In this document: one piece after another, positions 1-64,000 of the stretch
How the letters are laid out: the number at the start of each line of letters is the position of its first letter
Position numbering within the stretch: position 1 is the first letter of the stretch
NCBI GenBank assembly: GCA_965213925.1
Contig: OZ243927.1
Coordinates: 160,001 to 224,000 of the forward strand
Length of the DNA stretch: 64,000 nucleotides
From: Trueperaceae bacterium
Lineage (GTDB): Bacteria > Deinococcota > Deinococci > Deinococcales > Trueperaceae
Reading direction: 5' to 3'
Notes under the pieces: generated by a model
The model's database searches: none
Told to the model about the DNA's origin: nothing
The model's input: only the letters and a program-made list of their open reading frames with translations
Position numbers and translations under genes: made by a program

Positions 1-270
1 CCCGCCCCTGCACCCCCGCCGCGTGCGCCGAGCCCGTGAGCGCGTGGCAGATGAGAATCGCGTTGTCGCCCGCCGCGTTCAGCTCGCCGTAAGTTTCGAA
101 AGTGACGGCGACGTGCTTTAGGGTGCCGCCATACTCGAGCACCAGCGGCTCCTGCGGCGTCGCCACGTCCACCACTTGCGGCGTGACCATCCCGACGCCG
201 CCCGCGTCCGCCTGCGTCCTCGCTAGGAGCGCCGCGTGGTCGCCCCACGTTTCGTGAACGAGCGTGCGGT

Positions 271-274
<4 letters not shown>
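1..274 (-). CDS. metX: Homoserine O-acetyltransferase, 5' part (runs off window start)
   Basis: Manual translation [11 protein letters not shown]...[45 protein letters not shown] overlaps stop of upstream metY (ATGA). Confidence 0.9.
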
Positions 275-2942
<2,668 letters not shown>

Positions 2943-3225
2943 CTAGTCAGCATTTCAGGGTTTTCCTGAAGTCCAGTCAAGCTGACCATGTAATCCAGTC
3001 ATACCCCATACGGGGCACAGGGCTGGTTACGCAGTCTCCCGCTTACGAAGTTTTCACGAATGCGAAAGGGAACGAACGGTCTTGCGAAGCAAACGAACGG
3101 TCTGAGTTACTGGTAAGTCAAGAACAAAGCAGCCCGATTCTGAGTTTTTATACGCTCAGCAATCGAACTGCTCCAAACATTCGTGCAAAATAAACTTGTA
3201 TGGAACCGCGTTTCAACGTCATCTC

Positions 3226-3345
3226 CTTATCTCTCTCGAGCCTAACTATCGTAGTTCGCGTCTCGAGTTGGAGGGAGCACCCGCTTACATGAAAGCTGGT
3301 TGCTGCAACGTCGCCGGGCCAAATCCCTCGGTTGCTCTGGATAAG
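3226..3345 (-). promoter_or_regulatory. SAM-I (S-box) riboswitch
   Basis: Minus strand CTTATCCAGAG..GAGGGATTTGGCCC..GCAACC..GGTGCT..TCC..GAGATAAG matches the SAM-I consensus; lies upstream of met operon. Confidence 0.9.
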
Positions 3346-3482
3346 TGCCACCTCTTGAAAAGTGGTATGGAAAATTAGAACATACTTGCTTAGGGGTTTG
3401 CAAGGGCTTTACGGTTTAGGTTCAGGGCTACCGCAAAGTCAGGAGCTAAGGAGCTTAGGGAGGTAAGCACGGTTCCAGCCTG

Positions 3483-3641
3483 CACGTAGTCGTTTTGCTT
3501 GAACCCCTCGCCGCCAACGCGAACGCCACCATCGTCACCTACAACCTCAAAGACTTTAGAGGAAGCGAGACCTTAGGCATTGATGCTGTAGACCCCGCCG
3601 AGCTTATCCGCGCACTTATTAAGAAAGGATGGACCCCATGA
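3483..3641 (+). pseudogene. PIN-domain toxin, C-terminal remnant
   Basis: Translates ..ANANATIVTYNLKDFRGSETLGIDAVDPAELIRAL..; stop overlaps antitoxin ATG; no N-terminus. Confidence 0.7.
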
Positions 3642-3928
3642 GCAGTTTGAACCTGCGTCTACCTGACTACCTCCACGATCATATCCGCGAACTAGCTAAG
3701 CGTGAAGGCGTTTCAATCAACCAGCTCATCACGCTGGCAGTAGCGGAGAAGGTCTCGGCGCTGGACGCGGCGACGTATCTACGTGAGCGAGCGAACCGAG
3801 CTGATGAGGAGGCCTACAGGGAAGTGTTTGAAGCTGTGCCTGCTGTTCCTACCGATACGCATGACGCCGTACCTGAGGATTTGCAGAGCGTGTTCAGGAA
3901 GCTGTGGCGTTTTGAACGTTGGTCGTGA
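3638..3928 (+). CDS. Ribbon-helix-helix / HicB-like antitoxin
   Basis: MSSLNLRLPDYLHDHIRELAKREGVSINQLITLAVAEKVS. Confidence 0.8.
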   Translation: MSSLNLRLPDYLHDHIRELAKREGVSINQLITLAVAEKVSALDAATYLRERANRADEEAYREVFEAVPAVPTDTHDAVPEDLQSVFRKLWRFERWS

Positions 3929-4074
3929 AAGCTTCTACGCTCAGCTTTTTCGCGTAAGTCCTACTCTATTCTCTATAACCGTTTGAAATTTTGATAAATC
4001 CCATTTGAACTATTATAATCTGTAGCTTTGCTAAATTTTTCGGTCGTAAAATTTGACAGAAGTATACTGTACAT

Positions 4075-4312
4075 ACCTGGCAAGATGGCGCGGCGGTGGT
4101 CAAGGTCTTCCCGGCCTCGAGCGGCGGCCCGGGCCACGTCAAAGCGCTCAAGAGCGTTCCGCCAGACGTGCCGTTCGTCCCAACGGGCAGCGTGAACGGG
4201 GCGAACTTAGACGCCTTTTGCTGCCGGGGCTGAGTTTGTCGGCGTTGGGAGCGCCCTCCTGCCGCAAGAGCAAAGTGCCTGGGCTAACCGAGAGGTTCTC
4301 TCGGCACACTTA
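4075..4312 (+). pseudogene. eda: KDPG/KHG aldolase C-terminal remnant, frameshifted
   Basis: Translates GAAVVKVFPASSGGPGHVKALKSVPPDVPFVPTGSV..AGAEFVGVGSAL; N-terminus absent. Confidence 0.75.
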
Positions 4313-4344
4313 GCGCCCTACTTAGACGCGAGAAAGGAACACGC

Positions 4345-4991
4345 ATGACCTATTCAAAAGAAACCATCGAAGCTTTCGGGGGGTCTCGACAGCCTCCGCC
4401 GCCGACGTCATCGAACAGGGCGCTAACCGAAAGGGCTACATGCACAGCAGCATAGAGGCGCGCGTCAACGACAGGGAAATTGTCAGCCCCGAGGTGACCG
4501 TGGCAGAAGGCCCCGCCGATGAGGCCGTGCCGCCGACTCACGCGCTCGGCCTCATTGATGAGTCGAACGAGGGAGACGTCATCGGCATCGGTGGGGAGAG
4601 CGAGGTCGCTGTTTGGGGCGGACTCATGACGGCGGGCGCAGCAGTCAACGGCTTAGCGGGCGCGATTCTAGACGGCGGCGTCCGGGACATCACCGAGATC
4701 AAACGCGACCACGACTTCCCGGTTTTCGCCCGCAGCGTCTCGCCGGGCACGACCGTGGGCCGCTTCAAAACGCTCTCGAAAAACGAGCCCGTCACCTGCG
4801 GCGACGTCGAGGTCCAGCCGGACGACCTCATCGTGGCCGATACCGCTGGCGTCGTTGTCGTGCCCAAAGACCACGTCGGTGCGGTGCGTAAGGCCGCGCA
4901 GGAGAGCGAGCAGAAGGAGGCGGAGCAGGCGAAGTGTATCCGCGAGTCGGGCTCGCTCCGCGGCGGCCTCGCCAAATACCAGCGCATCTGA
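4345..4991 (+). pseudogene. RraA / HMG aldolase family protein with a frameshift near the 5' end
   Basis: RBS AAAGGA + ATG 4345 (MTYSKETIEAF); frame changes in G run 4378-4383 to VSTASAADVIEQ..AVWGGLM..DGGVRD. Confidence 0.75.
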
Positions 4992-5914
4992 TGCCCGAGT
5001 TGCTCTCCTTAGGCGAGCCTATGCTCGAATTCGCGCAGGTCGAGCGTGAGGGTCGCCCTGTCTACCTGCAGGGCTTCGGCGGCGACACCTCGAATATGGC
5101 GGTCGCCGCCGCCCGGCAGGGTGCCGACGTCGGTATCATGACGCGGATCGGACAAGACCCCTTCGGCGACGCGTTCATGGGGCTCTGGCAACGCGAAAAG
5201 ATCGACGTTTCTCGCGTCACACGTGACGCGTCGCACCCCACCGGTGTCTATTTCATTACCTATTCGGGTCAGGGGCACGACTTCACCTACTACCGGCGGG
5301 GGTCGGCGGCGAGTCAGCTTCAGCCGGGCGACATCAAAGCTGGGCACCTGGAGGGCGTCAAAGTGCTACATCTTTCAGGGATCAGTCAAGCGATTAGCCA
5401 GAGCGCTTGCGACGCGACGTTCAAGGCGCTCGAGCTTGCTAAGGAACACGGCGTTAAGGTGTCCTATGACACCAACCTACGCCTCAAGCTCTGGCCCGTG
5501 CACCGAGCCAGGGCAGTGACCTTCGAAACGGTTCGCTACTGCGACTACTGCTTGCCGAGCTTGGAGGACGCGACTACATTGACGGGCGTCAACGACCCAG
5601 AGGCGATTGTTGACTTTTTTTTAGACAAGGGTGCGGCGTCTGTGGTGTTGAAGCTAGGCGCGGACGGCGCACTTGTAAGCGACAGCCGCCAGAGAGAACT
5701 TATACCCGCTCACAGCGTTGAGGTAGTGGACGCGACGGGCGCAGGGGACACGTTTGACGGTGCGTTCATCGCCGGAGTCCTTCGCGGGCGCACCGTTTTC
5801 GACGCGGCTAGGACCGCGAACGCCGCCGCCGCGCTCTCAACGCGTGACCACGGCGCGGTCCACCCGATGCCTACGCGAGACGAGGTCGACAACTTTCTCA
5901 AATCGGTTGTCTGA
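4991..5914 (+). CDS. kdgK: PfkB-family sugar kinase, 2-keto-3-deoxygluconate kinase-like
   Basis: GGDTSNMAVAAARQG, YDTNLRLKLW, DATGAGDTFDG; next to eda remnant. Confidence 0.85.
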   Translation: MPELLSLGEPMLEFAQVEREGRPVYLQGFGGDTSNMAVAAARQGADVGIMTRIGQDPFGDAFMGLWQREKIDVSRVTRDASHPTGVYFITYSGQGHDFTYYRRGSAASQLQPGDIKAGHLEGVKVLHLSGISQAISQSACDATFKALELAKEHGVKVSYDTNLRLKLWPVHRARAVTFETVRYCDYCLPSLEDATTLTGVNDPEAIVDFFLDKGAASVVLKLGADGALVSDSRQRELIPAHSVEVVDATGAGDTFDGAFIAGVLRGRTVFDAARTANAAAALSTRDHGAVHPMPTRDEVDNFLKSVV

Positions 5915-5929
5915 GACGTCCAAATCGAG

Positions 5930-6311
5930 GGAGAGGTGTCACCAAGCTGAGCGAAATTCCAAACCACCTTTCAAGAATGGGTCGAGGGCACGCTCGGCTG
6001 GACCATTGAGAGTGCGCAGCTTACGAAGTTTTGCCTCCGGCAAACGCCTACGCAGGTATCGGGAGCTTCTGGCTCCTCGAAGGGCAAAAATTCACACCTA
6101 AGCGGCCATGCTCAAAGGCAACCGCACCTTCAAGGTGTTGCCGAGAAGATGGGTCGTAGAAAGAACGTTTACTTGGATTAGTCGTTATAGACGCCATAGC
6201 AAAGACTACGAACGCTTGCCCCGAAGCAGTGAAGCGCTCATCTACGCCGCTATGGTGCGCTCGGTGGTGACAAGGCTCGCAAAATCTAGGGTATACCCAG
6301 ACACCCTCTGA
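5930..6311 (+). mobile_element. IS5-family transposase C-terminal remnant with right end
   Basis: [31 protein letters not shown]; ends in CCAGACACCCTCT. Confidence 0.85.
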
Positions 6312-6533
6312 CACTTTTCTGACAGAGTCAGGGTGTTACACTGCGCAAACATAGGGGGTAACACCTCGGTAAAGTGTAGCGGTTTTCAAAGTCACCGAGC
6401 TTGTATCACGTAAGTATAATCATCACAAGTGCGTGCTAGGCGATGTTATACATAGTGAGCGTGTTTGTGACTGGAGAAAGTGCCCTAGCCGGGGCATACC
6501 TGCTATACGCCTAGAATGATGTGGAGGAGAGAG

Positions 6534-7097
6534 ATGGATATCTACAGAATGATCGGGCGCAACATCGAAGTGACGGACGCCATGCGCAGCTACACCGAGG
6601 AGAAGCTCAGCAAGCTCGACCACTTCTCGAACCGTGTAGTAGACGCCAAAGTCGTCATCTCTTACGCGGCGGACGGCGACGCAGCGCAGCCCGCCAAGGT
6701 CGAGGTGCAGCTCAATATCCCGCACGGCATCGTGCGCGCTGAGGAGAGCGGGCAGGACGCTTACGCTGCGGTGGATAAGGTCGTGGATAAGCTCGGGCGT
6801 CAACTCAGGCGCTTTAAGGAGCGCAAGATCGCCCGCCGCACCGACGCTTCCCCGCCACCGCCCGCCGACCCCGTCGACTTGCCTCCTTTAGACGACGAGG
6901 ACGAGGTCGAATACGGTCCCAGCATCGCCCGCGTCAAGCGCCACGTGCTCCGCCCCATGTCACCCGAGGACGCCGCCATGCAGATGGAGGCGCTAGGTCA
7001 CACCTTCTTCATGTTTCGCAACATGGAAACCGAAGAGATCAACGTGATCTACCTGCGGCACGACGGAGACTACGGGCTGATCGAGCCGGGTAATTAA
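6534..7097 (+). CDS. hpf: Ribosome hibernation promoting factor (long HPF)
   Basis: GRNIEVTDAMRSYTEEKL..DAYAAVDKVVDKL..PMSPEDAAMQMEALGHTFFMF..DYGLIEP. Confidence 0.95.
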   Translation: MDIYRMIGRNIEVTDAMRSYTEEKLSKLDHFSNRVVDAKVVISYAADGDAAQPAKVEVQLNIPHGIVRAEESGQDAYAAVDKVVDKLGRQLRRFKERKIARRTDASPPPPADPVDLPPLDDEDEVEYGPSIARVKRHVLRPMSPEDAAMQMEALGHTFFMFRNMETEEINVIYLRHDGDYGLIEPGN

Positions 7098-7100
7098 ACT

Positions 7101-7179
7101 GTAGGGGGCATCTATGAATGCCCCTACTCTGTAAGGCGTATAGGGGCGACTCATACGGTAATCTAAATTGCGCCCCTAC
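7101..7179. repeat. Two GTAG/TAGGGGC..GCCCCTAC REP-like palindromes between convergent genes
   Basis: gtagggggcat..atgcccctac and taggggcg..cgcccctac. Confidence 0.6.
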
Positions 7180-7793
7180 TCTCTTAGCACCGTGCCGCTC
7201 GGCAGCGCGTAGAGCGCCCGTAAGGTCGCTACGTCGCGCTCGGTTATCTCGCCGCTCGGTACGGCGCTGAGCGCGTCTCCTTCGAAGGGGCTGCGCCCGA
7301 AAAGACCCAGCGCGTGTCCGACTTGCAGCGCAGCGAAGCGGTAGAGCGCCTCCGGCTCGGTGGTGGGGTCTAGGATGACGCTCGTCGCGCGGTAGTCGTA
7401 GCGACCATCTGCCCCGACGCTAAAAGCGTAGCGGTACGATCCCGCGGCGCCCTCTAAAGGCTCCCAGTTCACGACCAACGCGGTCTCGCTCGGCTCCTCT
7501 ACAAACTCGAAGCTGACGATGTCTGGCGCAGCCTCCTCCCACGCCTCGAACGCGCGACGCACCTCGGCTTGCGCTTGACCTTGTGAAGCCGCCCAAGAGG
7601 GCGACGGGATAAAGACCTCGACGGGGAAATCCTCCAGTTGGTAGCGCAGCAACCGTGACTCACCGCGCGTCGTCTCGGGGTCGGTACCGTTTTCGCTCAG
7701 GTAGGTTTCCGCTTGAGCGAACGTCGCCGCGCCGAGACTGTGTCCTAATAATAAGAGCGTCAATACCACACGTTTGATCATCGCGACTTTCAC
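7176..7793 (-). CDS. Exported matrixin/metzincin-like protein with degenerate HExxH
   Basis: Signal peptide; VRRAFEAWEE; ALQVGHALGL; ITERDVATLRALY. Confidence 0.7.
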   Translation of the reverse strand: MKVAMIKRVVLTLLLLGHSLGAATFAQAETYLSENGTDPETTRGESRLLRYQLEDFPVEVFIPSPSWAASQGQAQAEVRRAFEAWEEAAPDIVSFEFVEEPSETALVVNWEPLEGAAGSYRYAFSVGADGRYDYRATSVILDPTTEPEALYRFAALQVGHALGLFGRSPFEGDALSAVPSGEITERDVATLRALYALPSGTVLRE

Positions 7794-7964
7794 ATCCTCC
7801 GCTGTTCTTCATAATGTCAGCGTGAAGAACGGTTCCCAGTGTAACGAGGTCAGGTGAGAAAGCGCGAAACGCACGCGCAACTTCTCTACAGCGGTGTAAC
7901 ACGTTTTGGACGCGAAGCCCGTAGGCAGAGGGTGCGCTATCTGCGTATAGACCGAGACACCTTC

Positions 7965-8630
7965 TTACGTGACTGAACGTGCCTCCCTCGAGTCTGTAAG
8001 CGCGCGCACCACCAGAGCGCCGAAGACAAACCCGCCCACATGCGCCCACCACGCCACCCCGCTGATCGCCGAGGCGGAGACTAGCGCGCCGCCCACCGCC
8101 TGCACGACCTGGATGAGCGCCCAGTAACCCAAGTAGAGCCAGGCGGGGAGCCAAAAGATGAAAAAGGGCGGAATAAAGGTCAGCACGCGCATCCGCGGGA
8201 AGAGGATGATGTACGCCCCCAGCACCGCGCTAATCGCCCCCGACGCGCCGATCATCGGCACCTCCGAGCTGGTCATAAAAAGCCCGTGCGCGAGCGTCGC
8301 GGCGACCCCGCCTACGAGATAAAACAGCAGAAAGGTCATGTGACCCATGCGGTCTTCGATGTTGTCGCCGAAAACGTACAGAAAAAACATGTTGCCGAGA
8401 ATGTGCGTGAAGCCGCCGTGTAAAAAGAGGCTGGTCAGCAGGCGGTAGCTTTCGCCTATAGGGTTACTAAAGAAGAGGTCGGGAATGAAGCCGTAAGCGA
8501 AGACGAACGCTCTCGCCTCGCCCTGAGAAAAGGTCAAACCGTAGAGAAAGACGAGAATGTTGAGAAGGAGCAGAGTGTAGCCGACATAAGGGGTGCGGTG
8601 AACGGGATTGGCGTCGCGGAGCGGAAACAT
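7965..8630 (-). CDS. Rhomboid intramembrane serine protease
   Basis: LFLHGGFTHILGNM, GASGAISAV, AWWAHVGGF. Confidence 0.93.
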   Translation of the reverse strand: MFPLRDANPVHRTPYVGYTLLLLNILVFLYGLTFSQGEARAFVFAYGFIPDLFFSNPIGESYRLLTSLFLHGGFTHILGNMFFLYVFGDNIEDRMGHMTFLLFYLVGGVAATLAHGLFMTSSEVPMIGASGAISAVLGAYIILFPRMRVLTFIPPFFIFWLPAWLYLGYWALIQVVQAVGGALVSASAISGVAWWAHVGGFVFGALVVRALTDSREARSVT

Positions 8631-8730
8631 GGTTTAGGCTAACAGAGCACCCAAAAGAGGTCAGTGACGTGGAGATGTGGGGCGGGAGACTCGAGGCATT
8701 CTATCCAGCCGACTTACGGGCTCCGTTGCA

Positions 8731-9402
8731 CTACACAACTTGACGGCGCGAGGCTCTCTCTAAGGTCTGCCGCAACTTGACGATACTGTCCGCCGGATAC
8801 ACGCCGCGCAGCATCGCGCCGTTATAGACCGTCGTGCGCGGTCCGATGAGCGTGCCCGGCGCGAGCACCGCGTTGCAACCTACCGAAACGTCATCGCCTA
8901 GCGCCGCGCTAAACTTACGCAGTCCCGTGTCCGTCTCGCCGACTTTGACGCTCGCGCCGATCGTCTTGAGGTTGGCGAGCTTAACGCCCGCGCCTAGGTT
9001 GGCATTGCGCCCGAGCACCGCGTCACCGACGTAGTTGAAGTGCGGCGCTTTGGCTCCTGCTAAAAAGAGCGAGCGCTTAACCTCGGAAGCGTGACCGACC
9101 TTGACGTTCGGACCGAGCACGGTCGTGGCTCTCACGTACGCGGCGTGCCCGACCTCCGCGCCCTCCCCTATCCACGCTGGACCTTGCACGTAAGCGTAGG
9201 GGCCGATAACGGCTCCTTCAGCGAGGTAGACCTCGCCCTCCACGACGGCTGACGGATGCACCTCACCACGCAGGTCGCGGCGCACCCCTAGGGCGAAGCG
9301 GTCGAGCTGCGCCAAGACTTCCCAAGGGTACTCGGTGTCCAAGAGCGCGAGTAGCGGCGGCGCAACCTCCGTCAGGTCGAAAAGCTCGGCGGTCTTTAAC
9401 AT
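8731..9402 (-). CDS. GlmU-like left-handed beta-helix acyltransferase
   Basis: Hexapeptide repeats; KAPHFNYVGDAVLGRNANLGAG; TGLRKFSAALGD. Confidence 0.85.
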   Translation of the reverse strand: MLKTAELFDLTEVAPPLLALLDTEYPWEVLAQLDRFALGVRRDLRGEVHPSAVVEGEVYLAEGAVIGPYAYVQGPAWIGEGAEVGHAAYVRATTVLGPNVKVGHASEVKRSLFLAGAKAPHFNYVGDAVLGRNANLGAGVKLANLKTIGASVKVGETDTGLRKFSAALGDDVSVGCNAVLAPGTLIGPRTTVYNGAMLRGVYPADSIVKLRQTLERASRRQVV

Positions 9403-9505
9403 GCGCTAGTTTACCGCGCGGCGCGTCTCTCGCTAGAGGAGCGCACGGCACAATCTAGGGCTGTGGAGGTCGCCGCGCTCAAGAGGTACAATCGGGTCGC
9501 CCGTC

Positions 9506-10399
9506 ATGACGTACCCTATACACCTCATCGTCAACCCGGTCGCTGGACGCGGGCGCAGTTTGCGGCAGCTCGGGCGCGTGCGCGCCGACCTCGAGCGGCA
9601 GAGCGTCGCCCATCACGTCCACTTTACCCGCGCGCCCGGCCACGCTTCTCACATCGCCGCCGCCCTACCCGGAGACGCGACGGTGCTCGTTTCGGGCGGC
9701 GACGGCACCCTCCACGAGGTCGCTTCGGCGTGTCTTCACACCGAGCGCACGCTGGGTGTCATACCGGGCGGCACCGGTGACGACTTCGCGGCGGCGCTGG
9801 GTCTAGGGCGGCGCTCGCTCGAGGAGGCGTTGGCGCACGCCCTCTCGGGTCGCAGTGTGCGAGTCGATACCGCTACGGTCAACGGCGAAGGGTTTATCAA
9901 CGCGCTCGGCACCGGCTTCGACGCACAAGTTGCCTATAACTTCAGACGCGCTCCCAATCTGCTAAGGTCGCGCGCCGCTTATCTCTACGCCGTCGCCCTC
10001 ACCCTGCGCACCTTGCAGCGTCAGCAGGTCGAGGTCACCGTAGACGGCTCGTCCTTCTACCGGGGGCCCGCGCTGCTCACCTCGGTCCAGAACGGTCCGC
10101 GTACGGGTGGCAGCTTCGTGTTTGCGCCCGACGCGAGCCTCACCGACGGACGCCTAAACGTGGTCGTCGCGGGACGCATCGGGGTTAAAGATGTGCTCGC
10201 CCTCTTGCCGAGAGTGTTGCGGGGTGAACGTCTGGACCACCCCGAAGTGTACGAAGTGACGGGCGAGCGCATCACGATTTACTGGGAAGAGGCGACGGTC
10301 GCGCACATGGAGGGGCAGCTTCTGCAAGCGCAGAAGCGGTTCGAGGTAGAGGTCGCGCCGCGCTCCCTGCGGGTGCTGCACCGCACGGTCTCCGAGTAA
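9506..10399 (+). CDS. Diacylglycerol/lipid kinase (YegS/BmrU family)
   Basis: IVNPVAGRG, GGDGTLHEV, IPGGTGDDFA. Confidence 0.92.
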   Translation: MTYPIHLIVNPVAGRGRSLRQLGRVRADLERQSVAHHVHFTRAPGHASHIAAALPGDATVLVSGGDGTLHEVASACLHTERTLGVIPGGTGDDFAAALGLGRRSLEEALAHALSGRSVRVDTATVNGEGFINALGTGFDAQVAYNFRRAPNLLRSRAAYLYAVALTLRTLQRQQVEVTVDGSSFYRGPALLTSVQNGPRTGGSFVFAPDASLTDGRLNVVVAGRIGVKDVLALLPRVLRGERLDHPEVYEVTGERITIYWEEATVAHMEGQLLQAQKRFEVEVAPRSLRVLHRTVSE

Positions 10400-10407
10400 G
10401 GCGCGCG

Positions 10408-12078
10408 TCAGCTTTCTTCGCAAAAGGGTGACGTTGAGTCACGTGTCAGACGCAAAACGAGCCCTTCGTTGGCAGAGAGGTCAAGCTTAGCGAGTTCGAC
10501 CTCTCCTTGTCGTGACCTGTGGCTCGAGACCGCCACCACCGCTCGAGCATCGTAGCGCGGGAGGGATAGCTCGAGCTGATGCTGATTCCCGCTTAGATTC
10601 AGCACGATCAAGAAGCTGTCCGCGTCTTTCGCCGCGCGCACGTAGGCGAATACATCGCCGTCCGCTTCTCCTACCGCCACCTCCTCGTAACCGCCGATAC
10701 TGAGCGCGGGTTCGCCCCTCCGCAGTTTAGTCAGCGTTGTAAATAGGGAGAGCATCGACGCGTCGTCATCCGTTTGAGCCTCGACGTTATTCTCCTCAAA
10801 GTCATCCGCGAGCGGCAACCACGGCTCCGCCTCTTTACCTGTAAACCCTGCGTTCGGCGAAGCGTCCCACTGCATCGGCGTGCGCTCGGGGTCGCGCCCC
10901 AAGAGGTGCGCCACCTCGGGCTGGTTCACGGCGGGCGGGTCTTTGACTTTGTCGGCGGGAATCTCGACGTCACGCATCCCGATCTCTTCGCCGTAATAGA
11001 CAAAGGGCGTGCCGTGCAGCGTGAGGAGCAGCATCTGCGCCACCCTCGCCTGCTCCCTTCCGACCCGCGTCGCCACGCGGTGCTGGTCATGGTTGCCTAA
11101 AACGTAGTTGGGCCACGCGCCGGGCGGCAGATACGCTTCGTAACGCTCCACGATGCGGCGCACGGTGGGCGCGTTCCAGTCGTTGTAGATGAAGTTAAAG
11201 TTGAACGGCAGATGGCACTCGTCGGCGAGGCCGTAGTATGCCATCAAGGTCTCATCGAACAGAAACATCTCACCGATGAGCACGCGCTCACGACCCGGCG
11301 CGCTGTAGCTATCCACCACGCGCCGCATCTTTTTGATGAGCGTATGCACCTCGGGCTGGTTACGCGAATAGATATGGTTCAGCTTGCCGTAAGGCTCGAC
11401 GCCGTCCCACATCTTGTTCTCAGGTTCGTCGCGGAGATGTGGGTCTTGGAGCATAAACTCGATGACGTCCACCCGAAAGCCGTCTACACCCTTGCCGAGC
11501 CAGAACTGCATCGTTTCAAAGAGGGCACTTTCCACCTCGGGGTTGTGATAGTTGAGGTCGGGCTGTCTATATTCGAAGCTGTGGAGGTAGTATTGACCTC
11601 TCGCCTCATCAAAGGTCCAAGCGGAGCCGCCGAAGCAGGAGAGCCAGTTGTTAGGCGGACCGCCGTCCGCCCCCCCATCGCGCCAGATGTACCAGTCAGA
11701 CCGAGCGTTATCCCGACTTTGGCGCGACTCCTGAAACCAGGCATGCTCCGTGGAGGTGTGGTTTGGGACGAGGTCTAAGATCAGCTTGAGCCCCCGTTTA
11801 TGTACCTCGTCTAAAAGCGCGTCGAAATCCTCCACCGTGCCGAAAAGCGGATGGATGTCCACGTAATCCGCTACGTCGTAGCCGAAGTCGTGCATCGGGG
11901 AAGGGTAGATAGGCGAGAGCCAGATGGCGTCTACGCCTAAGGATTGGAGGTAGTCTAATCTACTCTGAATGCCCTTTAAGTCACCCACACCATCGTCATC
12001 GCTGTCTTGAAAGGAGCGCGGGTAGATTTGATAGACGATGCCAGTTTGCCACCAGCGGTGGTAGGTCAAATGAGCCAT
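10408..12078 (-). CDS. GH13 alpha-glucosidase
   Basis: YQIYPRSFQDS, DLVPNHTS, GVDGFRVDV, NYVLGNHD; start taken at MAHLT. Confidence 0.92.
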   Translation of the reverse strand: MAHLTYHRWWQTGIVYQIYPRSFQDSDDDGVGDLKGIQSRLDYLQSLGVDAIWLSPIYPSPMHDFGYDVADYVDIHPLFGTVEDFDALLDEVHKRGLKLILDLVPNHTSTEHAWFQESRQSRDNARSDWYIWRDGGADGGPPNNWLSCFGGSAWTFDEARGQYYLHSFEYRQPDLNYHNPEVESALFETMQFWLGKGVDGFRVDVIEFMLQDPHLRDEPENKMWDGVEPYGKLNHIYSRNQPEVHTLIKKMRRVVDSYSAPGRERVLIGEMFLFDETLMAYYGLADECHLPFNFNFIYNDWNAPTVRRIVERYEAYLPPGAWPNYVLGNHDQHRVATRVGREQARVAQMLLLTLHGTPFVYYGEEIGMRDVEIPADKVKDPPAVNQPEVAHLLGRDPERTPMQWDASPNAGFTGKEAEPWLPLADDFEENNVEAQTDDDASMLSLFTTLTKLRRGEPALSIGGYEEVAVGEADGDVFAYVRAAKDADSFLIVLNLSGNQHQLELSLPRYDARAVVAVSSHRSRQGEVELAKLDLSANEGLVLRLTRDSTSPFCEES

Positions 12079-12092
12079 CCCTTTTTGTACCA

Positions 12093-12122
12093 AAAAAGAA
12101 GGGGTGACATACATATCACCCC
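12093..12122 (-). terminator. Intrinsic terminator-like hairpin after the ABC permease
   Basis: Minus strand GGGGTGA..TCACCCC followed by TTCTTTTTT. Confidence 0.65.
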
Positions 12123-12175
12123 GGAATTTACCGTTTTTCCTAAGTTGCTAAAATGCTGACTAGCTGAGACGCTTT

Positions 12176-13021
12176 TTACCCCTTGACCGCCCCCGCCGTG
12201 AGCCCGTCAACAATGCGCCCTTGGAAAATCAGTACGAGCGCCACGAGCGGAATGGTTACAATCACCGCCGCCGCCATAATCTCGCCGAAGGGCTCTTGAC
12301 GTGAGACCTCCCCCGAAAAGAGCGCGATGGCAACGGGTACGGTTCGAGATTCAGGCGCTGTAACAGTAAAGGTCAGCGCGAAGAGGTATTCGTTCCACGC
12401 CTGGATAAAGGCTAAAAGCCCCGTCGTCACGAGCGCAGGAGCCGTCAGCGGTAAGAGCACCCGCCAGAAGGTCTGCATCATGTTCGCCCCGTCGACTTGC
12501 GCCGCTTGTAAGAGCGAGTCGGGCAGTCCTCTAAAGAACGAGGTCAAGACCCACACCGTGAAGGGCAATGTAAAGAGCATATACGACAAAATCATACTGA
12601 AGATCGGCGGCAACGAGAGGAGGCGAATCACCGCGTAAAGCCCCGCCAATACCGCGATTTGCGGAAACATGGTCATTGCCAAGATGACGTACAGAGAGGG
12701 CGACTTGCCGCGGAAGCGCATCTTGCCTAAGGCGTAGCCCGCGAAGGAGCCGACCAAAAGGCTCAGCACGGTGACGGAAAAAGCGACGATAGTGCTGTTT
12801 AAGAGCCCGCGCAAGAAGTCACCGCTTTGCAACACGGCTTGAAAGTTCTGCAGCGTTGGGTTGTGCGGATAGTACGTGGTGGGCGTGCGAATCAGTTCGC
12901 TCTCCGGTTTCAGCGCGGAGATCGTCGCCCAGTAAAAGGGGAACATCAGGTAGACGAAGATAATGAGAATGAGCAGCCAGAAAAAGATGCTGCCAATCAC
13001 TTTGCGTGTCTCTTTGCTCAT
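12176..13021 (-). CDS. Carbohydrate ABC transporter permease (MalG/ThuG-like)
   Basis: EAA-type loop LLQAAQVDGA; ends GLTAGAVKG. Confidence 0.92.
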   Translation of the reverse strand: MSKETRKVIGSIFFWLLILIIFVYLMFPFYWATISALKPESELIRTPTTYYPHNPTLQNFQAVLQSGDFLRGLLNSTIVAFSVTVLSLLVGSFAGYALGKMRFRGKSPSLYVILAMTMFPQIAVLAGLYAVIRLLSLPPIFSMILSYMLFTLPFTVWVLTSFFRGLPDSLLQAAQVDGANMMQTFWRVLLPLTAPALVTTGLLAFIQAWNEYLFALTFTVTAPESRTVPVAIALFSGEVSRQEPFGEIMAAAVIVTIPLVALVLIFQGRIVDGLTAGAVKG

Positions 13022-14127
13022 GAGTCCTCAACTCCAAACGCGCGGGTATAGGCAATAGCAAAACCGAAGATGATGACGAAGATCACTACGCTCGCCGCCG
13101 ACGAAAGCCCGACTTGCTGCTGATTGATGAGCACGTCCTGGGCGTAACTCGCCATCGAGTAGCGCTGCCGCCCTAAGACCACCTGGAAAGCGTCGAAGAC
13201 GCGGAGGGCGTCCAGCGTGCGGAAGATGAGCGCGACGGCTAAAGTCGGCGCTACGAGTGGCAAGGTGATGGAGAAAAACTGCCGAACCGGGCTCGCGCCG
13301 TCCACTCTGGCGGCTTCGTAGAGTTCTTTAGGGATGGTCGCGAGACCTGCTAGGAGGAGCAGCGCCATAAAAGGCGTTGTCTTCCATACGTCCATCGCGA
13401 TCATGCTAGGAATTTGCCAGGTGGCGTCCTGGAAAAAGCCGATGTTACGCTCTGTCCAGCCCATATCTTGAAAAAAGGCGTTGAAAAAACCTGCGCGGGT
13501 GGACTGAAGCATCCATTCCCAAATACGCGCCGAGACGACGGTAATAACCGCCCAAGGCACGAGCATCGCCGCTCTCATAATGCCCTGTCCGACAAACTTG
13601 ACGGATAGTGCGAGCGCGATGATCATCCCTAAGACCGTCTCGAAAAACACTGAACCTACGGTGAACACGATCGTGTCCCACGTAGCGCGGATAAAGGCGG
13701 CGTTGGTTGCACCTAACGTATAGCGGTTGCCGAAGAGGTTAAATGCACCTACCGCGTCGTAGCGGCGGTTGGTGTCAAGGCGGCGCAAGAAGATGCGCTC
13801 GTTTTGGTACTCGACGTTGCCGTCTTCGTCTCTCACCACGCTGCCGTCGTCGTTCGTTTCGGCAGGGACTTGACGAAAGGTCACGCTTAAGAGATTGCTG
13901 TAGTTTTGGAATCCGACGAACTCTCCTTGGGCGCTGTCCCCTGCGGCGAAGCGCTGGTTGGTGAAGCTCGAGACGAACACCTGTCCCAGCGGGTAGATGC
14001 CGATGAGGAGCAGCACGATGAAGGTCGGGACCAGGAGCCACATCGCTGTGCGCTCTTCGCGCTTGGCTAACTCTGAGGTTCCGCCCTTAGACTTAGGCTG
14101 CTTCACAACCGTTACTTGTTCAGCCAC
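13018..14127 (-). CDS. Carbohydrate ABC transporter permease (MalF/ThuF-like)
   Basis: DVWKTTPFMALLLLAGL, ELYEAARVDGA. Confidence 0.92.
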   Translation of the reverse strand: MAEQVTVVKQPKSKGGTSELAKREERTAMWLLVPTFIVLLLIGIYPLGQVFVSSFTNQRFAAGDSAQGEFVGFQNYSNLLSVTFRQVPAETNDDGSVVRDEDGNVEYQNERIFLRRLDTNRRYDAVGAFNLFGNRYTLGATNAAFIRATWDTIVFTVGSVFFETVLGMIIALALSVKFVGQGIMRAAMLVPWAVITVVSARIWEWMLQSTRAGFFNAFFQDMGWTERNIGFFQDATWQIPSMIAMDVWKTTPFMALLLLAGLATIPKELYEAARVDGASPVRQFFSITLPLVAPTLAVALIFRTLDALRVFDAFQVVLGRQRYSMASYAQDVLINQQQVGLSSAASVVIFVIIFGFAIAYTRAFGVEDS

Positions 14128-14169
14128 GAAAATACCTCCTTTTTAGATAGCATTCATCTTACCTCTAAA

Positions 14170-14204
14170 AACAAACCGAACTGAGCATTGCGCCCAGTTC
14201 GGTT
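14170..14204 (-). terminator. Stem-loop after the binding-protein gene
   Basis: AACCGAACTG..CAGTTCGGTT with a T-rich tail on the minus strand. Confidence 0.6.
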
Positions 14205-14239
14205 CTCAAAGCGTTTAGTTTACCACGCCGCACACGCTG

Positions 14240-15535
14240 TTACTGCGCTGAGCCAGTCTCGGTTTGCGGCTCACCCGTCTCAAACCCTGTGAGGTCTTGC
14301 AAGTCGAGCGCGAGCAGCTCTAGCGCTACGTCCGCCTCTTCGTTACCGGTTAAGACGTTATGCACAGCCGTGAAGAACTGGCGCGAGACTTCGTTGTACT
14401 GGTCACCCGTGGGAGCCGAAGGACGCGCCACGGCGTTCGTGAAGACGTCTAAGAGGCTACCGAAGAAGGGCACAGCTTCTAAAACTTCTTGGTCTTCGTA
14501 GAGCGCAGGAATCGTGGGGTTAAAAGAACCCTCGATCGCGCGAAGCTTCTGCGCCTCTTCTGAGGTGAAGAATTTGGCGACGTCCACAGCGGCCTCGATG
14601 TTGGTGCTGTAGCGCGAAACGCCCAAGTTCCAACCGCCTAACGTTGCGGCGGATTGACCGTTCTCACCAGCGGGCAGAGGGGACACGTCGAACTGCCCGG
14701 CGATGGGGCTATCGTCCGCGTTCATGATGCTGTAGGCGTAGGGCCAGTTACGCATAAAGACGGCGTTGCCTGCTTGGAAGAAGTTGCGCGCGTCCTCTTC
14801 AGCGAAGCCCGTCACGCCTGTAGGGGAGATGGTGCCGACCCACTCGGCGGCGCGGCTAATAATGTCTACAGCAGCGGGGTTGTTGATGGTGATAACCTGA
14901 TCGGGGCTGATGATCTGCCCGCCACCTACTGACTTAACCCACTCTAAAGCGTCGCAGGTAAGACCTTCATACGAGTTACCTTGCCAAACAAAGGCGCTAA
15001 AGTCTTGGTTGTCCTGGCGCTCGCCCTCTTGAATCGTGTTGGACATCTCCTCTAACTCGGTCCAGGTCTGTGGCGGGCCGTCGAAGCCGTACTCTTCTAG
15101 GAGGTCTGTGCGGTAGTAGAGAAGACCGGCGTCGGTGAACCAAGGGATCGCGACAAGCTGGTCATCCACCGTGTTCGCCTCGACGATAGCGGGAAAGTGC
15201 TGGTCAGCAATCTCCTGCACGCCCTCGTAGTCGTAGAGGTTGACGAGGTGCTCAGCGAGCTGACCGGGCCAGATCACGTCGAGCTGCATCACGTCGATAT
15301 CGGGCGACTGCGCTTCGAAAATCTGGAGGTACTGCGCGAAGCGGTCATCGGTGGAGTCCGGCGTCTGAATGATCTCCACGGTAACGTCCGGGTTTTGCTC
15401 CATATACATCTGTGCGAGCTGGCGGCTGAGTTCTAGCTCTTGACCGACCGAGCCGCCTGCTACGCGAATGGTTTGCGCTTGGGCGGTGCCGAAAAGCAGA
15501 CCTAGCGAGAGAAGGGCTAACAACACTTTCTTCAT
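14240..15535 (-). CDS. Trehalose/maltose-type ABC substrate-binding protein
   Basis: Signal peptide; DVIWPG, PWFTDAGLLYYRTDLL, YEGLTCDALEW, FMRNWPYAY. Confidence 0.9.
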   Translation of the reverse strand: MKKVLLALLSLGLLFGTAQAQTIRVAGGSVGQELELSRQLAQMYMEQNPDVTVEIIQTPDSTDDRFAQYLQIFEAQSPDIDVMQLDVIWPGQLAEHLVNLYDYEGVQEIADQHFPAIVEANTVDDQLVAIPWFTDAGLLYYRTDLLEEYGFDGPPQTWTELEEMSNTIQEGERQDNQDFSAFVWQGNSYEGLTCDALEWVKSVGGGQIISPDQVITINNPAAVDIISRAAEWVGTISPTGVTGFAEEDARNFFQAGNAVFMRNWPYAYSIMNADDSPIAGQFDVSPLPAGENGQSAATLGGWNLGVSRYSTNIEAAVDVAKFFTSEEAQKLRAIEGSFNPTIPALYEDQEVLEAVPFFGSLLDVFTNAVARPSAPTGDQYNEVSRQFFTAVHNVLTGNEEADVALELLALDLQDLTGFETGEPQTETGSAQ

Positions 15536-16052
15536 CTTTCACCTCTTTCTGTGACTTCAAAGCGACTATAGCAAGCAGACCCCAATGCCGAACGTGGCGT
15601 GCTCAGGTACAGCGTTATACGTGTTGGTACACTGCATGTAGACAGTAACCAGCATAGCTGATAGTGAGTTTTGAGCAGGGCGCACGCCTGCTTATCGTCG
15701 TTTGATAACAGAAGCGTAACATTTTGCTCATGTTGCTTGCAAGCCGCGAAAGGCGACGATTAAGGGAATTTCACGCGAACTGTAAGGTGTGAGGGTATAG
15801 ATGAGAAAGCTAAAGATGCCCCTGAGCAGTGTGAAGTGAAGATGAATAGGTCTATCTACACTTTTATTTAGGGGCTCCTACAACGGTGCAAAAAACACCT
15901 CGAGCCTTATCCCAGCTCATTACTTCAGACTAGGTAACTCTTAGAGCGTCCAGGCATTTTAGTTAGAAAGACGTCTTCTCTGCAGCGAGCAGAGTGTGAA
16001 GTGTTGCACTTGAAAGGTGATTCGAGCTGGTCTATCCAAACTCATCTCAGGC

Positions 16053-17150
16053 TTACAGCGAGCGTCCTAAGAGGCGCGTGACGGTCTGTTGCAGCTCGAG
16101 TTCGGCAAAAGGATTTTCTAAAACCGTCGCTTTAGGGCGGCGTAAACGCTGCATGAATCCGTGCTCTTCCCCGCTCAACACCACGGCGGGTAGATGTTTG
16201 AGCCCCGTATGTTGGCGGAGCGCTTTCACGAGCGGCCACGCGCTCGCCGCTTCACCTCTAACGTCGCCCGCGTCATATAAAATGAGCGCTTTCGGGCGGC
16301 GCTCTTGCACCGCGACGAGACCGCGCTCGGGGCTCATCGACTGCACAAAATAGGTCTTGAGTGCCACACGGCGCAGCGCCAGACGCATCAGACGCCCCGT
16401 CAGATTATCCGCCGAGAAGAGAAGCACCGGGGGCGGCTGCGCTTCGGCTTCGTCAGGGCGAACTGCGCCGCATTCCTCCAACTTATAGAGAAGATGATAA
16501 ACCTGTCTTTCAGGTAGCTCCACCTCAGCGGCGATACTCGCCGCGCTCCGCTTGCCGTCCACGTAACCGAGCACCTCCCAGTCCCATTCGGAGAGTCCCA
16601 ACTTCGTCGGGTCGCCCGCCTTGTGGAAGACGGTCTTCTCGCTCACGCGCTCCGTGGTCCAGTCGCCGAGCCGCTTGCTGATCTCCATGAAGAGCTGCAT
16701 GATGTCAGTGGAATCGGTTGTCAGCACCTGCGAGGCTAAGAGCGAGCGCTCTTCGAAGGAGAACGTACACGACTTCCAGGTAATGAGTTCTATAAAGACC
16801 TCGATCATCTGCATCTCCAGGGCGCGTTGCAGTTCAGCGTCCTCTAAAAGCCCGAGCCCTAGCGCGTTGAGCCCCAAGCTGCTGCTACTAATGTCACCCT
16901 CATAGCCCTCATACCGCGCCGCACGCTGCACCTCTTGCATCGTGGCGAGGTTCATCCGCACTAAGACCTCACCTAAGTGCACGCCGGGGACGAGGTGCGC
17001 GAACTGCACCCGTCCCATTTCAAAATGCACCCGAGCCCTGGCATGAGGCTGTTTAACCGTCAGGATGCCGGACTTCTGCCCCGTCGCGATGAGCTGGCAG
17101 ACGTCCATCACAGAGCCTTTGGTCAGTTCGCCCTTTATAGCAGGTGTCAA
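16053..17150 (-). CDS. DUF4388 (PatA-N-like) domain protein with degenerate C-terminal receiver-like domain
   Basis: IKGELTKGSVMDVCQLIATGQKSGILTV; HLGEVLVRM; C-terminal receiver-like segment. Confidence 0.75.
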   Translation of the reverse strand: MTPAIKGELTKGSVMDVCQLIATGQKSGILTVKQPHARARVHFEMGRVQFAHLVPGVHLGEVLVRMNLATMQEVQRAARYEGYEGDISSSSLGLNALGLGLLEDAELQRALEMQMIEVFIELITWKSCTFSFEERSLLASQVLTTDSTDIMQLFMEISKRLGDWTTERVSEKTVFHKAGDPTKLGLSEWDWEVLGYVDGKRSAASIAAEVELPERQVYHLLYKLEECGAVRPDEAEAQPPPVLLFSADNLTGRLMRLALRRVALKTYFVQSMSPERGLVAVQERRPKALILYDAGDVRGEAASAWPLVKALRQHTGLKHLPAVVLSGEEHGFMQRLRRPKATVLENPFAELELQQTVTRLLGRSL

Positions 17151-17480
17151 GGTCTGTCTCCCTTTAGTCGGAACTGGTTCAAGTCAAACTCACTCGAGAG
17201 ACCACAGACGAACGCACAGGCTCGGTGACGATACTTGCGAGGCGCGAGCTTAGTAAAGACGAAGAACCCTCTATCACAGTAGTGTCCAGTTTAGGAGGGT
17301 AACAGGTGAAAATGAGCGAGATTTCTCTCTTTGAGCTTAGAAACTCTAGTCTTTAGCCCCAAATGTCCGAATAATCTCTTCGAACCATCATCCTTGCAGG
17401 CTTTATTTTATGCCCGCAATCAAACCGCTAACGCAGCCTATTCGTAAAGGTCTTTTCACCCTAATAGGCACAACCCTCCG

Positions 17481-18509
17481 TCAATCCTTCTCGCCCTCAT
17501 TCTCATCTGAAGGTTCGTCAAACTCGAATAAGTCGCGTTGGTCGCTCCCGCTGTAAGAGTAGCCGAGATGGTCATAAGCATTCTTCGTGGCGATTCTGCC
17601 TCTCGAGGTGCGCTTGATAAACCCGAGCTGAATCAAGAAGGGCTCGTAGACCTCTTCCAAGGTCGCTTGGTCTTCACCAATCGCCGTAGCGAGCGTACCG
17701 AGACCTACGGGTCCGCCTGCAAACTTGCAGATCATCGTCTCTAAGATGAGGCGGTCACGCGTATCTAAACCAAGGTCGTCGATGCCGAGTTCATTGAGCG
17801 CGTGCTGCGCTCTCGCCAGCGTGACGACCTCTTCGCCCGCCACTTGCGCAAAGTCGCGGACGCGGCGTAAGAGCCTTTTGGCGATGCGCATCGTCCCTCT
17901 TGCGCGGCGTCCTATCTCCAACGCGGCAGCAGGCTCTAAAACAAAGCCCATGATTTCGGCGTCCCGCGTCACCCCCTGCGCGAGTTCTTCGGTGGTGTAG
18001 TACTCTAAATGCTCCAAAATCCCGAAGCGGCTGCGCATCGGACCCGTGATGAGACCGGGGCGCGTGGTTGCGCCGACTAACGTAAAACGCGGTAAGTCGA
18101 GGCGGATGGTGCGAGCGGCGGGACCTTGTCCTAAAATGATATCCACCTTGAAATCTTCCATCGCCGGGTAGAGGTGCTCCTCGGCGACGCGCCCTAAACG
18201 GTGAATCTCGTCGATGAAAAGCACGTCGTTTTCGTCGATGGCATTCGTTAAGATAGCAGCTAAGTCGCCGGGTTTCTCAATCGCGGGACCGCTCGTCGTG
18301 CGGATGCCCACGCCGAGTTCGTAGGCGATGATGTGCGCCAAGGTCGTTTTGCCGAGCCCAGGGGGACCGTAGAGCAAGACATGGTCCAAGGCTTCGCCGC
18401 GATTTTTGGTCGCCTCCAAGTACACCTTCAACTTCTCTTTGAGTTTATCTTGCCCTACGTAATCCGCTAACTTGCGGGGTCTATTCGCGCCGTCGCCGTC
18501 CATGCTCAT
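17481..18509 (-). CDS. ruvB: Holliday junction branch migration helicase RuvB
   Basis: [44 protein letters not shown]. Confidence 0.98.
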
Positions 18510-18608
18510 GAGGTTAGATTACCACGAGTCATACAAGTTTCTGGGCGTTCGAGTGACTAAAATACCTTAGATATACCTTAAAATGTGATTTCGAGTAGCG
18601 CTTCTGAC

Positions 18609-18835
18609 TACAGCGTTAAATAAAAAATGAGGTATGTCATTCTGAACTAGGTTAGAGCAAAGCTCAGTAGGCTCTTAGCCTTGACCTGTGGAGCGAAGCG
18701 GAGCCCTTACAGGATTGGTTTCGCCCGATGAAAGAATCTCTGACGTTGCTGACTCCTCTGACTGAGATTGAAAGGCGAGACCCCTCGACTTCGCTCGGGG
18801 TGACAACAGTGATGTAAAACTTACTTAACGCTGTA
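18609..18835. repeat. MITE/REP-like element family B, copy 1
   Basis: Terminal IR TACAGCGTTAA/TTAACGCTGTA; core GTCATTCTGA..AAGAATCTC..GAGACCC..CTCGGGGTGAC shared with 53884-54040. Confidence 0.7.
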
Positions 18836-18899
18836 CTGACAAAAGTTCCGAAAGAATATCAACTCAAGATTTGCTGTAAAGAGGTTGCGCGAACGGACA

Positions 18900-20534
18900 T
18901 CAATCGTAAGCGGGGGCGACTTGGGCTCGAGGATAAACCCTCACACTAGCTTCAACGCTCTCCTCTTCGTCTAAAACTTCGAAGTCATCTTCGAGAAAGC
19001 GGACGCGAACAGTTTTATGCCCCAAGTCGTACCTCACCTCGCCTACGCCTACATGCTCTGTCGCGTTGGGCGTCGCCATAAAGGGGGTACGCACTTCGTT
19101 CAGGTAGCGCCACTGCACCTTCTCGGGGAGGGGTTGCAAAACGTCTCGGTAGAGTTTCGTCTTGTGGAGCGCCACGTCCACCCACACGCGGCTGCGCCAC
19201 CTGACGAACACATAAAGCGCCTGCACCGACGTGCCGATAACCAGTGACCACCACACGCCCTGCACGCCGAAGCCCAACACGATAGCGAGCACATAAGCGA
19301 GCGGCACGACCACGAGCCAACGCCCGATAATCGTTCCAACCAAGCCGGGGCGTGTATCTCCTGCGCCGCGCAGCGCGCCGTTGATGACCATCGCGACTGC
19401 CAACACAGGTTGAAAAAGCGCATTGATGCGGATGTACGACGCGCCCGCCGAGACCACCGTCGGGTGTGCGCTCGGCTCGAACAAGACGACGAGTTGCGGC
19501 GCGAACAGAAAGAGCGGCACCGCCATCCCCGACATGACCAGTGCGCCGAGGAGGAGCGCCAAGTTACCCCTCAGCCTCGCGTCACCAAGCTGCCACGCGC
19601 CCAGCGACTGCCCCACTAAACTCGTCGCCGCGACGCTCAGCGCGATGCCCGGCATAAATGCGAACGACTCGACTTGTAAGCCAATCGCTAGCGCCGCCGC
19701 GCCGTACGTCCCCGCCGCCGTCGAGGTCACGATGCGCATCACAAAGAGCTGCGCCGCGTTGCGCGCCACTCCTTGCAAGCCTGAAGGGATGCCGATAGCG
19801 AGAATGTCCCGAAACATCGAGAGGTCAGGCAGATACGAACCGGGCAGAATCTTGACGACGTTCTTACCTGAATATAAGAGGTAAAGACCGATGCCTACGG
19901 CTAACATCCTCGCGAGAATCGTTCCCAACGCCGCCCCGTCGAGCCCAAACGCAGGCAGCGGACCGGGACCGAACATCAACCCGTAGCTGAGCAAAATATT
20001 GAACAGGTTCGTGACGCCGCTCAGGTAAAGCGGTGTCACCGTGTCACCCGCGCCTTGCATAAGGCTGTTGATGGCGAAGTTGCCCGTGAGAAAAACAGTG
20101 CCGACGAAGAGGATTTGTAGATAACTCGTCCCGAGCGCCACCGCTTCGGGGTTGCCGCCGCTGTTCAAGAAGGTCAGCAGCGGCTCGGCAGCGAAATAGC
20201 CGAAAACGCTCAGCGTCAGCGCGAGAATCGTAGTGAGTAAGAGCGACTGCTTAGCGACGAAGGAGAGTTGGGCGGGGTCACGCGAGCCCTTCGCCTGCGC
20301 CGCGAGCGCCATCGCGCCCGCCGTGACCGATAAGATACCGATAAAGACGAGCATTCGCAGCGTCGTCGCCATGCCGACCGCCGCCACCGACACCGGACCC
20401 AAGCGTCCCGCCATGAAGACGTCTACGATGTTGACGAGGCTCTGCAACAAAAAGGTCAGAATGACAGGTAGGGAAAGCCGCCACACCTGGTTGATAATCG
20501 GCAAATAGCGTTGGAAAGAGGTGGGCAGGAACAT
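18900..20534 (-). CDS. MATE-family efflux transporter with C-terminal soluble extension
   Basis: About 12 hydrophobic segments; QGAGDTVTP and RGAGDTRPG repeats. Confidence 0.9.
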   Translation of the reverse strand: MFLPTSFQRYLPIINQVWRLSLPVILTFLLQSLVNIVDVFMAGRLGPVSVAAVGMATTLRMLVFIGILSVTAGAMALAAQAKGSRDPAQLSFVAKQSLLLTTILALTLSVFGYFAAEPLLTFLNSGGNPEAVALGTSYLQILFVGTVFLTGNFAINSLMQGAGDTVTPLYLSGVTNLFNILLSYGLMFGPGPLPAFGLDGAALGTILARMLAVGIGLYLLYSGKNVVKILPGSYLPDLSMFRDILAIGIPSGLQGVARNAAQLFVMRIVTSTAAGTYGAAALAIGLQVESFAFMPGIALSVAATSLVGQSLGAWQLGDARLRGNLALLLGALVMSGMAVPLFLFAPQLVVLFEPSAHPTVVSAGASYIRINALFQPVLAVAMVINGALRGAGDTRPGLVGTIIGRWLVVVPLAYVLAIVLGFGVQGVWWSLVIGTSVQALYVFVRWRSRVWVDVALHKTKLYRDVLQPLPEKVQWRYLNEVRTPFMATPNATEHVGVGEVRYDLGHKTVRVRFLEDDFEVLDEEESVEASVRVYPRAQVAPAYD

Positions 20535-20775
20535 AGGTTGACCCTAACGCCGCCGCACGGATCGGGATGTGAGCCATAAGGCGTTAGGTTTTTGACTCTC
20601 GAGCCTCTTAATCATTCGTCCACCAACGCGAACGGCGTAGGAGAAGATGCGCAAGCGTTCAACGTCACCTGCAGCATATTAAGGGAATGAATTTGGATGA
20701 AAATGGCACAGAGAAGTCTTTCTCTCATTTTCGATCTTTTATCTTCTATTCATCCTGGGTTATGCTGATGCGCAG

Positions 20776-21807
20776 ATGCAACTAAGACTCGACCCCTGGG
20801 CTGCCGAATACAACACCGCCTATTTCGCCGAAGAGACGACGCCCGAAGAGACCACGCATGTCTACCCACATGTCGAAGCGGACACGTGGCGTCCCATCTC
20901 GCCGAAAGCTTCCGAAAGCCTCTATGGAGACCTCTTCTTCACCGACGGCAGCCGCCGCGTAGAGGCAAGGGTTTTGCTCGAGGACGAACGCAAACAGATC
21001 GCTTTTGGAGCGATTGGAACCTTTGGTATCGGCGTAGTGAGCTGCTGCTCGAGGCATTCGCGCAAGGCGTGTTTCGTGGATTTGGAGCGAGAGGTCAACG
21101 TGCGCGGCGTGCGACGTATTTGCACGCTGAGTGGTGGACATAGCCTGGCGAGCTTCGATGTGGTTTCAGCGCTGAAAGGTCAACTCGGTCAGCTTAACTA
21201 CACGGTTGTATCAACAGAAGAACGCGACGCCGACGCGGTGGTGCGCCGTATTCAGTTTGAGATGCTGAACGCGGAAAGGGCGTTAGCCTCGAGCCTCACC
21301 GACTGCTTTCCCAATGGTCTCATCCTCACCGATGGTCCTAGACCGCGCATCGGCAACGTGCCAAATGTGGTGGGTTACATCAAAACGCACCACACGCTGC
21401 CGCTGGAGAATGAGCATCTCGAGGTCGTCCGCAATTTGGAAGAGGGTCAGCGTTCACCGCTTTACCTCATCAGTAGCGGCGATAAGAGCCAAAAGGTCTT
21501 CGAGTGGTTTTTGCGCCTCCGCGACCCGCGCCCCTGGCTCTACTCCTTCGCAGGCATCGTCCGCTTGCAAGCCTACGCAGGCTCACACCCCGAAGAAACT
21601 CTGGAGCGCGTCTGCCACCTCGCCGACTGGCTCAGCACCCTTTTGCCCCGCTTCGCCACTCGTCAACACCAAGACCCACGTGCGCCGCAGCAGCTTTTGC
21701 CCGTGCGGGCGCTCGAGGCCGAACTCGGGCGGCGGATGGGGAATGCGCAGATTGTGAGGCGGCGCATCGCTCAGTACATTAGCCAGCAACAAAGAGCAAC
21801 GAGTTGA
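20776..21807 (+). CDS. nurA: NurA-family 5'-3' nuclease
   Basis: FFTDGSRR, LILTDGPR, VVGYIKTH, DPRAPQQLLPVRALEAEL; upstream of herA. Confidence 0.85.
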   Translation: MQLRLDPWAAEYNTAYFAEETTPEETTHVYPHVEADTWRPISPKASESLYGDLFFTDGSRRVEARVLLEDERKQIAFGAIGTFGIGVVSCCSRHSRKACFVDLEREVNVRGVRRICTLSGGHSLASFDVVSALKGQLGQLNYTVVSTEERDADAVVRRIQFEMLNAERALASSLTDCFPNGLILTDGPRPRIGNVPNVVGYIKTHHTLPLENEHLEVVRNLEEGQRSPLYLISSGDKSQKVFEWFLRLRDPRPWLYSFAGIVRLQAYAGSHPEETLERVCHLADWLSTLLPRFATRQHQDPRAPQQLLPVRALEAELGRRMGNAQIVRRRIAQYISQQQRATS

Positions 21808-21895
21808 AAGGACTGAGGACTGAGGTGAAAGTGAAAATCTCTTTTCTCTCAGTCCTCAGTCCTTTTCTCTTGCTTTTATCTCAGTCCTTTTCTCT
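21807..21895. repeat. AGGACTG/CAGTCCT heptamer palindrome, copy 1
   Basis: aaaggactgaggactgagg..ctcagtcctcagtcctttt; related copy at 36703. Confidence 0.7.
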
Positions 21896-21910
21896 AACTT
21901 TGGAGATGGC

Positions 21911-23773
21911 ATGACCTCTAAAAACAACAACGAAACCCCTATCGGCATGGTTTTAGGCACCGAAGACGCCACCCCTCTTCAATTCTGGATTGCTGTCGAG
22001 GACGGCGTCAAAATTCAACTCGACGACATCCTCACTGTCAAGGTGCAAGACCCCTCGGACGAGGACGAAGCCGTGACCTTTTACGGCGTGGTGGACGAGG
22101 TGCGCCGCCGCTTTGAGGGCGTGCAGTTCGACGGGGACACCGCGCTCGTCACGCAAGGGCTCATGCCCGCCAATATTGCGTATGCGGCGCATATTCTCGT
22201 CACCCGCGTCGAACCCGAAGACTTCATCCCACCCGGTCCCGGCGATTTGGTCTACATGGCGACGGATGCGGCGCTAGAAAAAGCCCTCTACCTCGACAAC
22301 ATGGACGCGCCCCTCCCCGCAGGCGTCCTGCGCAACGGCGAGCCCGGTTACCTCAACTACGACTTCATCAGCGGGCAAAAGGGCGCACACATCAACATCT
22401 CGGGCATCTCGGGCATCGCCACGAAGACCTCTTACGCGCTCTTTTTGCTCTACAGCATCTTCAACGCCCAGCACCGCGAGCGCGGCGGCAGCCTCCTCAC
22501 GAACCCGAACGCGACCAAAGCCATCATCTTCAACGTCAAGGGCGAAGACCTGCTCTTTTTGGACAAGGAGAACAAGGACTTTGTCGAGACGGAGCGGAAG
22601 TGGCAGGAGAAGCGCAAGAGCGCGGAGACCCGTTTTCAAATCTGTGATTTGCCTGTCGGTCCCTTTCCGAGCGTCGCCCTACACGCGCCCGCGAGGGAGG
22701 GGAGCACCCTCCGCGCCGACGTGGAGACCCGCGAGGGCGTCTCTCCATACCTCTGGACCCTGCGCGACTTCGCCGCCGAGCGGATGCTGCCTTTCGTTCT
22801 GACAGACCGCGACGCGATGACGAACCTGGGCTTTCTGGTCAGCCACTTGGAGGAAAAGCTCGCCAAGCTCGCCGAAAAGCAGCGTGGACCTTATCTCGAG
22901 GTTGCCGACGAAGACACCGGCTACCGCCCTGGTGAAGAACAAATCGGGCGCATCAGCGAAACGGACGCGCTCGGGGCGGAGGACTTCATGACCTCTTCGC
23001 ATAAACCTCGTTTGACGACCTTTTTGGAGCTGGTGGACTACATCGAGTACAAGCTACTGCTCGAGGGAGCCGAAGACGAGGAGAGCAGCAAAGGCGGCAA
23101 CCGCGCCTGGACCGCCAACCAAGCCAAAGCGACCCGCGAAGCCTTCATCCGCCGCTTGCGCGGGGCGTCCAAGCATTTGCGCCACCTCATTCGCGGCGAC
23201 TTGTCCCAAAAAGAGGTCAGCCGCAGCCGCCTCGACATCTTGAACAGTGAAAAACAAGTTCACGTCGTGGACATCCACAACCTCGCGCCCTTAGCGCAGA
23301 TGTTCGTCGTCGGCGTCCTCTTAAAGCAGGTCTTCGGCGTGCAGGAGTCGCGCAACAGCAAGGGTCAGGTTTTCGTCGTCTTAGACGAACTGAACAAGTA
23401 CGCGCCCGCCGAGGGGGACAGCCCCATCAAGGACGTGCTCTTAGACATCGCCGAGCGCGGGCGCAGCATGGGCATCGTCCTCATCGGGGCGCAGCAGACC
23501 GCCTCCGAAGTGGAGCGCCGCATCGTCGCCAACGCCGCCGTGCGCATCGTCGGACGCCTGGACGCCGCCGAGTCCGAACGCAGTGAATACCGCTTCATGC
23601 CCGCCACCTTCCGCCTCCGCTCCACCATTCTCGCCCCCGGCACGATGGTGGTGCACCAGCCCGACGTGCCGAGCCCGATGATGCTCAGTTTTCCTTTTCC
23701 GGCGTGGGCGACGCGGAGGAAAGAGGTATTGGAGGAGGTGGGGGATGAGGAGGCGTTGGATGTGTTGGGGTGA
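21911..23773 (+). CDS. herA: HerA/FtsK-superfamily ATPase
   Basis: HINISGISGIATKTS, FVVLDELNKYAP, DIAERGRSMG. Confidence 0.9.
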   Translation: MTSKNNNETPIGMVLGTEDATPLQFWIAVEDGVKIQLDDILTVKVQDPSDEDEAVTFYGVVDEVRRRFEGVQFDGDTALVTQGLMPANIAYAAHILVTRVEPEDFIPPGPGDLVYMATDAALEKALYLDNMDAPLPAGVLRNGEPGYLNYDFISGQKGAHINISGISGIATKTSYALFLLYSIFNAQHRERGGSLLTNPNATKAIIFNVKGEDLLFLDKENKDFVETERKWQEKRKSAETRFQICDLPVGPFPSVALHAPAREGSTLRADVETREGVSPYLWTLRDFAAERMLPFVLTDRDAMTNLGFLVSHLEEKLAKLAEKQRGPYLEVADEDTGYRPGEEQIGRISETDALGAEDFMTSSHKPRLTTFLELVDYIEYKLLLEGAEDEESSKGGNRAWTANQAKATREAFIRRLRGASKHLRHLIRGDLSQKEVSRSRLDILNSEKQVHVVDIHNLAPLAQMFVVGVLLKQVFGVQESRNSKGQVFVVLDELNKYAPAEGDSPIKDVLLDIAERGRSMGIVLIGAQQTASEVERRIVANAAVRIVGRLDAAESERSEYRFMPATFRLRSTILAPGTMVVHQPDVPSPMMLSFPFPAWATRRKEVLEEVGDEEALDVLG

Positions 23774-23865
23774 AGTAGAAGATGAAAAATTTAGTTTGTG
23801 TTGCAGACTTGCTTTGTTAGCAAAATCATGGATTAGTAATTGTCAAGTAGATAAGGCTTCTTTCC

Positions 23866-24747
23866 ATGTTTGAAAATTTTGATTTCAGTTTGTTGGATGA
23901 TGAAAACTTTAAGGAAGACTCCGTAAGAGAAGAGATTATTGTTCCTATTGTTAAGCGGTTAGGTTATAGCGCATCTGGAGAAAACAAGATTATACGTAGC
24001 AAAGCATTATCACACCCTTATTTATCAATAGGTTCACAGCGAAAAAAACTGTCACTTGTTCCTGATTATCTTTTTTTAGTAGATGGGAAGCCTTATTGGG
24101 TACTAGATGCTAAATCTCCGAAGGAAAACTTGCTAAAAAGCAAGCACGTTGAGCAAACTTACAGCTATGCTATCCACCCTGAGGTGAGGGCAAGATTCTA
24201 TGCCTTGTGCAACGGTAAAGAGTTTCTACTGTACGAAATCAACAGGTTCCACCCAGTTTTACATTTTTTAGTTAGCGATATACAAGAGCATTGGGAGCAC
24301 CTCTTTAGAATTCTCCATCCTAGATATTTAGCACATACAGAAGTGGTTGAGTATCAACCAGATTATGGCTTACATCTACAGAGGTTAGGCTTTGAAACAG
24401 GTTTTAGGCTCATGCAAATGCGTATCCACACAGATTTCTTCGGTAAAATTGCTGATAATCAATACACAACTATTACAGCAACTGAATGGGAAGGACAACT
24501 TTACGCAGTTTCTTTGGATTTTGACGAGTCCCAACTCAAGCAGCTTATAGAAATACTGCCTGAGAATTTGGCTAAAGACTTAGTGAACGTTCTAATGCGC
24601 CAGCCTTTTTATACTACGCCGAACCAAAAAGAATTTCGATTCGGTGCTATTGCTGATCTCGGTAGCTTGATTCATAACAATGCTGAAGAATCTTACAGAC
24701 CATTTGAGGTTGTTGAATTTTTACCTTACTTGATTGATGAGTCTTAG
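23866..24747 (+). CDS. Stand-alone HsdR-N-type (PD-D/ExK) restriction endonuclease-like protein
   Basis: KEDSVREEII, VPDYLF..VLDAKSP, EQTYSYA, FYALCNG; visibly AT-rich. Confidence 0.75.
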   Translation: MFENFDFSLLDDENFKEDSVREEIIVPIVKRLGYSASGENKIIRSKALSHPYLSIGSQRKKLSLVPDYLFLVDGKPYWVLDAKSPKENLLKSKHVEQTYSYAIHPEVRARFYALCNGKEFLLYEINRFHPVLHFLVSDIQEHWEHLFRILHPRYLAHTEVVEYQPDYGLHLQRLGFETGFRLMQMRIHTDFFGKIADNQYTTITATEWEGQLYAVSLDFDESQLKQLIEILPENLAKDLVNVLMRQPFYTTPNQKEFRFGAIADLGSLIHNNAEESYRPFEVVEFLPYLIDES

Positions 24748-24757
24748 ATGCCTAAGT

Positions 24758-24777
24758 GTGCGTTATACTATACGCAC
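24758..24777 (+). promoter_or_regulatory. Palindromic operator overlapping -10 (TATACT) of the yefM remnant
   Basis: GTGCGT-TATACTAT-ACGCAC. Confidence 0.5.
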
Positions 24778-24779
24778 GT

Positions 24780-25005
24780 AAATCCTCAACCACACCACAG
24801 CCTGTAAGAACCTAGCTAACACCATAGATGAGGTCATAGACGACCACACCCCCTCCTCATCACCAAAGGCAGCGACAAGGCTGTGGTCATGATGAGCTTG
24901 GACGACTAGAACGCTTGGCAAGAGACGATGCTCTTGCTGCGCAGCCCCGCCAACGCCGAACGCCTCTTAGAAGCGACTCGAGACTTTGAGAAGAGAAAAT
25001 CTAAC
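24780..25005 (+). pseudogene. yefM: YefM/Phd antitoxin pseudogene
   Basis: KNLANTIDEVIDDHTP/LLITKGSDKAVVMMSLDD*NAWQETMLLLRSPANAERLLEA; lost start, frameshift, internal TAG. Confidence 0.85.
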
Positions 25006-25006
25006 T

Positions 25007-25048
25007 GAGCTGCATATCGTGGCGTTGCGGTATCACGACTCGAGCTAA
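25007..25048 (+). repeat. yoeB 3'-end repeat, copy 1
   Basis: gagctgcatatcgtggcgttgcggtatcacgactcgagctaa = ELHIVALRYHDSS*. Confidence 0.85.
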
Positions 25049-25089
25049 TGACCTCTTCCGTCTGATGTTTTATGCGCTAGAATACCCAC

Positions 25090-25326
25090 GTGCCTACGGT
25101 CTTACGCATCGGACCCTACAGATTTTTCTTCTACGCGAACGAAAATGACGAACCTGCTCATATCCACATTCAGCGAGACCGTGCCCTAGCGAAGTTTTGG
25201 CTTAGACCTGTTTCGTATGCTAGCAGTACGGGTTTCTCAGCTCGCGAGTTGTCCAAATTGCGTAAACTTGTAGAGGAGAACCGAACGACCCTCGAGGAGA
25301 CTTGGAATGACTTCTTTAGCCGCTAA
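25090..25326 (+). CDS. DUF4160-family protein (putative TA component)
   Basis: MPTVLRIGPYRFFFYANENDEPAHIHI..AKFWL. Confidence 0.85.
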   Translation: MPTVLRIGPYRFFFYANENDEPAHIHIQRDRALAKFWLRPVSYASSTGFSARELSKLRKLVEENRTTLEETWNDFFSR

Positions 25327-25573
25327 TCTTGTCCTTGCTGACGCTGTCGAATGTACAGACGACGAAATTATCGTTTCTTTATCCGATGGGCGTAGCTTGT
25401 CTGTTCCTATCGTCTGGTTTCCCCGCTTAGCGAACGCGAGCCCTGCGGAGCGTGCCGATTATGAACTTTTAGGTCGCGGCGAGGGTATCCACTGGGCGCA
25501 GGTGGATGAAGATATCTCAGTCGCTGGACTTTTAGCGGGCAAGCCTTCCGTTGAGTTTAGGCAGAGCAACTAG
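25307..25573 (+). CDS. DUF2442-family protein (partner of DUF4160)
   Basis: LSDGRSLSVPIVWFPRL..GIHWAQVDEDISVAGLL. Confidence 0.85.
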   Translation: MTSLAANLVLADAVECTDDEIIVSLSDGRSLSVPIVWFPRLANASPAERADYELLGRGEGIHWAQVDEDISVAGLLAGKPSVEFRQSN

Positions 25574-25576
25574 ATT

Positions 25577-25634
25577 TGCCGTGTTCGAGGAGATAAGCTC
25601 GCGTACTGTGGCGTTGCGGTATCACGACTCGAGC
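25577..25634 (+). repeat. yoeB 3'-end repeat, copy 2
   Basis: tgccgtgttcgaggagataagctcgcgtactgtggcgttgcggtatcacgactcgagc aligns to 27575-27631. Confidence 0.85.
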
Positions 25635-25774
25635 CGACCTCCGTTCGCAAAAGATGGTGTAGAACACTTTATGGGTTTCTCGAGTAGATAGCAGAAGGTT
25701 TCTCGAGCCCCTATAAGTGCGTAACTCTCATCTGCATACGGCGTATTCGAGACTCTTGTAGAATCAAAGAACAG

Positions 25775-27478
25775 ATGGCAACGGTTCTTCTCAACACAAG
25801 TACGGCTACCTTGAATGAACTCATCAGCAACGGGCGCGTGTTTAGGGTTCCGCCGTTCCAGCGTGACTACTCTTGGACAGAAGAAGAGTGGGAGGACTTA
25901 TGGCTTGATATTCTGGAGGTGTCAAGGGAGGAAGAGCCTTTTCACTATATGGGCTATGTGGTTTTGCAAAGCGACGGCAGTCGCAACCTCACGATTATTG
26001 ATGGACAGCAGCGAATTACAACGCTCAGTATTTTAGTGTTAGCGGTTATCAAATTGTTGGAAGATTGGGCAGAAGAAGGGGTGTTGCCAGAGGAAAATAG
26101 GTAGCGCCAAAAGCTTTTGAGAGATAGATTTATCGGTCAAACTGACCCCTCTTCGCTCATCTCTGTCAGCAAACTCTTTCTTAACCGAAACAACGATGAC
26201 TTCTATAAAAGCCGACTGTTACGCCTGCGCCCACCTAACAATATACGGAAGCTCAAGCCCTCGCAAAAGCTGCTTTGGGGAGCATTCGAGTATTTCTATA
26301 GACAGCTTAAAGATAGGTTTAAGGACCAGAAAGATGGTGCTGCGCTCACACGATTTCTGAACGAGACGGTTGCGGATAACCTCTTATTTACTACAATTAC
26401 GGTTGCCGATGACCTCAACGCTTATAAAGTTTTCGAAACTTTGAATGCCAGGGGTGTACGCCTTTCGACAACAGACCTTCTCAAAAATTTTCTCTTCTCT
26501 ATTGCCGCTAAAGGGGGCGAAGCAGAGCTTGATGAGGCAGAGAGGCAGTGGCAAAGTATCAATGATAGCCTAAGCGCAAGAGATTTCCCTACATTTTTAC
26601 GTTACTACTGGAACTCGAAACATTCCTTTCAGCGGAAGCAAACACTTTTTAAGGCTATAAAGTCAACGATTACGACCTCAGAGGGCGTTTTTAGCCTCAA
26701 CGATTTAGAAGACCTCGTGGAAGTCTACGCCGCGCTATCTCAACCTGCTGATGACCTTTGGGAGAAAGAGCAAGTCAAGTGGATAGACGCGCTTTCTCTT
26801 TTCAAGGTTAAGCAGTGCTATCCGCTTCTTCTTGCTGCATATAGAAAGCTTGATGCCCAAGAATTTACTAAACTACTAAGGTTATGCGTTGCTATCTCTT
26901 TTCGTTACAATGTTATCAGTGGATTGAATCCAAATACTCTCGAGGATGTCTATCATAGAGCAGCGATTAAGGTAAACTCTGGTCAAGTATCAAATGCTAT
27001 AGGCGTTTCTACGGAACTTAGAACAATCTATATAGATGACGAGCGATTCAAAAGCGCTTTTTCGCTAAAGACTCTACCTGTACAACGTAACCGGAAGCTT
27101 GTGCGTTACATCCTTTTCGAGCTTGAAAATCAGCTTGCTACGGCAGGGTACGACTATAAAGAAGATACTAAAGCGACTATAGAGCATATCTTACCCGAGA
27201 ATGCTCCCGAAGCGTGGGATACCTTTTTCTCACCAGAAGAGCAAGATAAAGCAACGGAAAGGTTGGGCAACCTCACTCTGCTTGAAGCACAGAAAAACAA
27301 GGAATGTGCTGACAAACTCTATGAGCAAAAACTGCCTATTTACGAAACAAGCATCTATAAGCTGACAAGCGAAAGAAGCACTTTTAGCGAATGGACACCA
27401 ACAACTTTGAAGAGCAGGCAAGAGAGATTAGCTGACTTAGCTGCAACGGTTTGGAAATCTCCCTTCAATACAAGATGA
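25775..27478 (+). pseudogene. DUF262/DUF1524 (GmrSD-like) nuclease with one in-frame TAG at 26102-26104
   Basis: VPPFQRDYSW, IIDGQQRITT, FETLNARG, TIEHILP, LGNLTLL; the two ORFs are in the same frame, 12 nt apart. Confidence 0.88.
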
Positions 27479-27631
27479 GCGTCCCCATACGAGGGGCTAG
27501 GCAAACCCGAAGCGCTCAAACACAACCTCTCCGGCTGGTGGTCACGGCGCATCACAGACGAACACCGGATGGTTTACCGCGTTCAAGGGGATGAATTTCA
27601 TATCGTGGCGTTGCAGTATCATGACTCGAGC
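27479..27631 (+). pseudogene. yoeB: YoeB/Txe toxin 3' half (repeat copy 3, longest)
   Basis: PYEGLGKPEALKHNLSGWWSRRITDEHRMVYRVQGDEFHIVALQYHDSS; begins directly after the GmrSD stop. Confidence 0.92.
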
Positions 27632-27686
27632 CAACCCTCAAACCTAGCTCGAGTCCACACTTCAAAAGTTTTCAGCCCTATTCGCC

Positions 27687-27869
27687 CTAAAAGTCGAAGT
27701 CTATCTCTTCGCCAGTATCCTCTAAAGACGCTAGAATCTCCGCGCTGACCTCATGACGCTCCCACCATGCCGTAACCTCATCATCTGACATGAGGTCGAA
27801 GTTCGGCAAATCTTCAGGGTCGGTGATGACCTTGTGGTGCGTATCGCGGCGGTTGAGAACGTCACTCAT
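27687..27869 (-). CDS. Short BrnA/CopG-type antitoxin-like protein
   Basis: LPNFDLMSDDEVTAWWERHE; overlaps BrnT-like stop. Confidence 0.6.
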   Translation of the reverse strand: MSDVLNRRDTHHKVITDPEDLPNFDLMSDDEVTAWWERHEVSAEILASLEDTGEEIDFDF

Positions 27870-28153
27870 TGTTGTCTATTATAGCTGATTCGGTCTTGCT
27901 TGAACGCATCGAGTGAGGTCTTGAGGTAGGCTGACCCATCCGATTTGTGGATAACGATAGACCTCAAAAGCCTATCTGTGTAGGTCAGTCCTATATACAA
28001 GTAGGTAATCTCTTTCGCCTTACGGTTGCGTTTAACGAGGAAGCGGCGCAGGTTGGGATCATCTAGCGCCTCGCGAACCTCATCAGGTAGAACGCGGTGC
28101 TTCGTCCAAATTTTATCTTCAATGCTCGGCGCAATCGTCAGTTCGAACGGCAC
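27866..28153 (-). CDS. BrnT-like toxin
   Basis: IEDKIWTKHRVLPDEVREAL..YIGLTYTDRLL. Confidence 0.65.
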   Translation of the reverse strand: MPFELTIAPSIEDKIWTKHRVLPDEVREALDDPNLRRFLVKRNRKAKEITYLYIGLTYTDRLLRSIVIHKSDGSAYLKTSLDAFKQDRISYNRQQ

Positions 28154-28216
28154 GGTTTAGACATACCATGTGCTGCGCGGCTCTGACAATCTTGAATGCT
28201 TGCTCGAGACCGTCAG

Positions 28217-28254
28217 GAATTTCCGCTGCTTTGCGCGATTACGACTCGAGCCAA
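28217..28254 (+). repeat. yoeB 3'-end repeat, copy 4 (degenerate)
   Basis: gaatttccgctgctttgcgcgattacgactcgagccaa. Confidence 0.65.
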
Positions 28255-28285
28255 TCCCTCCAACCCTCAGTGCTACAATGTCCCT

Positions 28286-28519
28286 ATGCAAAAACCGCTT
28301 GACACCCTTACGAGTGACGCGCTAACGCTCCCGGAAGACCAGCGTCTCACGCTTGCCCACCGTTTGCTGAGCAGCCTCGAGCCACAAGAAGCTAAAGAGG
28401 TTGAAGCGGCGTGGGACGCTGAGATTAGGCGTCGCACTCGGGCTTACGACGGAGGAGATGTGCAGAGTCTTTCTGCCTCTCAGGTCTTTCAAGAGGTGGA
28501 TGAACGCTTAGCCAAATGA
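28286..28519 (+). CDS. Addiction-module antitoxin
   Basis: ALTLPEDQRLTLAHRLLSSL..VEAAWDAEIRRR; TACAAT 6 nt before ATG. Confidence 0.85.
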   Translation: MQKPLDTLTSDALTLPEDQRLTLAHRLLSSLEPQEAKEVEAAWDAEIRRRTRAYDGGDVQSLSASQVFQEVDERLAK

Positions 28520-28810
28520 CGCCCCAAGTTCCTAGGCGAAGCGCGAGATGAATTTTTAGAGGCTGCAACCTGTTACGAGGAGAAAGAGGCAGGGCTCGGC
28601 GTCCGGTTTCGAGATGAGGTGGTCAGGGTCTGTGCGAGCATCCTCGCAGACCCGCTACTCTGGCGCGAACGTGAAGGCGGTTATCGGCGAGTCAACTGTC
28701 CAGTTTTCCCTTTTCATGTCGCTTATTTCATTCGTGAAGAGCGTGTCATCGTCGCCGCTATAGCGCATGGTCATCGCAAGCCGAACTATTGGCGAGAACG
28801 GCTTGAGTAA
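28516..28810 (+). pseudogene. RelE/ParE toxin with +1 frameshift after codon 3
   Basis: ATGACGCCCC then KFLGEARDEFLEAATCYEEKEAGLG..YRRVNCPVFPF..IAHGHRKPNYW. Confidence 0.82.
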
Positions 28811-28811
28811 A

Positions 28812-28847
28812 GATATTGTAGCGTTGCGCTATCATTACTCGAGCTAA
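28812..28847 (+). repeat. yoeB 3'-end repeat, copy 5
   Basis: gatattgtagcgttgcgctatcattactcgagctaa = DIVALRYHYSS*. Confidence 0.85.
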
Positions 28848-28875
28848 CTATCAAATCCCTGCGTGCTAAAATTTA

Positions 28876-29140
28876 ATGATGACACGCGAAGAGGTCTACC
28901 ACACCGACCCTGAGACTTTAGGCGGCACGCCCGTCTTTATAGGGATACGTGTGCCGGTCCAGACCTTGCTCGATTACCTCGAGGGCGGCGACACCCTGGA
29001 TGATTCTTGGACGGTTTTCCCGGTGTGAGCCGTGAGCAGGCGGTCTCTTTTCTCGAGCTGGCAAAGGACGCTCTCTTAGCGGCGTGAAAGAGATGTTGTA
29101 GGGCGAAACTGTAGACCGGAAGACGCAACGCTTGTTTTGG
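28876..29140 (+). pseudogene. DUF433 antitoxin-like gene (frameshifted) plus a trace of its PIN-like partner
   Basis: DPETLGGTPVFIGIRVPVQTLLDYLEGG../FLDGFPGVSREQA; followed by degenerate VKEML*GETVDRK. Confidence 0.78.
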
Positions 29141-29192
29141 TTTATTTTTCATGGGACAACAGCAAGCATAGAAGCGTGGCGAGACACTTCTT

Positions 29193-29295
29193 ATACGAAA
29201 TTGCACAGTTTACTTACCCTAGCTGAGGGCGTTAGAGCTTACCATCATAGATGGGCACGGCTTAGTTTTGCAAACTAAGCCGTGCAACCTCGTAT
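29193..29295 (+). repeat. ~103-bp MITE-like family A, copy 1
   Basis: ATACGAAATTGCAC..GTGCAACCTCGTAT; near-identical to 32303-32405 and (reverse) 53603-53704. Confidence 0.9.
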
Positions 29296-29296
29296 T

Positions 29297-29430
29297 ATAC
29301 CCTTTCCGGTTAAATACGAAATTTATCTCGTATTTAACCCGAGCGAATGCGAGTAGAAACCGCTACGGATTCCGGTGAGTAACGGAAAAATGCGGATGCA
29401 TTTTGTAGTGGATTCATCCGGAATCCGTAT
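29297..29430. repeat. Deinococcus-type small non-coding repeat
   Basis: Hairpin GGTTAAATACGA..TCGTATTTAACC, CCGAGCGAATGCGAGTAG, ends CGGAATCCGTAT; resembles Deinococcus intergenic repeats (from memory). Confidence 0.6.
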
Positions 29431-29469
29431 TAGCCGTCAACTTGTAGCGGAGAGCGTTTCCGCACATTA

Positions 29470-29504
29470 AGGAAGCCCCGCTCGAGCCTCGAGCGGGGCT
29501 TCCT
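29470..29504. terminator. Strong hairpin downstream of rpsA
   Basis: AGGAAGCCCCGCTCGAG-C-CTCGAGCGGGGCTTCCT. Confidence 0.7.
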
Positions 29505-29600
29505 GTTACTTGGCTTGTTGCACGCAACTGTTATCTCACAATATGCGTACCGGTCAAGGGTTTGCTCAGTTTAGCGCGTCCATGACCAGGAATACCTCAT

Positions 29601-31973
29601 CTACGCCTCAGAGGTCTCTCTTTCGGCTTCTTCTTGCGAATCCTGCTCGCCTTGCTCTTGCTGCGCCGGACGCCGCCCTTGTCGGAAAGCGGCGGTCAGC
29701 ATCGCAGCGGCTTCGGCGGCGTCGATAGCGTTCTCGGGGTCTTCGGACTCTCCGGAAGAGGTCTGCTCAGCTTGCGGCGCGGCTTGTTGCGCGGCTTGTT
29801 GCGCGGGCTCTTGCGCGGGTTCTTGCGCTTCGGTCTCCTGGGTGTCAGCTTGCGCGGGAACTTGCGCTTCTAATTCCTGCTCGCTCACCTCGGCGACCTC
29901 TTCGACCTCGGCGGTCAAGGGTTCACTGCTCGGCTGCGTATCGGGCATGGAGGTCTGCTCTTGTGCCTGCGGACCTTCCTCGCTCTTCTGCTCTTCGGAG
30001 CCACCCGTATCCCCTAAGCCAAACTGCGCGAAGAGGTCGGCGTAGACGTCACCCAACTTGGTGGTGGTCTTCGCGCCCGAATCAGAGGCGGCGTAGGAGT
30101 AGTCGTAGTCGATGCCCTGGCTGCGGCGGCCGCCCCGGCGACCTTTACGTCCGCCGCCACGGTTGGAAGGTGCGCCCGAGGGTGCGCCCATGCCCATGTC
30201 ATCGCCTGCGGAGTAGGGTAGGAGGCGCTTGCGCGACAAGGACGCGCGCTGCTCGATGGGGTCGATGTTGAGGATAACGGCGGTGACTTCGTCGCCTCGG
30301 CTGAAGTGCTGCGAGACGTCTTCGATGTGCTCGTGGGCTAGCTCGCTGATGTGAACCAAACCTTCGATGCCCTCTTCGATCTCCATGAAGACACCGAACT
30401 CGGTCATACCTGTGATGGGTCCGGTGATCTCGGTGCCGGGCGGGAAGCGGTCGGGCAGGCTGCTCCAGGGGTCGGGCTGCGTCTGGCGCAGACCTAAGGA
30501 GATGCGCTGCTGGGCGACGTCGATTTTGAGGATCATCGCCTCGACGTCTTGACCTTCTTCCAAAACCTCTTTCGGATGGCGGATGCGCTTCGTCCAGCTC
30601 ATTTCAGAAACGTGGATAAGCCCCTCTAAGCCAGACTCGATCTCGACAAACGCGCCGAACGGGGTGAGGTTCGTGACCTTACCCTCGACCTTTTGACCGA
30701 TGCTGAAGTTCGCTAGCACATTCTCCCAGGGGTCGGCGCGGAGGGACTTCATAGACAGGTTAATGCGCTCGCGCTCTAGGTCCATATCTAAAACTTCGAC
30801 GCGGACCTTCTGACCGACTTCTAAAACCTCTTTAGGGTGGTTGAAGCGTCCGTAGGAGATTTCGCTGCGGTGGACTAAACCGTCGATACCGCCCAGGTTG
30901 ACGAACGCGCCGAAGTCGGTGATTTCAACGACTTCACCCTCGAGCTTCGCGCCCGGCTCCAACTTGCGGAGCGTCTCCTCTTTTTGCCCCGCGACCTCTT
31001 CTTCGATGATGCTGCGGCGCGAGATGATGACGCGGTTGCGCTTGCGGTTGAGTTCGATGATGCGCACTTTGAGGCGCTTGCCGACGTAAGGCGCGAGGTC
31101 GTTGACGCGGCGCACATCCACCTGGCTCGCGGGCAAGAACGCGCGCACGCCTAAATTCGCGACCAAACCGCCGCGCACCTTTTCGACGATTTCGACCTCG
31201 ACGGGCATCCCTTTGTCGTAAATATCTTGCAAGAGGTTCCAGGCGCGTTCTTGGTCGGCGCGTTTCTTGGACAAGATAATCGTGTTGTTCGGAATGTCCA
31301 CACGAATAGCGTAGACTTGCAGCTCATCACCGGGCTTGAAGTACTTGGCGGCCTCTTCGGCGTTGGCTTCGAATTCGAAGAGCTGATTGTAGGGAACCAG
31401 ACCCTCGATCTTCGCGCCGACGTCCACGACGAGACCGTCTTGCGACAACATGATGACGGTGCCCGTGGTGAGCGTGCCCCTATGGATGGGCTTGCGGGCG
31501 AGCTGCTCGTCACTAGCCGCCATAACCTCTTCCATCGTCATGTTGTTGCCGCTGTCGTCGGCGCTGTCAGCACTGTCCGCCACGCTTGCGATCTGCTCGG
31601 TGGCGTCGGCGACCCCTTCAGACGTTTCAGAGGTCACAGCGTTCTCGCCCTCTGCTGAGGTTCGAGGTGCGGCGTCGCTCGTTATCCGAACGCTTCCGGT
31701 ATCTGCGTCGGCTTGGCGGCTCGTTTCGGCTACATTTTGAGTCGTGTCGTCTTGAGCTGCACTGTCTTGAGCTGCACTGTCTTGAGCTGCACTGTCTTGG
31801 GCTGCACTGTCTTGAGCCACATCGCTAGAGGTTTCTACGGGAGCCACTGCCTCGCTTACACCCTGCTCAGCATCCGCAGATGGGGTCTGTTCAGAACGTT
31901 CGCTCGTGGCTTGGTCGGTGGTGGAGACGCCTTCTAGGGTGTTGTCTCCAGCCTGGTTTAATTTATCGTCCAT
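29601..31973 (-). CDS. rpsA: 30S ribosomal protein S1 with long acidic N- and C-terminal extensions
   Basis: S1 repeats: [50 protein letters not shown]. Confidence 0.95.
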
Positions 31974-32302
31974 TATATGGGGTTTCCTCCTTGCCTGGTA
32001 AAGAGCAACACCTTTTTAATTTCGAGCGGGGGTCAACAAATTTTTGCAGGATGATGAAGATGGTTTGCCCAGCCCCGGCGTCGTTGATTAGCACAGTGTT
32101 GGCTCGCCCAGGTGAATACCCTCTATTATATACCCTTCAAGTGTTTCTAGTAAAGGGCTCACAGCGCGCCGAGGACAAAGTGTGAGGTGCGCGCGCCGTT
32201 TGCGCAGAGGTGACGCGGTGCTGTTCGCAAGGCGAGAGGTCCGTCAAGGTGTATAAAGATGTGTACAAAGAGGGGTTGTGGAGCGGCTCGAGCCCCGCGT
32301 TC

Positions 32303-32405
32303 ATACGGAATTGCACAGTTTACTTACCCTAACTGAGGGCGTTAGAGCTTACTGTCACAGATAGGCATGACTTTGTTTTGCAAACAAAGTCATGCAACCT
32401 CGTAT
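32303..32405 (+). repeat. ~103-bp MITE-like family A, copy 2
   Basis: ATACGGAATTGCAC..ATGCAACCTCGTAT. Confidence 0.9.
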
Positions 32406-32415
32406 TGCGCCCAAC

Positions 32416-33597
32416 TTAATCCACTCGTCCCTGCAAAAGCGACACGAGTAGACCACCGTTGCGAAACTTTAAGGTAGACGTGAGCGGAAGCTCTATCCAT
32501 TCGGGCGCAGGCGTGACGAACGCAACGTGCCAGCCTCCGGCTTGGCGGAGGCGTTCACTCAGCGCCCTATAGAGCTGTTCGACCTCTTGCTCGCTGCCGA
32601 GCCGCCTGCCGTAAGGCGGATTGGTGACGAGCAAGGCTCGCCCATGTGCCCCTTTGAGCGCGTTGTAGTCGAGCGTGCGGGCGTCCGCCCCGAAGAAGTC
32701 GATATCGCCTAGAACGCCTGCACGTTCGGCGTTCGCTCTCGCCGCCACCAACGCCCTTTGGTCAAGGTCGCAGCCGATGAGCCTTGCGGAGCTTTTGGGG
32801 AGGGCGGCATTTAGAGCCTCCGACTTGAACCGCTCCCACTTGCCCCCTTGAAAACTCGGGAAATGTTCAAAAGCAAACCTGCGACGCAGACCGGGCGCGA
32901 GGTTGCGTTTCATCAGCGCCGCTTCGACGAGAAACGTCCCTGTACCACACATCGGGTCGAGGATAAGGTCGTAAGTCTCCGCTTTACTCGCTTTCAAAAG
33001 GCTCGCCGCGAGGGTTTCGCGTAGCGGCGCTTCACCGACATGGGTGCGGTAGCCGCGCCTATGCAGATGCTCGCCGCTCGTATTCACGCTCAGGGTGCAG
33101 CGGTCTCTAAACAGGCGGGCGTACAGCTGGGGCCGCGCCCCATCCGCTAACGCAGGTTGCAATCCCAGCGGCTCCAAAGAGGTTGTAATCGCATCATAGA
33201 GGGTCGCCGCAATATTTTTGTGATGTCTCAGCCGCGACCTCTTCGCGCTGACGTTGATACTCAGCGCTTCCGCAAATCCCAAATAAAGCTCCCAAGAAAT
33301 GCGCCCCGCTCGGTCGAAGAGGACGGGATACGTCTGCGCTAGAAAATCGTCGATTCGCAGGAGAACGCGGTGCGCGGTGCGCAGGTGCAAGTTGGCGTGG
33401 TACATCGTCTCGAGAGGTCCGCTAAACAGGGCTCCGCCGCGCACGGTTTCGACCTCTTTAACGTCGGGCAAGGCGCAAACTTCCTCCTCTAAAAAAGCCT
33501 CGAACCCAGGCGCACACACCGCTAAAAAGCGCCCCTCCGCTTTGAGGAGATAGCGTTTAAGGCGGCGCTCTAATGCCCTTTGACTCAGCCTAGACAC
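32416..33597 (-). CDS. THUMP-domain RNA methyltransferase (RlmL-like)
   Basis: LHRRGYR, APLRETLAA, LDPMCGTGT, VTNPPYG. Confidence 0.9.
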   Translation of the reverse strand: MSRLSQRALERRLKRYLLKAEGRFLAVCAPGFEAFLEEEVCALPDVKEVETVRGGALFSGPLETMYHANLHLRTAHRVLLRIDDFLAQTYPVLFDRAGRISWELYLGFAEALSINVSAKRSRLRHHKNIAATLYDAITTSLEPLGLQPALADGARPQLYARLFRDRCTLSVNTSGEHLHRRGYRTHVGEAPLRETLAASLLKASKAETYDLILDPMCGTGTFLVEAALMKRNLAPGLRRRFAFEHFPSFQGGKWERFKSEALNAALPKSSARLIGCDLDQRALVAARANAERAGVLGDIDFFGADARTLDYNALKGAHGRALLVTNPPYGRRLGSEQEVEQLYRALSERLRQAGGWHVAFVTPAPEWIELPLTSTLKFRNGGLLVSLLQGRVD

Positions 33598-33641
33598 ACA
33601 TCAGCTTAACCCGACACCCTAACAGGCTATAAAATAAAGAG

Positions 33642-34136
33642 GTGTCCGACCTTGTGGTTACGTCTATGCAACCTGGTGACTGGACGAGGGTCAGCGAAAT
33701 CTACGAAGAGGGCATCGCAACGAGGTTAGCCACCTTTGAAACCGATGTGCCTTCTTGGGAGCATTGGGACGCGGCGCACCTCTCCGATGCGCGACTCCTC
33801 GCTACATTAAACCAAACGATCGTCGGTTGGGCGGCGCTCAGTCCGGTCTCGGCGCGTCCGGTTTATGCGGGCGTGGCTGAGGTGAGCCTCTATGTGGCGG
33901 GAGAGGCGCGAGGTCGCGGGGTCGGCAAGAGGTTGTTGAGCGCTCTCATTCGAGAATCCGAAGAACTCGGCTTGTGGACGCTGCAAGCGGTGACGTTCAA
34001 AGAAAATACGGGGAGTATCGCGCTCCATAAAGGGTGCGGCTTTCGCGAGGTCGGCGTGCGGGAGAAGATCGCGCGGCTTGACGGGGTGTGGCGGGATACG
34101 GTCTTGCTCGAGCGGCGCAGTAAAACAGTTAGCTAG
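33642..34136 (+). CDS. GNAT N-acetyltransferase (phosphinothricin/YncA-like)
   Basis: ATFET, VAEVSLYV..RGRGVG, SIALHKGCGF. Confidence 0.9.
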   Translation: MSDLVVTSMQPGDWTRVSEIYEEGIATRLATFETDVPSWEHWDAAHLSDARLLATLNQTIVGWAALSPVSARPVYAGVAEVSLYVAGEARGRGVGKRLLSALIRESEELGLWTLQAVTFKENTGSIALHKGCGFREVGVREKIARLDGVWRDTVLLERRSKTVS

Positions 34137-34155
34137 AGTTAGAGCCAAAACAAGC

Positions 34156-34350
34156 TCAGTCGTGTTCCGCGAACTCCCCAGAATAGGGAATCACCTTGAT
34201 GACGTCGATCAGCACGCCGTTCGGGTCAGAGGTGATGAAGTGTCGCTGTCTGAAGGGCTCGCTGCGCAGGTCCAAATGGATGGGCAACCCCGCGTCCCTA
34301 AACCTTTTGAAGATACCGTCCACCTTTTTAGCTGCCATAACCGTATCTAC
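34156..34350 (-). pseudogene. VOC/glyoxalase family C-terminal fragment
   Basis: [30 protein letters not shown]; no N-terminal half. Confidence 0.65.
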
Positions 34351-34351
34351 C

Positions 34352-35113
34352 TTATCCGACCTTGTGCGGTAACCAAGCGAGTACGTCCAATCGCTTCGAG
34401 AAGTGTAGCAGGGGCGGCTCGTCGGGCAAGGTAACGCCAATCTGTTCGGTCACCCCGCTATAAGAGGTCTCTAGGTCAAGCTCGGCGGGCTGCAGTGACC
34501 ACATCTCATGGTGAATCTCACCGCGCCGCACCTCACCCTCTCTGTTCGCGCTGTAGAGGCAGTAACGCTCGGTCAAGAAGTGCGTGAGGTCATCCGGCTC
34601 GACCTCTTTCCCTATCGGCTTATAACGCCCTACAAAATTCGCCGCTTTCGCGCCCTTGTGCGTCCGCTCGCTTTTGTAATGGACCGTCTCCCCTTCTACC
34701 TCGCAGGACATGTCGGCGTCGAAGTAGGGCAGATTGAAGGTCGCCCTAGCGAGCCGCACCGCGACAGGGTTATGCGCGTCCAGGCTGAAAAACCACACGC
34801 CGGGTTTACGTGCCGCGTCTCGAGAGGTCACGTACGTGCGCAAGTTCAATTCGGGAAAGTTCGACAGCCACGGGACGCTCGGCAAGTAGTGTGGACGCAC
34901 GCCGCGCATGTCAAAAGGGACGACGCCTAGCCACGCGCTCCCTTCGAACGTGTCTAGCTCGAGCGTGGGCGGTATAAGCGAACGTATCGAATCCGCAGGC
35001 ACCGCCCAGTGCATAAACAAGAGGTCGTACCATTCCATCGAGAGCGCCCAAGGGTTTTGCTCTAAAGGATAAGGTCGGTGCTCGGTGTGGTTGATAAGAA
35101 AAGACGCAGACAT
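34352..35113 (-). CDS. DUF2071/YqjF family protein
   Basis: [36 protein letters not shown]. Confidence 0.9.
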
Positions 35114-35145
35114 CCGCTTAGTTTAAGAGGTCGCTTAAACCATCT

Positions 35146-35751
35146 CTAGGAGCTGGCTCGCATCTCTTTCACAGGCTCGTAGCGAAAGCAGTCCGCCGTG
35201 TGGTCGTTCACCATTCCTACCGCCTGCATGTAGGCGTACATAATCGTGGAGCCCACAAACTTAAAGCCGCGCTTTTTGAGGTCTCTACTTAGCGCGTCGG
35301 ACTCGAGCGTCGTCGCGGGGACCTCTTCTAAACTTCGCCGTAATTTGACGATCGGCTCGCCCTCCACGAACCGCCAGAGGTAAGCGCTGAAGCTGCCGAA
35401 TTCCTCTTGCACCTCCAAGAAGTGTTGCGCGTTTGTCACAGTAGACGTAACCTTGAGGCGGTTGCGGACGATGCCCTTATTCTCTAAAAGGTCAGCTAGC
35501 TTAGCCTCGCCATAACTTGCCACCTTTTGGGCGTCGAAGTGGTCGAAAGCCTCGCGGTACGCTTCGCGCTTCTTGAGGATAGTCAGCCAGGACAGTCCAG
35601 CTTGGGCACCCTCGAGCACCAAAAACTCGAAGAGCGTCCGATCATCAAAGACGGGGACGCCCCACTCGGTGTCGTGATAGTCCAGGTACAAAGGGTCAGC
35701 CGTCACCCACGCGCAGCGCGTTCGCCCATCCGGGTCACGCTTCGTCGTCAC
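35146..35751 (-). CDS. tag: DNA-3-methyladenine glycosylase I
   Basis: YHDTEWGVP, LEGAQAGLSW, FKFVGSTI, VNDH. Confidence 0.95.
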   Translation of the reverse strand: MTTKRDPDGRTRCAWVTADPLYLDYHDTEWGVPVFDDRTLFEFLVLEGAQAGLSWLTILKKREAYREAFDHFDAQKVASYGEAKLADLLENKGIVRNRLKVTSTVTNAQHFLEVQEEFGSFSAYLWRFVEGEPIVKLRRSLEEVPATTLESDALSRDLKKRGFKFVGSTIMYAYMQAVGMVNDHTADCFRYEPVKEMRASS

Positions 35752-36679
35752 CGTCAGCCTTAACGCCGTCTTTGCAAAGCTTGAGCGCCGTGTAGATAAA
35801 GTCGTTCACGGGCGTGTCCACGCCGAGTTCATCGCCCAACTTGCTCGCGTAGCCGTTCAGCGCATCGAGTTCTAAGGGTCTGCCCTTCACTAAATCTTGC
35901 TGCAGCGACGAGCGCATCTCCGGGTCTAGGGAGTTGCGGCTGAATTCCAGGCGCTCTTGGACGATGTCTTCGGGCAAGTCAACCCCTCTAGCTTGAGCGA
36001 GCGCGGCGATTTCCTTCATCGCCCTGCGGTAGAGATCAGTCGTGGCTTCGTCCTCTAAAACTCTGCCGATCGGCTGCCGGGTCAGCGCCGTGATCCCGCT
36101 GAACGCGCAGATAAAGAGCCACTTCGTCCAGATGACGCGCTGGATGTCGTTCTCCAACTCCGCCTCGACCCCCACCGCCTCGAACGCCTCTAAAAGTTCC
36201 TGGGCTTTAGGTGAATTCTCACCGCCAAACGCGCCAAAGGAGACCTTTGCAAACGGGCTTTTATGCGTGATTTCACCCGGCGCGCTGATCAGCGCTTCGA
36301 TATACGCCACGCCGCCGAGCACCTGCCCGCTCTCTAAAACCTCTTTCAAAACCTCTTCGTTGTCCACGCCATTTTGCAAACTCACGACAACCGTGCTATC
36401 TCCGAGTAGGAGCTTAATCTCCTCGGCCGCCTCTCTCGTATCTTGCGACTTGACCGTAAAGAGCACCGCGTCCACCTCGCCGATGTGCTCTGTATCACCC
36501 GTGACAGGAATCGCCCGGATGTCAAAGTCACCGAGCGTGCTCTTGACCTTGATCCCCTCTTCGCGCAGCGCCTCTAAATGCTCACCTCTCGCGATGAAGT
36601 GAACGTCGTTTTCGCCCTGCGCTAAACGTCCCCCGAAGTATCCACCCACGCCCCCTGTGCCCATGACAGCGATTTTCAT
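35735..36679 (-). CDS. panE: 2-dehydropantoate 2-reductase
   Basis: GTGGVGGYFG, SLQNG, SSLQQDL..ELDALNG. Confidence 0.9.
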   Translation of the reverse strand: MKIAVMGTGGVGGYFGGRLAQGENDVHFIARGEHLEALREEGIKVKSTLGDFDIRAIPVTGDTEHIGEVDAVLFTVKSQDTREAAEEIKLLLGDSTVVVSLQNGVDNEEVLKEVLESGQVLGGVAYIEALISAPGEITHKSPFAKVSFGAFGGENSPKAQELLEAFEAVGVEAELENDIQRVIWTKWLFICAFSGITALTRQPIGRVLEDEATTDLYRRAMKEIAALAQARGVDLPEDIVQERLEFSRNSLDPEMRSSLQQDLVKGRPLELDALNGYASKLGDELGVDTPVNDFIYTALKLCKDGVKADGDDEA

Positions 36680-36702
36680 AGTTCTCCTCTAAAAAGAAGG
36701 TT

Positions 36703-36757
36703 AAAGGACTGAGGTAAAAGTTTTTATCTTTCCTCTCAGTCCTCAGTCCTTTTCTCT
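36703..36757. repeat. AGGACTG/CAGTCCT heptamer palindrome, copy 2
   Basis: aaaggactgagg..ctcagtcctcagtccttttctct. Confidence 0.7.
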
Positions 36758-36780
36758 CATTACTCCATACACTTAACGCG

Positions 36781-37467
36781 TTAGGACATAGGTAAAACGT
36801 AGAGCAGCATCAACATGAAGTGCGCCGCGCTGCCCGCTAGCACGAAGAGGTGCCACAGCTCGTGGTAGCCGAACCACTCGGGGTGAAAGTTCGGCTTTTT
36901 GAGCCCGTAAATCACCGCGCCCACCGAGTAGAAGAGCCCGCCCAAGACGAGCCAGAACACGCCGCCGATAGGAAGGGCTTGGACAATCGGCACGATGGCG
37001 ATGAGCGCCAGCCAGCCCATCAAGAGGTAAAGCCCCGTGGAGAGCCAGCGGGGAGCCTCTAACCACACCAGCTTAAAGACCACCCCTAAAAGCGCGATGC
37101 CCCACACGATGCCGAAGAGCGTCCAGCCCCACGCCGCGCTGCCCTCTTGCAAGGTCACGAGCGTGATCGGCGTGTAGCTGCCCGCGATGAGCAGGAAGAT
37201 TGCGGCGTGGTCGAAGAGCTTGAGGTAGCGCCGACCTCTTGGACCTGCCCTTAAACTGTGCAGGAGCGTCGAAGCGGTGTAGAGCAAGATGAGCGTCGCG
37301 CCGTAGACCGCGAAGCTCGCAGTGCGCCAGGGTTCGCCCTCGGACATGACGAGCAAGACGATGAGTCCGGCGATAGAGAGCAAGATGCCCGCGAAGTGTG
37401 TGAGGCCGTTGACGGGTTCGCGCAAGTAGCGCTTGATACCCTTGGGAAGATGGTCTTCTTTGGTCAT
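36781..37467 (-). CDS. Hemolysin III / PAQR (TrhA-like) membrane protein
   Basis: FDHAAIFLLIAGSYTP, YHELWHLFV. Confidence 0.92.
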   Translation of the reverse strand: MTKEDHLPKGIKRYLREPVNGLTHFAGILLSIAGLIVLLVMSEGEPWRTASFAVYGATLILLYTASTLLHSLRAGPRGRRYLKLFDHAAIFLLIAGSYTPITLVTLQEGSAAWGWTLFGIVWGIALLGVVFKLVWLEAPRWLSTGLYLLMGWLALIAIVPIVQALPIGGVFWLVLGGLFYSVGAVIYGLKKPNFHPEWFGYHELWHLFVLAGSAAHFMLMLLYVLPMS

Positions 37468-37862
37468 GGGTAAGTGTAACAGGGGAATGTGAAAAATAGA
37501 CGTGCGGGATGAGGGGAGCAGCTTTTCGTTAGAGCAGTCAGCTGACCGTTCTACAAAAAAGCGAGGAACCCCTTAAACTTCTCGAATTTCCTCCGAAAAA
37601 GCTCAAAATTGGATTCCGACCAGGGGAAGTATTTTAGTCCCACCTTTGATGCGGAAGGGAATATGGACCTTATGCGTTCACGAGGAGTAAAAGATAGCCA
37701 AGTACGACATATACTTCTTAGAGTTTCTTCTATATTGCGAACAAAGGCTTCGGACTAGGACACTTTGGCATGTAGAACATTCCGGAAGAATCTAAAAAGT
37801 ACGGCGGCTATCACCCAGCAGACTACTACGTCACGACATGTTTTTCGATGCGTTCAGATTTC

Positions 37863-40800
37863 TCAACCTTCGTGCGGCAGGGTTTGAGGCATGATAATAG
37901 CTCTGGCGCCAAGGAGCGGGTCGTGGTCGGACGCCTGGTCCGTAAACTCGCTGTTGACGTGCACCGCGTCGAACTGCGCGACCTCTGCCAGCGACTCGCT
38001 GACTAAGATGTGGTCTAAGGACTGCGAGTTGCCCTGGAAGATGTAGGAGTAGCGCTCGTCGGGCTCTAAGGTCTCGGTCAGGTTGACGAGGCTCGTCTCT
38101 AGGACCTCCAAGGGCGAGATGAACTCGAACTCGTTGAAGTCGCCTGCGGCTATGACGTCCGCACCGTCGGCTAAGTTGTCGACGTACACCTTGAGCGCGC
38201 GCGCTTGGTCGCGCCGCTCGTCTAAGCTTCCGTTGATTTCGGGGTCTTCTTGACCTTCGCCCGGCTGCGCGTTCTCGACGACCGTCCGCTGCAAGGAGCC
38301 TAAGAGCGGCTTGCTGCCCCCTTTGGAGGAGAAGTGGTTGCTGATGACGGTGACTTCTTGCGTGTTAAAGGTAAACGTGGCGACGAGCGGCAAGCGGCTG
38401 TCGAAGAAGGGGTTCGCTTCGTTCGTCCGCTGGTCTTGCGGGTCGACGACGGTCTGCACCGCGCCCGCGTCGTAATCGTCTAACTGCGGCTCGCCCGCCA
38501 AGCTGACCCGCTCGGGGTTGTAGAGAAAGGCGTTGCGGATGTTGCCGCCAGGCTGCCCGCCGCTCGTATTGTTGCCGATGAAGGGGTTGTCGATAAAAGC
38601 GTAGGTGGGACCGCCCGCCTGGGCGATGGCGTCCACCAAGATCTGCAGCGTTACGTCTGCCGCCGTGACGGTCGAGTCCTCGGGGTTCGCCGACCCGTCG
38701 TTGTCCTGAATCTCTTGCAGCGCGACGATGTCGGGCGCGTTCAAGTTCGTGACGATGTCGTCAGCGATGTCTGCAAACTGACCCTCGGCAACGTCCGCGT
38801 CGCCGTCCGCGTCGTTCGGGTCCAAGTTGAGCACGTTGTAGCTCGCGACGCTGAGCTGGTCGTCGCCGCTCTCTAGAGTGCTGACCTCGGGCTCGAGACC
38901 AGATTCGCCCTCCACCTCGAAGACGCCAAACGTCTGCGTCGGATAGACCTCGAAGTTGCCGAAGCTGTAGCCGACCACGCCCGTCACGTCGGTGAAGAGC
39001 GCGCCGACGTCCACCTGCGGGAAGTCGAGGTCGAAGAGGTCTTCGTCTTCGTCGATCTGGATGCGCTCGGGGTTGAAGTCGTCCGGGCTGATGTTAAGGG
39101 TGCCGCGCTCGCTCAAGCCGGTCGCGCCGCTCGCCTCTAAAACAGTGAAGATTTCGCCGAAGCGGGTCGTCGGACCTACCGCCTGAGCGCCCTCCAAGGT
39201 CACGCGCATCGCCTCTAAGCTCTCGTAGAAGTCCACGCCGTCTTCAAGAGGTTGATAGTCGCCTTCGCCCGCATTGAGGTCGTACTGCGTTGAACGGTCG
39301 TCGTCGATAACTTGGGTGGGCGGCGTCCGTCCGCCCTGAACGAGCAGGACCGGGGTTGGCAGAGGGTTGTCTCGAGACAGCACCTCGTAGCCCGGTCTGA
39401 AGATTTGCGTCGTGGCGAGGTTGCCCGTGTCCGCGCCGCCGGGCACGAACTCGCTTACGGGACCTCTGACCTCGACCTCGTCACCGACGCTCACGGTCGG
39501 CTCGCTTCTCGGCTCGTCGCCGAGAAAGACGAACAGCGCGTCCGAGGTCGCCTCGTTGCCATCGCCCTCGGCGTCTTGCAGGTAAAAACCGCTCGAGCCA
39601 GCCGCCGTGACGATGCCCGTCGTGACGACGCTCTCACCTTCGAAGGGCGAGACGTGACCTTCACCCTGAATGGTGTAGATGGGCACGCTTTGGGGCTCGC
39701 CGCCTGAGCCGCCATTCCCGGTGTCGTCTCCGAGGGTGTCCTCGCGGACGCTCAGGTTCTGGATGCGCTCGTCCTCTTCGGTGGGCGTGTCCGCTTGGCT
39801 GTAGGGGTCGGTACGCGGGAACGCCTCGAGGTACCCTTGGAGCGCTTCCTGTTCGCCCAGAGGCTCGCCCGCGCCGCCCGTGAGTTCGGTGCGCTCGCCC
39901 GCCGGGAAGGGGTAGCCGTCGCCGCCCAAGCCGTTCTCGCGCAGCTCAGCCAAGAAGTTCAGGGTGACGAGGTCGAAGGTGCGCGCCGGGTCGCCTTGCA
40001 GCGCGCCGCCCTCCACGACGGTATCCGCGACGTTGCCCTCCGCGCCAAACACGACGAGGCTCCGCACGCGCTCGCCTTCTTGGACCAGCTCGCCCGCTTC
40101 GTCGTACTGCAGCGCCTGCTGGTTCGGGTCGAAGGAGAAGGCGAAGCCGCCCACCTGCGGGAACTGACCTGGGGTCGCGCCGGGCTCCGTAGCGGCGACG
40201 CCGTGCTCGAGCAGCCGCTTCAGCTCCTCAGCCGTCACCGTGAGCGTGACGAGCGTGTTGTTGAAGCGCAGCGAGTTCTGGATGTCGAGCTGTGAGATGT
40301 CGCCGTCTTGGTCGTCCTCGATCAAGGGGTTCTCCTGCGGCGGGACCCGCTCGCCCTCGTCGCCGGGCAAGATGTCGCCTATCGAAGCGCGGATGCCGCC
40401 GCCGTTTTTGAGCGACAAGGTGACGCTGCTATTCTGAGCGCGCGCGGCGGAGAGGTTCGCGTCCGCCGTGAGGTTGCCGAGGTTCGTCTCCTGGGTGCGG
40501 ACCGCCTCGCGGATGCCGTTAAGGAACACCTCGGTCGCGCCGTAGAGCGTGCCGTCAAGGTCGACTAAGGTCGTCTCAACTTCGTTGACCGCCTCGACGA
40601 CGCCGGGCGCGGGCTCCGTACCGAATTCCACCGCGCCCACGTCGTCCGCCGGGTACGGACCGCTCGCCTCGCCGATACCCGTCAGCACGCCGTCCGCGTC
40701 GAACTCGGTCACGAGCCGCCCCACGTAACGGTACTCGCGGTCGGTGTTGACGAGCGCGACGGGCTCGCCCGCCGACGACGTGTAGAGCAGCGGGTAGGGA

Positions 40801-41687
40801 CCCTGCGGCTCTTTGCCGTACTCCTCGCGGATGCGGTCGTCTTCGTTGGCTAGCAGCGTATCCGAGCCGCCCGAAATGATGACGTCGACCCCTTGCAAAA
40901 GTCCCGCCAAGTCGATCTCGTTCTGAATCTGCTGCAGGTGCGCGAGCAGGATGACTTTGTTGATCCCTTGACCCATTAAGACGTCAATTTCTGCTTGGAC
41001 GATGTCGGCTAAAGCCTCCACGTTGTCCGGCTGCGCGGGCAAGACCTGCACCGTGCCGGGCGACGAGATGTTCGGAAGCTGCGGCGTTGTTACGCCGACC
41101 ACGCCGATACGCTCTCCGCCCACCTCGAACACGACGCTGTCCGTGATGCTGTTGGGCTCGGGCGCTTGCGCCGCCGGAACGACGAACTCGCTCAGTTCGT
41201 TCGCGCTAAAGTCCAGGTTGGCGCTCAGGTAAGGGAACTGCGTCCCGGCGTAGGTGACGGTGCCGTCGTCCTCGACTTGCGCGATAAGCCCCGCCAGCGC
41301 GTTCGTGCCGAGGTCGAACTCGTGGTTGCCTAAAGCCATCGCCTGAAAGCCGATCGCGTTGGCGATGCGCACGTCTGCCTGACCACCCGTGGCGAAGTAG
41401 AACGCGCCGGGGATGATGAGGTCGCCCGAGCCGAGCAGCAACGTGTTGTCCGCGTCGTCCCTGAGCCCGTTGACGATAGCCGAAAAGTTGGGCGCGTTCT
41501 CGATAACATCTGGGCTCGCCTCCTGGTCGGCGGCGTGCAGCACTTGGAGCGTATAGGCGGTCGCACCCTCCGAGAAGGTGACGTCAGCGTCGCCTATAAG
41601 CGCCCCGTCAGGCTGGTCCACCTCGCCGGACTGCGCCCCGCACGCGGCGATGAGTAGAAGGAGTGCGGCATATACGTAACGTTTCAT
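37863..41687 (-). CDS. Lipoprotein: 5'-nucleotidase/PhoA-type metallophosphatase fused to ExeM/NucH-like EEP nuclease
   Basis: Lipobox IAAC; LHAADQE, GNHEFD, RTQETNLGNL, NGGGIR; IYTIQG..GFYLQD; SYNVLNL, LQEI, GDFN, LDHI, SDHDP. Confidence 0.88.
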   Translation of the reverse strand: MKRYVYAALLLLIAACGAQSGEVDQPDGALIGDADVTFSEGATAYTLQVLHAADQEASPDVIENAPNFSAIVNGLRDDADNTLLLGSGDLIIPGAFYFATGGQADVRIANAIGFQAMALGNHEFDLGTNALAGLIAQVEDDGTVTYAGTQFPYLSANLDFSANELSEFVVPAAQAPEPNSITDSVVFEVGGERIGVVGVTTPQLPNISSPGTVQVLPAQPDNVEALADIVQAEIDVLMGQGINKVILLAHLQQIQNEIDLAGLLQGVDVIISGGSDTLLANEDDRIREEYGKEPQGPYPLLYTSSAGEPVALVNTDREYRYVGRLVTEFDADGVLTGIGEASGPYPADDVGAVEFGTEPAPGVVEAVNEVETTLVDLDGTLYGATEVFLNGIREAVRTQETNLGNLTADANLSAARAQNSSVTLSLKNGGGIRASIGDILPGDEGERVPPQENPLIEDDQDGDISQLDIQNSLRFNNTLVTLTVTAEELKRLLEHGVAATEPGATPGQFPQVGGFAFSFDPNQQALQYDEAGELVQEGERVRSLVVFGAEGNVADTVVEGGALQGDPARTFDLVTLNFLAELRENGLGGDGYPFPAGERTELTGGAGEPLGEQEALQGYLEAFPRTDPYSQADTPTEEDERIQNLSVREDTLGDDTGNGGSGGEPQSVPIYTIQGEGHVSPFEGESVVTTGIVTAAGSSGFYLQDAEGDGNEATSDALFVFLGDEPRSEPTVSVGDEVEVRGPVSEFVPGGADTGNLATTQIFRPGYEVLSRDNPLPTPVLLVQGGRTPPTQVIDDDRSTQYDLNAGEGDYQPLEDGVDFYESLEAMRVTLEGAQAVGPTTRFGEIFTVLEASGATGLSERGTLNISPDDFNPERIQIDEDEDLFDLDFPQVDVGALFTDVTGVVGYSFGNFEVYPTQTFGVFEVEGESGLEPEVSTLESGDDQLSVASYNVLNLDPNDADGDADVAEGQFADIADDIVTNLNAPDIVALQEIQDNDGSANPEDSTVTAADVTLQILVDAIAQAGGPTYAFIDNPFIGNNTSGGQPGGNIRNAFLYNPERVSLAGEPQLDDYDAGAVQTVVDPQDQRTNEANPFFDSRLPLVATFTFNTQEVTVISNHFSSKGGSKPLLGSLQRTVVENAQPGEGQEDPEINGSLDERRDQARALKVYVDNLADGADVIAAGDFNEFEFISPLEVLETSLVNLTETLEPDERYSYIFQGNSQSLDHILVSESLAEVAQFDAVHVNSEFTDQASDHDPLLGARAIIMPQTLPHEG

Positions 41688-41722
41688 GTTGACCTCCATG
41701 CGTCATGCTTAGGATGACCTTC

Positions 41723-41760
41723 ATCCTAAAGCTTTACGAGTTTCTGTCAAGAGGTTGTCA
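41723..41760 (-). promoter_or_regulatory. Promoter (TTGACA-16-TAGGAT) with 11-bp-spaced TGACA repeats
   Basis: Minus strand TGACAACCTCT-TGACAGAAACT-CGTAAAGCTTTAGGAT. Confidence 0.45.
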
Positions 41761-42211
41761 GCGGTTCATCAGCCCTGCTAACGTCCAAAACGGGCGCGAG
41801 CGCTAGCCGCACGCCAACCGCGCGGGCTTGCTCGCGCAGCACCGCCGCCATCTCACCGATACGTTCCGGCTCCCAAGTGCAGCCTAAGCCGATGGGCTGC
41901 GGAAAGGTCGTCGCTCCCCAAGCGATCAGCCCCGCCAAACACTCGTCGTGAAAGAGCCCGGGGACGGAGGAAGATTCCAGCACCACGCGCTGAATCTCAT
42001 TGGTCAGCTCGGCAGTCTCCCGCGGACCACGCCCACTCAGCGCCGCCAGGCGCGTAACCTGACCCATACCACGTGCTAAAACCTCTTGCATCTTCGTCTC
42101 GTCAAGCTGCCCGTCCGCCAGCACATCCGTGAGCATCACCGCGCCGAGCTGGGCGATCTTTTCCTCCAGGCTCATCTCCGCGATGAGCGCGTCTAATTCG
42201 GTGCTAGTCAT
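41747..42211 (-). pseudogene. GH3 beta-glucosidase N-terminal fragment
   Basis: MSLEEKIAQL, HDECLAG, ATTFPQPIGL, LAPVLDVSR, then truncated. Confidence 0.85.
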
Positions 42212-42303
42212 CCTTACCTCCTGACTTACCTCCTGAGCCGTAGAGGTTCGCGCTGTAAAGAACTGTAGGGCTGAGGCACGCCTCTAAGCTGAGCGGCTGC
42301 TCC

Positions 42304-42720
42304 ATGCGGATGTGCAACTATCAACCGAACGCTTTTGCGCGGGGGCTCGTCACGAACCGCTCGGGCGGCATCGACGTGGTCATTAACGAAATCTCGAGCC
42401 CCTACTACAGCGGCGTCGTGCGCGGCACCGAGAGGGTGGTCGAAGCGGCAGGGATGCACCTGATCGTCTCGAGTGGTCACGCGGACGCAGCCTTCGAGCG
42501 CAAGGCGGCAGGTCACTTGTTGCAGCGCCGCTCGGACGCGCTCATTTTGCACCTGGAAACCCTGTCCGATGTTGAGCTGTTGCGCTGGCTCGAAGAGAAC
42601 CTCCCCGCCGAAACCCCCGTGGTCGTCATGGGACGGAACATCGCTGAGTTAGGAAAGCGGTGTATTTATTTAGACAACGAAAAGGGCGGGTTTTTGGCGA
42701 CGCAGTATCTACTTGTTTAG
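42304..42720 (+). pseudogene. LacI-family regulator internal fragment
   Basis: NYQPNAFARGL..SPYYSGVVRG..LDNEKGGFLATQYL; HTH and C-terminus absent. Confidence 0.85.
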
Positions 42721-42954
42721 GCGTGTGGGCACTCATCTTTGAGAGTGTCACGGTCGTGTTGAGCGGCTACGTACTGAGTAAGCGTCCTCGGCAGCTATCG
42801 GCTTAACGTCTTTTCCGAACGACCCAGGGTTTAAGAGGTGCGCGTGCGCCTCTTTTTTCATGGGCTGCGTAGGCTCGAGCCCTGGCTATTGCGTACTCGC
42901 CCGAACGTAAGCGGCTCTAAAAATACGTTTCAGTAAGAATGCTAAACTCCCCAC

Positions 42955-43641
42955 GTGACATTGCGCCGCCCCGGTACCGTCCCCGAAGCCTTGTGGAACG
43001 ACCTCGTGAGTATCGGCACGCCCACTCAGGTGGAGATGGGCGAACTCCTTTGGGAACCAGGTGACGCACACGAGGGTGAGAGCTATCTGGTCGTGCGCGG
43101 GCTCGTGCGGCTCTACCATCCGAGCCGCAAAGGGGAAGCGGTCACGCTCTTGGTGGTGGGCGCGGGTGGTCTCGTGGGGCATCATCCCACCGATCAATTT
43201 GAAGCGAGCCGCCCCCACGCGACGGGCGCTGAGGTGCTCTGCTCGAGTACCCTCCTCGCGCTCCCCGCCGAGCGCATTATGTGCTGGTTGCAGGAAACGG
43301 ACAAGACCAGTACCACCTTTATACAGTGGTTACGCCACACCGTGGAACAACAGTTAGACGAGACCTATACCCGTTTAGAGCTAGAACACGACACCGCCAA
43401 AGCCAAAGTCGCTCACGTTCTCTTGACACTCGACCGACAAGCCCTCTTGGACCGCATGACGCGCCAGCAGATTGCCGACCTCGCCAACTTGACCATTGAG
43501 ACCCCCGTGCGCACCATCTCGCAGTTTTTACGTGAAGGGGTGCTTAAAGGCTCACGTTTTACGGTGCTGAATGACGCGGAGCGGTTCGCGTTAGCGGCAC
43601 TTTTGGAGCCGTTCGAACCCGACGAACTACCCTACAGCTAA
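42955..43641 (+). CDS. Crp/Fnr-family transcriptional regulator
   Basis: cNMP-like domain YLVVRGLVRLY; HTH MTRQQIADLANLTIETPVRTISQF. Confidence 0.82.
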   Translation: MTLRRPGTVPEALWNDLVSIGTPTQVEMGELLWEPGDAHEGESYLVVRGLVRLYHPSRKGEAVTLLVVGAGGLVGHHPTDQFEASRPHATGAEVLCSSTLLALPAERIMCWLQETDKTSTTFIQWLRHTVEQQLDETYTRLELEHDTAKAKVAHVLLTLDRQALLDRMTRQQIADLANLTIETPVRTISQFLREGVLKGSRFTVLNDAERFALAALLEPFEPDELPYS

Positions 43642-43647
43642 GTTTCC

Positions 43648-44055
43648 TCACGCCCTTTTCAGCGGGTAGAGGGTGACGCCTTCGCCGACGAGGTGGTAAT
43701 GCACGAGCAGCGTCTCACGCAGCGGGTCGGGGAACACTGTCAGGGTAAGCGTGTAGCCCTCCCCCTCGTGCGTCACCGTGGACAGCGGAATAAAGGGCTC
43801 GGGCGTGCTGAGCCGGTAGCGGTTCACCCGCTTGACCTTCACCCAGCCGTCCGGCTTAGCGATGATGAACCCTAAGTCGCGGAGTTGCGGCCCGCCCGTC
43901 GAGGGGTAGTAGACCTCGTTGACAATGCCGAAACCGAGCGTTGCCTAGAGGCGGCTAGGACCGAGCGCGGTAGTGACGGCGTCCTTGGCGGAAGAGGACC
44001 AGGTCGGCGCAATGCCGGGCTGTCCGGGAGCACCTAAAACCGAAGTCGTGTCCAT
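43648..44055 (-). pseudogene. GH15 glucoamylase/glucodextranase N-terminal fragment
   Basis: APGQPGIAPTWSSSAKD..SRL*ATLGFGIVNEVYYPSTG..; internal TAG 43945-43947 and truncation. Confidence 0.8.
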
Positions 44056-44056
44056 C

Positions 44057-44839
44057 TCAGCCTCCATGTGCGAAGTCGGGGTAGTCGGTCATGCCGCCGT
44101 CCACAAAGACGGTCGTCCCCGTGACGTACCCTGCCACGTCTGAAACGAGCACCACCGCCATGTTCGCCACATCCGCGACCTCACCAATGCGGTTGAGAGG
44201 GATTTTCTCCAGCAGGTCTTTCGACATCGCTGGGTCTGACCAGACCGAGCGGTTGATGGACGTTTTGACAGCTCCTGGCGCGAGCGCTAAGACGCGAACC
44301 CCGTGCGGCGCAGCCTCTTGTGAAAGCGTGCGCGTCAGCATCGAGACGCCCGCTTTGGCGGCGGTGTAGGCGCTGTAGCCCGTCCAGGGGATGACCTCAT
44401 GCACCGAACTGAGGTTTAAGATGACGCCGCTTTTTTGCGGCACCATCCTCTTAAGCGCTTCATGCGAGCAGCTAAACGCGCCGAAGAGGTTGACCTCTAG
44501 GACTTTGCGCCACGCGGCGAAGTCCGCTTCCCACGCGACTTGGCGTTTGCCGTCGATACCTGCGTTGTTCACTAAGATGTCGAGTCCGCCCCACGTCTTG
44601 TCAAGCTGAGCGAACATCGCTTCTACTTCTTTAGGGTCAGCGACATCCGCTTTGAGCGCGAACGCTTCACTCTCCGCTGCTTGCAAGCGTTCGACAACCG
44701 CGTCGGCGTCCTCGGGTCTGCTCACGTAGTTCACCGCGACCTTCGCGCCTGCTGCGCTCAAGGCTAACGCTATCGCCTCACCGATACCTGAGTTTGCGCC
44801 TGTGACCAGGGCGCGTTTGCCTGCTAGGGAAATGTTCAC
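44057..44839 (-). CDS. SDR oxidoreductase, glucose 1-dehydrogenase-like
   Basis: TGANSGIG, NNAG, SSVHEVIPW, YTAAK. Confidence 0.9.
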   Translation of the reverse strand: MNISLAGKRALVTGANSGIGEAIALALSAAGAKVAVNYVSRPEDADAVVERLQAAESEAFALKADVADPKEVEAMFAQLDKTWGGLDILVNNAGIDGKRQVAWEADFAAWRKVLEVNLFGAFSCSHEALKRMVPQKSGVILNLSSVHEVIPWTGYSAYTAAKAGVSMLTRTLSQEAAPHGVRVLALAPGAVKTSINRSVWSDPAMSKDLLEKIPLNRIGEVADVANMAVVLVSDVAGYVTGTTVFVDGGMTDYPDFAHGG

Positions 44840-45071
44840 ATTGACCTCGCTTCGAGCGCGGGTATACGGCGCGTTGCGTGGGCGCTCAGAACCACGCGAC
44901 TTCAAGTCTTGCTATAAAAGCAGCACACCTTTATGACCCTTAGCTTACAGGGTGTCTACTTCCCGCCATACTGACGCAAATCAATTTTAATGAGCGCTTC
45001 TCACCCAACTTGATTTGCGTCATTCTTCTCTATCCTTCACAGTCTTAATCTGTCCGAGTAAGGAGGACGAG

Positions 45072-45976
45072 ATAGCAACCATTTCAGAGAACAAGGTGAA
45101 CAACACCCAACCCCAGGAGGAAAAACGACTCGGCAGCGTTTTTATCCTCTTCCCCCTACTCGCCGCCCTTTTAATCGCCACCATGCTGACGCCCGGCGGC
45201 GTCCGGCAGAGCTTAGGCTCCACCCAAATGTACCGCAACTCATCCGTAACTTGCCCGTCCCCGCTCAGGTTCAGCCGCAGCTCGTAGACGCCTACCGCTC
45301 GGCGGTAGGGCAGCTCGGCAGCTTGACCTCAGGCCTCTCGAACGGCCTCGAGACCTTCGTCTTGAGGAACACTCTCGTTAGCGACCTCACGACGATCACC
45401 AGTAGCCTCATCGACCTCTTCGCCCTCTTGGCGCTGACGAGCTATATGCTGATGCCGCAGGTGACGCGCCTTCTCGTCCGCGTGTTCCCCGAGCCTCATC
45501 AGCCCACTGCTAAAGATGTAGTGAGCAAGTTCGAGCACGCCGTCGGCGGCTACTTTCGGGGGCAGCTTCTGATCGCCAGCACCGTCGGGGCGATGGTCGG
45601 TCTGGGGCTGTAGTTGCTCGGCGTGCCTTTAGCGCTCTCCTTAGGCTTTCTAGCAGGTCTGTTCAACCTCGTGTCCTATCTGGGCGTGATCATTTCGACG
45701 CTGCCCGCCCTGCTTTTAGCGGCGGGCGTCGGGGGGTGGCAGGTGCTGGGCGTGCTGGGCGTGGTGGCGGCGAATCAGCTCGAGACCTACATCCTCTCGC
45801 CCATCATCTTGAGCCGCAGCACCCAGCTTCACCCAGCGGCGATCATTATCGCTATCCTGATCGGCGCGAGCTTGAGGGGTATTGTAGGTGCACTCGTTGC
45901 GGTGCCCCTAGTCGCCTTTCTCAAACTCCTCTATGAGGACTACTACTAGAAGAGTCATTTTTATGAGAAGGGCTGA
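45072..45976 (+). pseudogene. AI-2E family transporter pseudogene
   Basis: VGGYFRGQLL..GL*LLGVPLA..NQLETYILSP..LHP; RBS followed by ATA, frameshift and stops. Confidence 0.8.
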
Positions 45977-45983
45977 GTAACCT

Positions 45984-46577
45984 ATGATCAACCTGCAACA
46001 GTTTCTGCTTACCGCGTCTTACCTGGGCATCTTCGCCATGCTCTTCACCGAGACCGGGCTTTTGGTCGGCTTCTTCTTACCCGGTGACAGCTTGCTCGTC
46101 ACGGCAGGTATCCTGGCAGCTTACGGCACGCTCTCGCTCCCGCTCGTGATGGTCGCGGGCGTAGCGGGGGCGATTGCGGGTGACTCGGTGGGCTACTTCA
46201 TCGGGGAAAAGACGAGTCCGCGCCTCTTTCACCGCCCTAAGTCGCGCTTTTTCAACCCGGAGAACGTGCGGCGGGCGCAGGACTACTTCGACCAGTACGG
46301 CGCGAAGACGCTCATCTTAGCTCGCTTTATTCCAGTGGTGCGCACCTTTGCGCCGATCGTTGCGGGCGTTGCGAAGATGCCCTACGGGCGCTTTCTCAGC
46401 TACAACGCGCTGGGCGGAGTTTTGTGGGGCGCAGGCGTGCCACTGGTCAGCTACTTTTTGGGGAGTCTCATCCCGAACTTGGACCAGTACCTCTTGCTCA
46501 TCATCGGCCTTGTCGTGGTGGTGTCAGTGATTCCGGTGGGGTTGGAGTTGCTGCGAGCCCGCCGCCGTCACGCCTAG
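45984..46577 (+). CDS. DedA/VTT family membrane protein
   Basis: ETGLLVGFFLPGDSLL, ARFIPVVRTFAP. Confidence 0.93.
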   Translation: MINLQQFLLTASYLGIFAMLFTETGLLVGFFLPGDSLLVTAGILAAYGTLSLPLVMVAGVAGAIAGDSVGYFIGEKTSPRLFHRPKSRFFNPENVRRAQDYFDQYGAKTLILARFIPVVRTFAPIVAGVAKMPYGRFLSYNALGGVLWGAGVPLVSYFLGSLIPNLDQYLLLIIGLVVVVSVIPVGLELLRARRRHA

Positions 46578-46609
46578 GTTGCTTGAAAAACCGAATCACG
46601 GAGGTTTCC

Positions 46610-46812
46610 ATGTCCGAACGCTCGTCTATAACCGACGCACCCCGAGAGGATAATCACTCCCTTTCCAGAGCCGACTTGCAGGAGCACTGGCGCGATGAAG
46701 CCGAGTCCGCCCACCTCTACGCCGCGCTTGCGCCGCGCATGAAAGACGCCGGGGAGCGCCAGACCTTGGAGCGCTTAGCCCGCGAAGAAACTGCCCATAA
46801 AGAGCTTTTTGA
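46610..46812 (+). pseudogene. Rubrerythrin-like/VIT1 N-terminal fragment
   Basis: HWRDEAESAHLYAALA..LERLAREETAH, then truncated. Confidence 0.6.
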
Positions 46813-47220
46813 GCGATTTCCGTCACCCCTTCGCCCAACTCGTCCAGGATGCGCAGCAAGGTCTCTACCGAAGCGGTGCGGTCGAAAAAGCCCATCTCGA
46901 AGTGATCGGGCTCCAAGGGCGTGCGGTCATAGATGGCGGCCGTTGTAGAGCGGTCCGTAGCGCCTATCGGCTGGAACGACGACCTGCCAGACGTTGCGCA
47001 CGTTGATGAGACCTACCGCCGCCTCGCCACTCAGCTTACGCGCCAAAATCCAGCGCCACACCTTAGCAAAAACACGTTGCCCGGTCAGCACCCTATTCGT
47101 CACCGAGTAGGGGTAGAGGGTGACGATTTCGGTGTCGGCGAGGCGTTCCTCGAGCCGCTTCATGAACGTGACTTCATCTGGCGCGAGGAACCGAGATTGG
47201 TATGCCACTTTTCGCTGCAA
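46790..47220 (-). pseudogene. Fragment of an uncharacterised protein
   Basis: YPYSVTNRVLTG..INVRNVWQVVVPADRRYGPLYN; broken frame, no start. Confidence 0.4.
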
Positions 47221-47560
47221 TTTTTACGGCAGGCTACCTTCTGGCGGGGCTGGCGTTTGCGACCTCGAGCTGCTCGTGCTCATTGGATGAATTTATCGGT
47301 GCGTTCGCCATCACCTGCGACGTGACGGTCATCGCTGCTGGGCTCGCATTAGGGGCGCTCTTCGTGCGCTCGTTGACATTTCTGATGGCGGAGAAGGAAC
47401 TACTGAAAACTCGGTGTTTCTCAGGCACGGGGCTCACTATACGATTGGCGCGTTAGCGCAGATTATACTCTTAGGAGTGAGCCCAGCGGTGCAGGTGCCA
47501 GAAGCAATGACAGGACTCGTCGGGGTGATGCTCATCAGGTTGGCGGCGCTACCGTTGAGG
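47216..47560 (+). pseudogene. DUF475/TerC-like membrane protein C-terminal fragment
   Basis: SLDEFIGAFAIT..IAAGLALGALFVRSLT../LRHGAHYTIGALA. Confidence 0.7.
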
Positions 47561-47657
47561 AGGCGCTTGGACGTTGTCGAGGTGGGAAAGAAGCCGATTG
47601 AGCACGTTGCAAAGCGTTCTCGTCTCTCGCATTGCAGCCCACGAGGTCTGGTCGGCT

Positions 47658-48326
47658 CTACTCCCGGTCCACAAGCTTAGGCAACGGATCATAGACAACA
47701 CGTTCGCAGTGGAGCGGGTTCCCGCTCGAGACCCCCAGGTGTAGATGTGGTGGTGTATCCGCAGCGTTGCCCGTCGTGCCGACGTAGCCGAGCAGCGTGT
47801 TGGTTGCGACCTCTTGCCCCTCAAAAAGTCTGTCGGCGTAGCGCTCTAAGTGCGCGTAGTAGTAGCGCAACCCACCCGCGCCTATAACGGTCACGGTCTT
47901 ACCTCCTAGCCTGCGCTCTGAAATGCGCCAAACGAAGCCGGATGTCGCCGAGTAGATAGGGGTGCCACGCGGCGCGAAGATATCTTGACCCGCATGAATA
48001 CGCCCACCCCCACGCGGTGCGCTCCAGGTATCGACAACCTGATCGGCGCGCACACCCTCGACGGGCATAACAAGCCTTGCGTCAGCCTCTTCGGGGAGTC
48101 TTTGCAAGTAGTCGGGCAGGCGCTCTAAGTACACCTCCCACTCGTCCACCTCACGCTGCCACTCGAGCCTCTGTGCTTCATTCGTAGGCTGCCACGAGGG
48201 GAGGCAGCCGGTTTGGGCAAATGAAGATGGAAGTCCGAGGAAAAATCCAACCGCGCATAGAAGCAGACCTCTGATCAGCACCTTGCTCGTTATGTTATCT
48301 CCGTCCATATCACGCATCAGCCTCAC
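47658..48326 (-). CDS. M23-family metallopeptidase
   Basis: HAGQDIFAPRGTP, YYYAHL, GTTGNA..PHLH. Confidence 0.9.
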   Translation of the reverse strand: MRLMRDMDGDNITSKVLIRGLLLCAVGFFLGLPSSFAQTGCLPSWQPTNEAQRLEWQREVDEWEVYLERLPDYLQRLPEEADARLVMPVEGVRADQVVDTWSAPRGGGRIHAGQDIFAPRGTPIYSATSGFVWRISERRLGGKTVTVIGAGGLRYYYAHLERYADRLFEGQEVATNTLLGYVGTTGNAADTPPHLHLGVSSGNPLHCERVVYDPLPKLVDRE

Positions 48327-49162
48327 CCCGTCAGATGATCACGCCAGGAGTGCTTAGGCTCGTAGCCGAGTAGCCTCTTTGCCCTGTCGATGGCGAGTAG
48401 GGTGCCGAACTCCGAGAGGTCGTCCTCTACTGTTACGTCAGAGAAAACCTCACTCGTCAGCTCGCGCGAGGGTCGGTTCATCACCGTGTCGGCGGCAGCG
48501 ATAATGAAGTTCTCCGAACCGGCGATATTCGCTGTGAGCGCTACCCGGCACGCCTGCCCCACATCCCGCTCGTCCACATAGCCCCATAAATTCCATTTGC
48601 GCAAGTGTGCGTCAGCCCAGTACTCGGGGAACTGCTGGTAGACCTCTGGGTTCAAGATGTTCGAGAAACGCAAGCCGACGAAGGGGATGCCGCTCCAGCG
48701 GTTGAACTGCTCAGCGATGGTCTCGCTTGCAACCTTCGAGAGCGCATAGGACGACTCAGGCAGCGGGTAGTGCGCCTCGTCCACCGGAGCGTAGCGCGGC
48801 GGCGTATCGAAAGGTAGACCTAGCGTGGTCTCGCTAGACGCCCACACCACCCGCTGGAGTCCGTGACTAACGGCAGCCGAGAAGACGTTGTAGTTCATGG
48901 TGATGTTTTCAGAAAAGGTGCGCCCCGGCGTATAGAGGTCGGGCGCGGGGATGTTCGCCATATGCACGACGGCGTCCGCACCCCTTAGCACCTCGAGCAC
49001 CTGCCCTAAGTCAGTCAGGTCCGCTTGCAAGCTGGGCGCGTTCAGGTCATCCGGTGCAGCTAGGCGGTCTACTCCGGTGACTGTATACCCGTGAGTGAGC
49101 AGTTCTTGGGCGGCGGCGCGACCTGCTTTGCCACTCGAGCCCGTGACGACGATGTGTTGCAC
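48323..49162 (-). CDS. NAD-dependent epimerase/dehydratase
   Basis: VVTGSSGKAG, ASSE, YALSK; start at GTG 49162. Confidence 0.88.
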   Translation of the reverse strand: MQHIVVTGSSGKAGRAAAQELLTHGYTVTGVDRLAAPDDLNAPSLQADLTDLGQVLEVLRGADAVVHMANIPAPDLYTPGRTFSENITMNYNVFSAAVSHGLQRVVWASSETTLGLPFDTPPRYAPVDEAHYPLPESSYALSKVASETIAEQFNRWSGIPFVGLRFSNILNPEVYQQFPEYWADAHLRKWNLWGYVDERDVGQACRVALTANIAGSENFIIAAADTVMNRPSRELTSEVFSDVTVEDDLSEFGTLLAIDRAKRLLGYEPKHSWRDHLTG

Positions 49163-49172
49163 CTCGTCCCCC

Positions 49173-50171
49173 TCAACCGTCCCGCTCGTCGGGCATAGGG
49201 GCGGGTTTGTTACCAAGGATGCTTTCGATACGCGCCGTGACCTTAGGCTCGAGCTTATCCACGACATCTAGCGCCTGCATGTTCTGTTCGATCTGTTCGG
49301 GCTTGCTGGCTCCGGTGATGACGGTAGATACGTCCGGGTTCTTTAAGCACCAAGCCAGCGCGAGCTGCGCCGTCGTGCAGCCTAAGTCATCGGCGACCTG
49401 GGCGAGCTTCTGCACCTTTCCTAACTGGGCTCTGCCGTCCTCGGTCTCGAGCCTCTCTTTAAGCCATTCGTACCCCTCGGTGTCCAAGCGGCTTCCCTCG
49501 GGAACGCCACCATTGTATTTGCCCGTCAACAGCCCACTTGCTAACGGGCTCCAGGTGGTCAGACCCAGCGTGTAGTCGCGGTAGAGCGGTCGGTATTCGG
49601 TCTCGACGCGCGCACGGTGAAACATGTTGTACTGCGGCTGCTCCATCAAAGGACCGATCAAGTGCTCACGGCGGGCGACTTCAAAGGCTTGGCGGAGCTG
49701 CTCAGCGGACCACTCGCTGGTTCCCCAGTAGAAGGCGAGCCCCTGGTCGATGAGGAAGTTCATCGCCCGCACTGTCTCTTCGATGGGCGTATTCGGGTCG
49801 GGTCGGTGACAAAACACCAGGTCCACGTAGTCGAGTTGCAACCGCTCCAAGGACGCGCGTGTTCCCTCGATAACGTGCTTGCGTGAGAGACCGAGGTCGT
49901 TAGGTCCGTCGCCGCCCCAGAAGATTTTGGTCGACACGACGATGTCGCTGCGCTTCCAGCCGAGCTTCTTGATGACATTGCCCATGACCGTCTCAGCTTT
50001 GCCGCTGCCGTACTCTTCGGCGTTGTCGAAGAAGTTGACACCGTGTTCATAGGCGGTTTTCATCAAATCAGTGGCGACGTCTTCACCGATCTGTTCACCG
50101 AAGGTGACCCACGCACCGAACGAAAGTGCCGAGACCTTGAGACCTGAGTTGCCGAGGTAGGTGTACTTCAT
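49173..50171 (-). CDS. Aldo/keto reductase (Kv-beta-like)
   Basis: [32 protein letters not shown]. Confidence 0.93.
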
Positions 50172-50359
50172 AAGGCTCCTTTCAGAGTGAAGGCTAAGCA
50201 GTTCTGGAAGCTATCATAGACTTCGCTTAAGAAATGGGGTGGGGAGCGTGGTTGCCATCAGATCACCGAAAGAGCGCGGCAGAATACGGCGGCTACTGCT
50301 GTATTCAGATTTGGCCGCTTGAGGGCTGTGCGCCAGATGCGCGTTACACGTAATAACGC

Positions 50360-50885
50360 CGCCAGCCTGAAAACTTCGATGTTTTCGCGAAAGAGGGGGC
50401 ACCACCTACAGCTTCGATACGGAGGCGGGGACGTTAGAGGTCACGCCCTTGGGTCACGCTTTGCTCTTGCTCGAGCTAGGCGACACCGTCATCCACGTTG
50501 ACCCTTACAGCGAGGTTGCCGACTACAGCCAACAGCCCGACGCGGACTGGGTCTGGATCACCTACGAACACGGCGATCACTTAGACCCAGCCACTCTGCA
50601 AGAGGTCGTAATTGAGGGAACGCGCTTTGTGATGGACAGCTACTCAGCCAAACAGTACACCTCGGAAGGTGCGGGAAGTGGAGGCGCAGAGAGCAACATC
50701 AACATCATGGCGAACGGCGACAGCTTAGAACTCGATGGCTTCACCTTGCAAGCCGTCCCTTCGTATAACATTGTGCGCGAGCGCGACGGCGGGCAGAAGT
50801 ATCACCCCGAAGGCTGGTACAACGGGTACGTGCTAGAAATCGGTGATTTTCGGTTGCACATCGGCGGCGACACCGAGTGCGTGGG
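50360..50885 (+). pseudogene. MBL-fold hydrolase fragment
   Basis: IHVDPY..ITYEHGDHLD..VPSYN..KYHP..GGDTE, then truncated. Confidence 0.75.
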
Positions 50886-50889
50886 ACGC

Positions 50890-51221
50890 GCTCGATGTGC
50901 AGAGCCACGGTGTAGCGCTCACACCTGACGAGCAAGAGGTGTGGGTGGCGGACAACGGCAACAAATACTTGCACCTCTTCGACGTAAGCGCTCTACCGAA
51001 AGAGGCTCCGACATATCTCGAGAGCATTGAGCTGCCGAGCCGACTGGATACAGTTTTCACGCGATGGACGTTTTGCCTACTCGGGAGGCGAGGTGATCGA
51101 CGCCGCCACACGGCAAGTCGTCGAGAAAACGTCGTCCGCTAAAGTGCGCATCCAAATCGACTTCGTGAACAAAAAGCCTATCCACGCCTATGTGCGTTAC
51201 GGGCTCAGGTATGAAACTGAC
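50890..51221 (+). pseudogene. YncE-like beta-propeller C-terminal fragment
   Basis: SHGVALTPDEQEVWVAD../WIQFSRDGRFAY; frameshifted. Confidence 0.65.
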
Positions 51222-51321
51222 TGAGCTGTACAAATATAAAGTGGATTTGGCGTGAGTCTGGCTGTGTGCGGCTCAGTGGCTGGACGATTGCCTTGTTGTC
51301 GTGCGGTTTTAGGTCGGAGTA

Positions 51322-51342
51322 GCGCGCAACTCGCGCAGAAGG
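51322..51342 (+). repeat. 21-bp repeat family C, copy 1
   Basis: GCGCGCAACTCGCGCAGAAGG. Confidence 0.8.
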
Positions 51343-51384
51343 TTTATGCCAGTTTTGAGATTTGCACCGTGCTAAACTAGAGCT

Positions 51385-51780
51385 GTGGACGCCCTCGAAC
51401 TCCAACTCTCGCCCGACGCGCAAGTTGCTTTAGAAGCGCGCGCAACCGCCCATGCCCGCTCTTTGGAGGAGGAAGCGCGCGCCCTCCTCGAAGCAGCGCT
51501 CGCGGTCGAGACGCCCAACGACGTTCAGCTCGAGCAACTCACTGTTTTAGACGACGCTCAACTGTGGCAAGTTGCCAAGCAGCGTGTCGCAGACGAGCAG
51601 AGCGAACGGATGCAGGCGCTCGTCGAACGGCGGCAGCGCGAAGGTCTCACGCCCGAGGAAGCTACCGAAGCGCTGCGCTTACAGCGCTACGCCCAACAGG
51701 TGATGCGCTTGCGGGCTGAAGCGGCAGCGCTACTTAAGCGCCGGGGGCACGAGGTCGACAGCCTGCTCACCTCTTCTTAA
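51385..51780 (+). CDS. Putative antitoxin (RHH-like N-terminus) upstream of HNH gene
   Basis: LEARATAHARSLEEEARALL; LDDAQLW..RLRAEAAALLKRRGH. Confidence 0.65.
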   Translation: MDALELQLSPDAQVALEARATAHARSLEEEARALLEAALAVETPNDVQLEQLTVLDDAQLWQVAKQRVADEQSERMQALVERRQREGLTPEEATEALRLQRYAQQVMRLRAEAAALLKRRGHEVDSLLTSS

Positions 51781-51789
51781 CCTCAATAG

Positions 51790-52218
51790 GTGTCGAAAAC
51801 CAAGCTATCCCTCGCTCTACGTCGCGAAGTGGCGGCGCATTTCAACTTCCGCTGCGCCTATTGTCAAACCCAGGAAGCGGTAGCAGGGATGCGCTTTATG
51901 GTGGATCACATCATCCCAGAGGTTCTCGGAGGCAGCAGCGATACCGCGAACCTCTGCCTCGCCTGCTGGGACTGCAACCTCGCTAAGGGGCAGCGGGTCG
52001 CCGCGACCGACCCGAACACAGCTCAGCTCGTCCCGCTCTATCATCCGCGCCAACAAGTATGGCGTGAGCACTTCGAGTGGGTGGAGACAGGGCTGAATAT
52101 TGCGGGTAAGACAGCGAGCGGCAGGGCAACAGTTGAAGCCTTAACGCTCAACCGTGAGGCCCTGGTGCAAGCGAGGCGGCTCTGGATTGAGGTGGGCTGG
52201 CACCCGCCTAACGCGTAG
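51790..52218 (+). CDS. HNH endonuclease
   Basis: RCAYC, VDHIIP..GG..NLCLACWDCN, LYHPRQQVWREHF, GRATVEAL. Confidence 0.9.
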   Translation: MSKTKLSLALRREVAAHFNFRCAYCQTQEAVAGMRFMVDHIIPEVLGGSSDTANLCLACWDCNLAKGQRVAATDPNTAQLVPLYHPRQQVWREHFEWVETGLNIAGKTASGRATVEALTLNREALVQARRLWIEVGWHPPNA

Positions 52219-52236
52219 CACTGCTGTGCAGCGAAC

Positions 52237-52257
52237 GCGCGCAACTCGCACAGAAGG
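52237..52257 (+). repeat. 21-bp repeat family C, copy 2
   Basis: GCGCGCAACTCGCACAGAAGG (1 mismatch to copy 1). Confidence 0.8.
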
Positions 52258-52339
52258 CTTTAGGGAAAGGCCCGTTCTGCGACTTAAAATTTTTTTATTC
52301 TTTACGCTCATACTTTAAGTGTGCCGCAGCCCGGACAGA

Positions 52340-52565
52340 CCGCCTTCTGGTTCGCTCACAAGCCAGGCGGCATTGAAACACTCCGCTCCGACTCCTTCGA
52401 CCCAGCCTACCTCAAGCACATGCACATCACCTCGCTGTCGGGGTAGTGGACACGGACGTGGTCGTCAACACCAAGCCGGGGCGAAAAGAGTTGTCTCCCC
52501 GCGAACAGCGTGCACTTCTTAAATCACAGCGAGGTCCACAGGGACTACGCGCCCGAAGATGTACT
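52340..52565 (+). pseudogene. Possible AraC ligand-binding domain remnant
   Basis: GGIETLRS..YLKHMH../RGEKSCLPANSVHFLNHSEVH. Confidence 0.35.
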
Positions 52566-52697
52566 TATCAGCTACTGCCCCTTCTACCCAAGCGAGGCCA
52601 AACAGACAGCTCACGTTCACATCACGCTCAGATAACGCCCGCTTTTCTACTTTAGAGATGGCAGAACTTCAAGTAGCTGCCAGAAACGGAGAAAGCG

Positions 52698-53603
52698 ATG
52701 AAAAAGCAAGGCGTCACCATCCTAGTGCTCATATTGGCGTGGGGTTCGCTTGCCCTCGCCCAGACCCCCGACGAGGAGATGAGACAAATTAAGGGTGAGT
52801 ATCGAGCGCTCATCACCGCACAGCAACCTTCTAGCGGCGACCTTAGCGAAGACGAAGAGATGAGAGAGATTAAGCGCGCGTACAGAGCCTTCAGACTCGA
52901 GCAGCAGACCGAAGCGCTCTCGAGAACCCTCGAGCTAAGCTTCGTCAACCATTTACAAGCAGGCATGGCCGCCGAACAAGACGTTCACCTCGAGCATGAG
53001 GGTGTGGGCGGCGTGTTTCGGGTTACAGCTGAAGACACTGACATGGTCACGATGCTCTACGCCGCTGCTGATGGCAAACACCACGACCCGACCAACCCGG
53101 ACGCGGTCGGACCCTTCTCCAAAGGCGTTCCTTTGGGCGTAAAGTTGGGTGATTGGCTGGCGGGCAGCGGCGAAGCTGAGGTCACGTGTCGTGACGGCTC
53201 GGCCACCATCAGCGCGAGCTTTCAACAGCTGGTTCCTAACGGCGTCTATACGCTCTGGTACTCGTTTATCGCCCTGCCGCCCACCTCACCCCTGAGCGTC
53301 ATGAACTTGCCTTTAGGCACCCGGGACGGCTCACAGAACGGCTTTGTCGCAGATGAAAACGGCAACGCGGTCTACGCGCTCGAGCTTGCCCCCTGTTTGC
53401 AGTTATCCACCGACCAGGTGGGCACGATGCTCGCGCTCAACTACCACAGCGACGGCAGAACCTACGGATTTGACCCCGGACAATTCGGCTACAACGCGCA
53501 CGTTCAACTCTTTGCGCTGCTCCCGGTTGATGAGGCGGGGGTAGCTGACGTAGAAAAGGACAACGCAAAGAGGAGTAAGCAAAACGAGTCCTACGCTTAT
53601 TGA
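52698..53603 (+). CDS. Secreted hypothetical protein
   Basis: Signal peptide ending ALA-Q; LVPNGVYTLW, YHSDGRTYG motifs. Confidence 0.75.
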   Translation: MKKQGVTILVLILAWGSLALAQTPDEEMRQIKGEYRALITAQQPSSGDLSEDEEMREIKRAYRAFRLEQQTEALSRTLELSFVNHLQAGMAAEQDVHLEHEGVGGVFRVTAEDTDMVTMLYAAADGKHHDPTNPDAVGPFSKGVPLGVKLGDWLAGSGEAEVTCRDGSATISASFQQLVPNGVYTLWYSFIALPPTSPLSVMNLPLGTRDGSQNGFVADENGNAVYALELAPCLQLSTDQVGTMLALNYHSDGRTYGFDPGQFGYNAHVQLFALLPVDEAGVADVEKDNAKRSKQNESYAY

Positions 53604-53704
53604 TACGAGGTTGCACGACATAGTTTGCAAACTATGTCGTGCCCATCTGTGATGGTAAGCTCTGACGCTCTCGGTAAGGAGAAGTAAACCGTGCAATTCC
53701 GTAT
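53603..53704 (-). repeat. ~103-bp MITE-like family A, copy 3
   Basis: Reverse complement of 29193/32303 family. Confidence 0.88.
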
Positions 53705-53883
53705 GACTAGGAACTTGCAACGCTTTCTCTACCCTTACATCGGCGGAAACCCCTGAAACGAAGCACTCAAAAACATAGATAAAGCGCCGCTAAAGGAGGA
53801 TGGCACACTTTCAAACTCACTATGAGTGCTGCAAGGGCTGACCGGACTATCACCGGAAAGAAGTCCTACTCATCCCGTCTTTA

Positions 53884-54040
53884 ATACATTGTTAGCAAAA
53901 TAATGACCCATGTCATTCTGAGCGTAGCGAAAGAATCTCTGCATTCGCCTCCACTTCTGATAGGGATTGCGAAACGAGACCCTTACGCCTTCGGCTCAGG
54001 GTGACATGTAAGAGGTATCAAAACTAAGTTGACAGTGTAT
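53884..54040. repeat. MITE/REP-like element family B, copy 2
   Basis: ATACATTGTTAGC..GTCATTCTGAGC..AAGAATCTC..GAGACCCTT..GCTCAGGGTGAC..GTTGACAGTGTAT. Confidence 0.7.
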
Positions 54041-54093
54041 TGATCTTGGTAATAGAACTCGTGAAACGGTCTGAAGACCGAAAGGAGTAGGTT

Positions 54094-55254
54094 ATGGACA
54101 AACGAGAGGTTTCACGCCGAACGCTATTAAAGGGTGGTGCAGCGCTCGCTGGGTTAAGGTTCTGGCGCGCACCTTGGTTGGCACACGCCTTTCAAGCGCA
54201 GCCGGGCGAGGAGGTCATCCCCTGGCTCGACCAGCCCGCTGAAAACCCGGTGCCAGAGGTCGCCGCCAATCTGCTCGAGTGGGAGAAGCTGGACGCTTGG
54301 GTTACCCCCAACCGCGACTTTTTCTCGGTGTCACACTTCGGTCGGCAGGTCGTTGACGAGAGCGACTGGCAGTTGGAGGTCACGGGACGGGTCGAGCGTC
54401 CCATGAGTCTGACGCTTGACGACCTCAAAGCGCGGCCCCGGCAAGAGGTGGACTTTACCCTCGAGTGTTCAGGCAATACTGGCCTCCCCTTTCTCATCGG
54501 CGCGGTCGGCAACGCGAGATGGACCGGCACGCCGCTCGCCCCCTTGCTCGAGGAAGCGGGCGTTCAAGAGGACGGTATCGAGGTGGTGTTTTGGGGCAGC
54601 GACGTCGGCGACGTCACCGTGCGCGACATCCCTATGTCGGTCAACTTCGCGCGCAGCATGTCACTTGAGGACGCCATGAGCCCGGACAACCTGCTCGTGT
54701 ATGAGATGAACGGCGCACCGCTACCCGAGCCCAACGGTTTTCCGCTGAGGCTTATCGCGCCGGGCTGGTACGGCATCGCCAACGTGAAGTGGCTTAAACG
54801 CATCGAAGTGCGGCCCAGCCGCTACATGGGTCACTTCATGGCGCGCGAGTATGTGACCATTCGCCAAGAGGAGCAAAAGGGTGAGATGGTCTGGCTCGAG
54901 ACCTCGGTCGAACGAGCGCTGCTCAAGTCCGTGCCCGCCAAGGTCACGCGCAGTAATAATCAGTACCAGATTATGGGCGCGGCCTGGGGTGCACCTATCC
55001 AAAGCGTCGAAGTGCAAATCGACGGCGGACCCTGGCAGCCTGCACAACTTGGTGAGGGGCAGGGCGACGAGTTTACCTGGACGTTCTGGAGTCTGGATTG
55101 GGAGGACCCCGCACCAGGGGAGCACGACATCAGCTCGAGGGCGATTGACGCCCAAGGGAATGTTCAACCCGCGATGGACGACCCTTCGATTGCCAATAAG
55201 TACACCTATTGGGAGAGCAATGGGCAGGTGACGCGGCGCGTACGTATCGCTTGA
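54094..55254 (+). CDS. Tat-exported sulfite oxidase-family molybdoenzyme
   Basis: SRRTLLK Tat motif; LECSGN, GNARWTG, GFPLRLIAPGWYGIANVKWL. Confidence 0.9.
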   Translation: MDKREVSRRTLLKGGAALAGLRFWRAPWLAHAFQAQPGEEVIPWLDQPAENPVPEVAANLLEWEKLDAWVTPNRDFFSVSHFGRQVVDESDWQLEVTGRVERPMSLTLDDLKARPRQEVDFTLECSGNTGLPFLIGAVGNARWTGTPLAPLLEEAGVQEDGIEVVFWGSDVGDVTVRDIPMSVNFARSMSLEDAMSPDNLLVYEMNGAPLPEPNGFPLRLIAPGWYGIANVKWLKRIEVRPSRYMGHFMAREYVTIRQEEQKGEMVWLETSVERALLKSVPAKVTRSNNQYQIMGAAWGAPIQSVEVQIDGGPWQPAQLGEGQGDEFTWTFWSLDWEDPAPGEHDISSRAIDAQGNVQPAMDDPSIANKYTYWESNGQVTRRVRIA

Positions 55255-55511
55255 GGGGAGCATATGGAGAACCAACGGGCGCATTCGCGCAGAAACCTAC
55301 GGAGTACTAGGTCACAGTGCCACACCAAGAAAGCAAGGAGGGGTTGCAATGGTGCAAAGAGACAGATTCAGGCGAGCATTGATCCATCTCTGGTAAGAGC
55401 TTTTCAAGTGGCAAAAGCGCGCTTAGCAGGTGGCGAAGGCCAATAGACAGCGATACTGTAAATAACGGAGCAAGGTGTATCCTGCCCTCGCTCCAGGGTC
55501 TACAATGGAAC

Positions 55512-58500
55512 ATGGTGTCCCAGGTCACGCTGCTGGGCCGAGCCGCTATCTTTGCGCAAACAGAGCGGCTCGAGCCCCCTCATGGCAAGCTCACGGCGCT
55601 CCTCTATTACCTCGCTTATCAAGGAGATTGGGTCAGCCGGGACGACCTCGTATACTTGTTTTACCCCGACACCTTAGAGCACAAAGCCAAGCAGAACTTG
55701 AGAACCTTGCTGACCACGCTGCGGCGGCTCGATTACGCGGCGAGGCTCGAGACAGAGCCGACCCGCCTGCGCTGGAACGTGCAAACGGACGTTCAGGCGT
55801 TTAGGGACGCGCTCGAAAAGAACCGCCCTGCGCAAGCGGTCACACTTTACCGAGGGGTGTTGCTGGAAGACTTCAGCCTCGCTACCGCGCCCGAGTTTGA
55901 AAGCTGGTTGGCGTTTGAGCGTGCCGAGTTGGGGCGGCGGTGGCGCAGGGCGGCGCTCGAGCTGGCCTCGAGCTTTGAAAGAGACGCGCGTTACCCGCAA
56001 GCCGCCGACCTGTTAGAGCGCCTACACCGGGACGATCCTTTCGACGAAGAGGTGTTGAGGCGGTATCTCACGGCGCTGACCTTGGCCGCTCGAGCCTCCG
56101 AAGCACTTCAAACCTTCGAAACGTTCACGGCTACCTTGAAACGCGATGTTGAAGGCGACCCCGAGGCGGCCACGCTCCAGCTGATAGAGAGCATCCGTCA
56201 GGGACAACGCCCGAGCTTCGCTGCTGAGACGGCGGTGCGAATTAGTGCTAACATGCAGAGGTCACACCTGAAGATACCCAACCCGACAACAGCCTTTATC
56301 GGACGCGAAACGGATATCGCTAAGCTTTCTGAAAGGCTTCGAGACCCCGCCTGCCGCCTGCTGAGTATTGTTGCCCCCGGCGGCATGGGCAAAACGCGGC
56401 TGGCGCTCGAGGTCGGTAAGCGTCTCGCTCCCGGCTTTTCCAGCGGCGTCTGCTTCGTCCCTTTCGATGCGGTCAGCTCGCCCGAGTTGATGGTGTCCGC
56501 CGTCGCTGACGCGCTCTCGTTCACCTTTTTCGGTCCACAACAGCCTGAGGAACAACTACTCGAGTATCTACAAAGTCAGAGCCTGCTGCTGGTACTGGAC
56601 AACCTCGAGCATCTGCTAAATGATTTGGATTTGGTCACAAAGCTGCTGGAGCGAGCCCCCAAGCTCAAGCTGCTGGTGACCTCGCGCGAACGCCTGAACT
56701 TGCACGCCGAATGGCTTTACGACTTAGCAGGCATGAACGTACCCGAGACGGACAACACGGCTCGAGACGGCAACGTTCAAGAAACCGACGCCGTGGCGCT
56801 TTTTGTGCAGAGCGCTAAGCAGGCTCGAGCCGATTTCACCCTGGATAGTAACGCCCAAGCCGTCGCCCGCATCTGTCAGTTGGTCGGCGGGATGCCTTTA
56901 GCGCTCGAGCTAGCTGCGAGCTGGCTGCGCGTTTTGAGCGCGGACGAAATTGCGGCGGAACTGGATCAAGGTCTTGACCTGCTCGAGTCGTCCCTGCGCG
57001 ATCTGCCCGCGCGCCATCACGACGTGCGCCGGGTGTTTGAAAGCTCCTGGCAACGCCTCTCGGCGGGTGAGCAAACGGCTTTACGCAAGCTCTCGGTTTT
57101 TCAGGGGGGCTTTACCAAAGAGGCCGCTGGGGAGGTTGCCGAGGTGAGCCTGCCGCTCCTGCTCGCTTTGAGCAACAAGTCGTTTGTGCGCCTCGAGGCT
57201 TCGGGGCGTTTTACGCAGCATCCTTTGATGTGGCAGTACGTGCGGGAAAAAGCCGAGAGTGAGACTGAGAGCTTTGCGCAAACGCAGGAAGAGCACGCGG
57301 GCTACTTCGCCGCCTTTATGTATGAGCGAGAAGCCTTGCACCAAAGTATGGCAGCCAAGTCGGTCCGCGCCGAACTCGAGAAAGATATCGCCAACATTCG
57401 AGCAGCGTGGTTTTGGGCTGCCGACCATGCCCGCGAAGACCTATTGAGCCAGATCAGTGAGGGCTTGCTCGAGCTTTACAGCTACACAAGGCGTTACCAC
57501 GAGGGCGAAGTCTTATTTGCCTACGCTGTCAACCAACTGCAAAGCCGGAGCGTCGTTCACGGGCGCATACTGCGAAACCTGGGCTACTTACACAACTGGC
57601 AAACCGATTACCTCAAAGGTGCTGAGATTCTCGAGCAAAGCGCCGCCATCTTCCAAAAGCACCGAGCGACCTTTGATGAGGCGTTGGCGCTCGAATATCT
57701 CGCACTCAGCCACGAATACACGTTTAGACCTAGTCACGAAACCGAGGCCGTCTGGCACAGGTGCGTTAAACTTTTTCGGGAGGTCGGAGACACTTACCGT
57801 GAAGCCAGGGCGCTCGTAAATATCTCCCTATACTGCCGGGTTCCCCTGGAAAGAGAGACCCATTTGCGGGAAAGTATCCGGCTCTTTCGGGAGGTTGAAA
57901 GCTATTTCTTCGGGCTCACCCTCGGCCTCAGCAATTTAGCAGGCTACTTGGCTCAAACGCACGGAGCGTACCAAGACGCCTGCGAACACCTGAGCGAAGC
58001 CGTCAGCATCGAACGGGTGCGAGAGATGATGCCCTTTCGTTTGGCGTGGTGGCTCAATTTGCAGGGCAGGGTGCAGAGCTATCGGGGGAACTTTGAGGAA
58101 GCGTCGGCGTGTCACCAAGAGGCGCGGAGCATCGGCGAGACGCTCGAGCCGGGCTTTGGCGCGTGGGAACTTGACCACGCGCTTTGGGGGCTAGGGCGGC
58201 TGGCGTTCTTGCGTGGTGAACTCGGTGAGGCGGCGCGGTACTTGAACGAGGCGCTCGAGCTAAACCTTCGTCACCCCGACCCGTTCGGTCTGAGAACCGA
58301 CATCCTGCAAGCACAGGCGGCTATAGCGCTCAAAGAGAACCGCTTTGATAACGCAGCCGAACTGAGCCGAGCAGCTTGGGGGCATTTCAAAGCGCACAAG
58401 CGTGAAACCTATGAACACGCTTGGATAGACAGTTTTTGCCGCTGTCAACTCGGCGAGATTGCTTTTGCCAACGGCGACGTGGCGGAGGCTGCCGAGTATT

Positions 58501-58778
58501 TCCGGCAGGCTTTGAATCTTGTCCAGGAATGGCATTTGCTACCCGCGGCGCTCCACCTGCTCGTGAACTTTGCTGACCTACAGAGGGACGAAGGGCGTGC
58601 GGTCCGTCTCCTTCAGCTTGTCGTAAACCATCCCGCCAGTATGTTCGAGACCCGCGAAGCGGCGCGGCGTAGGCTCGAGGGGTTCACTCTGACCGGTTTA
58701 GACCAAAGCCTCGAGCCCGTCAGCGTCCCCGTTTTGAATGCGGTGGTTAGGGAAATCCTCTCGAGCACGCGGGGTTAG
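55512..58778 (+). CDS. AfsR/SARP-like regulator: HTH-BTAD + NB-ARC-type ATPase + TPR
   Basis: ALLYYLA, LYRGVLLE..FESWL, PGGMGKTRLA, LLVLDNLEH, GMPLALELAA; C-terminal helical repeats. Confidence 0.88.
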   Translation: MVSQVTLLGRAAIFAQTERLEPPHGKLTALLYYLAYQGDWVSRDDLVYLFYPDTLEHKAKQNLRTLLTTLRRLDYAARLETEPTRLRWNVQTDVQAFRDALEKNRPAQAVTLYRGVLLEDFSLATAPEFESWLAFERAELGRRWRRAALELASSFERDARYPQAADLLERLHRDDPFDEEVLRRYLTALTLAARASEALQTFETFTATLKRDVEGDPEAATLQLIESIRQGQRPSFAAETAVRISANMQRSHLKIPNPTTAFIGRETDIAKLSERLRDPACRLLSIVAPGGMGKTRLALEVGKRLAPGFSSGVCFVPFDAVSSPELMVSAVADALSFTFFGPQQPEEQLLEYLQSQSLLLVLDNLEHLLNDLDLVTKLLERAPKLKLLVTSRERLNLHAEWLYDLAGMNVPETDNTARDGNVQETDAVALFVQSAKQARADFTLDSNAQAVARICQLVGGMPLALELAASWLRVLSADEIAAELDQGLDLLESSLRDLPARHHDVRRVFESSWQRLSAGEQTALRKLSVFQGGFTKEAAGEVAEVSLPLLLALSNKSFVRLEASGRFTQHPLMWQYVREKAESETESFAQTQEEHAGYFAAFMYEREALHQSMAAKSVRAELEKDIANIRAAWFWAADHAREDLLSQISEGLLELYSYTRRYHEGEVLFAYAVNQLQSRSVVHGRILRNLGYLHNWQTDYLKGAEILEQSAAIFQKHRATFDEALALEYLALSHEYTFRPSHETEAVWHRCVKLFREVGDTYREARALVNISLYCRVPLERETHLRESIRLFREVESYFFGLTLGLSNLAGYLAQTHGAYQDACEHLSEAVSIERVREMMPFRLAWWLNLQGRVQSYRGNFEEASACHQEARSIGETLEPGFGAWELDHALWGLGRLAFLRGELGEAARYLNEALELNLRHPDPFGLRTDILQAQAAIALKENRFDNAAELSRAAWGHFKAHKRETYEHAWIDSFCRCQLGEIAFANGDVAEAAEYFRQALNLVQEWHLLPAALHLLVNFADLQRDEGRAVRLLQLVVNHPASMFETREAARRRLEGFTLTGLDQSLEPVSVPVLNAVVREILSSTRG

Positions 58779-58779
58779 C

Positions 58780-59421
58780 CAAGCCGCAGGTCAGGAGGTG
58801 GCGGGGTCTCTGGAGGACGGCTTCTTTGTCCAAGTGGACGTCACGCAAGCCGACTCCGTTCAAGCGATGGTAGAAGCCGCTAAGGAACACTACGGACAAC
58901 TCGGTATCTTAGTCAACAACGCCGGTATCGACGGCGACCAAGCGCCGACCGCCGAGACGTCGTTAGAAAACTGGCACCGCGTCATCGACATCGACCTGCA
59001 CGGCGTCTTCTACGGCATGAAGTATAGTATCCAAGCGATGAAGGCGCGGGGTGAAGGGGGCGTCGTCATCAACATGGGCTCAACAGCAGGCTTGGTCGGC
59101 TTCGAAGCTATTCCCCCCTACACCGCTTCTAAAGCCGCTGTGATTCGCCTCGCCAAGGCTGCCTCGCTCGAGTACGCCAAGGACAACATCCGCTGCTACG
59201 CCATCTGCCCCGCTGTTGTCCTCACGCCTCTAGTCGAACACTTTATCGAATCCTCACCCGACCCGGAGGAGCGCCGCGCCATGTTCGAAAACATGAACCC
59301 GGTGCCGGGCATGGCTACGCCTGAAGACGTCGCCAACACTGCGCTGTTTCTCGCCAGTGAGGAGGCGCGTTACTTGACCGGCGTCGTCGTGCCTGTGGAC
59401 GGCGGCTACACCGTGCAGTAA
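58780..59421 (+). pseudogene. SDR oxidoreductase lacking the N-terminal Gly-rich motif
   Basis: LVNNAGI, YTASK, VDGGY present; TGxxxGIG absent; starts right after the AfsR stop. Confidence 0.8.
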
Positions 59422-59474
59422 GGTTTCGCGAAATTGTAAGACGTTTGTAAGAGAGCGCGTGCTACCTTGGTCCG

Positions 59475-61322
59475 ATGGAGAGAGAGACGAGACGAAGAGC
59501 AGATATCCCTGATACCACCACGGCTGAGCCTACGTCGCCTCACACAACGCTTGCGCCTCACGCGTCACTCGCGGACGACCCCTACCAGGCGACCCTCACC
59601 GCTTTGGCGCAGAGCCAGGCTCACCTCAGCGACGTGATCGCTTCGGCGGCCATCGTCCTCTACGCTTTGGACAAGGACGGCATCTTCACCCTTTCCGAGG
59701 GCAAAGCGCTCGAGACGCTCGGTCTGCAACCAGGCCAGCTCGTCGGACAATCTGTCTTCGAGGTCTACAAAGACGTCCCTCTCATCCTTCACGACGTACG
59801 GCGGGCACTAGCAGGTGAGCGGGTCGTTACGATCACCGAGGTCGCTGGTATTGTCTTCGAGTCGCGCTATTTGCCCTACTTCGACACCGAAGGTCGGGTC
59901 GAGCGGATCGTCGGCGTGTCGCTTGATATCACCGAACAGAAGCGGGCACAAGAGGCGCTACAGCGCGCTCACGACGAACTGGAGCAGCGTGTCCAAGCAC
60001 GCACCGCCGAACTCGCCGCGTTGAACGCTCAGCTTACTTACGAGGCTTTCCACGATTCACTGACCGGTCTGCCGAACCGCGCCCTCTTTGTGGACCGCTT
60101 GGAGTACGCTGTGAAGTGCAAGCGACGCGAACGAGTGCCGGGCTACGCCGTGCTCTTTTTAGACCTAGACGACTTCAAAATCGTCAACGACTCGCTGGGT
60201 CATGCTGTAGGCGACGCGCTGCTCGTCGAGGTGGGAGGGCGTTTAGAAGCCTGCTTACGCCCCGGCGATACTGTAGCCCGCTTGGGCGGGGACGAGTTCG
60301 CTGTGCTGCTCGAGAATGTTACGGACGAAGCGCACCTAAGCCAGATCGCCACGCGGCTCAGACAAACCTTCGGTACGTTTACGGCCCAAGGGCACGACCT
60401 CCGCGTCACGCCGAGCATCGGCGTGGTGTCGAGCGAGGGCGGGTACAGCGACGTCGAGGCGCTGCTGCGCGACGCCGACATCGCCATGTACCAAGCCAAA
60501 GCGCGAGGCAAAGGCTGCTACGCGCTGTTCGACCCGGCGATGCGGGAGCGGGCGAAGACCCGTCTAACATTAGAAAGTGAACTCCGCGCCGCGTTGACGC
60601 ACGACCAGTTGTGCGTCCACTATCAGCCCATCGTCGCCGTCCAGACGGGCGAATTGGCCGGCGTTGAGGCGCTCGTGCGCTGGCAGCACCCGGAGCGCGG
60701 GATGATTTCGCCGGGTGAGTTCATCCCCTTAGCTGAAGAAACCGGGCTCATCACCCAGCTCGACCGCTTCGTTCTCAAAGAGGCGTGTCAGCAGGTGCGG
60801 CAGTGGCAGGAGATGTATGGGCATGATCTCACCTTGAGCGTCAACCTATCGGGTCAGCAGTTTATAGAGTCGGACCTCGCACCTTACGTCGAGTCGGTCT
60901 TGCGAGACACTGGCTTTGGCGCAGGGCACCTCCACCTCGAGCTGACCGAGAGCTTGCTCATCGGCGGTTCCAAACAGGTGAGCGAAGCACTCGCGGCGTT
61001 GCGGACACTCGGTGTCAAACTCCACTTAGACGACTTCGGCACGGGTTACTCGTCCTTATCCTACTTGCAGCGTTTCTCGGCGCACACCATCAAAATAGAC
61101 CGTTCGTTTATCCGCAACTTGACCGAGAGTCAGGAGAGCGCGACCTTGGTGCGCACCATCATCCTCATGGCCGACGCTCTAGGGATGCAGGTCGTCGCTG
61201 AGGGGGTGGAGACCGAAGCGCAGTTAGCACACCTCAAGACGTTGGGCTGCGACTATATTCAGGGCTACCTCTTCGGCAAGCCGCTGAGTGAGGCGGAAGC
61301 CGAAGACTACTTTATGAAATAA
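59475..61322 (+). CDS. PAS-GGDEF-EAL c-di-GMP signalling protein
   Basis: PAS; HDSLTGLPNR, RLGGDEF; VEALVRW, DDFGTGYSS. Confidence 0.95.
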   Translation: MERETRRRADIPDTTTAEPTSPHTTLAPHASLADDPYQATLTALAQSQAHLSDVIASAAIVLYALDKDGIFTLSEGKALETLGLQPGQLVGQSVFEVYKDVPLILHDVRRALAGERVVTITEVAGIVFESRYLPYFDTEGRVERIVGVSLDITEQKRAQEALQRAHDELEQRVQARTAELAALNAQLTYEAFHDSLTGLPNRALFVDRLEYAVKCKRRERVPGYAVLFLDLDDFKIVNDSLGHAVGDALLVEVGGRLEACLRPGDTVARLGGDEFAVLLENVTDEAHLSQIATRLRQTFGTFTAQGHDLRVTPSIGVVSSEGGYSDVEALLRDADIAMYQAKARGKGCYALFDPAMRERAKTRLTLESELRAALTHDQLCVHYQPIVAVQTGELAGVEALVRWQHPERGMISPGEFIPLAEETGLITQLDRFVLKEACQQVRQWQEMYGHDLTLSVNLSGQQFIESDLAPYVESVLRDTGFGAGHLHLELTESLLIGGSKQVSEALAALRTLGVKLHLDDFGTGYSSLSYLQRFSAHTIKIDRSFIRNLTESQESATLVRTIILMADALGMQVVAEGVETEAQLAHLKTLGCDYIQGYLFGKPLSEAEAEDYFMK

Positions 61323-61497
61323 GCAAACCTGGCGACCGGCGTGGTGGAAATGGTTGTAGACAGCTACGTCTGAGCTAAGCTTGCTTCAACGCTTCTTGGT
61401 TCGTCCACTAAATTCGGCATAGTTCTGAGCACTAAACCTTTGCATTGTTGAAGTACATCAGCGGTTCGCTGCTCTGAAACGAACTTCCAGGACGAAT

Positions 61498-61518
61498 CCT
61501 TCTGCGCGAGTTGCGCGC
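61498..61518 (-). repeat. 21-bp repeat family C, copy 3 (inverted)
   Basis: CCTTCTGCGCGAGTTGCGCGC. Confidence 0.8.
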
Positions 61519-61620
61519 GTCTCTTGCACAACAATCCCAACCCGAGCAGTTTCTCGAATACTGCTTTAGATAAACCGAAGCAGCCAAATGCCTCAGTAGC
61601 AAACGCTGAAGCTGTGAATA

Positions 61621-61917
61621 GCCTATCTTCTCGAGCCTTTTGTCGCTATCCCAGTCACCTTCGACGAAGCGCTTCTACTGAATGTAGCGCGTGAAAGCTT
61701 GCCTGAAAACTGGACCGAGCCTGCGGGATTATCCGTCACACAAGCGATTGGGAACGCCTGGGTCAAGCGTAACGCATCAGCACTCCTTGTGGTGCCGAGT
61801 CGTGTTATCGCGGCGGAGCAGAACTACCTCTTTAACCCGAACCATCTGGACGTCGAGCAGGTGGAGATCGGTAAGGCGCAGTCCTTCAGCTACGACCCAC
61901 GTTTACTTAAGCAATAA
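61621..61917 (+). pseudogene. RES-domain toxin C-terminal half
   Basis: LPENW..TQAIGNAW..LLVVPSRVI..NYLFNPNH..YDPRL. Confidence 0.8.
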
Positions 61918-62090
61918 GTGTCGAGTTACAAGTAATGTCCCTTGGTCTTTGACCGCTGCGGTCATTAGCTTTGTGCAACAGTTGCACAGCAATCCAGTGT
62001 ACCCATTCCTTTCGGTGCTGAGTTGGATATGCTCACCATCACTTCTTCGGAGAGACAAAGCTTAGAAAAGGCGTATTATGTCCTTTCCAT

Positions 62091-62156
62091 TTGACAACGC
62101 AGTGGATTATTGTCTACTCTATAAACTATAAAACCAATACGGGTTTTTTAGTTTAT
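62091..62156 (+). promoter_or_regulatory. Sigma70-like promoter with downstream AT-rich inverted repeat (operator-like)
   Basis: TTGACA-18-TACTCT; ATAAACTATAAAACC..GGTTTTTTAGTTTAT. Confidence 0.55.
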
Positions 62157-62169
62157 AGGGAGAGGAACG

Positions 62170-63882
62170 ATGGAAAATCAGAAGAAGCTAGACTACTCCG
62201 ATGTTCTCATTGTCGGCGCAGGACCCACCGGACTCACAACGGCAATAGAACTCGCCCGGCGCGGCGTAAACTTGCGCATCGTCGATAAGCGCGGTAGAGT
62301 CGAGCACTCCAACGCTCTGGTCATGCACGCCCGCACCTTGGAGTCACTCGACCTTATAGGCATCGCCGAGAGGTTCGTTAGGCGCGGCTACGAAGCGCCC
62401 GGCATCGACTTAGGTTCTGACTCGGAGAAGCCCATCCGCGCCGAGATGCACCGCCTGGACAGCCGCTTCCCTTTTATCTTGGTGATTCCGCAGTCGGAGA
62501 CGGAGCGGCTTTTGGAGGAATATTTAGCAGAACTCGGCGTGCAGGTCGAGAGGGGCACGGAGTTCTTAGGATACGAGGAGAAAGCAGGCGGGGTCGTCGC
62601 AAGGCTCGAGCATCCCGATGAAAGCGAAGAACGGGTCTCAGCACGCTACCTTGTCGGCACCGACGGGGCGCATAGCACCGTGCGCCGCGCCGCCGACATC
62701 CCCTTCGAGGGCGAGCCATACGACTACGTCTTCTTTACGGGCGAGGCGAAGGTCAGTGGTGGACTTCCTAAAGGCGGTATCTCACAGTACTCTTCGGAGC
62801 GCGGGCTCGCCTTCATCGTGCCCTTCAAGGACGACTACTTCCGCTTCGTGACGGCGGATTGGAAATATCAGGACGAATCCACCGACGAGCCGCTCTCTCA
62901 AGAGGTCATGCAGGAATCGGTTGACGCACTGATTCCAACCAAGCCCACACTGATTGAACCGCGCTGGCTCTCGCGGTGGGGCTCAGGGATTCGCCAGGCA
63001 AGCCGCTACCGCCGGGGTAACGTCTTTTTAGCAGGCGACGCCGCGCACGTGCACAGTCCGGCGGGCGGGCAAGGCATGAACACGGGCGTACAAGACGGTT
63101 TTAACTTGGGTTGGAAGCTTGCCTTTGTAGCGAACGGGCAGGCTCCCGAATCGCTCTTAGATACCTACGAGCAAGAGCGTCACCCTATCGGCAAACGCGC
63201 TGTAGAAACGAGCGACAAGATTTTGCGGAGTCTCATCATCCGTAATGACACCTTGCGGAATGCCAGGGAACTCCTGGTCAAAGCCCTCGTACCCCGTCTG
63301 CCGGTCCAAAAAGCGCTCTCCGAAGGGCTTTCGGGCGTCAGTATCAGTTACAAGGACGCTGCCAGAGAACGCGGCGAACTCAAGTGGGACTTGCGCGACA
63401 TCCCGTACCCTGACGCCCTAAGGGTTGGGGACCGCGTGCCGGACCTCGCCCTCGCCGCGCCGGACGGATGGGCTGACGCCGACGACGCGAACCGCGTGCG
63501 GCTCTTCGACCTCTTGAGACCTGGCTACACGCTCTTCATCTTTATCGGTACGGAAAGAGCGGACGACGATCTCACGGGGTATCTCGCGGAGATAAGACGC
63601 AAGGTGCAAGCCGACGTGGGTGAAGCCGCCAAAGTGTTCGGCATCCTCGGGCAAGGCACGCCTAAAGCGGGAGACGCACCGATTTTCGCTGACTACACGC
63701 GCATGTTTAGAGACAAGCTCGGGGCGAGAGACGGTAGTGCGCTTCTGGTTAGACCGGACGGTTACTTGGCGTTTCACCGTAAAGGGTATCAGAGAGGGTT
63801 AGAAGAGGTGCAGAAACGCTGGGTGCAGCGTCAGGCTGGAACACCGTCCTCGCAAGGGGTCAGTTCGTCTGCACGCGCATAA
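62170..63882 (+). CDS. FAD-dependent monooxygenase (PheA/TfdB/aromatic hydroxylase type)
   Basis: IVGAGPTG, DGAHS, LAGDAAHVHSPAGGQGMNTG, LVRPDG. Confidence 0.93.
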   Translation: MENQKKLDYSDVLIVGAGPTGLTTAIELARRGVNLRIVDKRGRVEHSNALVMHARTLESLDLIGIAERFVRRGYEAPGIDLGSDSEKPIRAEMHRLDSRFPFILVIPQSETERLLEEYLAELGVQVERGTEFLGYEEKAGGVVARLEHPDESEERVSARYLVGTDGAHSTVRRAADIPFEGEPYDYVFFTGEAKVSGGLPKGGISQYSSERGLAFIVPFKDDYFRFVTADWKYQDESTDEPLSQEVMQESVDALIPTKPTLIEPRWLSRWGSGIRQASRYRRGNVFLAGDAAHVHSPAGGQGMNTGVQDGFNLGWKLAFVANGQAPESLLDTYEQERHPIGKRAVETSDKILRSLIIRNDTLRNARELLVKALVPRLPVQKALSEGLSGVSISYKDAARERGELKWDLRDIPYPDALRVGDRVPDLALAAPDGWADADDANRVRLFDLLRPGYTLFIFIGTERADDDLTGYLAEIRRKVQADVGEAAKVFGILGQGTPKAGDAPIFADYTRMFRDKLGARDGSALLVRPDGYLAFHRKGYQRGLEEVQKRWVQRQAGTPSSQGVSSSARA

Positions 63883-64000
63883 TCGGGTACATAAGGCTCG
63901 AGTCACAAGATAAGAAAGGTCAATTCATGATATGGACACTGAGGCTCTTACAGACGCTGCTAGGTCTGATGTTTCTAGGCTCCGGCGGCTCCAAACTCGT

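Follow-up and report, generated by a model that had tools for sequence, protein, structure and literature searches.

The herA–rpsA interval of the 64-kb stretch of Trueperaceae DNA analyzed here (the window) holds an array in which five direct repeats, all of them 5'-truncated ends of a YoeB toxin gene, bound unrelated modules. The repeats have right ends at 25045, 25634, 27631, 28251, and 28844 and comprise the last 10 to 51 codons of yoeB. We consider the chances about even that the array arose by serial single-crossover insertion, within the 3' end of a resident yoeB gene, of integrase-less cassettes that each brought a yoeB tail.

The repeats had been proposed from the letters alone in a preliminary description, and our searches bear out their existence, their origin, and their role as boundaries. 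A repeat finder recovered the family as four copies of 43 nt and five copies of 28 nt, the latter 82 to 89% identical to copy 1. A 24-nt core gave four matches at three or fewer mismatches in 64 kb, compared with 0.00 expected from 100 shuffles, and missed copy 4 because that copy has four mismatches. A profile of the five copies recovered all five, as it must by construction, and nothing else, with the next match in the 64-kb window at E = 1. By repeat finder, core search, and profile, the repeats are confined to the array within the window. The coding origin is seen in repeat 3, a 51-codon piece that matches Pfam YoeB_toxin at positions 33 to 79 of 80 (E = 7.7e-20) and TIGR02116 (E = 9.4e-19) and is 92% identical to P0001 over 50 aa. 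In tblastn searches with P0001, repeat 2 reads in frame as ICRVRGDKL and, after a 1-nt shift, VALRYHDSS, whereas the repeat 5 peptide, IVALRYHYSS, is 100% identical to the query. Over 28 nt, repeat 4 agrees with copy 1 at 82% of positions; it also has an exact tract of 11 to 12 nt, ACGACTCGAGC(C), in common with copies 1 and 2.

All repeats terminate at the natural end of the yoeB reading frame, and their left ends fall at yoeB codons 36/37, about 67, 74, about 77, and 77. The fixed right end and variable left ends first described are thus both real, with the correction that the right end is simply where the gene ends, YSS or YSSL being the terminus of 8 of the 120 best relatives. This is the arrangement produced when integration duplicates the 3' end of a gene. 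No yoeB 5' piece and no full yoeB was found anywhere in the 64-kb window by tblastn with P0001. The complete YoeB RNase has residues Glu46, Arg65, His83, and Tyr84, and its activity is abolished by Y84A (PMC3814384, in excerpt); here, all five copies are 5'-truncated and four carry Asp84.

Table 1. Features of the array and its flanks, with positions in the window.
Feature	Position	Strand	Remarks
herA-like ATPase gene, left core flank	21911..23773	+	GC 0.61; weak Pfam DUF87/HerA match
Stand-alone HSDR_N / PD-(D/E)xK-like gene	23866..24747	+	GC 0.38; Pfam HSDR_N E = 4.3e-5, below cut-off
yefM pseudogene	24770..25008	+	PhdYeFM_antitox positions 28-72 of 74, E = 1.7e-10, TAG read as X
Repeat 1	25007..25048	+	yoeB codons 74-86 and TAA; reads ELHIVALRYHDSS and then stop (tblastn with P0001)
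Cassette A	25049..25573	+	DUF4160 (25090-25326) and DUF2442 (25307-25573), both intact; Pfam E = 2.3e-17 and 6.6e-21
Repeat 2	25574..25637	+	yoeB codons about 67-86; 1-nt frameshift; no stop (CGA)
Cassette B	25638..27478	+	GmrSD / HEC-06-type nuclease gene, 25775-27478; Pfam GmrSD_N, GmrSD_C
Repeat 3	27479..27634	+	yoeB codons 36/37-86, open throughout; CAA instead of stop
Cassette C	27635..28221	-	Inverted two-gene operon: 95-aa gene (28153-27866) and 60-aa gene (27869-27687)
Repeat 4	28222..28254	+	Most diverged yoeB tail, ISAALRDYDSS; CAA instead of stop
Cassette D	28255..28810	+	Unstab_antitox antitoxin gene (28286-28519; Pfam E = 3.3e-12) and ParE-like frame (28520-28810)
Repeat 5	28813..28847	+	yoeB codons 77-86; Tyr84 and TAA stop kept
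DUF433 gene	28876..29087	+	Pfam E = 2.8e-9; 1-nt frameshift near 29010
rpsA (ribosomal protein S1), right core flank	29601..31973	-	GC 0.60; Pfam S1, five stretches, E = 3.2e-79

Relatives of the herA-like product, found in Trueperaceae and Truepera radiovictrix, are named HerA-like or ATP-binding proteins and are 72 to 76% identical, and one cluster reaches 99% identity. Next to this flank, the HSDR_N-like gene is part of the island without a bounding repeat; it matches a PADLOC type IIG REase N terminus (E = 2.3e-5), and its nearest Atlas clusters are HSDR_N hypothetical proteins. A yefM pseudogene opens the array, as first described, so a Phd/YefM antitoxin gene does lie upstream of the yoeB remnants, though as a pseudogene. 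Three-frame translation reveals at least four lesions in it: an ATA start, a TAA at codon 4, a frameshift near 24853, and an in-frame TAG at 24907 to 24909. The GmrSD, ParE, and DUF433 modules match the families assigned to them earlier but are not intact. The nuclease gene of cassette B (PADLOC HEC-06, E = 1.5e-46 and 2.5e-163) is split by an in-frame TAG at 26102 to 26104, the ParE-like frame of cassette D (ParE_toxin positions 6 to 88 of 89, E = 1e-5) lacks an in-frame start codon, and the DUF433 gene is frameshifted. A BrnT/BrnA-like identity for cassette C fared less well: its sole library match is to Pfam BrnT_toxin, below threshold at E = 0.018, BrnA has no support in any library searched, and the 60-aa ORF matched nothing in those libraries. 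A promoter of its own for each module was apparent by eye, and a separate check gave this no support.

Module GC ranges from 0.38 to 0.55; because it differs among modules and lies below that of the flanks, it fits separate foreign origins. Several genes appear pseudogene-like, and the window holds several split genes; with GmrSD, ParE, DUF433, and yefM all damaged, the array does not have the appearance of recent activity, although the three 1-nt shifts in it could be sequencing errors. The DUF433 gene is probably the original downstream neighbor.

The four junctions in forward orientation place the start of the yoeB piece at -2, 0, 0 to 3, and 2 to 4 nt relative to the stop codon upstream, with repeat 1 overlapping the yefM TGA by 2 nt and repeat 2 beginning right after the DUF2442 TAG. 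The other eight spacers of the island measure 22 to 140 nt (rank P = 0.002), and because the forward junctions fall so close to a stop codon, the cassettes are trimmed units rather than random debris. Proximity to the preceding stop codon had been reported before; it holds at all four forward junctions, but with these offsets in place of the earlier ones, copy 2 in particular starting at 25574 and not 3 nt after the stop. Copy 4, previously drawn from 28217, is a yoeB tail but is convincing as such only from about 28222.

The copies also differ in kind. Copies 1 to 4 carry GAC (Asp) at the catalytic Tyr84, a position at which 120 relatives have Tyr (116), His (three), or Ser (one) and never Asp, and they have CCTC 4 to 10 nt beyond the gene end, which copy 5 does not (P about 2-3e-5, for a motif chosen post hoc). 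Copy 5 has TAC (Tyr) followed by TAA, and because both the Tyr and the stop codon are kept, it looks like, and probably is, the displaced end of the resident yoeB. The derived features that unite copies 1 to 4 to the exclusion of copy 5 are consistent with two sources, the end of a resident gene and a family of sites carried by cassettes. Copies 1 and 5 differ at six of 11 codons, four synonymously and two nonsynonymously, and this mainly synonymous divergence suggests descent from two once-coding alleles.

If serial insertion is correct, a resident yefM-yoeB locus between herA and rpsA would have been the insertion point, and at least four small cassettes would have entered one after another, giving units of 589, 1997, 620, and 593 bp from repeat end to repeat end. 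A cassette would consist of one toxin-antitoxin (TA) or defense module directly followed by a 5'-truncated copy of the last 30 to 153 nt of yoeB, and each insertion, presumably of a circular intermediate, would be one reciprocal, Campbell-type crossover within the yoeB 3' end. Because every such crossover would leave a truncated yoeB end beyond the inserted cassette, repetition would produce the alternation of modules and tails. Copies 1 to 4 would then belong to a related family of sites brought in by cassettes, with copy 5 as the displaced resident end. The enzyme may have been a trans-acting site-specific recombinase working on a short invariant core (ACTCGAGC and its neighbors) or host homologous recombination; for the latter, however, the exact tracts that the copies now share, 27 nt between copies 1 and 2 and no more than 16 nt in any of the other nine pairs, would be short. 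Insertion would disarm YoeB, since the cassette tails carry Asp for the catalytic Tyr84 and three have no stop codon, and a disarmed YoeB would in turn account for why yefM later decayed and the 5' part of yoeB was lost.

A yoeB landing pad, as originally suggested, thus gains from the bounded modules, the GC differences, and the characters that separate copies 1 to 4 from copy 5. It is weakened by the pseudogene-like genes, the short identical tracts, and an array head without an intact yoeB, where copy 1 supplies just 13 codons, joined to the stop of yefM. Serial insertion also has against it that no recombinase family matched any of the 66 ORFs in the window and that a degenerate core pattern, which demands particular codons, gave only two chance matches in representative genomes of 185,579 species; by this core search the site shows no sign of occurring elsewhere among them. 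Nor does serial insertion itself explain why the yoeB tail of each cassette starts at a stop codon.

Two alternatives seem to us improbable to a similar degree. The first supposes that independent modules, or the elements carrying them, each ended in a full yefM-yoeB pair and that deletions left homologous tails, with no shared insertion mechanism. The abundance of damaged genes in the island would suit such a history, as would the mainly synonymous differences between copies 1 and 5, expected between separate alleles, and the copy 1 junction could, judging from its sequence, be a deletion between two TGA triplets. Yet the modules are not separated by any remnant of yefM or of the yoeB 5' part, all four forward junctions fall at a stop codon (the rank test above), and neither an Asp codon seen in none of 120 relatives nor the CCTC box is expected to recur in copies 1 to 4 if these descend from independent functional genes.

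The second alternative draws on homology-facilitated illegitimate recombination, in which one end of incoming DNA is anchored by homology and the other is joined illegitimately at microhomology. Linear DNA would have been captured with yoeB as the anchor, possibly followed by gene conversion among copies. The preliminary description had offered a version of this idea, and the integrase-free window agrees with it, as does a host from the Deinococcota, a phylum with competent members. Stop codons overlap or abut the first yoeB-like bases, as TGAG in copies 1 and 3 and TAG in copy 2, and could be microhomologies of 3 to 4 nt. The fit is nevertheless less good than for serial insertion: the mechanism replaces its anchor instead of duplicating it, a junction of gene stop and yoeB tail must already exist in the donor, and the shared Asp codon and CCTC box would need extra gene conversion confined to the last few bases.

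An integron-type array lacking its integrase (CALIN), in which the repeats would serve as attC sites folded from single-stranded DNA, is very unlikely. Its compact layout, with a site directly after each gene, and its TA cargo speak for it, and a 10-bp stem can form between copy 5 and the 3' end of the ParE frame (z = -3.4). Integron attC sites, though, are imperfect palindromes in which R'' and R' boxes pair and the boundary is G/TTRRRY, whereas the boundary here is ACTCGAGC followed by YRA, and folding both strands of the five sites gave no attC-like fold common to the copies. Only one of the ten folds had z < -2, and copies 1, 2, and 4 folded no better than shuffles; CTCGAG hairpins are unremarkable because CTCGAG is overabundant in the window (116 versus 20 to 34 expected). 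One cassette is inverted, no recombinase or integrase family matched any of the 66 ORFs of at least 70 aa in the 64-kb window, and no intI tyrosine recombinase with attI beside the array was found there. The early impression of an array with no visible integrase or attC therefore stands. No tRNA or Rfam match was found either. Least likely of all is an assembly artifact in which strain variants differing downstream of yoeB were stitched serially at shared bases: copies 1 and 2 do share 27 identical bases and the window has several split genes, but the copies differ in length and sequence, the flanks are unique, only a single pair shares more than 16 bases, and the 99%-identical HerA lies on a 4.39-Mb contig, which suggests a finished chromosome.

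Serial insertion could also be read more broadly, though we regard the extension as rather unlikely: a new gene-capture platform in Deinococcota in which small promoter-bearing TA and defense cassettes recombine at a mimic of a toxin-gene end and are stacked at the yoeB 3' end by an enzyme encoded elsewhere, or by none, and the Tyr84-to-Asp change disarms the toxin, making the platform integron-like without attC or IntI. Such a system would feed on addiction modules. A bolder variant, in which the stop-codon trimming goes back to cleavage of an RNA intermediate in the ribosomal A site, is less likely still.

Defense and TA genes cluster in islands, but outside integrons there is little explanation of how single small modules reach them without mobility genes of their own. 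At this locus, such modules lie at a toxin gene, and repeats mark their clean boundaries. Should relatives show gain or loss at the repeats, this would amount to a second, structurally different route of cassette stacking and a concrete example of insertion neutralizing an addiction toxin. Should they show nothing, the array would be a one-off fossil of serial integration, still a worked example for annotators, with five toxin-gene fragments otherwise missed.

Among known systems, icd and its copy icdC differ from each other mostly by silent changes. At E. coli icd, integration of e14 (and phage 21) in the 3' part of a coding gene leaves a 5'-truncated gene-end copy on the far side, as seems to have happened here, and icd and the icdC C-terminal pseudogene flank the prophage as a gene 3' end duplicated by integration (PMC13626634, in excerpt). 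Unlike the four modules of 0.6 to 2 kb with no integrase in the window, e14 is one 15-kb prophage that encodes an integrase and reconstitutes a functional icd, whereas the substituted ends here, with Asp for Tyr84 and the stop lost, would inactivate their target. Tandem accretion of integrase-less ICE/IME remnants (CIMEs) at the 3' end of a target gene, by successive site-specific integrations, has also been described (PMC5704250, in excerpt), and the five yoeB tails around four modules resemble a CIME-type array in that direct repeats of the target gene 3' end bound each element. CIMEs, however, are decayed larger elements beside an intact target gene, usually with a related integrase-bearing element nearby; the present array has single, tidy, stop-trimmed modules, no integrase in 64 kb, and a truncated toxin-gene target, its proximal end holding 13 yoeB codons after the yefM pseudogene. 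Prochlorococcus tycheposon islands target tRNA or tmRNA genes and carry tyrosine recombinases and replication genes, neither of which is present here. Integron cassette arrays, which can also be integrase-less, likewise stack short gene or operon units, each directly followed by a recombination site and often with TA cargo, but their attC sites are structured palindromes recognized as folded single strands, whereas the repeats here are coding-derived, with no shared fold and another boundary motif. What is new in this array is the stop-codon junctions, the Asp codon and CCTC box of copies 1 to 4, and copy 5 as a resident-like end.

A repeat finder placed five direct repeats in one family, at the positions where the preliminary description had reported them, with four copies extending over 43 nt and five over 28 nt at 82-89% identity to copy 1. 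A 24-nt core searched across the 64 kb at up to three mismatches gave four matches against 0.00 expected from 100 shuffles; copy 4, which carries four mismatches to this core, was recovered by the repeat finder and not by the core search. Searching with a profile of all five copies recovers those same five, as it must by construction, and nothing further in the window (next match, E = 1). Because the core and profile matches lie only inside the array, which sits in a low-GC island between a herA-like gene and rpsA, the repeat is restricted to the array within the 64 kb.

Read in a single frame, the copies encode the C terminus of a YoeB toxin. The longest of them, copy 3, had been taken for the 3' part of yoeB, and it indeed matches Pfam YoeB_toxin over positions 33-79 of 80 (E 7.7e-20) and TIGR02116 (E 9.4e-19) and shows 92% identity to an 86-residue protein with the C terminus LHIVALRYHYSS. 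The right end shared by the copies, ACTCGAGC, is fixed as described, and this is just the natural end of the yoeB reading frame, since 8 of the 120 best relatives terminate in YSS or YSSL. No 5' part of yoeB was found in the window by tblastn with full-length relatives.

Coordinates of the yoeB-tail copies and of other features, numbered from the start of the window
Feature	Position (strand)	Reading or state
Copy 1	25007-25048	in frame, ELHIVALRYHDSS then stop
Copy 2	25574-25637	ICRVRGDKL, 1-nt shift, VALRYHDSS
Copy 3	27479-27634	51 codons, open
Copy 4	28222-28254	ISAALRDYDSS
Copy 5	28813-28847	IVALRYHYSS then stop
HicB-like ORF	3629-3928	small addiction-type gene
NurA-like ORF and herA-like gene	20776-23773	weak NurA-like ORF (E 0.14) directly upstream of the herA-like gene
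HSDR_N / PD-(D/E)xK-like gene	23866-24747	stand-alone
yefM, in-frame TAG	24907-24909	
GmrSD/HEC-06 gene, in-frame TAG	26102-26104	otherwise open
~104-nt repeat, first copy	29193-29296 (+)	no Rfam match
~104-nt repeat, second copy	32303-32406 (+)	
~104-nt repeat, third copy	53603-53704 (-)	
Hairpin stretch	29230-29450	non-coding, three long hairpins
Glycosyl hydrolase 3	41747-42211	N terminus only
AI-2E family transporter gene, in-frame TAG	45611-45613	otherwise open
DUF475	47414-47680	tail only
Metallo-beta-lactamase-fold gene	50449-51142	split
FitA-like RHH ORF, then HNH endonuclease ORF	51385-52218	small addiction-type genes
BTAD / NB-ARC / TPR protein	55512-58778	1088 aa, STAND-type NTPase architecture

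The yefM gene preceding copy 1 is full-length and ruined (PhdYeFM_antitox, E 1.7e-10 with TAG taken as X), with ATA at the start codon, TAA at codon 4, one frameshift, and one in-frame TAG, in keeping with its earlier designation as a pseudogene at the array head. In the modules between the copies, the DUF4160 and DUF2442 genes are both intact, and the GmrSD-type gene (PADLOC HEC-06, E 1.5e-46 and 2.5e-163) is split by its in-frame TAG. The inverted gene pair had been called BrnT/BrnA-like; the BrnT half of that name stands as a sub-threshold match (E 0.018), and the small partner has no family match in the searched libraries. The Unstab_antitox gene is intact, its ParE-like neighbor covers ParE_toxin positions 6-88 of 89 without an in-frame start, and the DUF433 gene after copy 5 is frameshifted. 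Three 1-nt shifts are located at or next to short base runs and could be sequencing errors, which would not explain the in-frame stops. TAG terminates 12 of the 45 Pfam-supported ORFs in the window and is thus an ordinary stop here, so the in-frame TAGs in the GmrSD/HEC-06, AI-2E transporter, and yefM genes appear to be nonsense mutations and not recoded codons. The pseudogene content of the island suggests that the array is old.

The GC content of the island units varies from unit to unit between 0.38 and 0.55, compared with 0.60-0.61 for herA and rpsA. The lineage is that of Trueperaceae: at 72-76% identity, the HerA relatives come from Truepera radiovictrix and from MAGs named Trueperaceae, and a HerA cluster with 14 members, 99% identical, is placed on a contig of 4.39 Mb. 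The protein searches also hint at a yoeB on a contig equal in length to that one. The herA-like product itself has weak matches to the PADLOC mad8 and HerA models, and its position next to the NurA-like ORF resembles nurA-herA pairs. The HSDR_N-like gene ends 22 nt before the yefM pseudogene; its GC, at 0.38, is the lowest in the island, and it is the sole nuclease-fold gene adjoining the array. A sequence search for a solved relative returned none.

At the forward junctions, four in all, a complete gene precedes the yoeB-like sequence, which starts -2, 0, 0-3, and 2-4 nt from that gene's stop codon, whereas the remaining eight island spacers measure 22-140 nt (rank P 0.002). Where YoeB has Tyr84, copies 1-4 carry GAC (Asp), a residue that none of the 120 best relatives has there (116 Tyr, 3 His, 1 Ser); copy 5 retains both TAC (Tyr84) and its TAA stop. 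According to one study, YoeB Tyr84 is a catalytic participant whose replacement (Y84A) abolishes activity (PMC3814384). A CCTC box lies 4-10 nt beyond the gene end in copies 1-4 and is absent from copy 5 (P ~2-3e-5 for four of five copies, for a motif picked post hoc). Over 11 codons, copies 1 and 5 differ at four synonymous and two non-synonymous positions, a sequence pattern hinting that they may be two once-coding alleles and not a single duplicated target. Copies 1 and 2 share an identical tract of 27 nt; in the other nine pairs, the longest such tract is 8-16 nt.

The preliminary description had seen neither an integrase nor attC, and both absences held. None of the window's 66 ORFs of 70 aa or more matched an integrase, transposase, or resolvase family, and single-strand folding of the five sites revealed no common structure (copy 5 alone stands out, z -3.4), so an attC-like structure was rejected. 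The window contains no tRNA or tmRNA genes, and Rfam gave no matches at E <=1 over 23500-29700. We know of nothing in the sequence that suggests a dif/Xer-type site or a 5'-truncated retro-copy origin. We discount the CTCGAG hairpins beside copies 3 and 4 as a special feature because this hexamer is 3.5-6x over-represented window-wide (116 occurrences in 64 kb, against 20 expected from base composition or 34 from a first-order Markov model); it is by far the most frequent 6-nt palindrome, the runner-up having 45. Consensus promoter and terminator scans found 4 and 6 sites against 6.2 and 6.5 in shuffles, no excess, and no promoter-scan site fell at the -10-like boxes spotted by eye upstream of cassette genes, so that we infer, rather than observe, promoters of the cassettes' own.

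Other features of the window were recorded alongside. The dispersed ~104-nt repeat is non-coding and intergenic in all copies, which are 85-88% identical to one another and share a 14-bp hairpin whose pairing is preserved despite changes on both arms. At the island's distal edge, with the DUF433 pseudogene on one side and the terminator of rpsA on the other, the hairpin stretch folds at -92.8 kcal/mol (z -8.1; 0 of 200 shuffles equally stable) and has no Rfam or plasmid match. The truncated glycosyl hydrolase 3 and DUF475 genes and the split metallo-beta-lactamase-fold gene lie in a region of many pseudogenes or sequencing indels. The profile search of the window placed no yoeB-tail repeat near the HicB-like or FitA-like/HNH ORFs.

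Beyond the window, a scan of representative genomes of 185,579 species with GCNTTGCNNNATYAYNACTCGAGC and 10-kb flanks returned two loci with one match each, one from a Verrucomicrobiota MAG and the other from an Acidobacteriaceae MAG; neither lies inside a YoeB gene, so both are chance matches. The plasmid and phage collections yielded nothing related: blastn with the whole array hit 25 plasmid records, each of them matching generic YoeB or DUF262 genes at a coverage of 2-3%, and blastn against phages gave one irrelevant record. The closest full YoeB found 811 plasmid records by tblastn (best identity 72.6%), with no Deinococcota among the 40 listed. A protein search with the ORF spanning copy 3 into the inverted pair gave no candidate.

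Our preferred reading, to which we give about an even chance, is serial integration of tail-bearing cassettes at the 3' end of a resident yoeB. One crossover between the resident gene and a circle with a yoeB tail truncated at its 5' end would produce the observed architecture, regardless of whether a site-specific enzyme or the host's own recombination carried it out. Copy 5, with its Tyr and stop, would be the displaced end of the resident yoeB, and copies 1-4, with Asp and CCTC, would stem from a family of related sites carried on the cassettes. Given the Asp84 encoded in these sites and the missing stop in three of them, YoeB would have been disarmed by an insertion, which may have freed yefM and the remaining yoeB to decay; both have decayed. 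This mechanism leaves the stop-codon-exact start of each cassette tail unexplained.

The array could instead descend from independent yoeB-bearing modules whose toxins were deleted, which we consider unlikely given the forward junctions at stop codons, the Asp common to copies 1-4, and the modules' having no remnant of yefM or of the yoeB 5' part between them. Equally doubtful is the capture of linear DNA through an anchor and illegitimate joining, in which the anchor would be replaced, not duplicated. Integron cassettes have comparably tight gene-to-site spacing, but attC features were sought in the array and not found, making a true attC array highly improbable; misassembly seems slightly less probable still.

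Serial integration has precedents. With a fixed right end, variable left ends abutting the inserts, and copies in series, the array has the anatomy left when integration duplicates the 3' end of a gene. It resembles prophage e14, which lies between icd and the C-terminal pseudogene icdC (PMC13626634), elements that have lost their integrase and accrete in tandem (PMC5704250), and tycheposon islands, in which the partial target copies are of tRNA (10.1101/2020.12.28.424599). The open-access papers searched gave no account of yoeB or any toxin-gene end as an attachment or stacking site for cassettes. The yoeB-tail array is real and statistically solid and belongs to a mechanism class already known; it is unusual in that its target is a toxin gene, its cassettes are minimal and lack an integrase, and the target yoeB would be inactivated, not restored, by the substituted ends.
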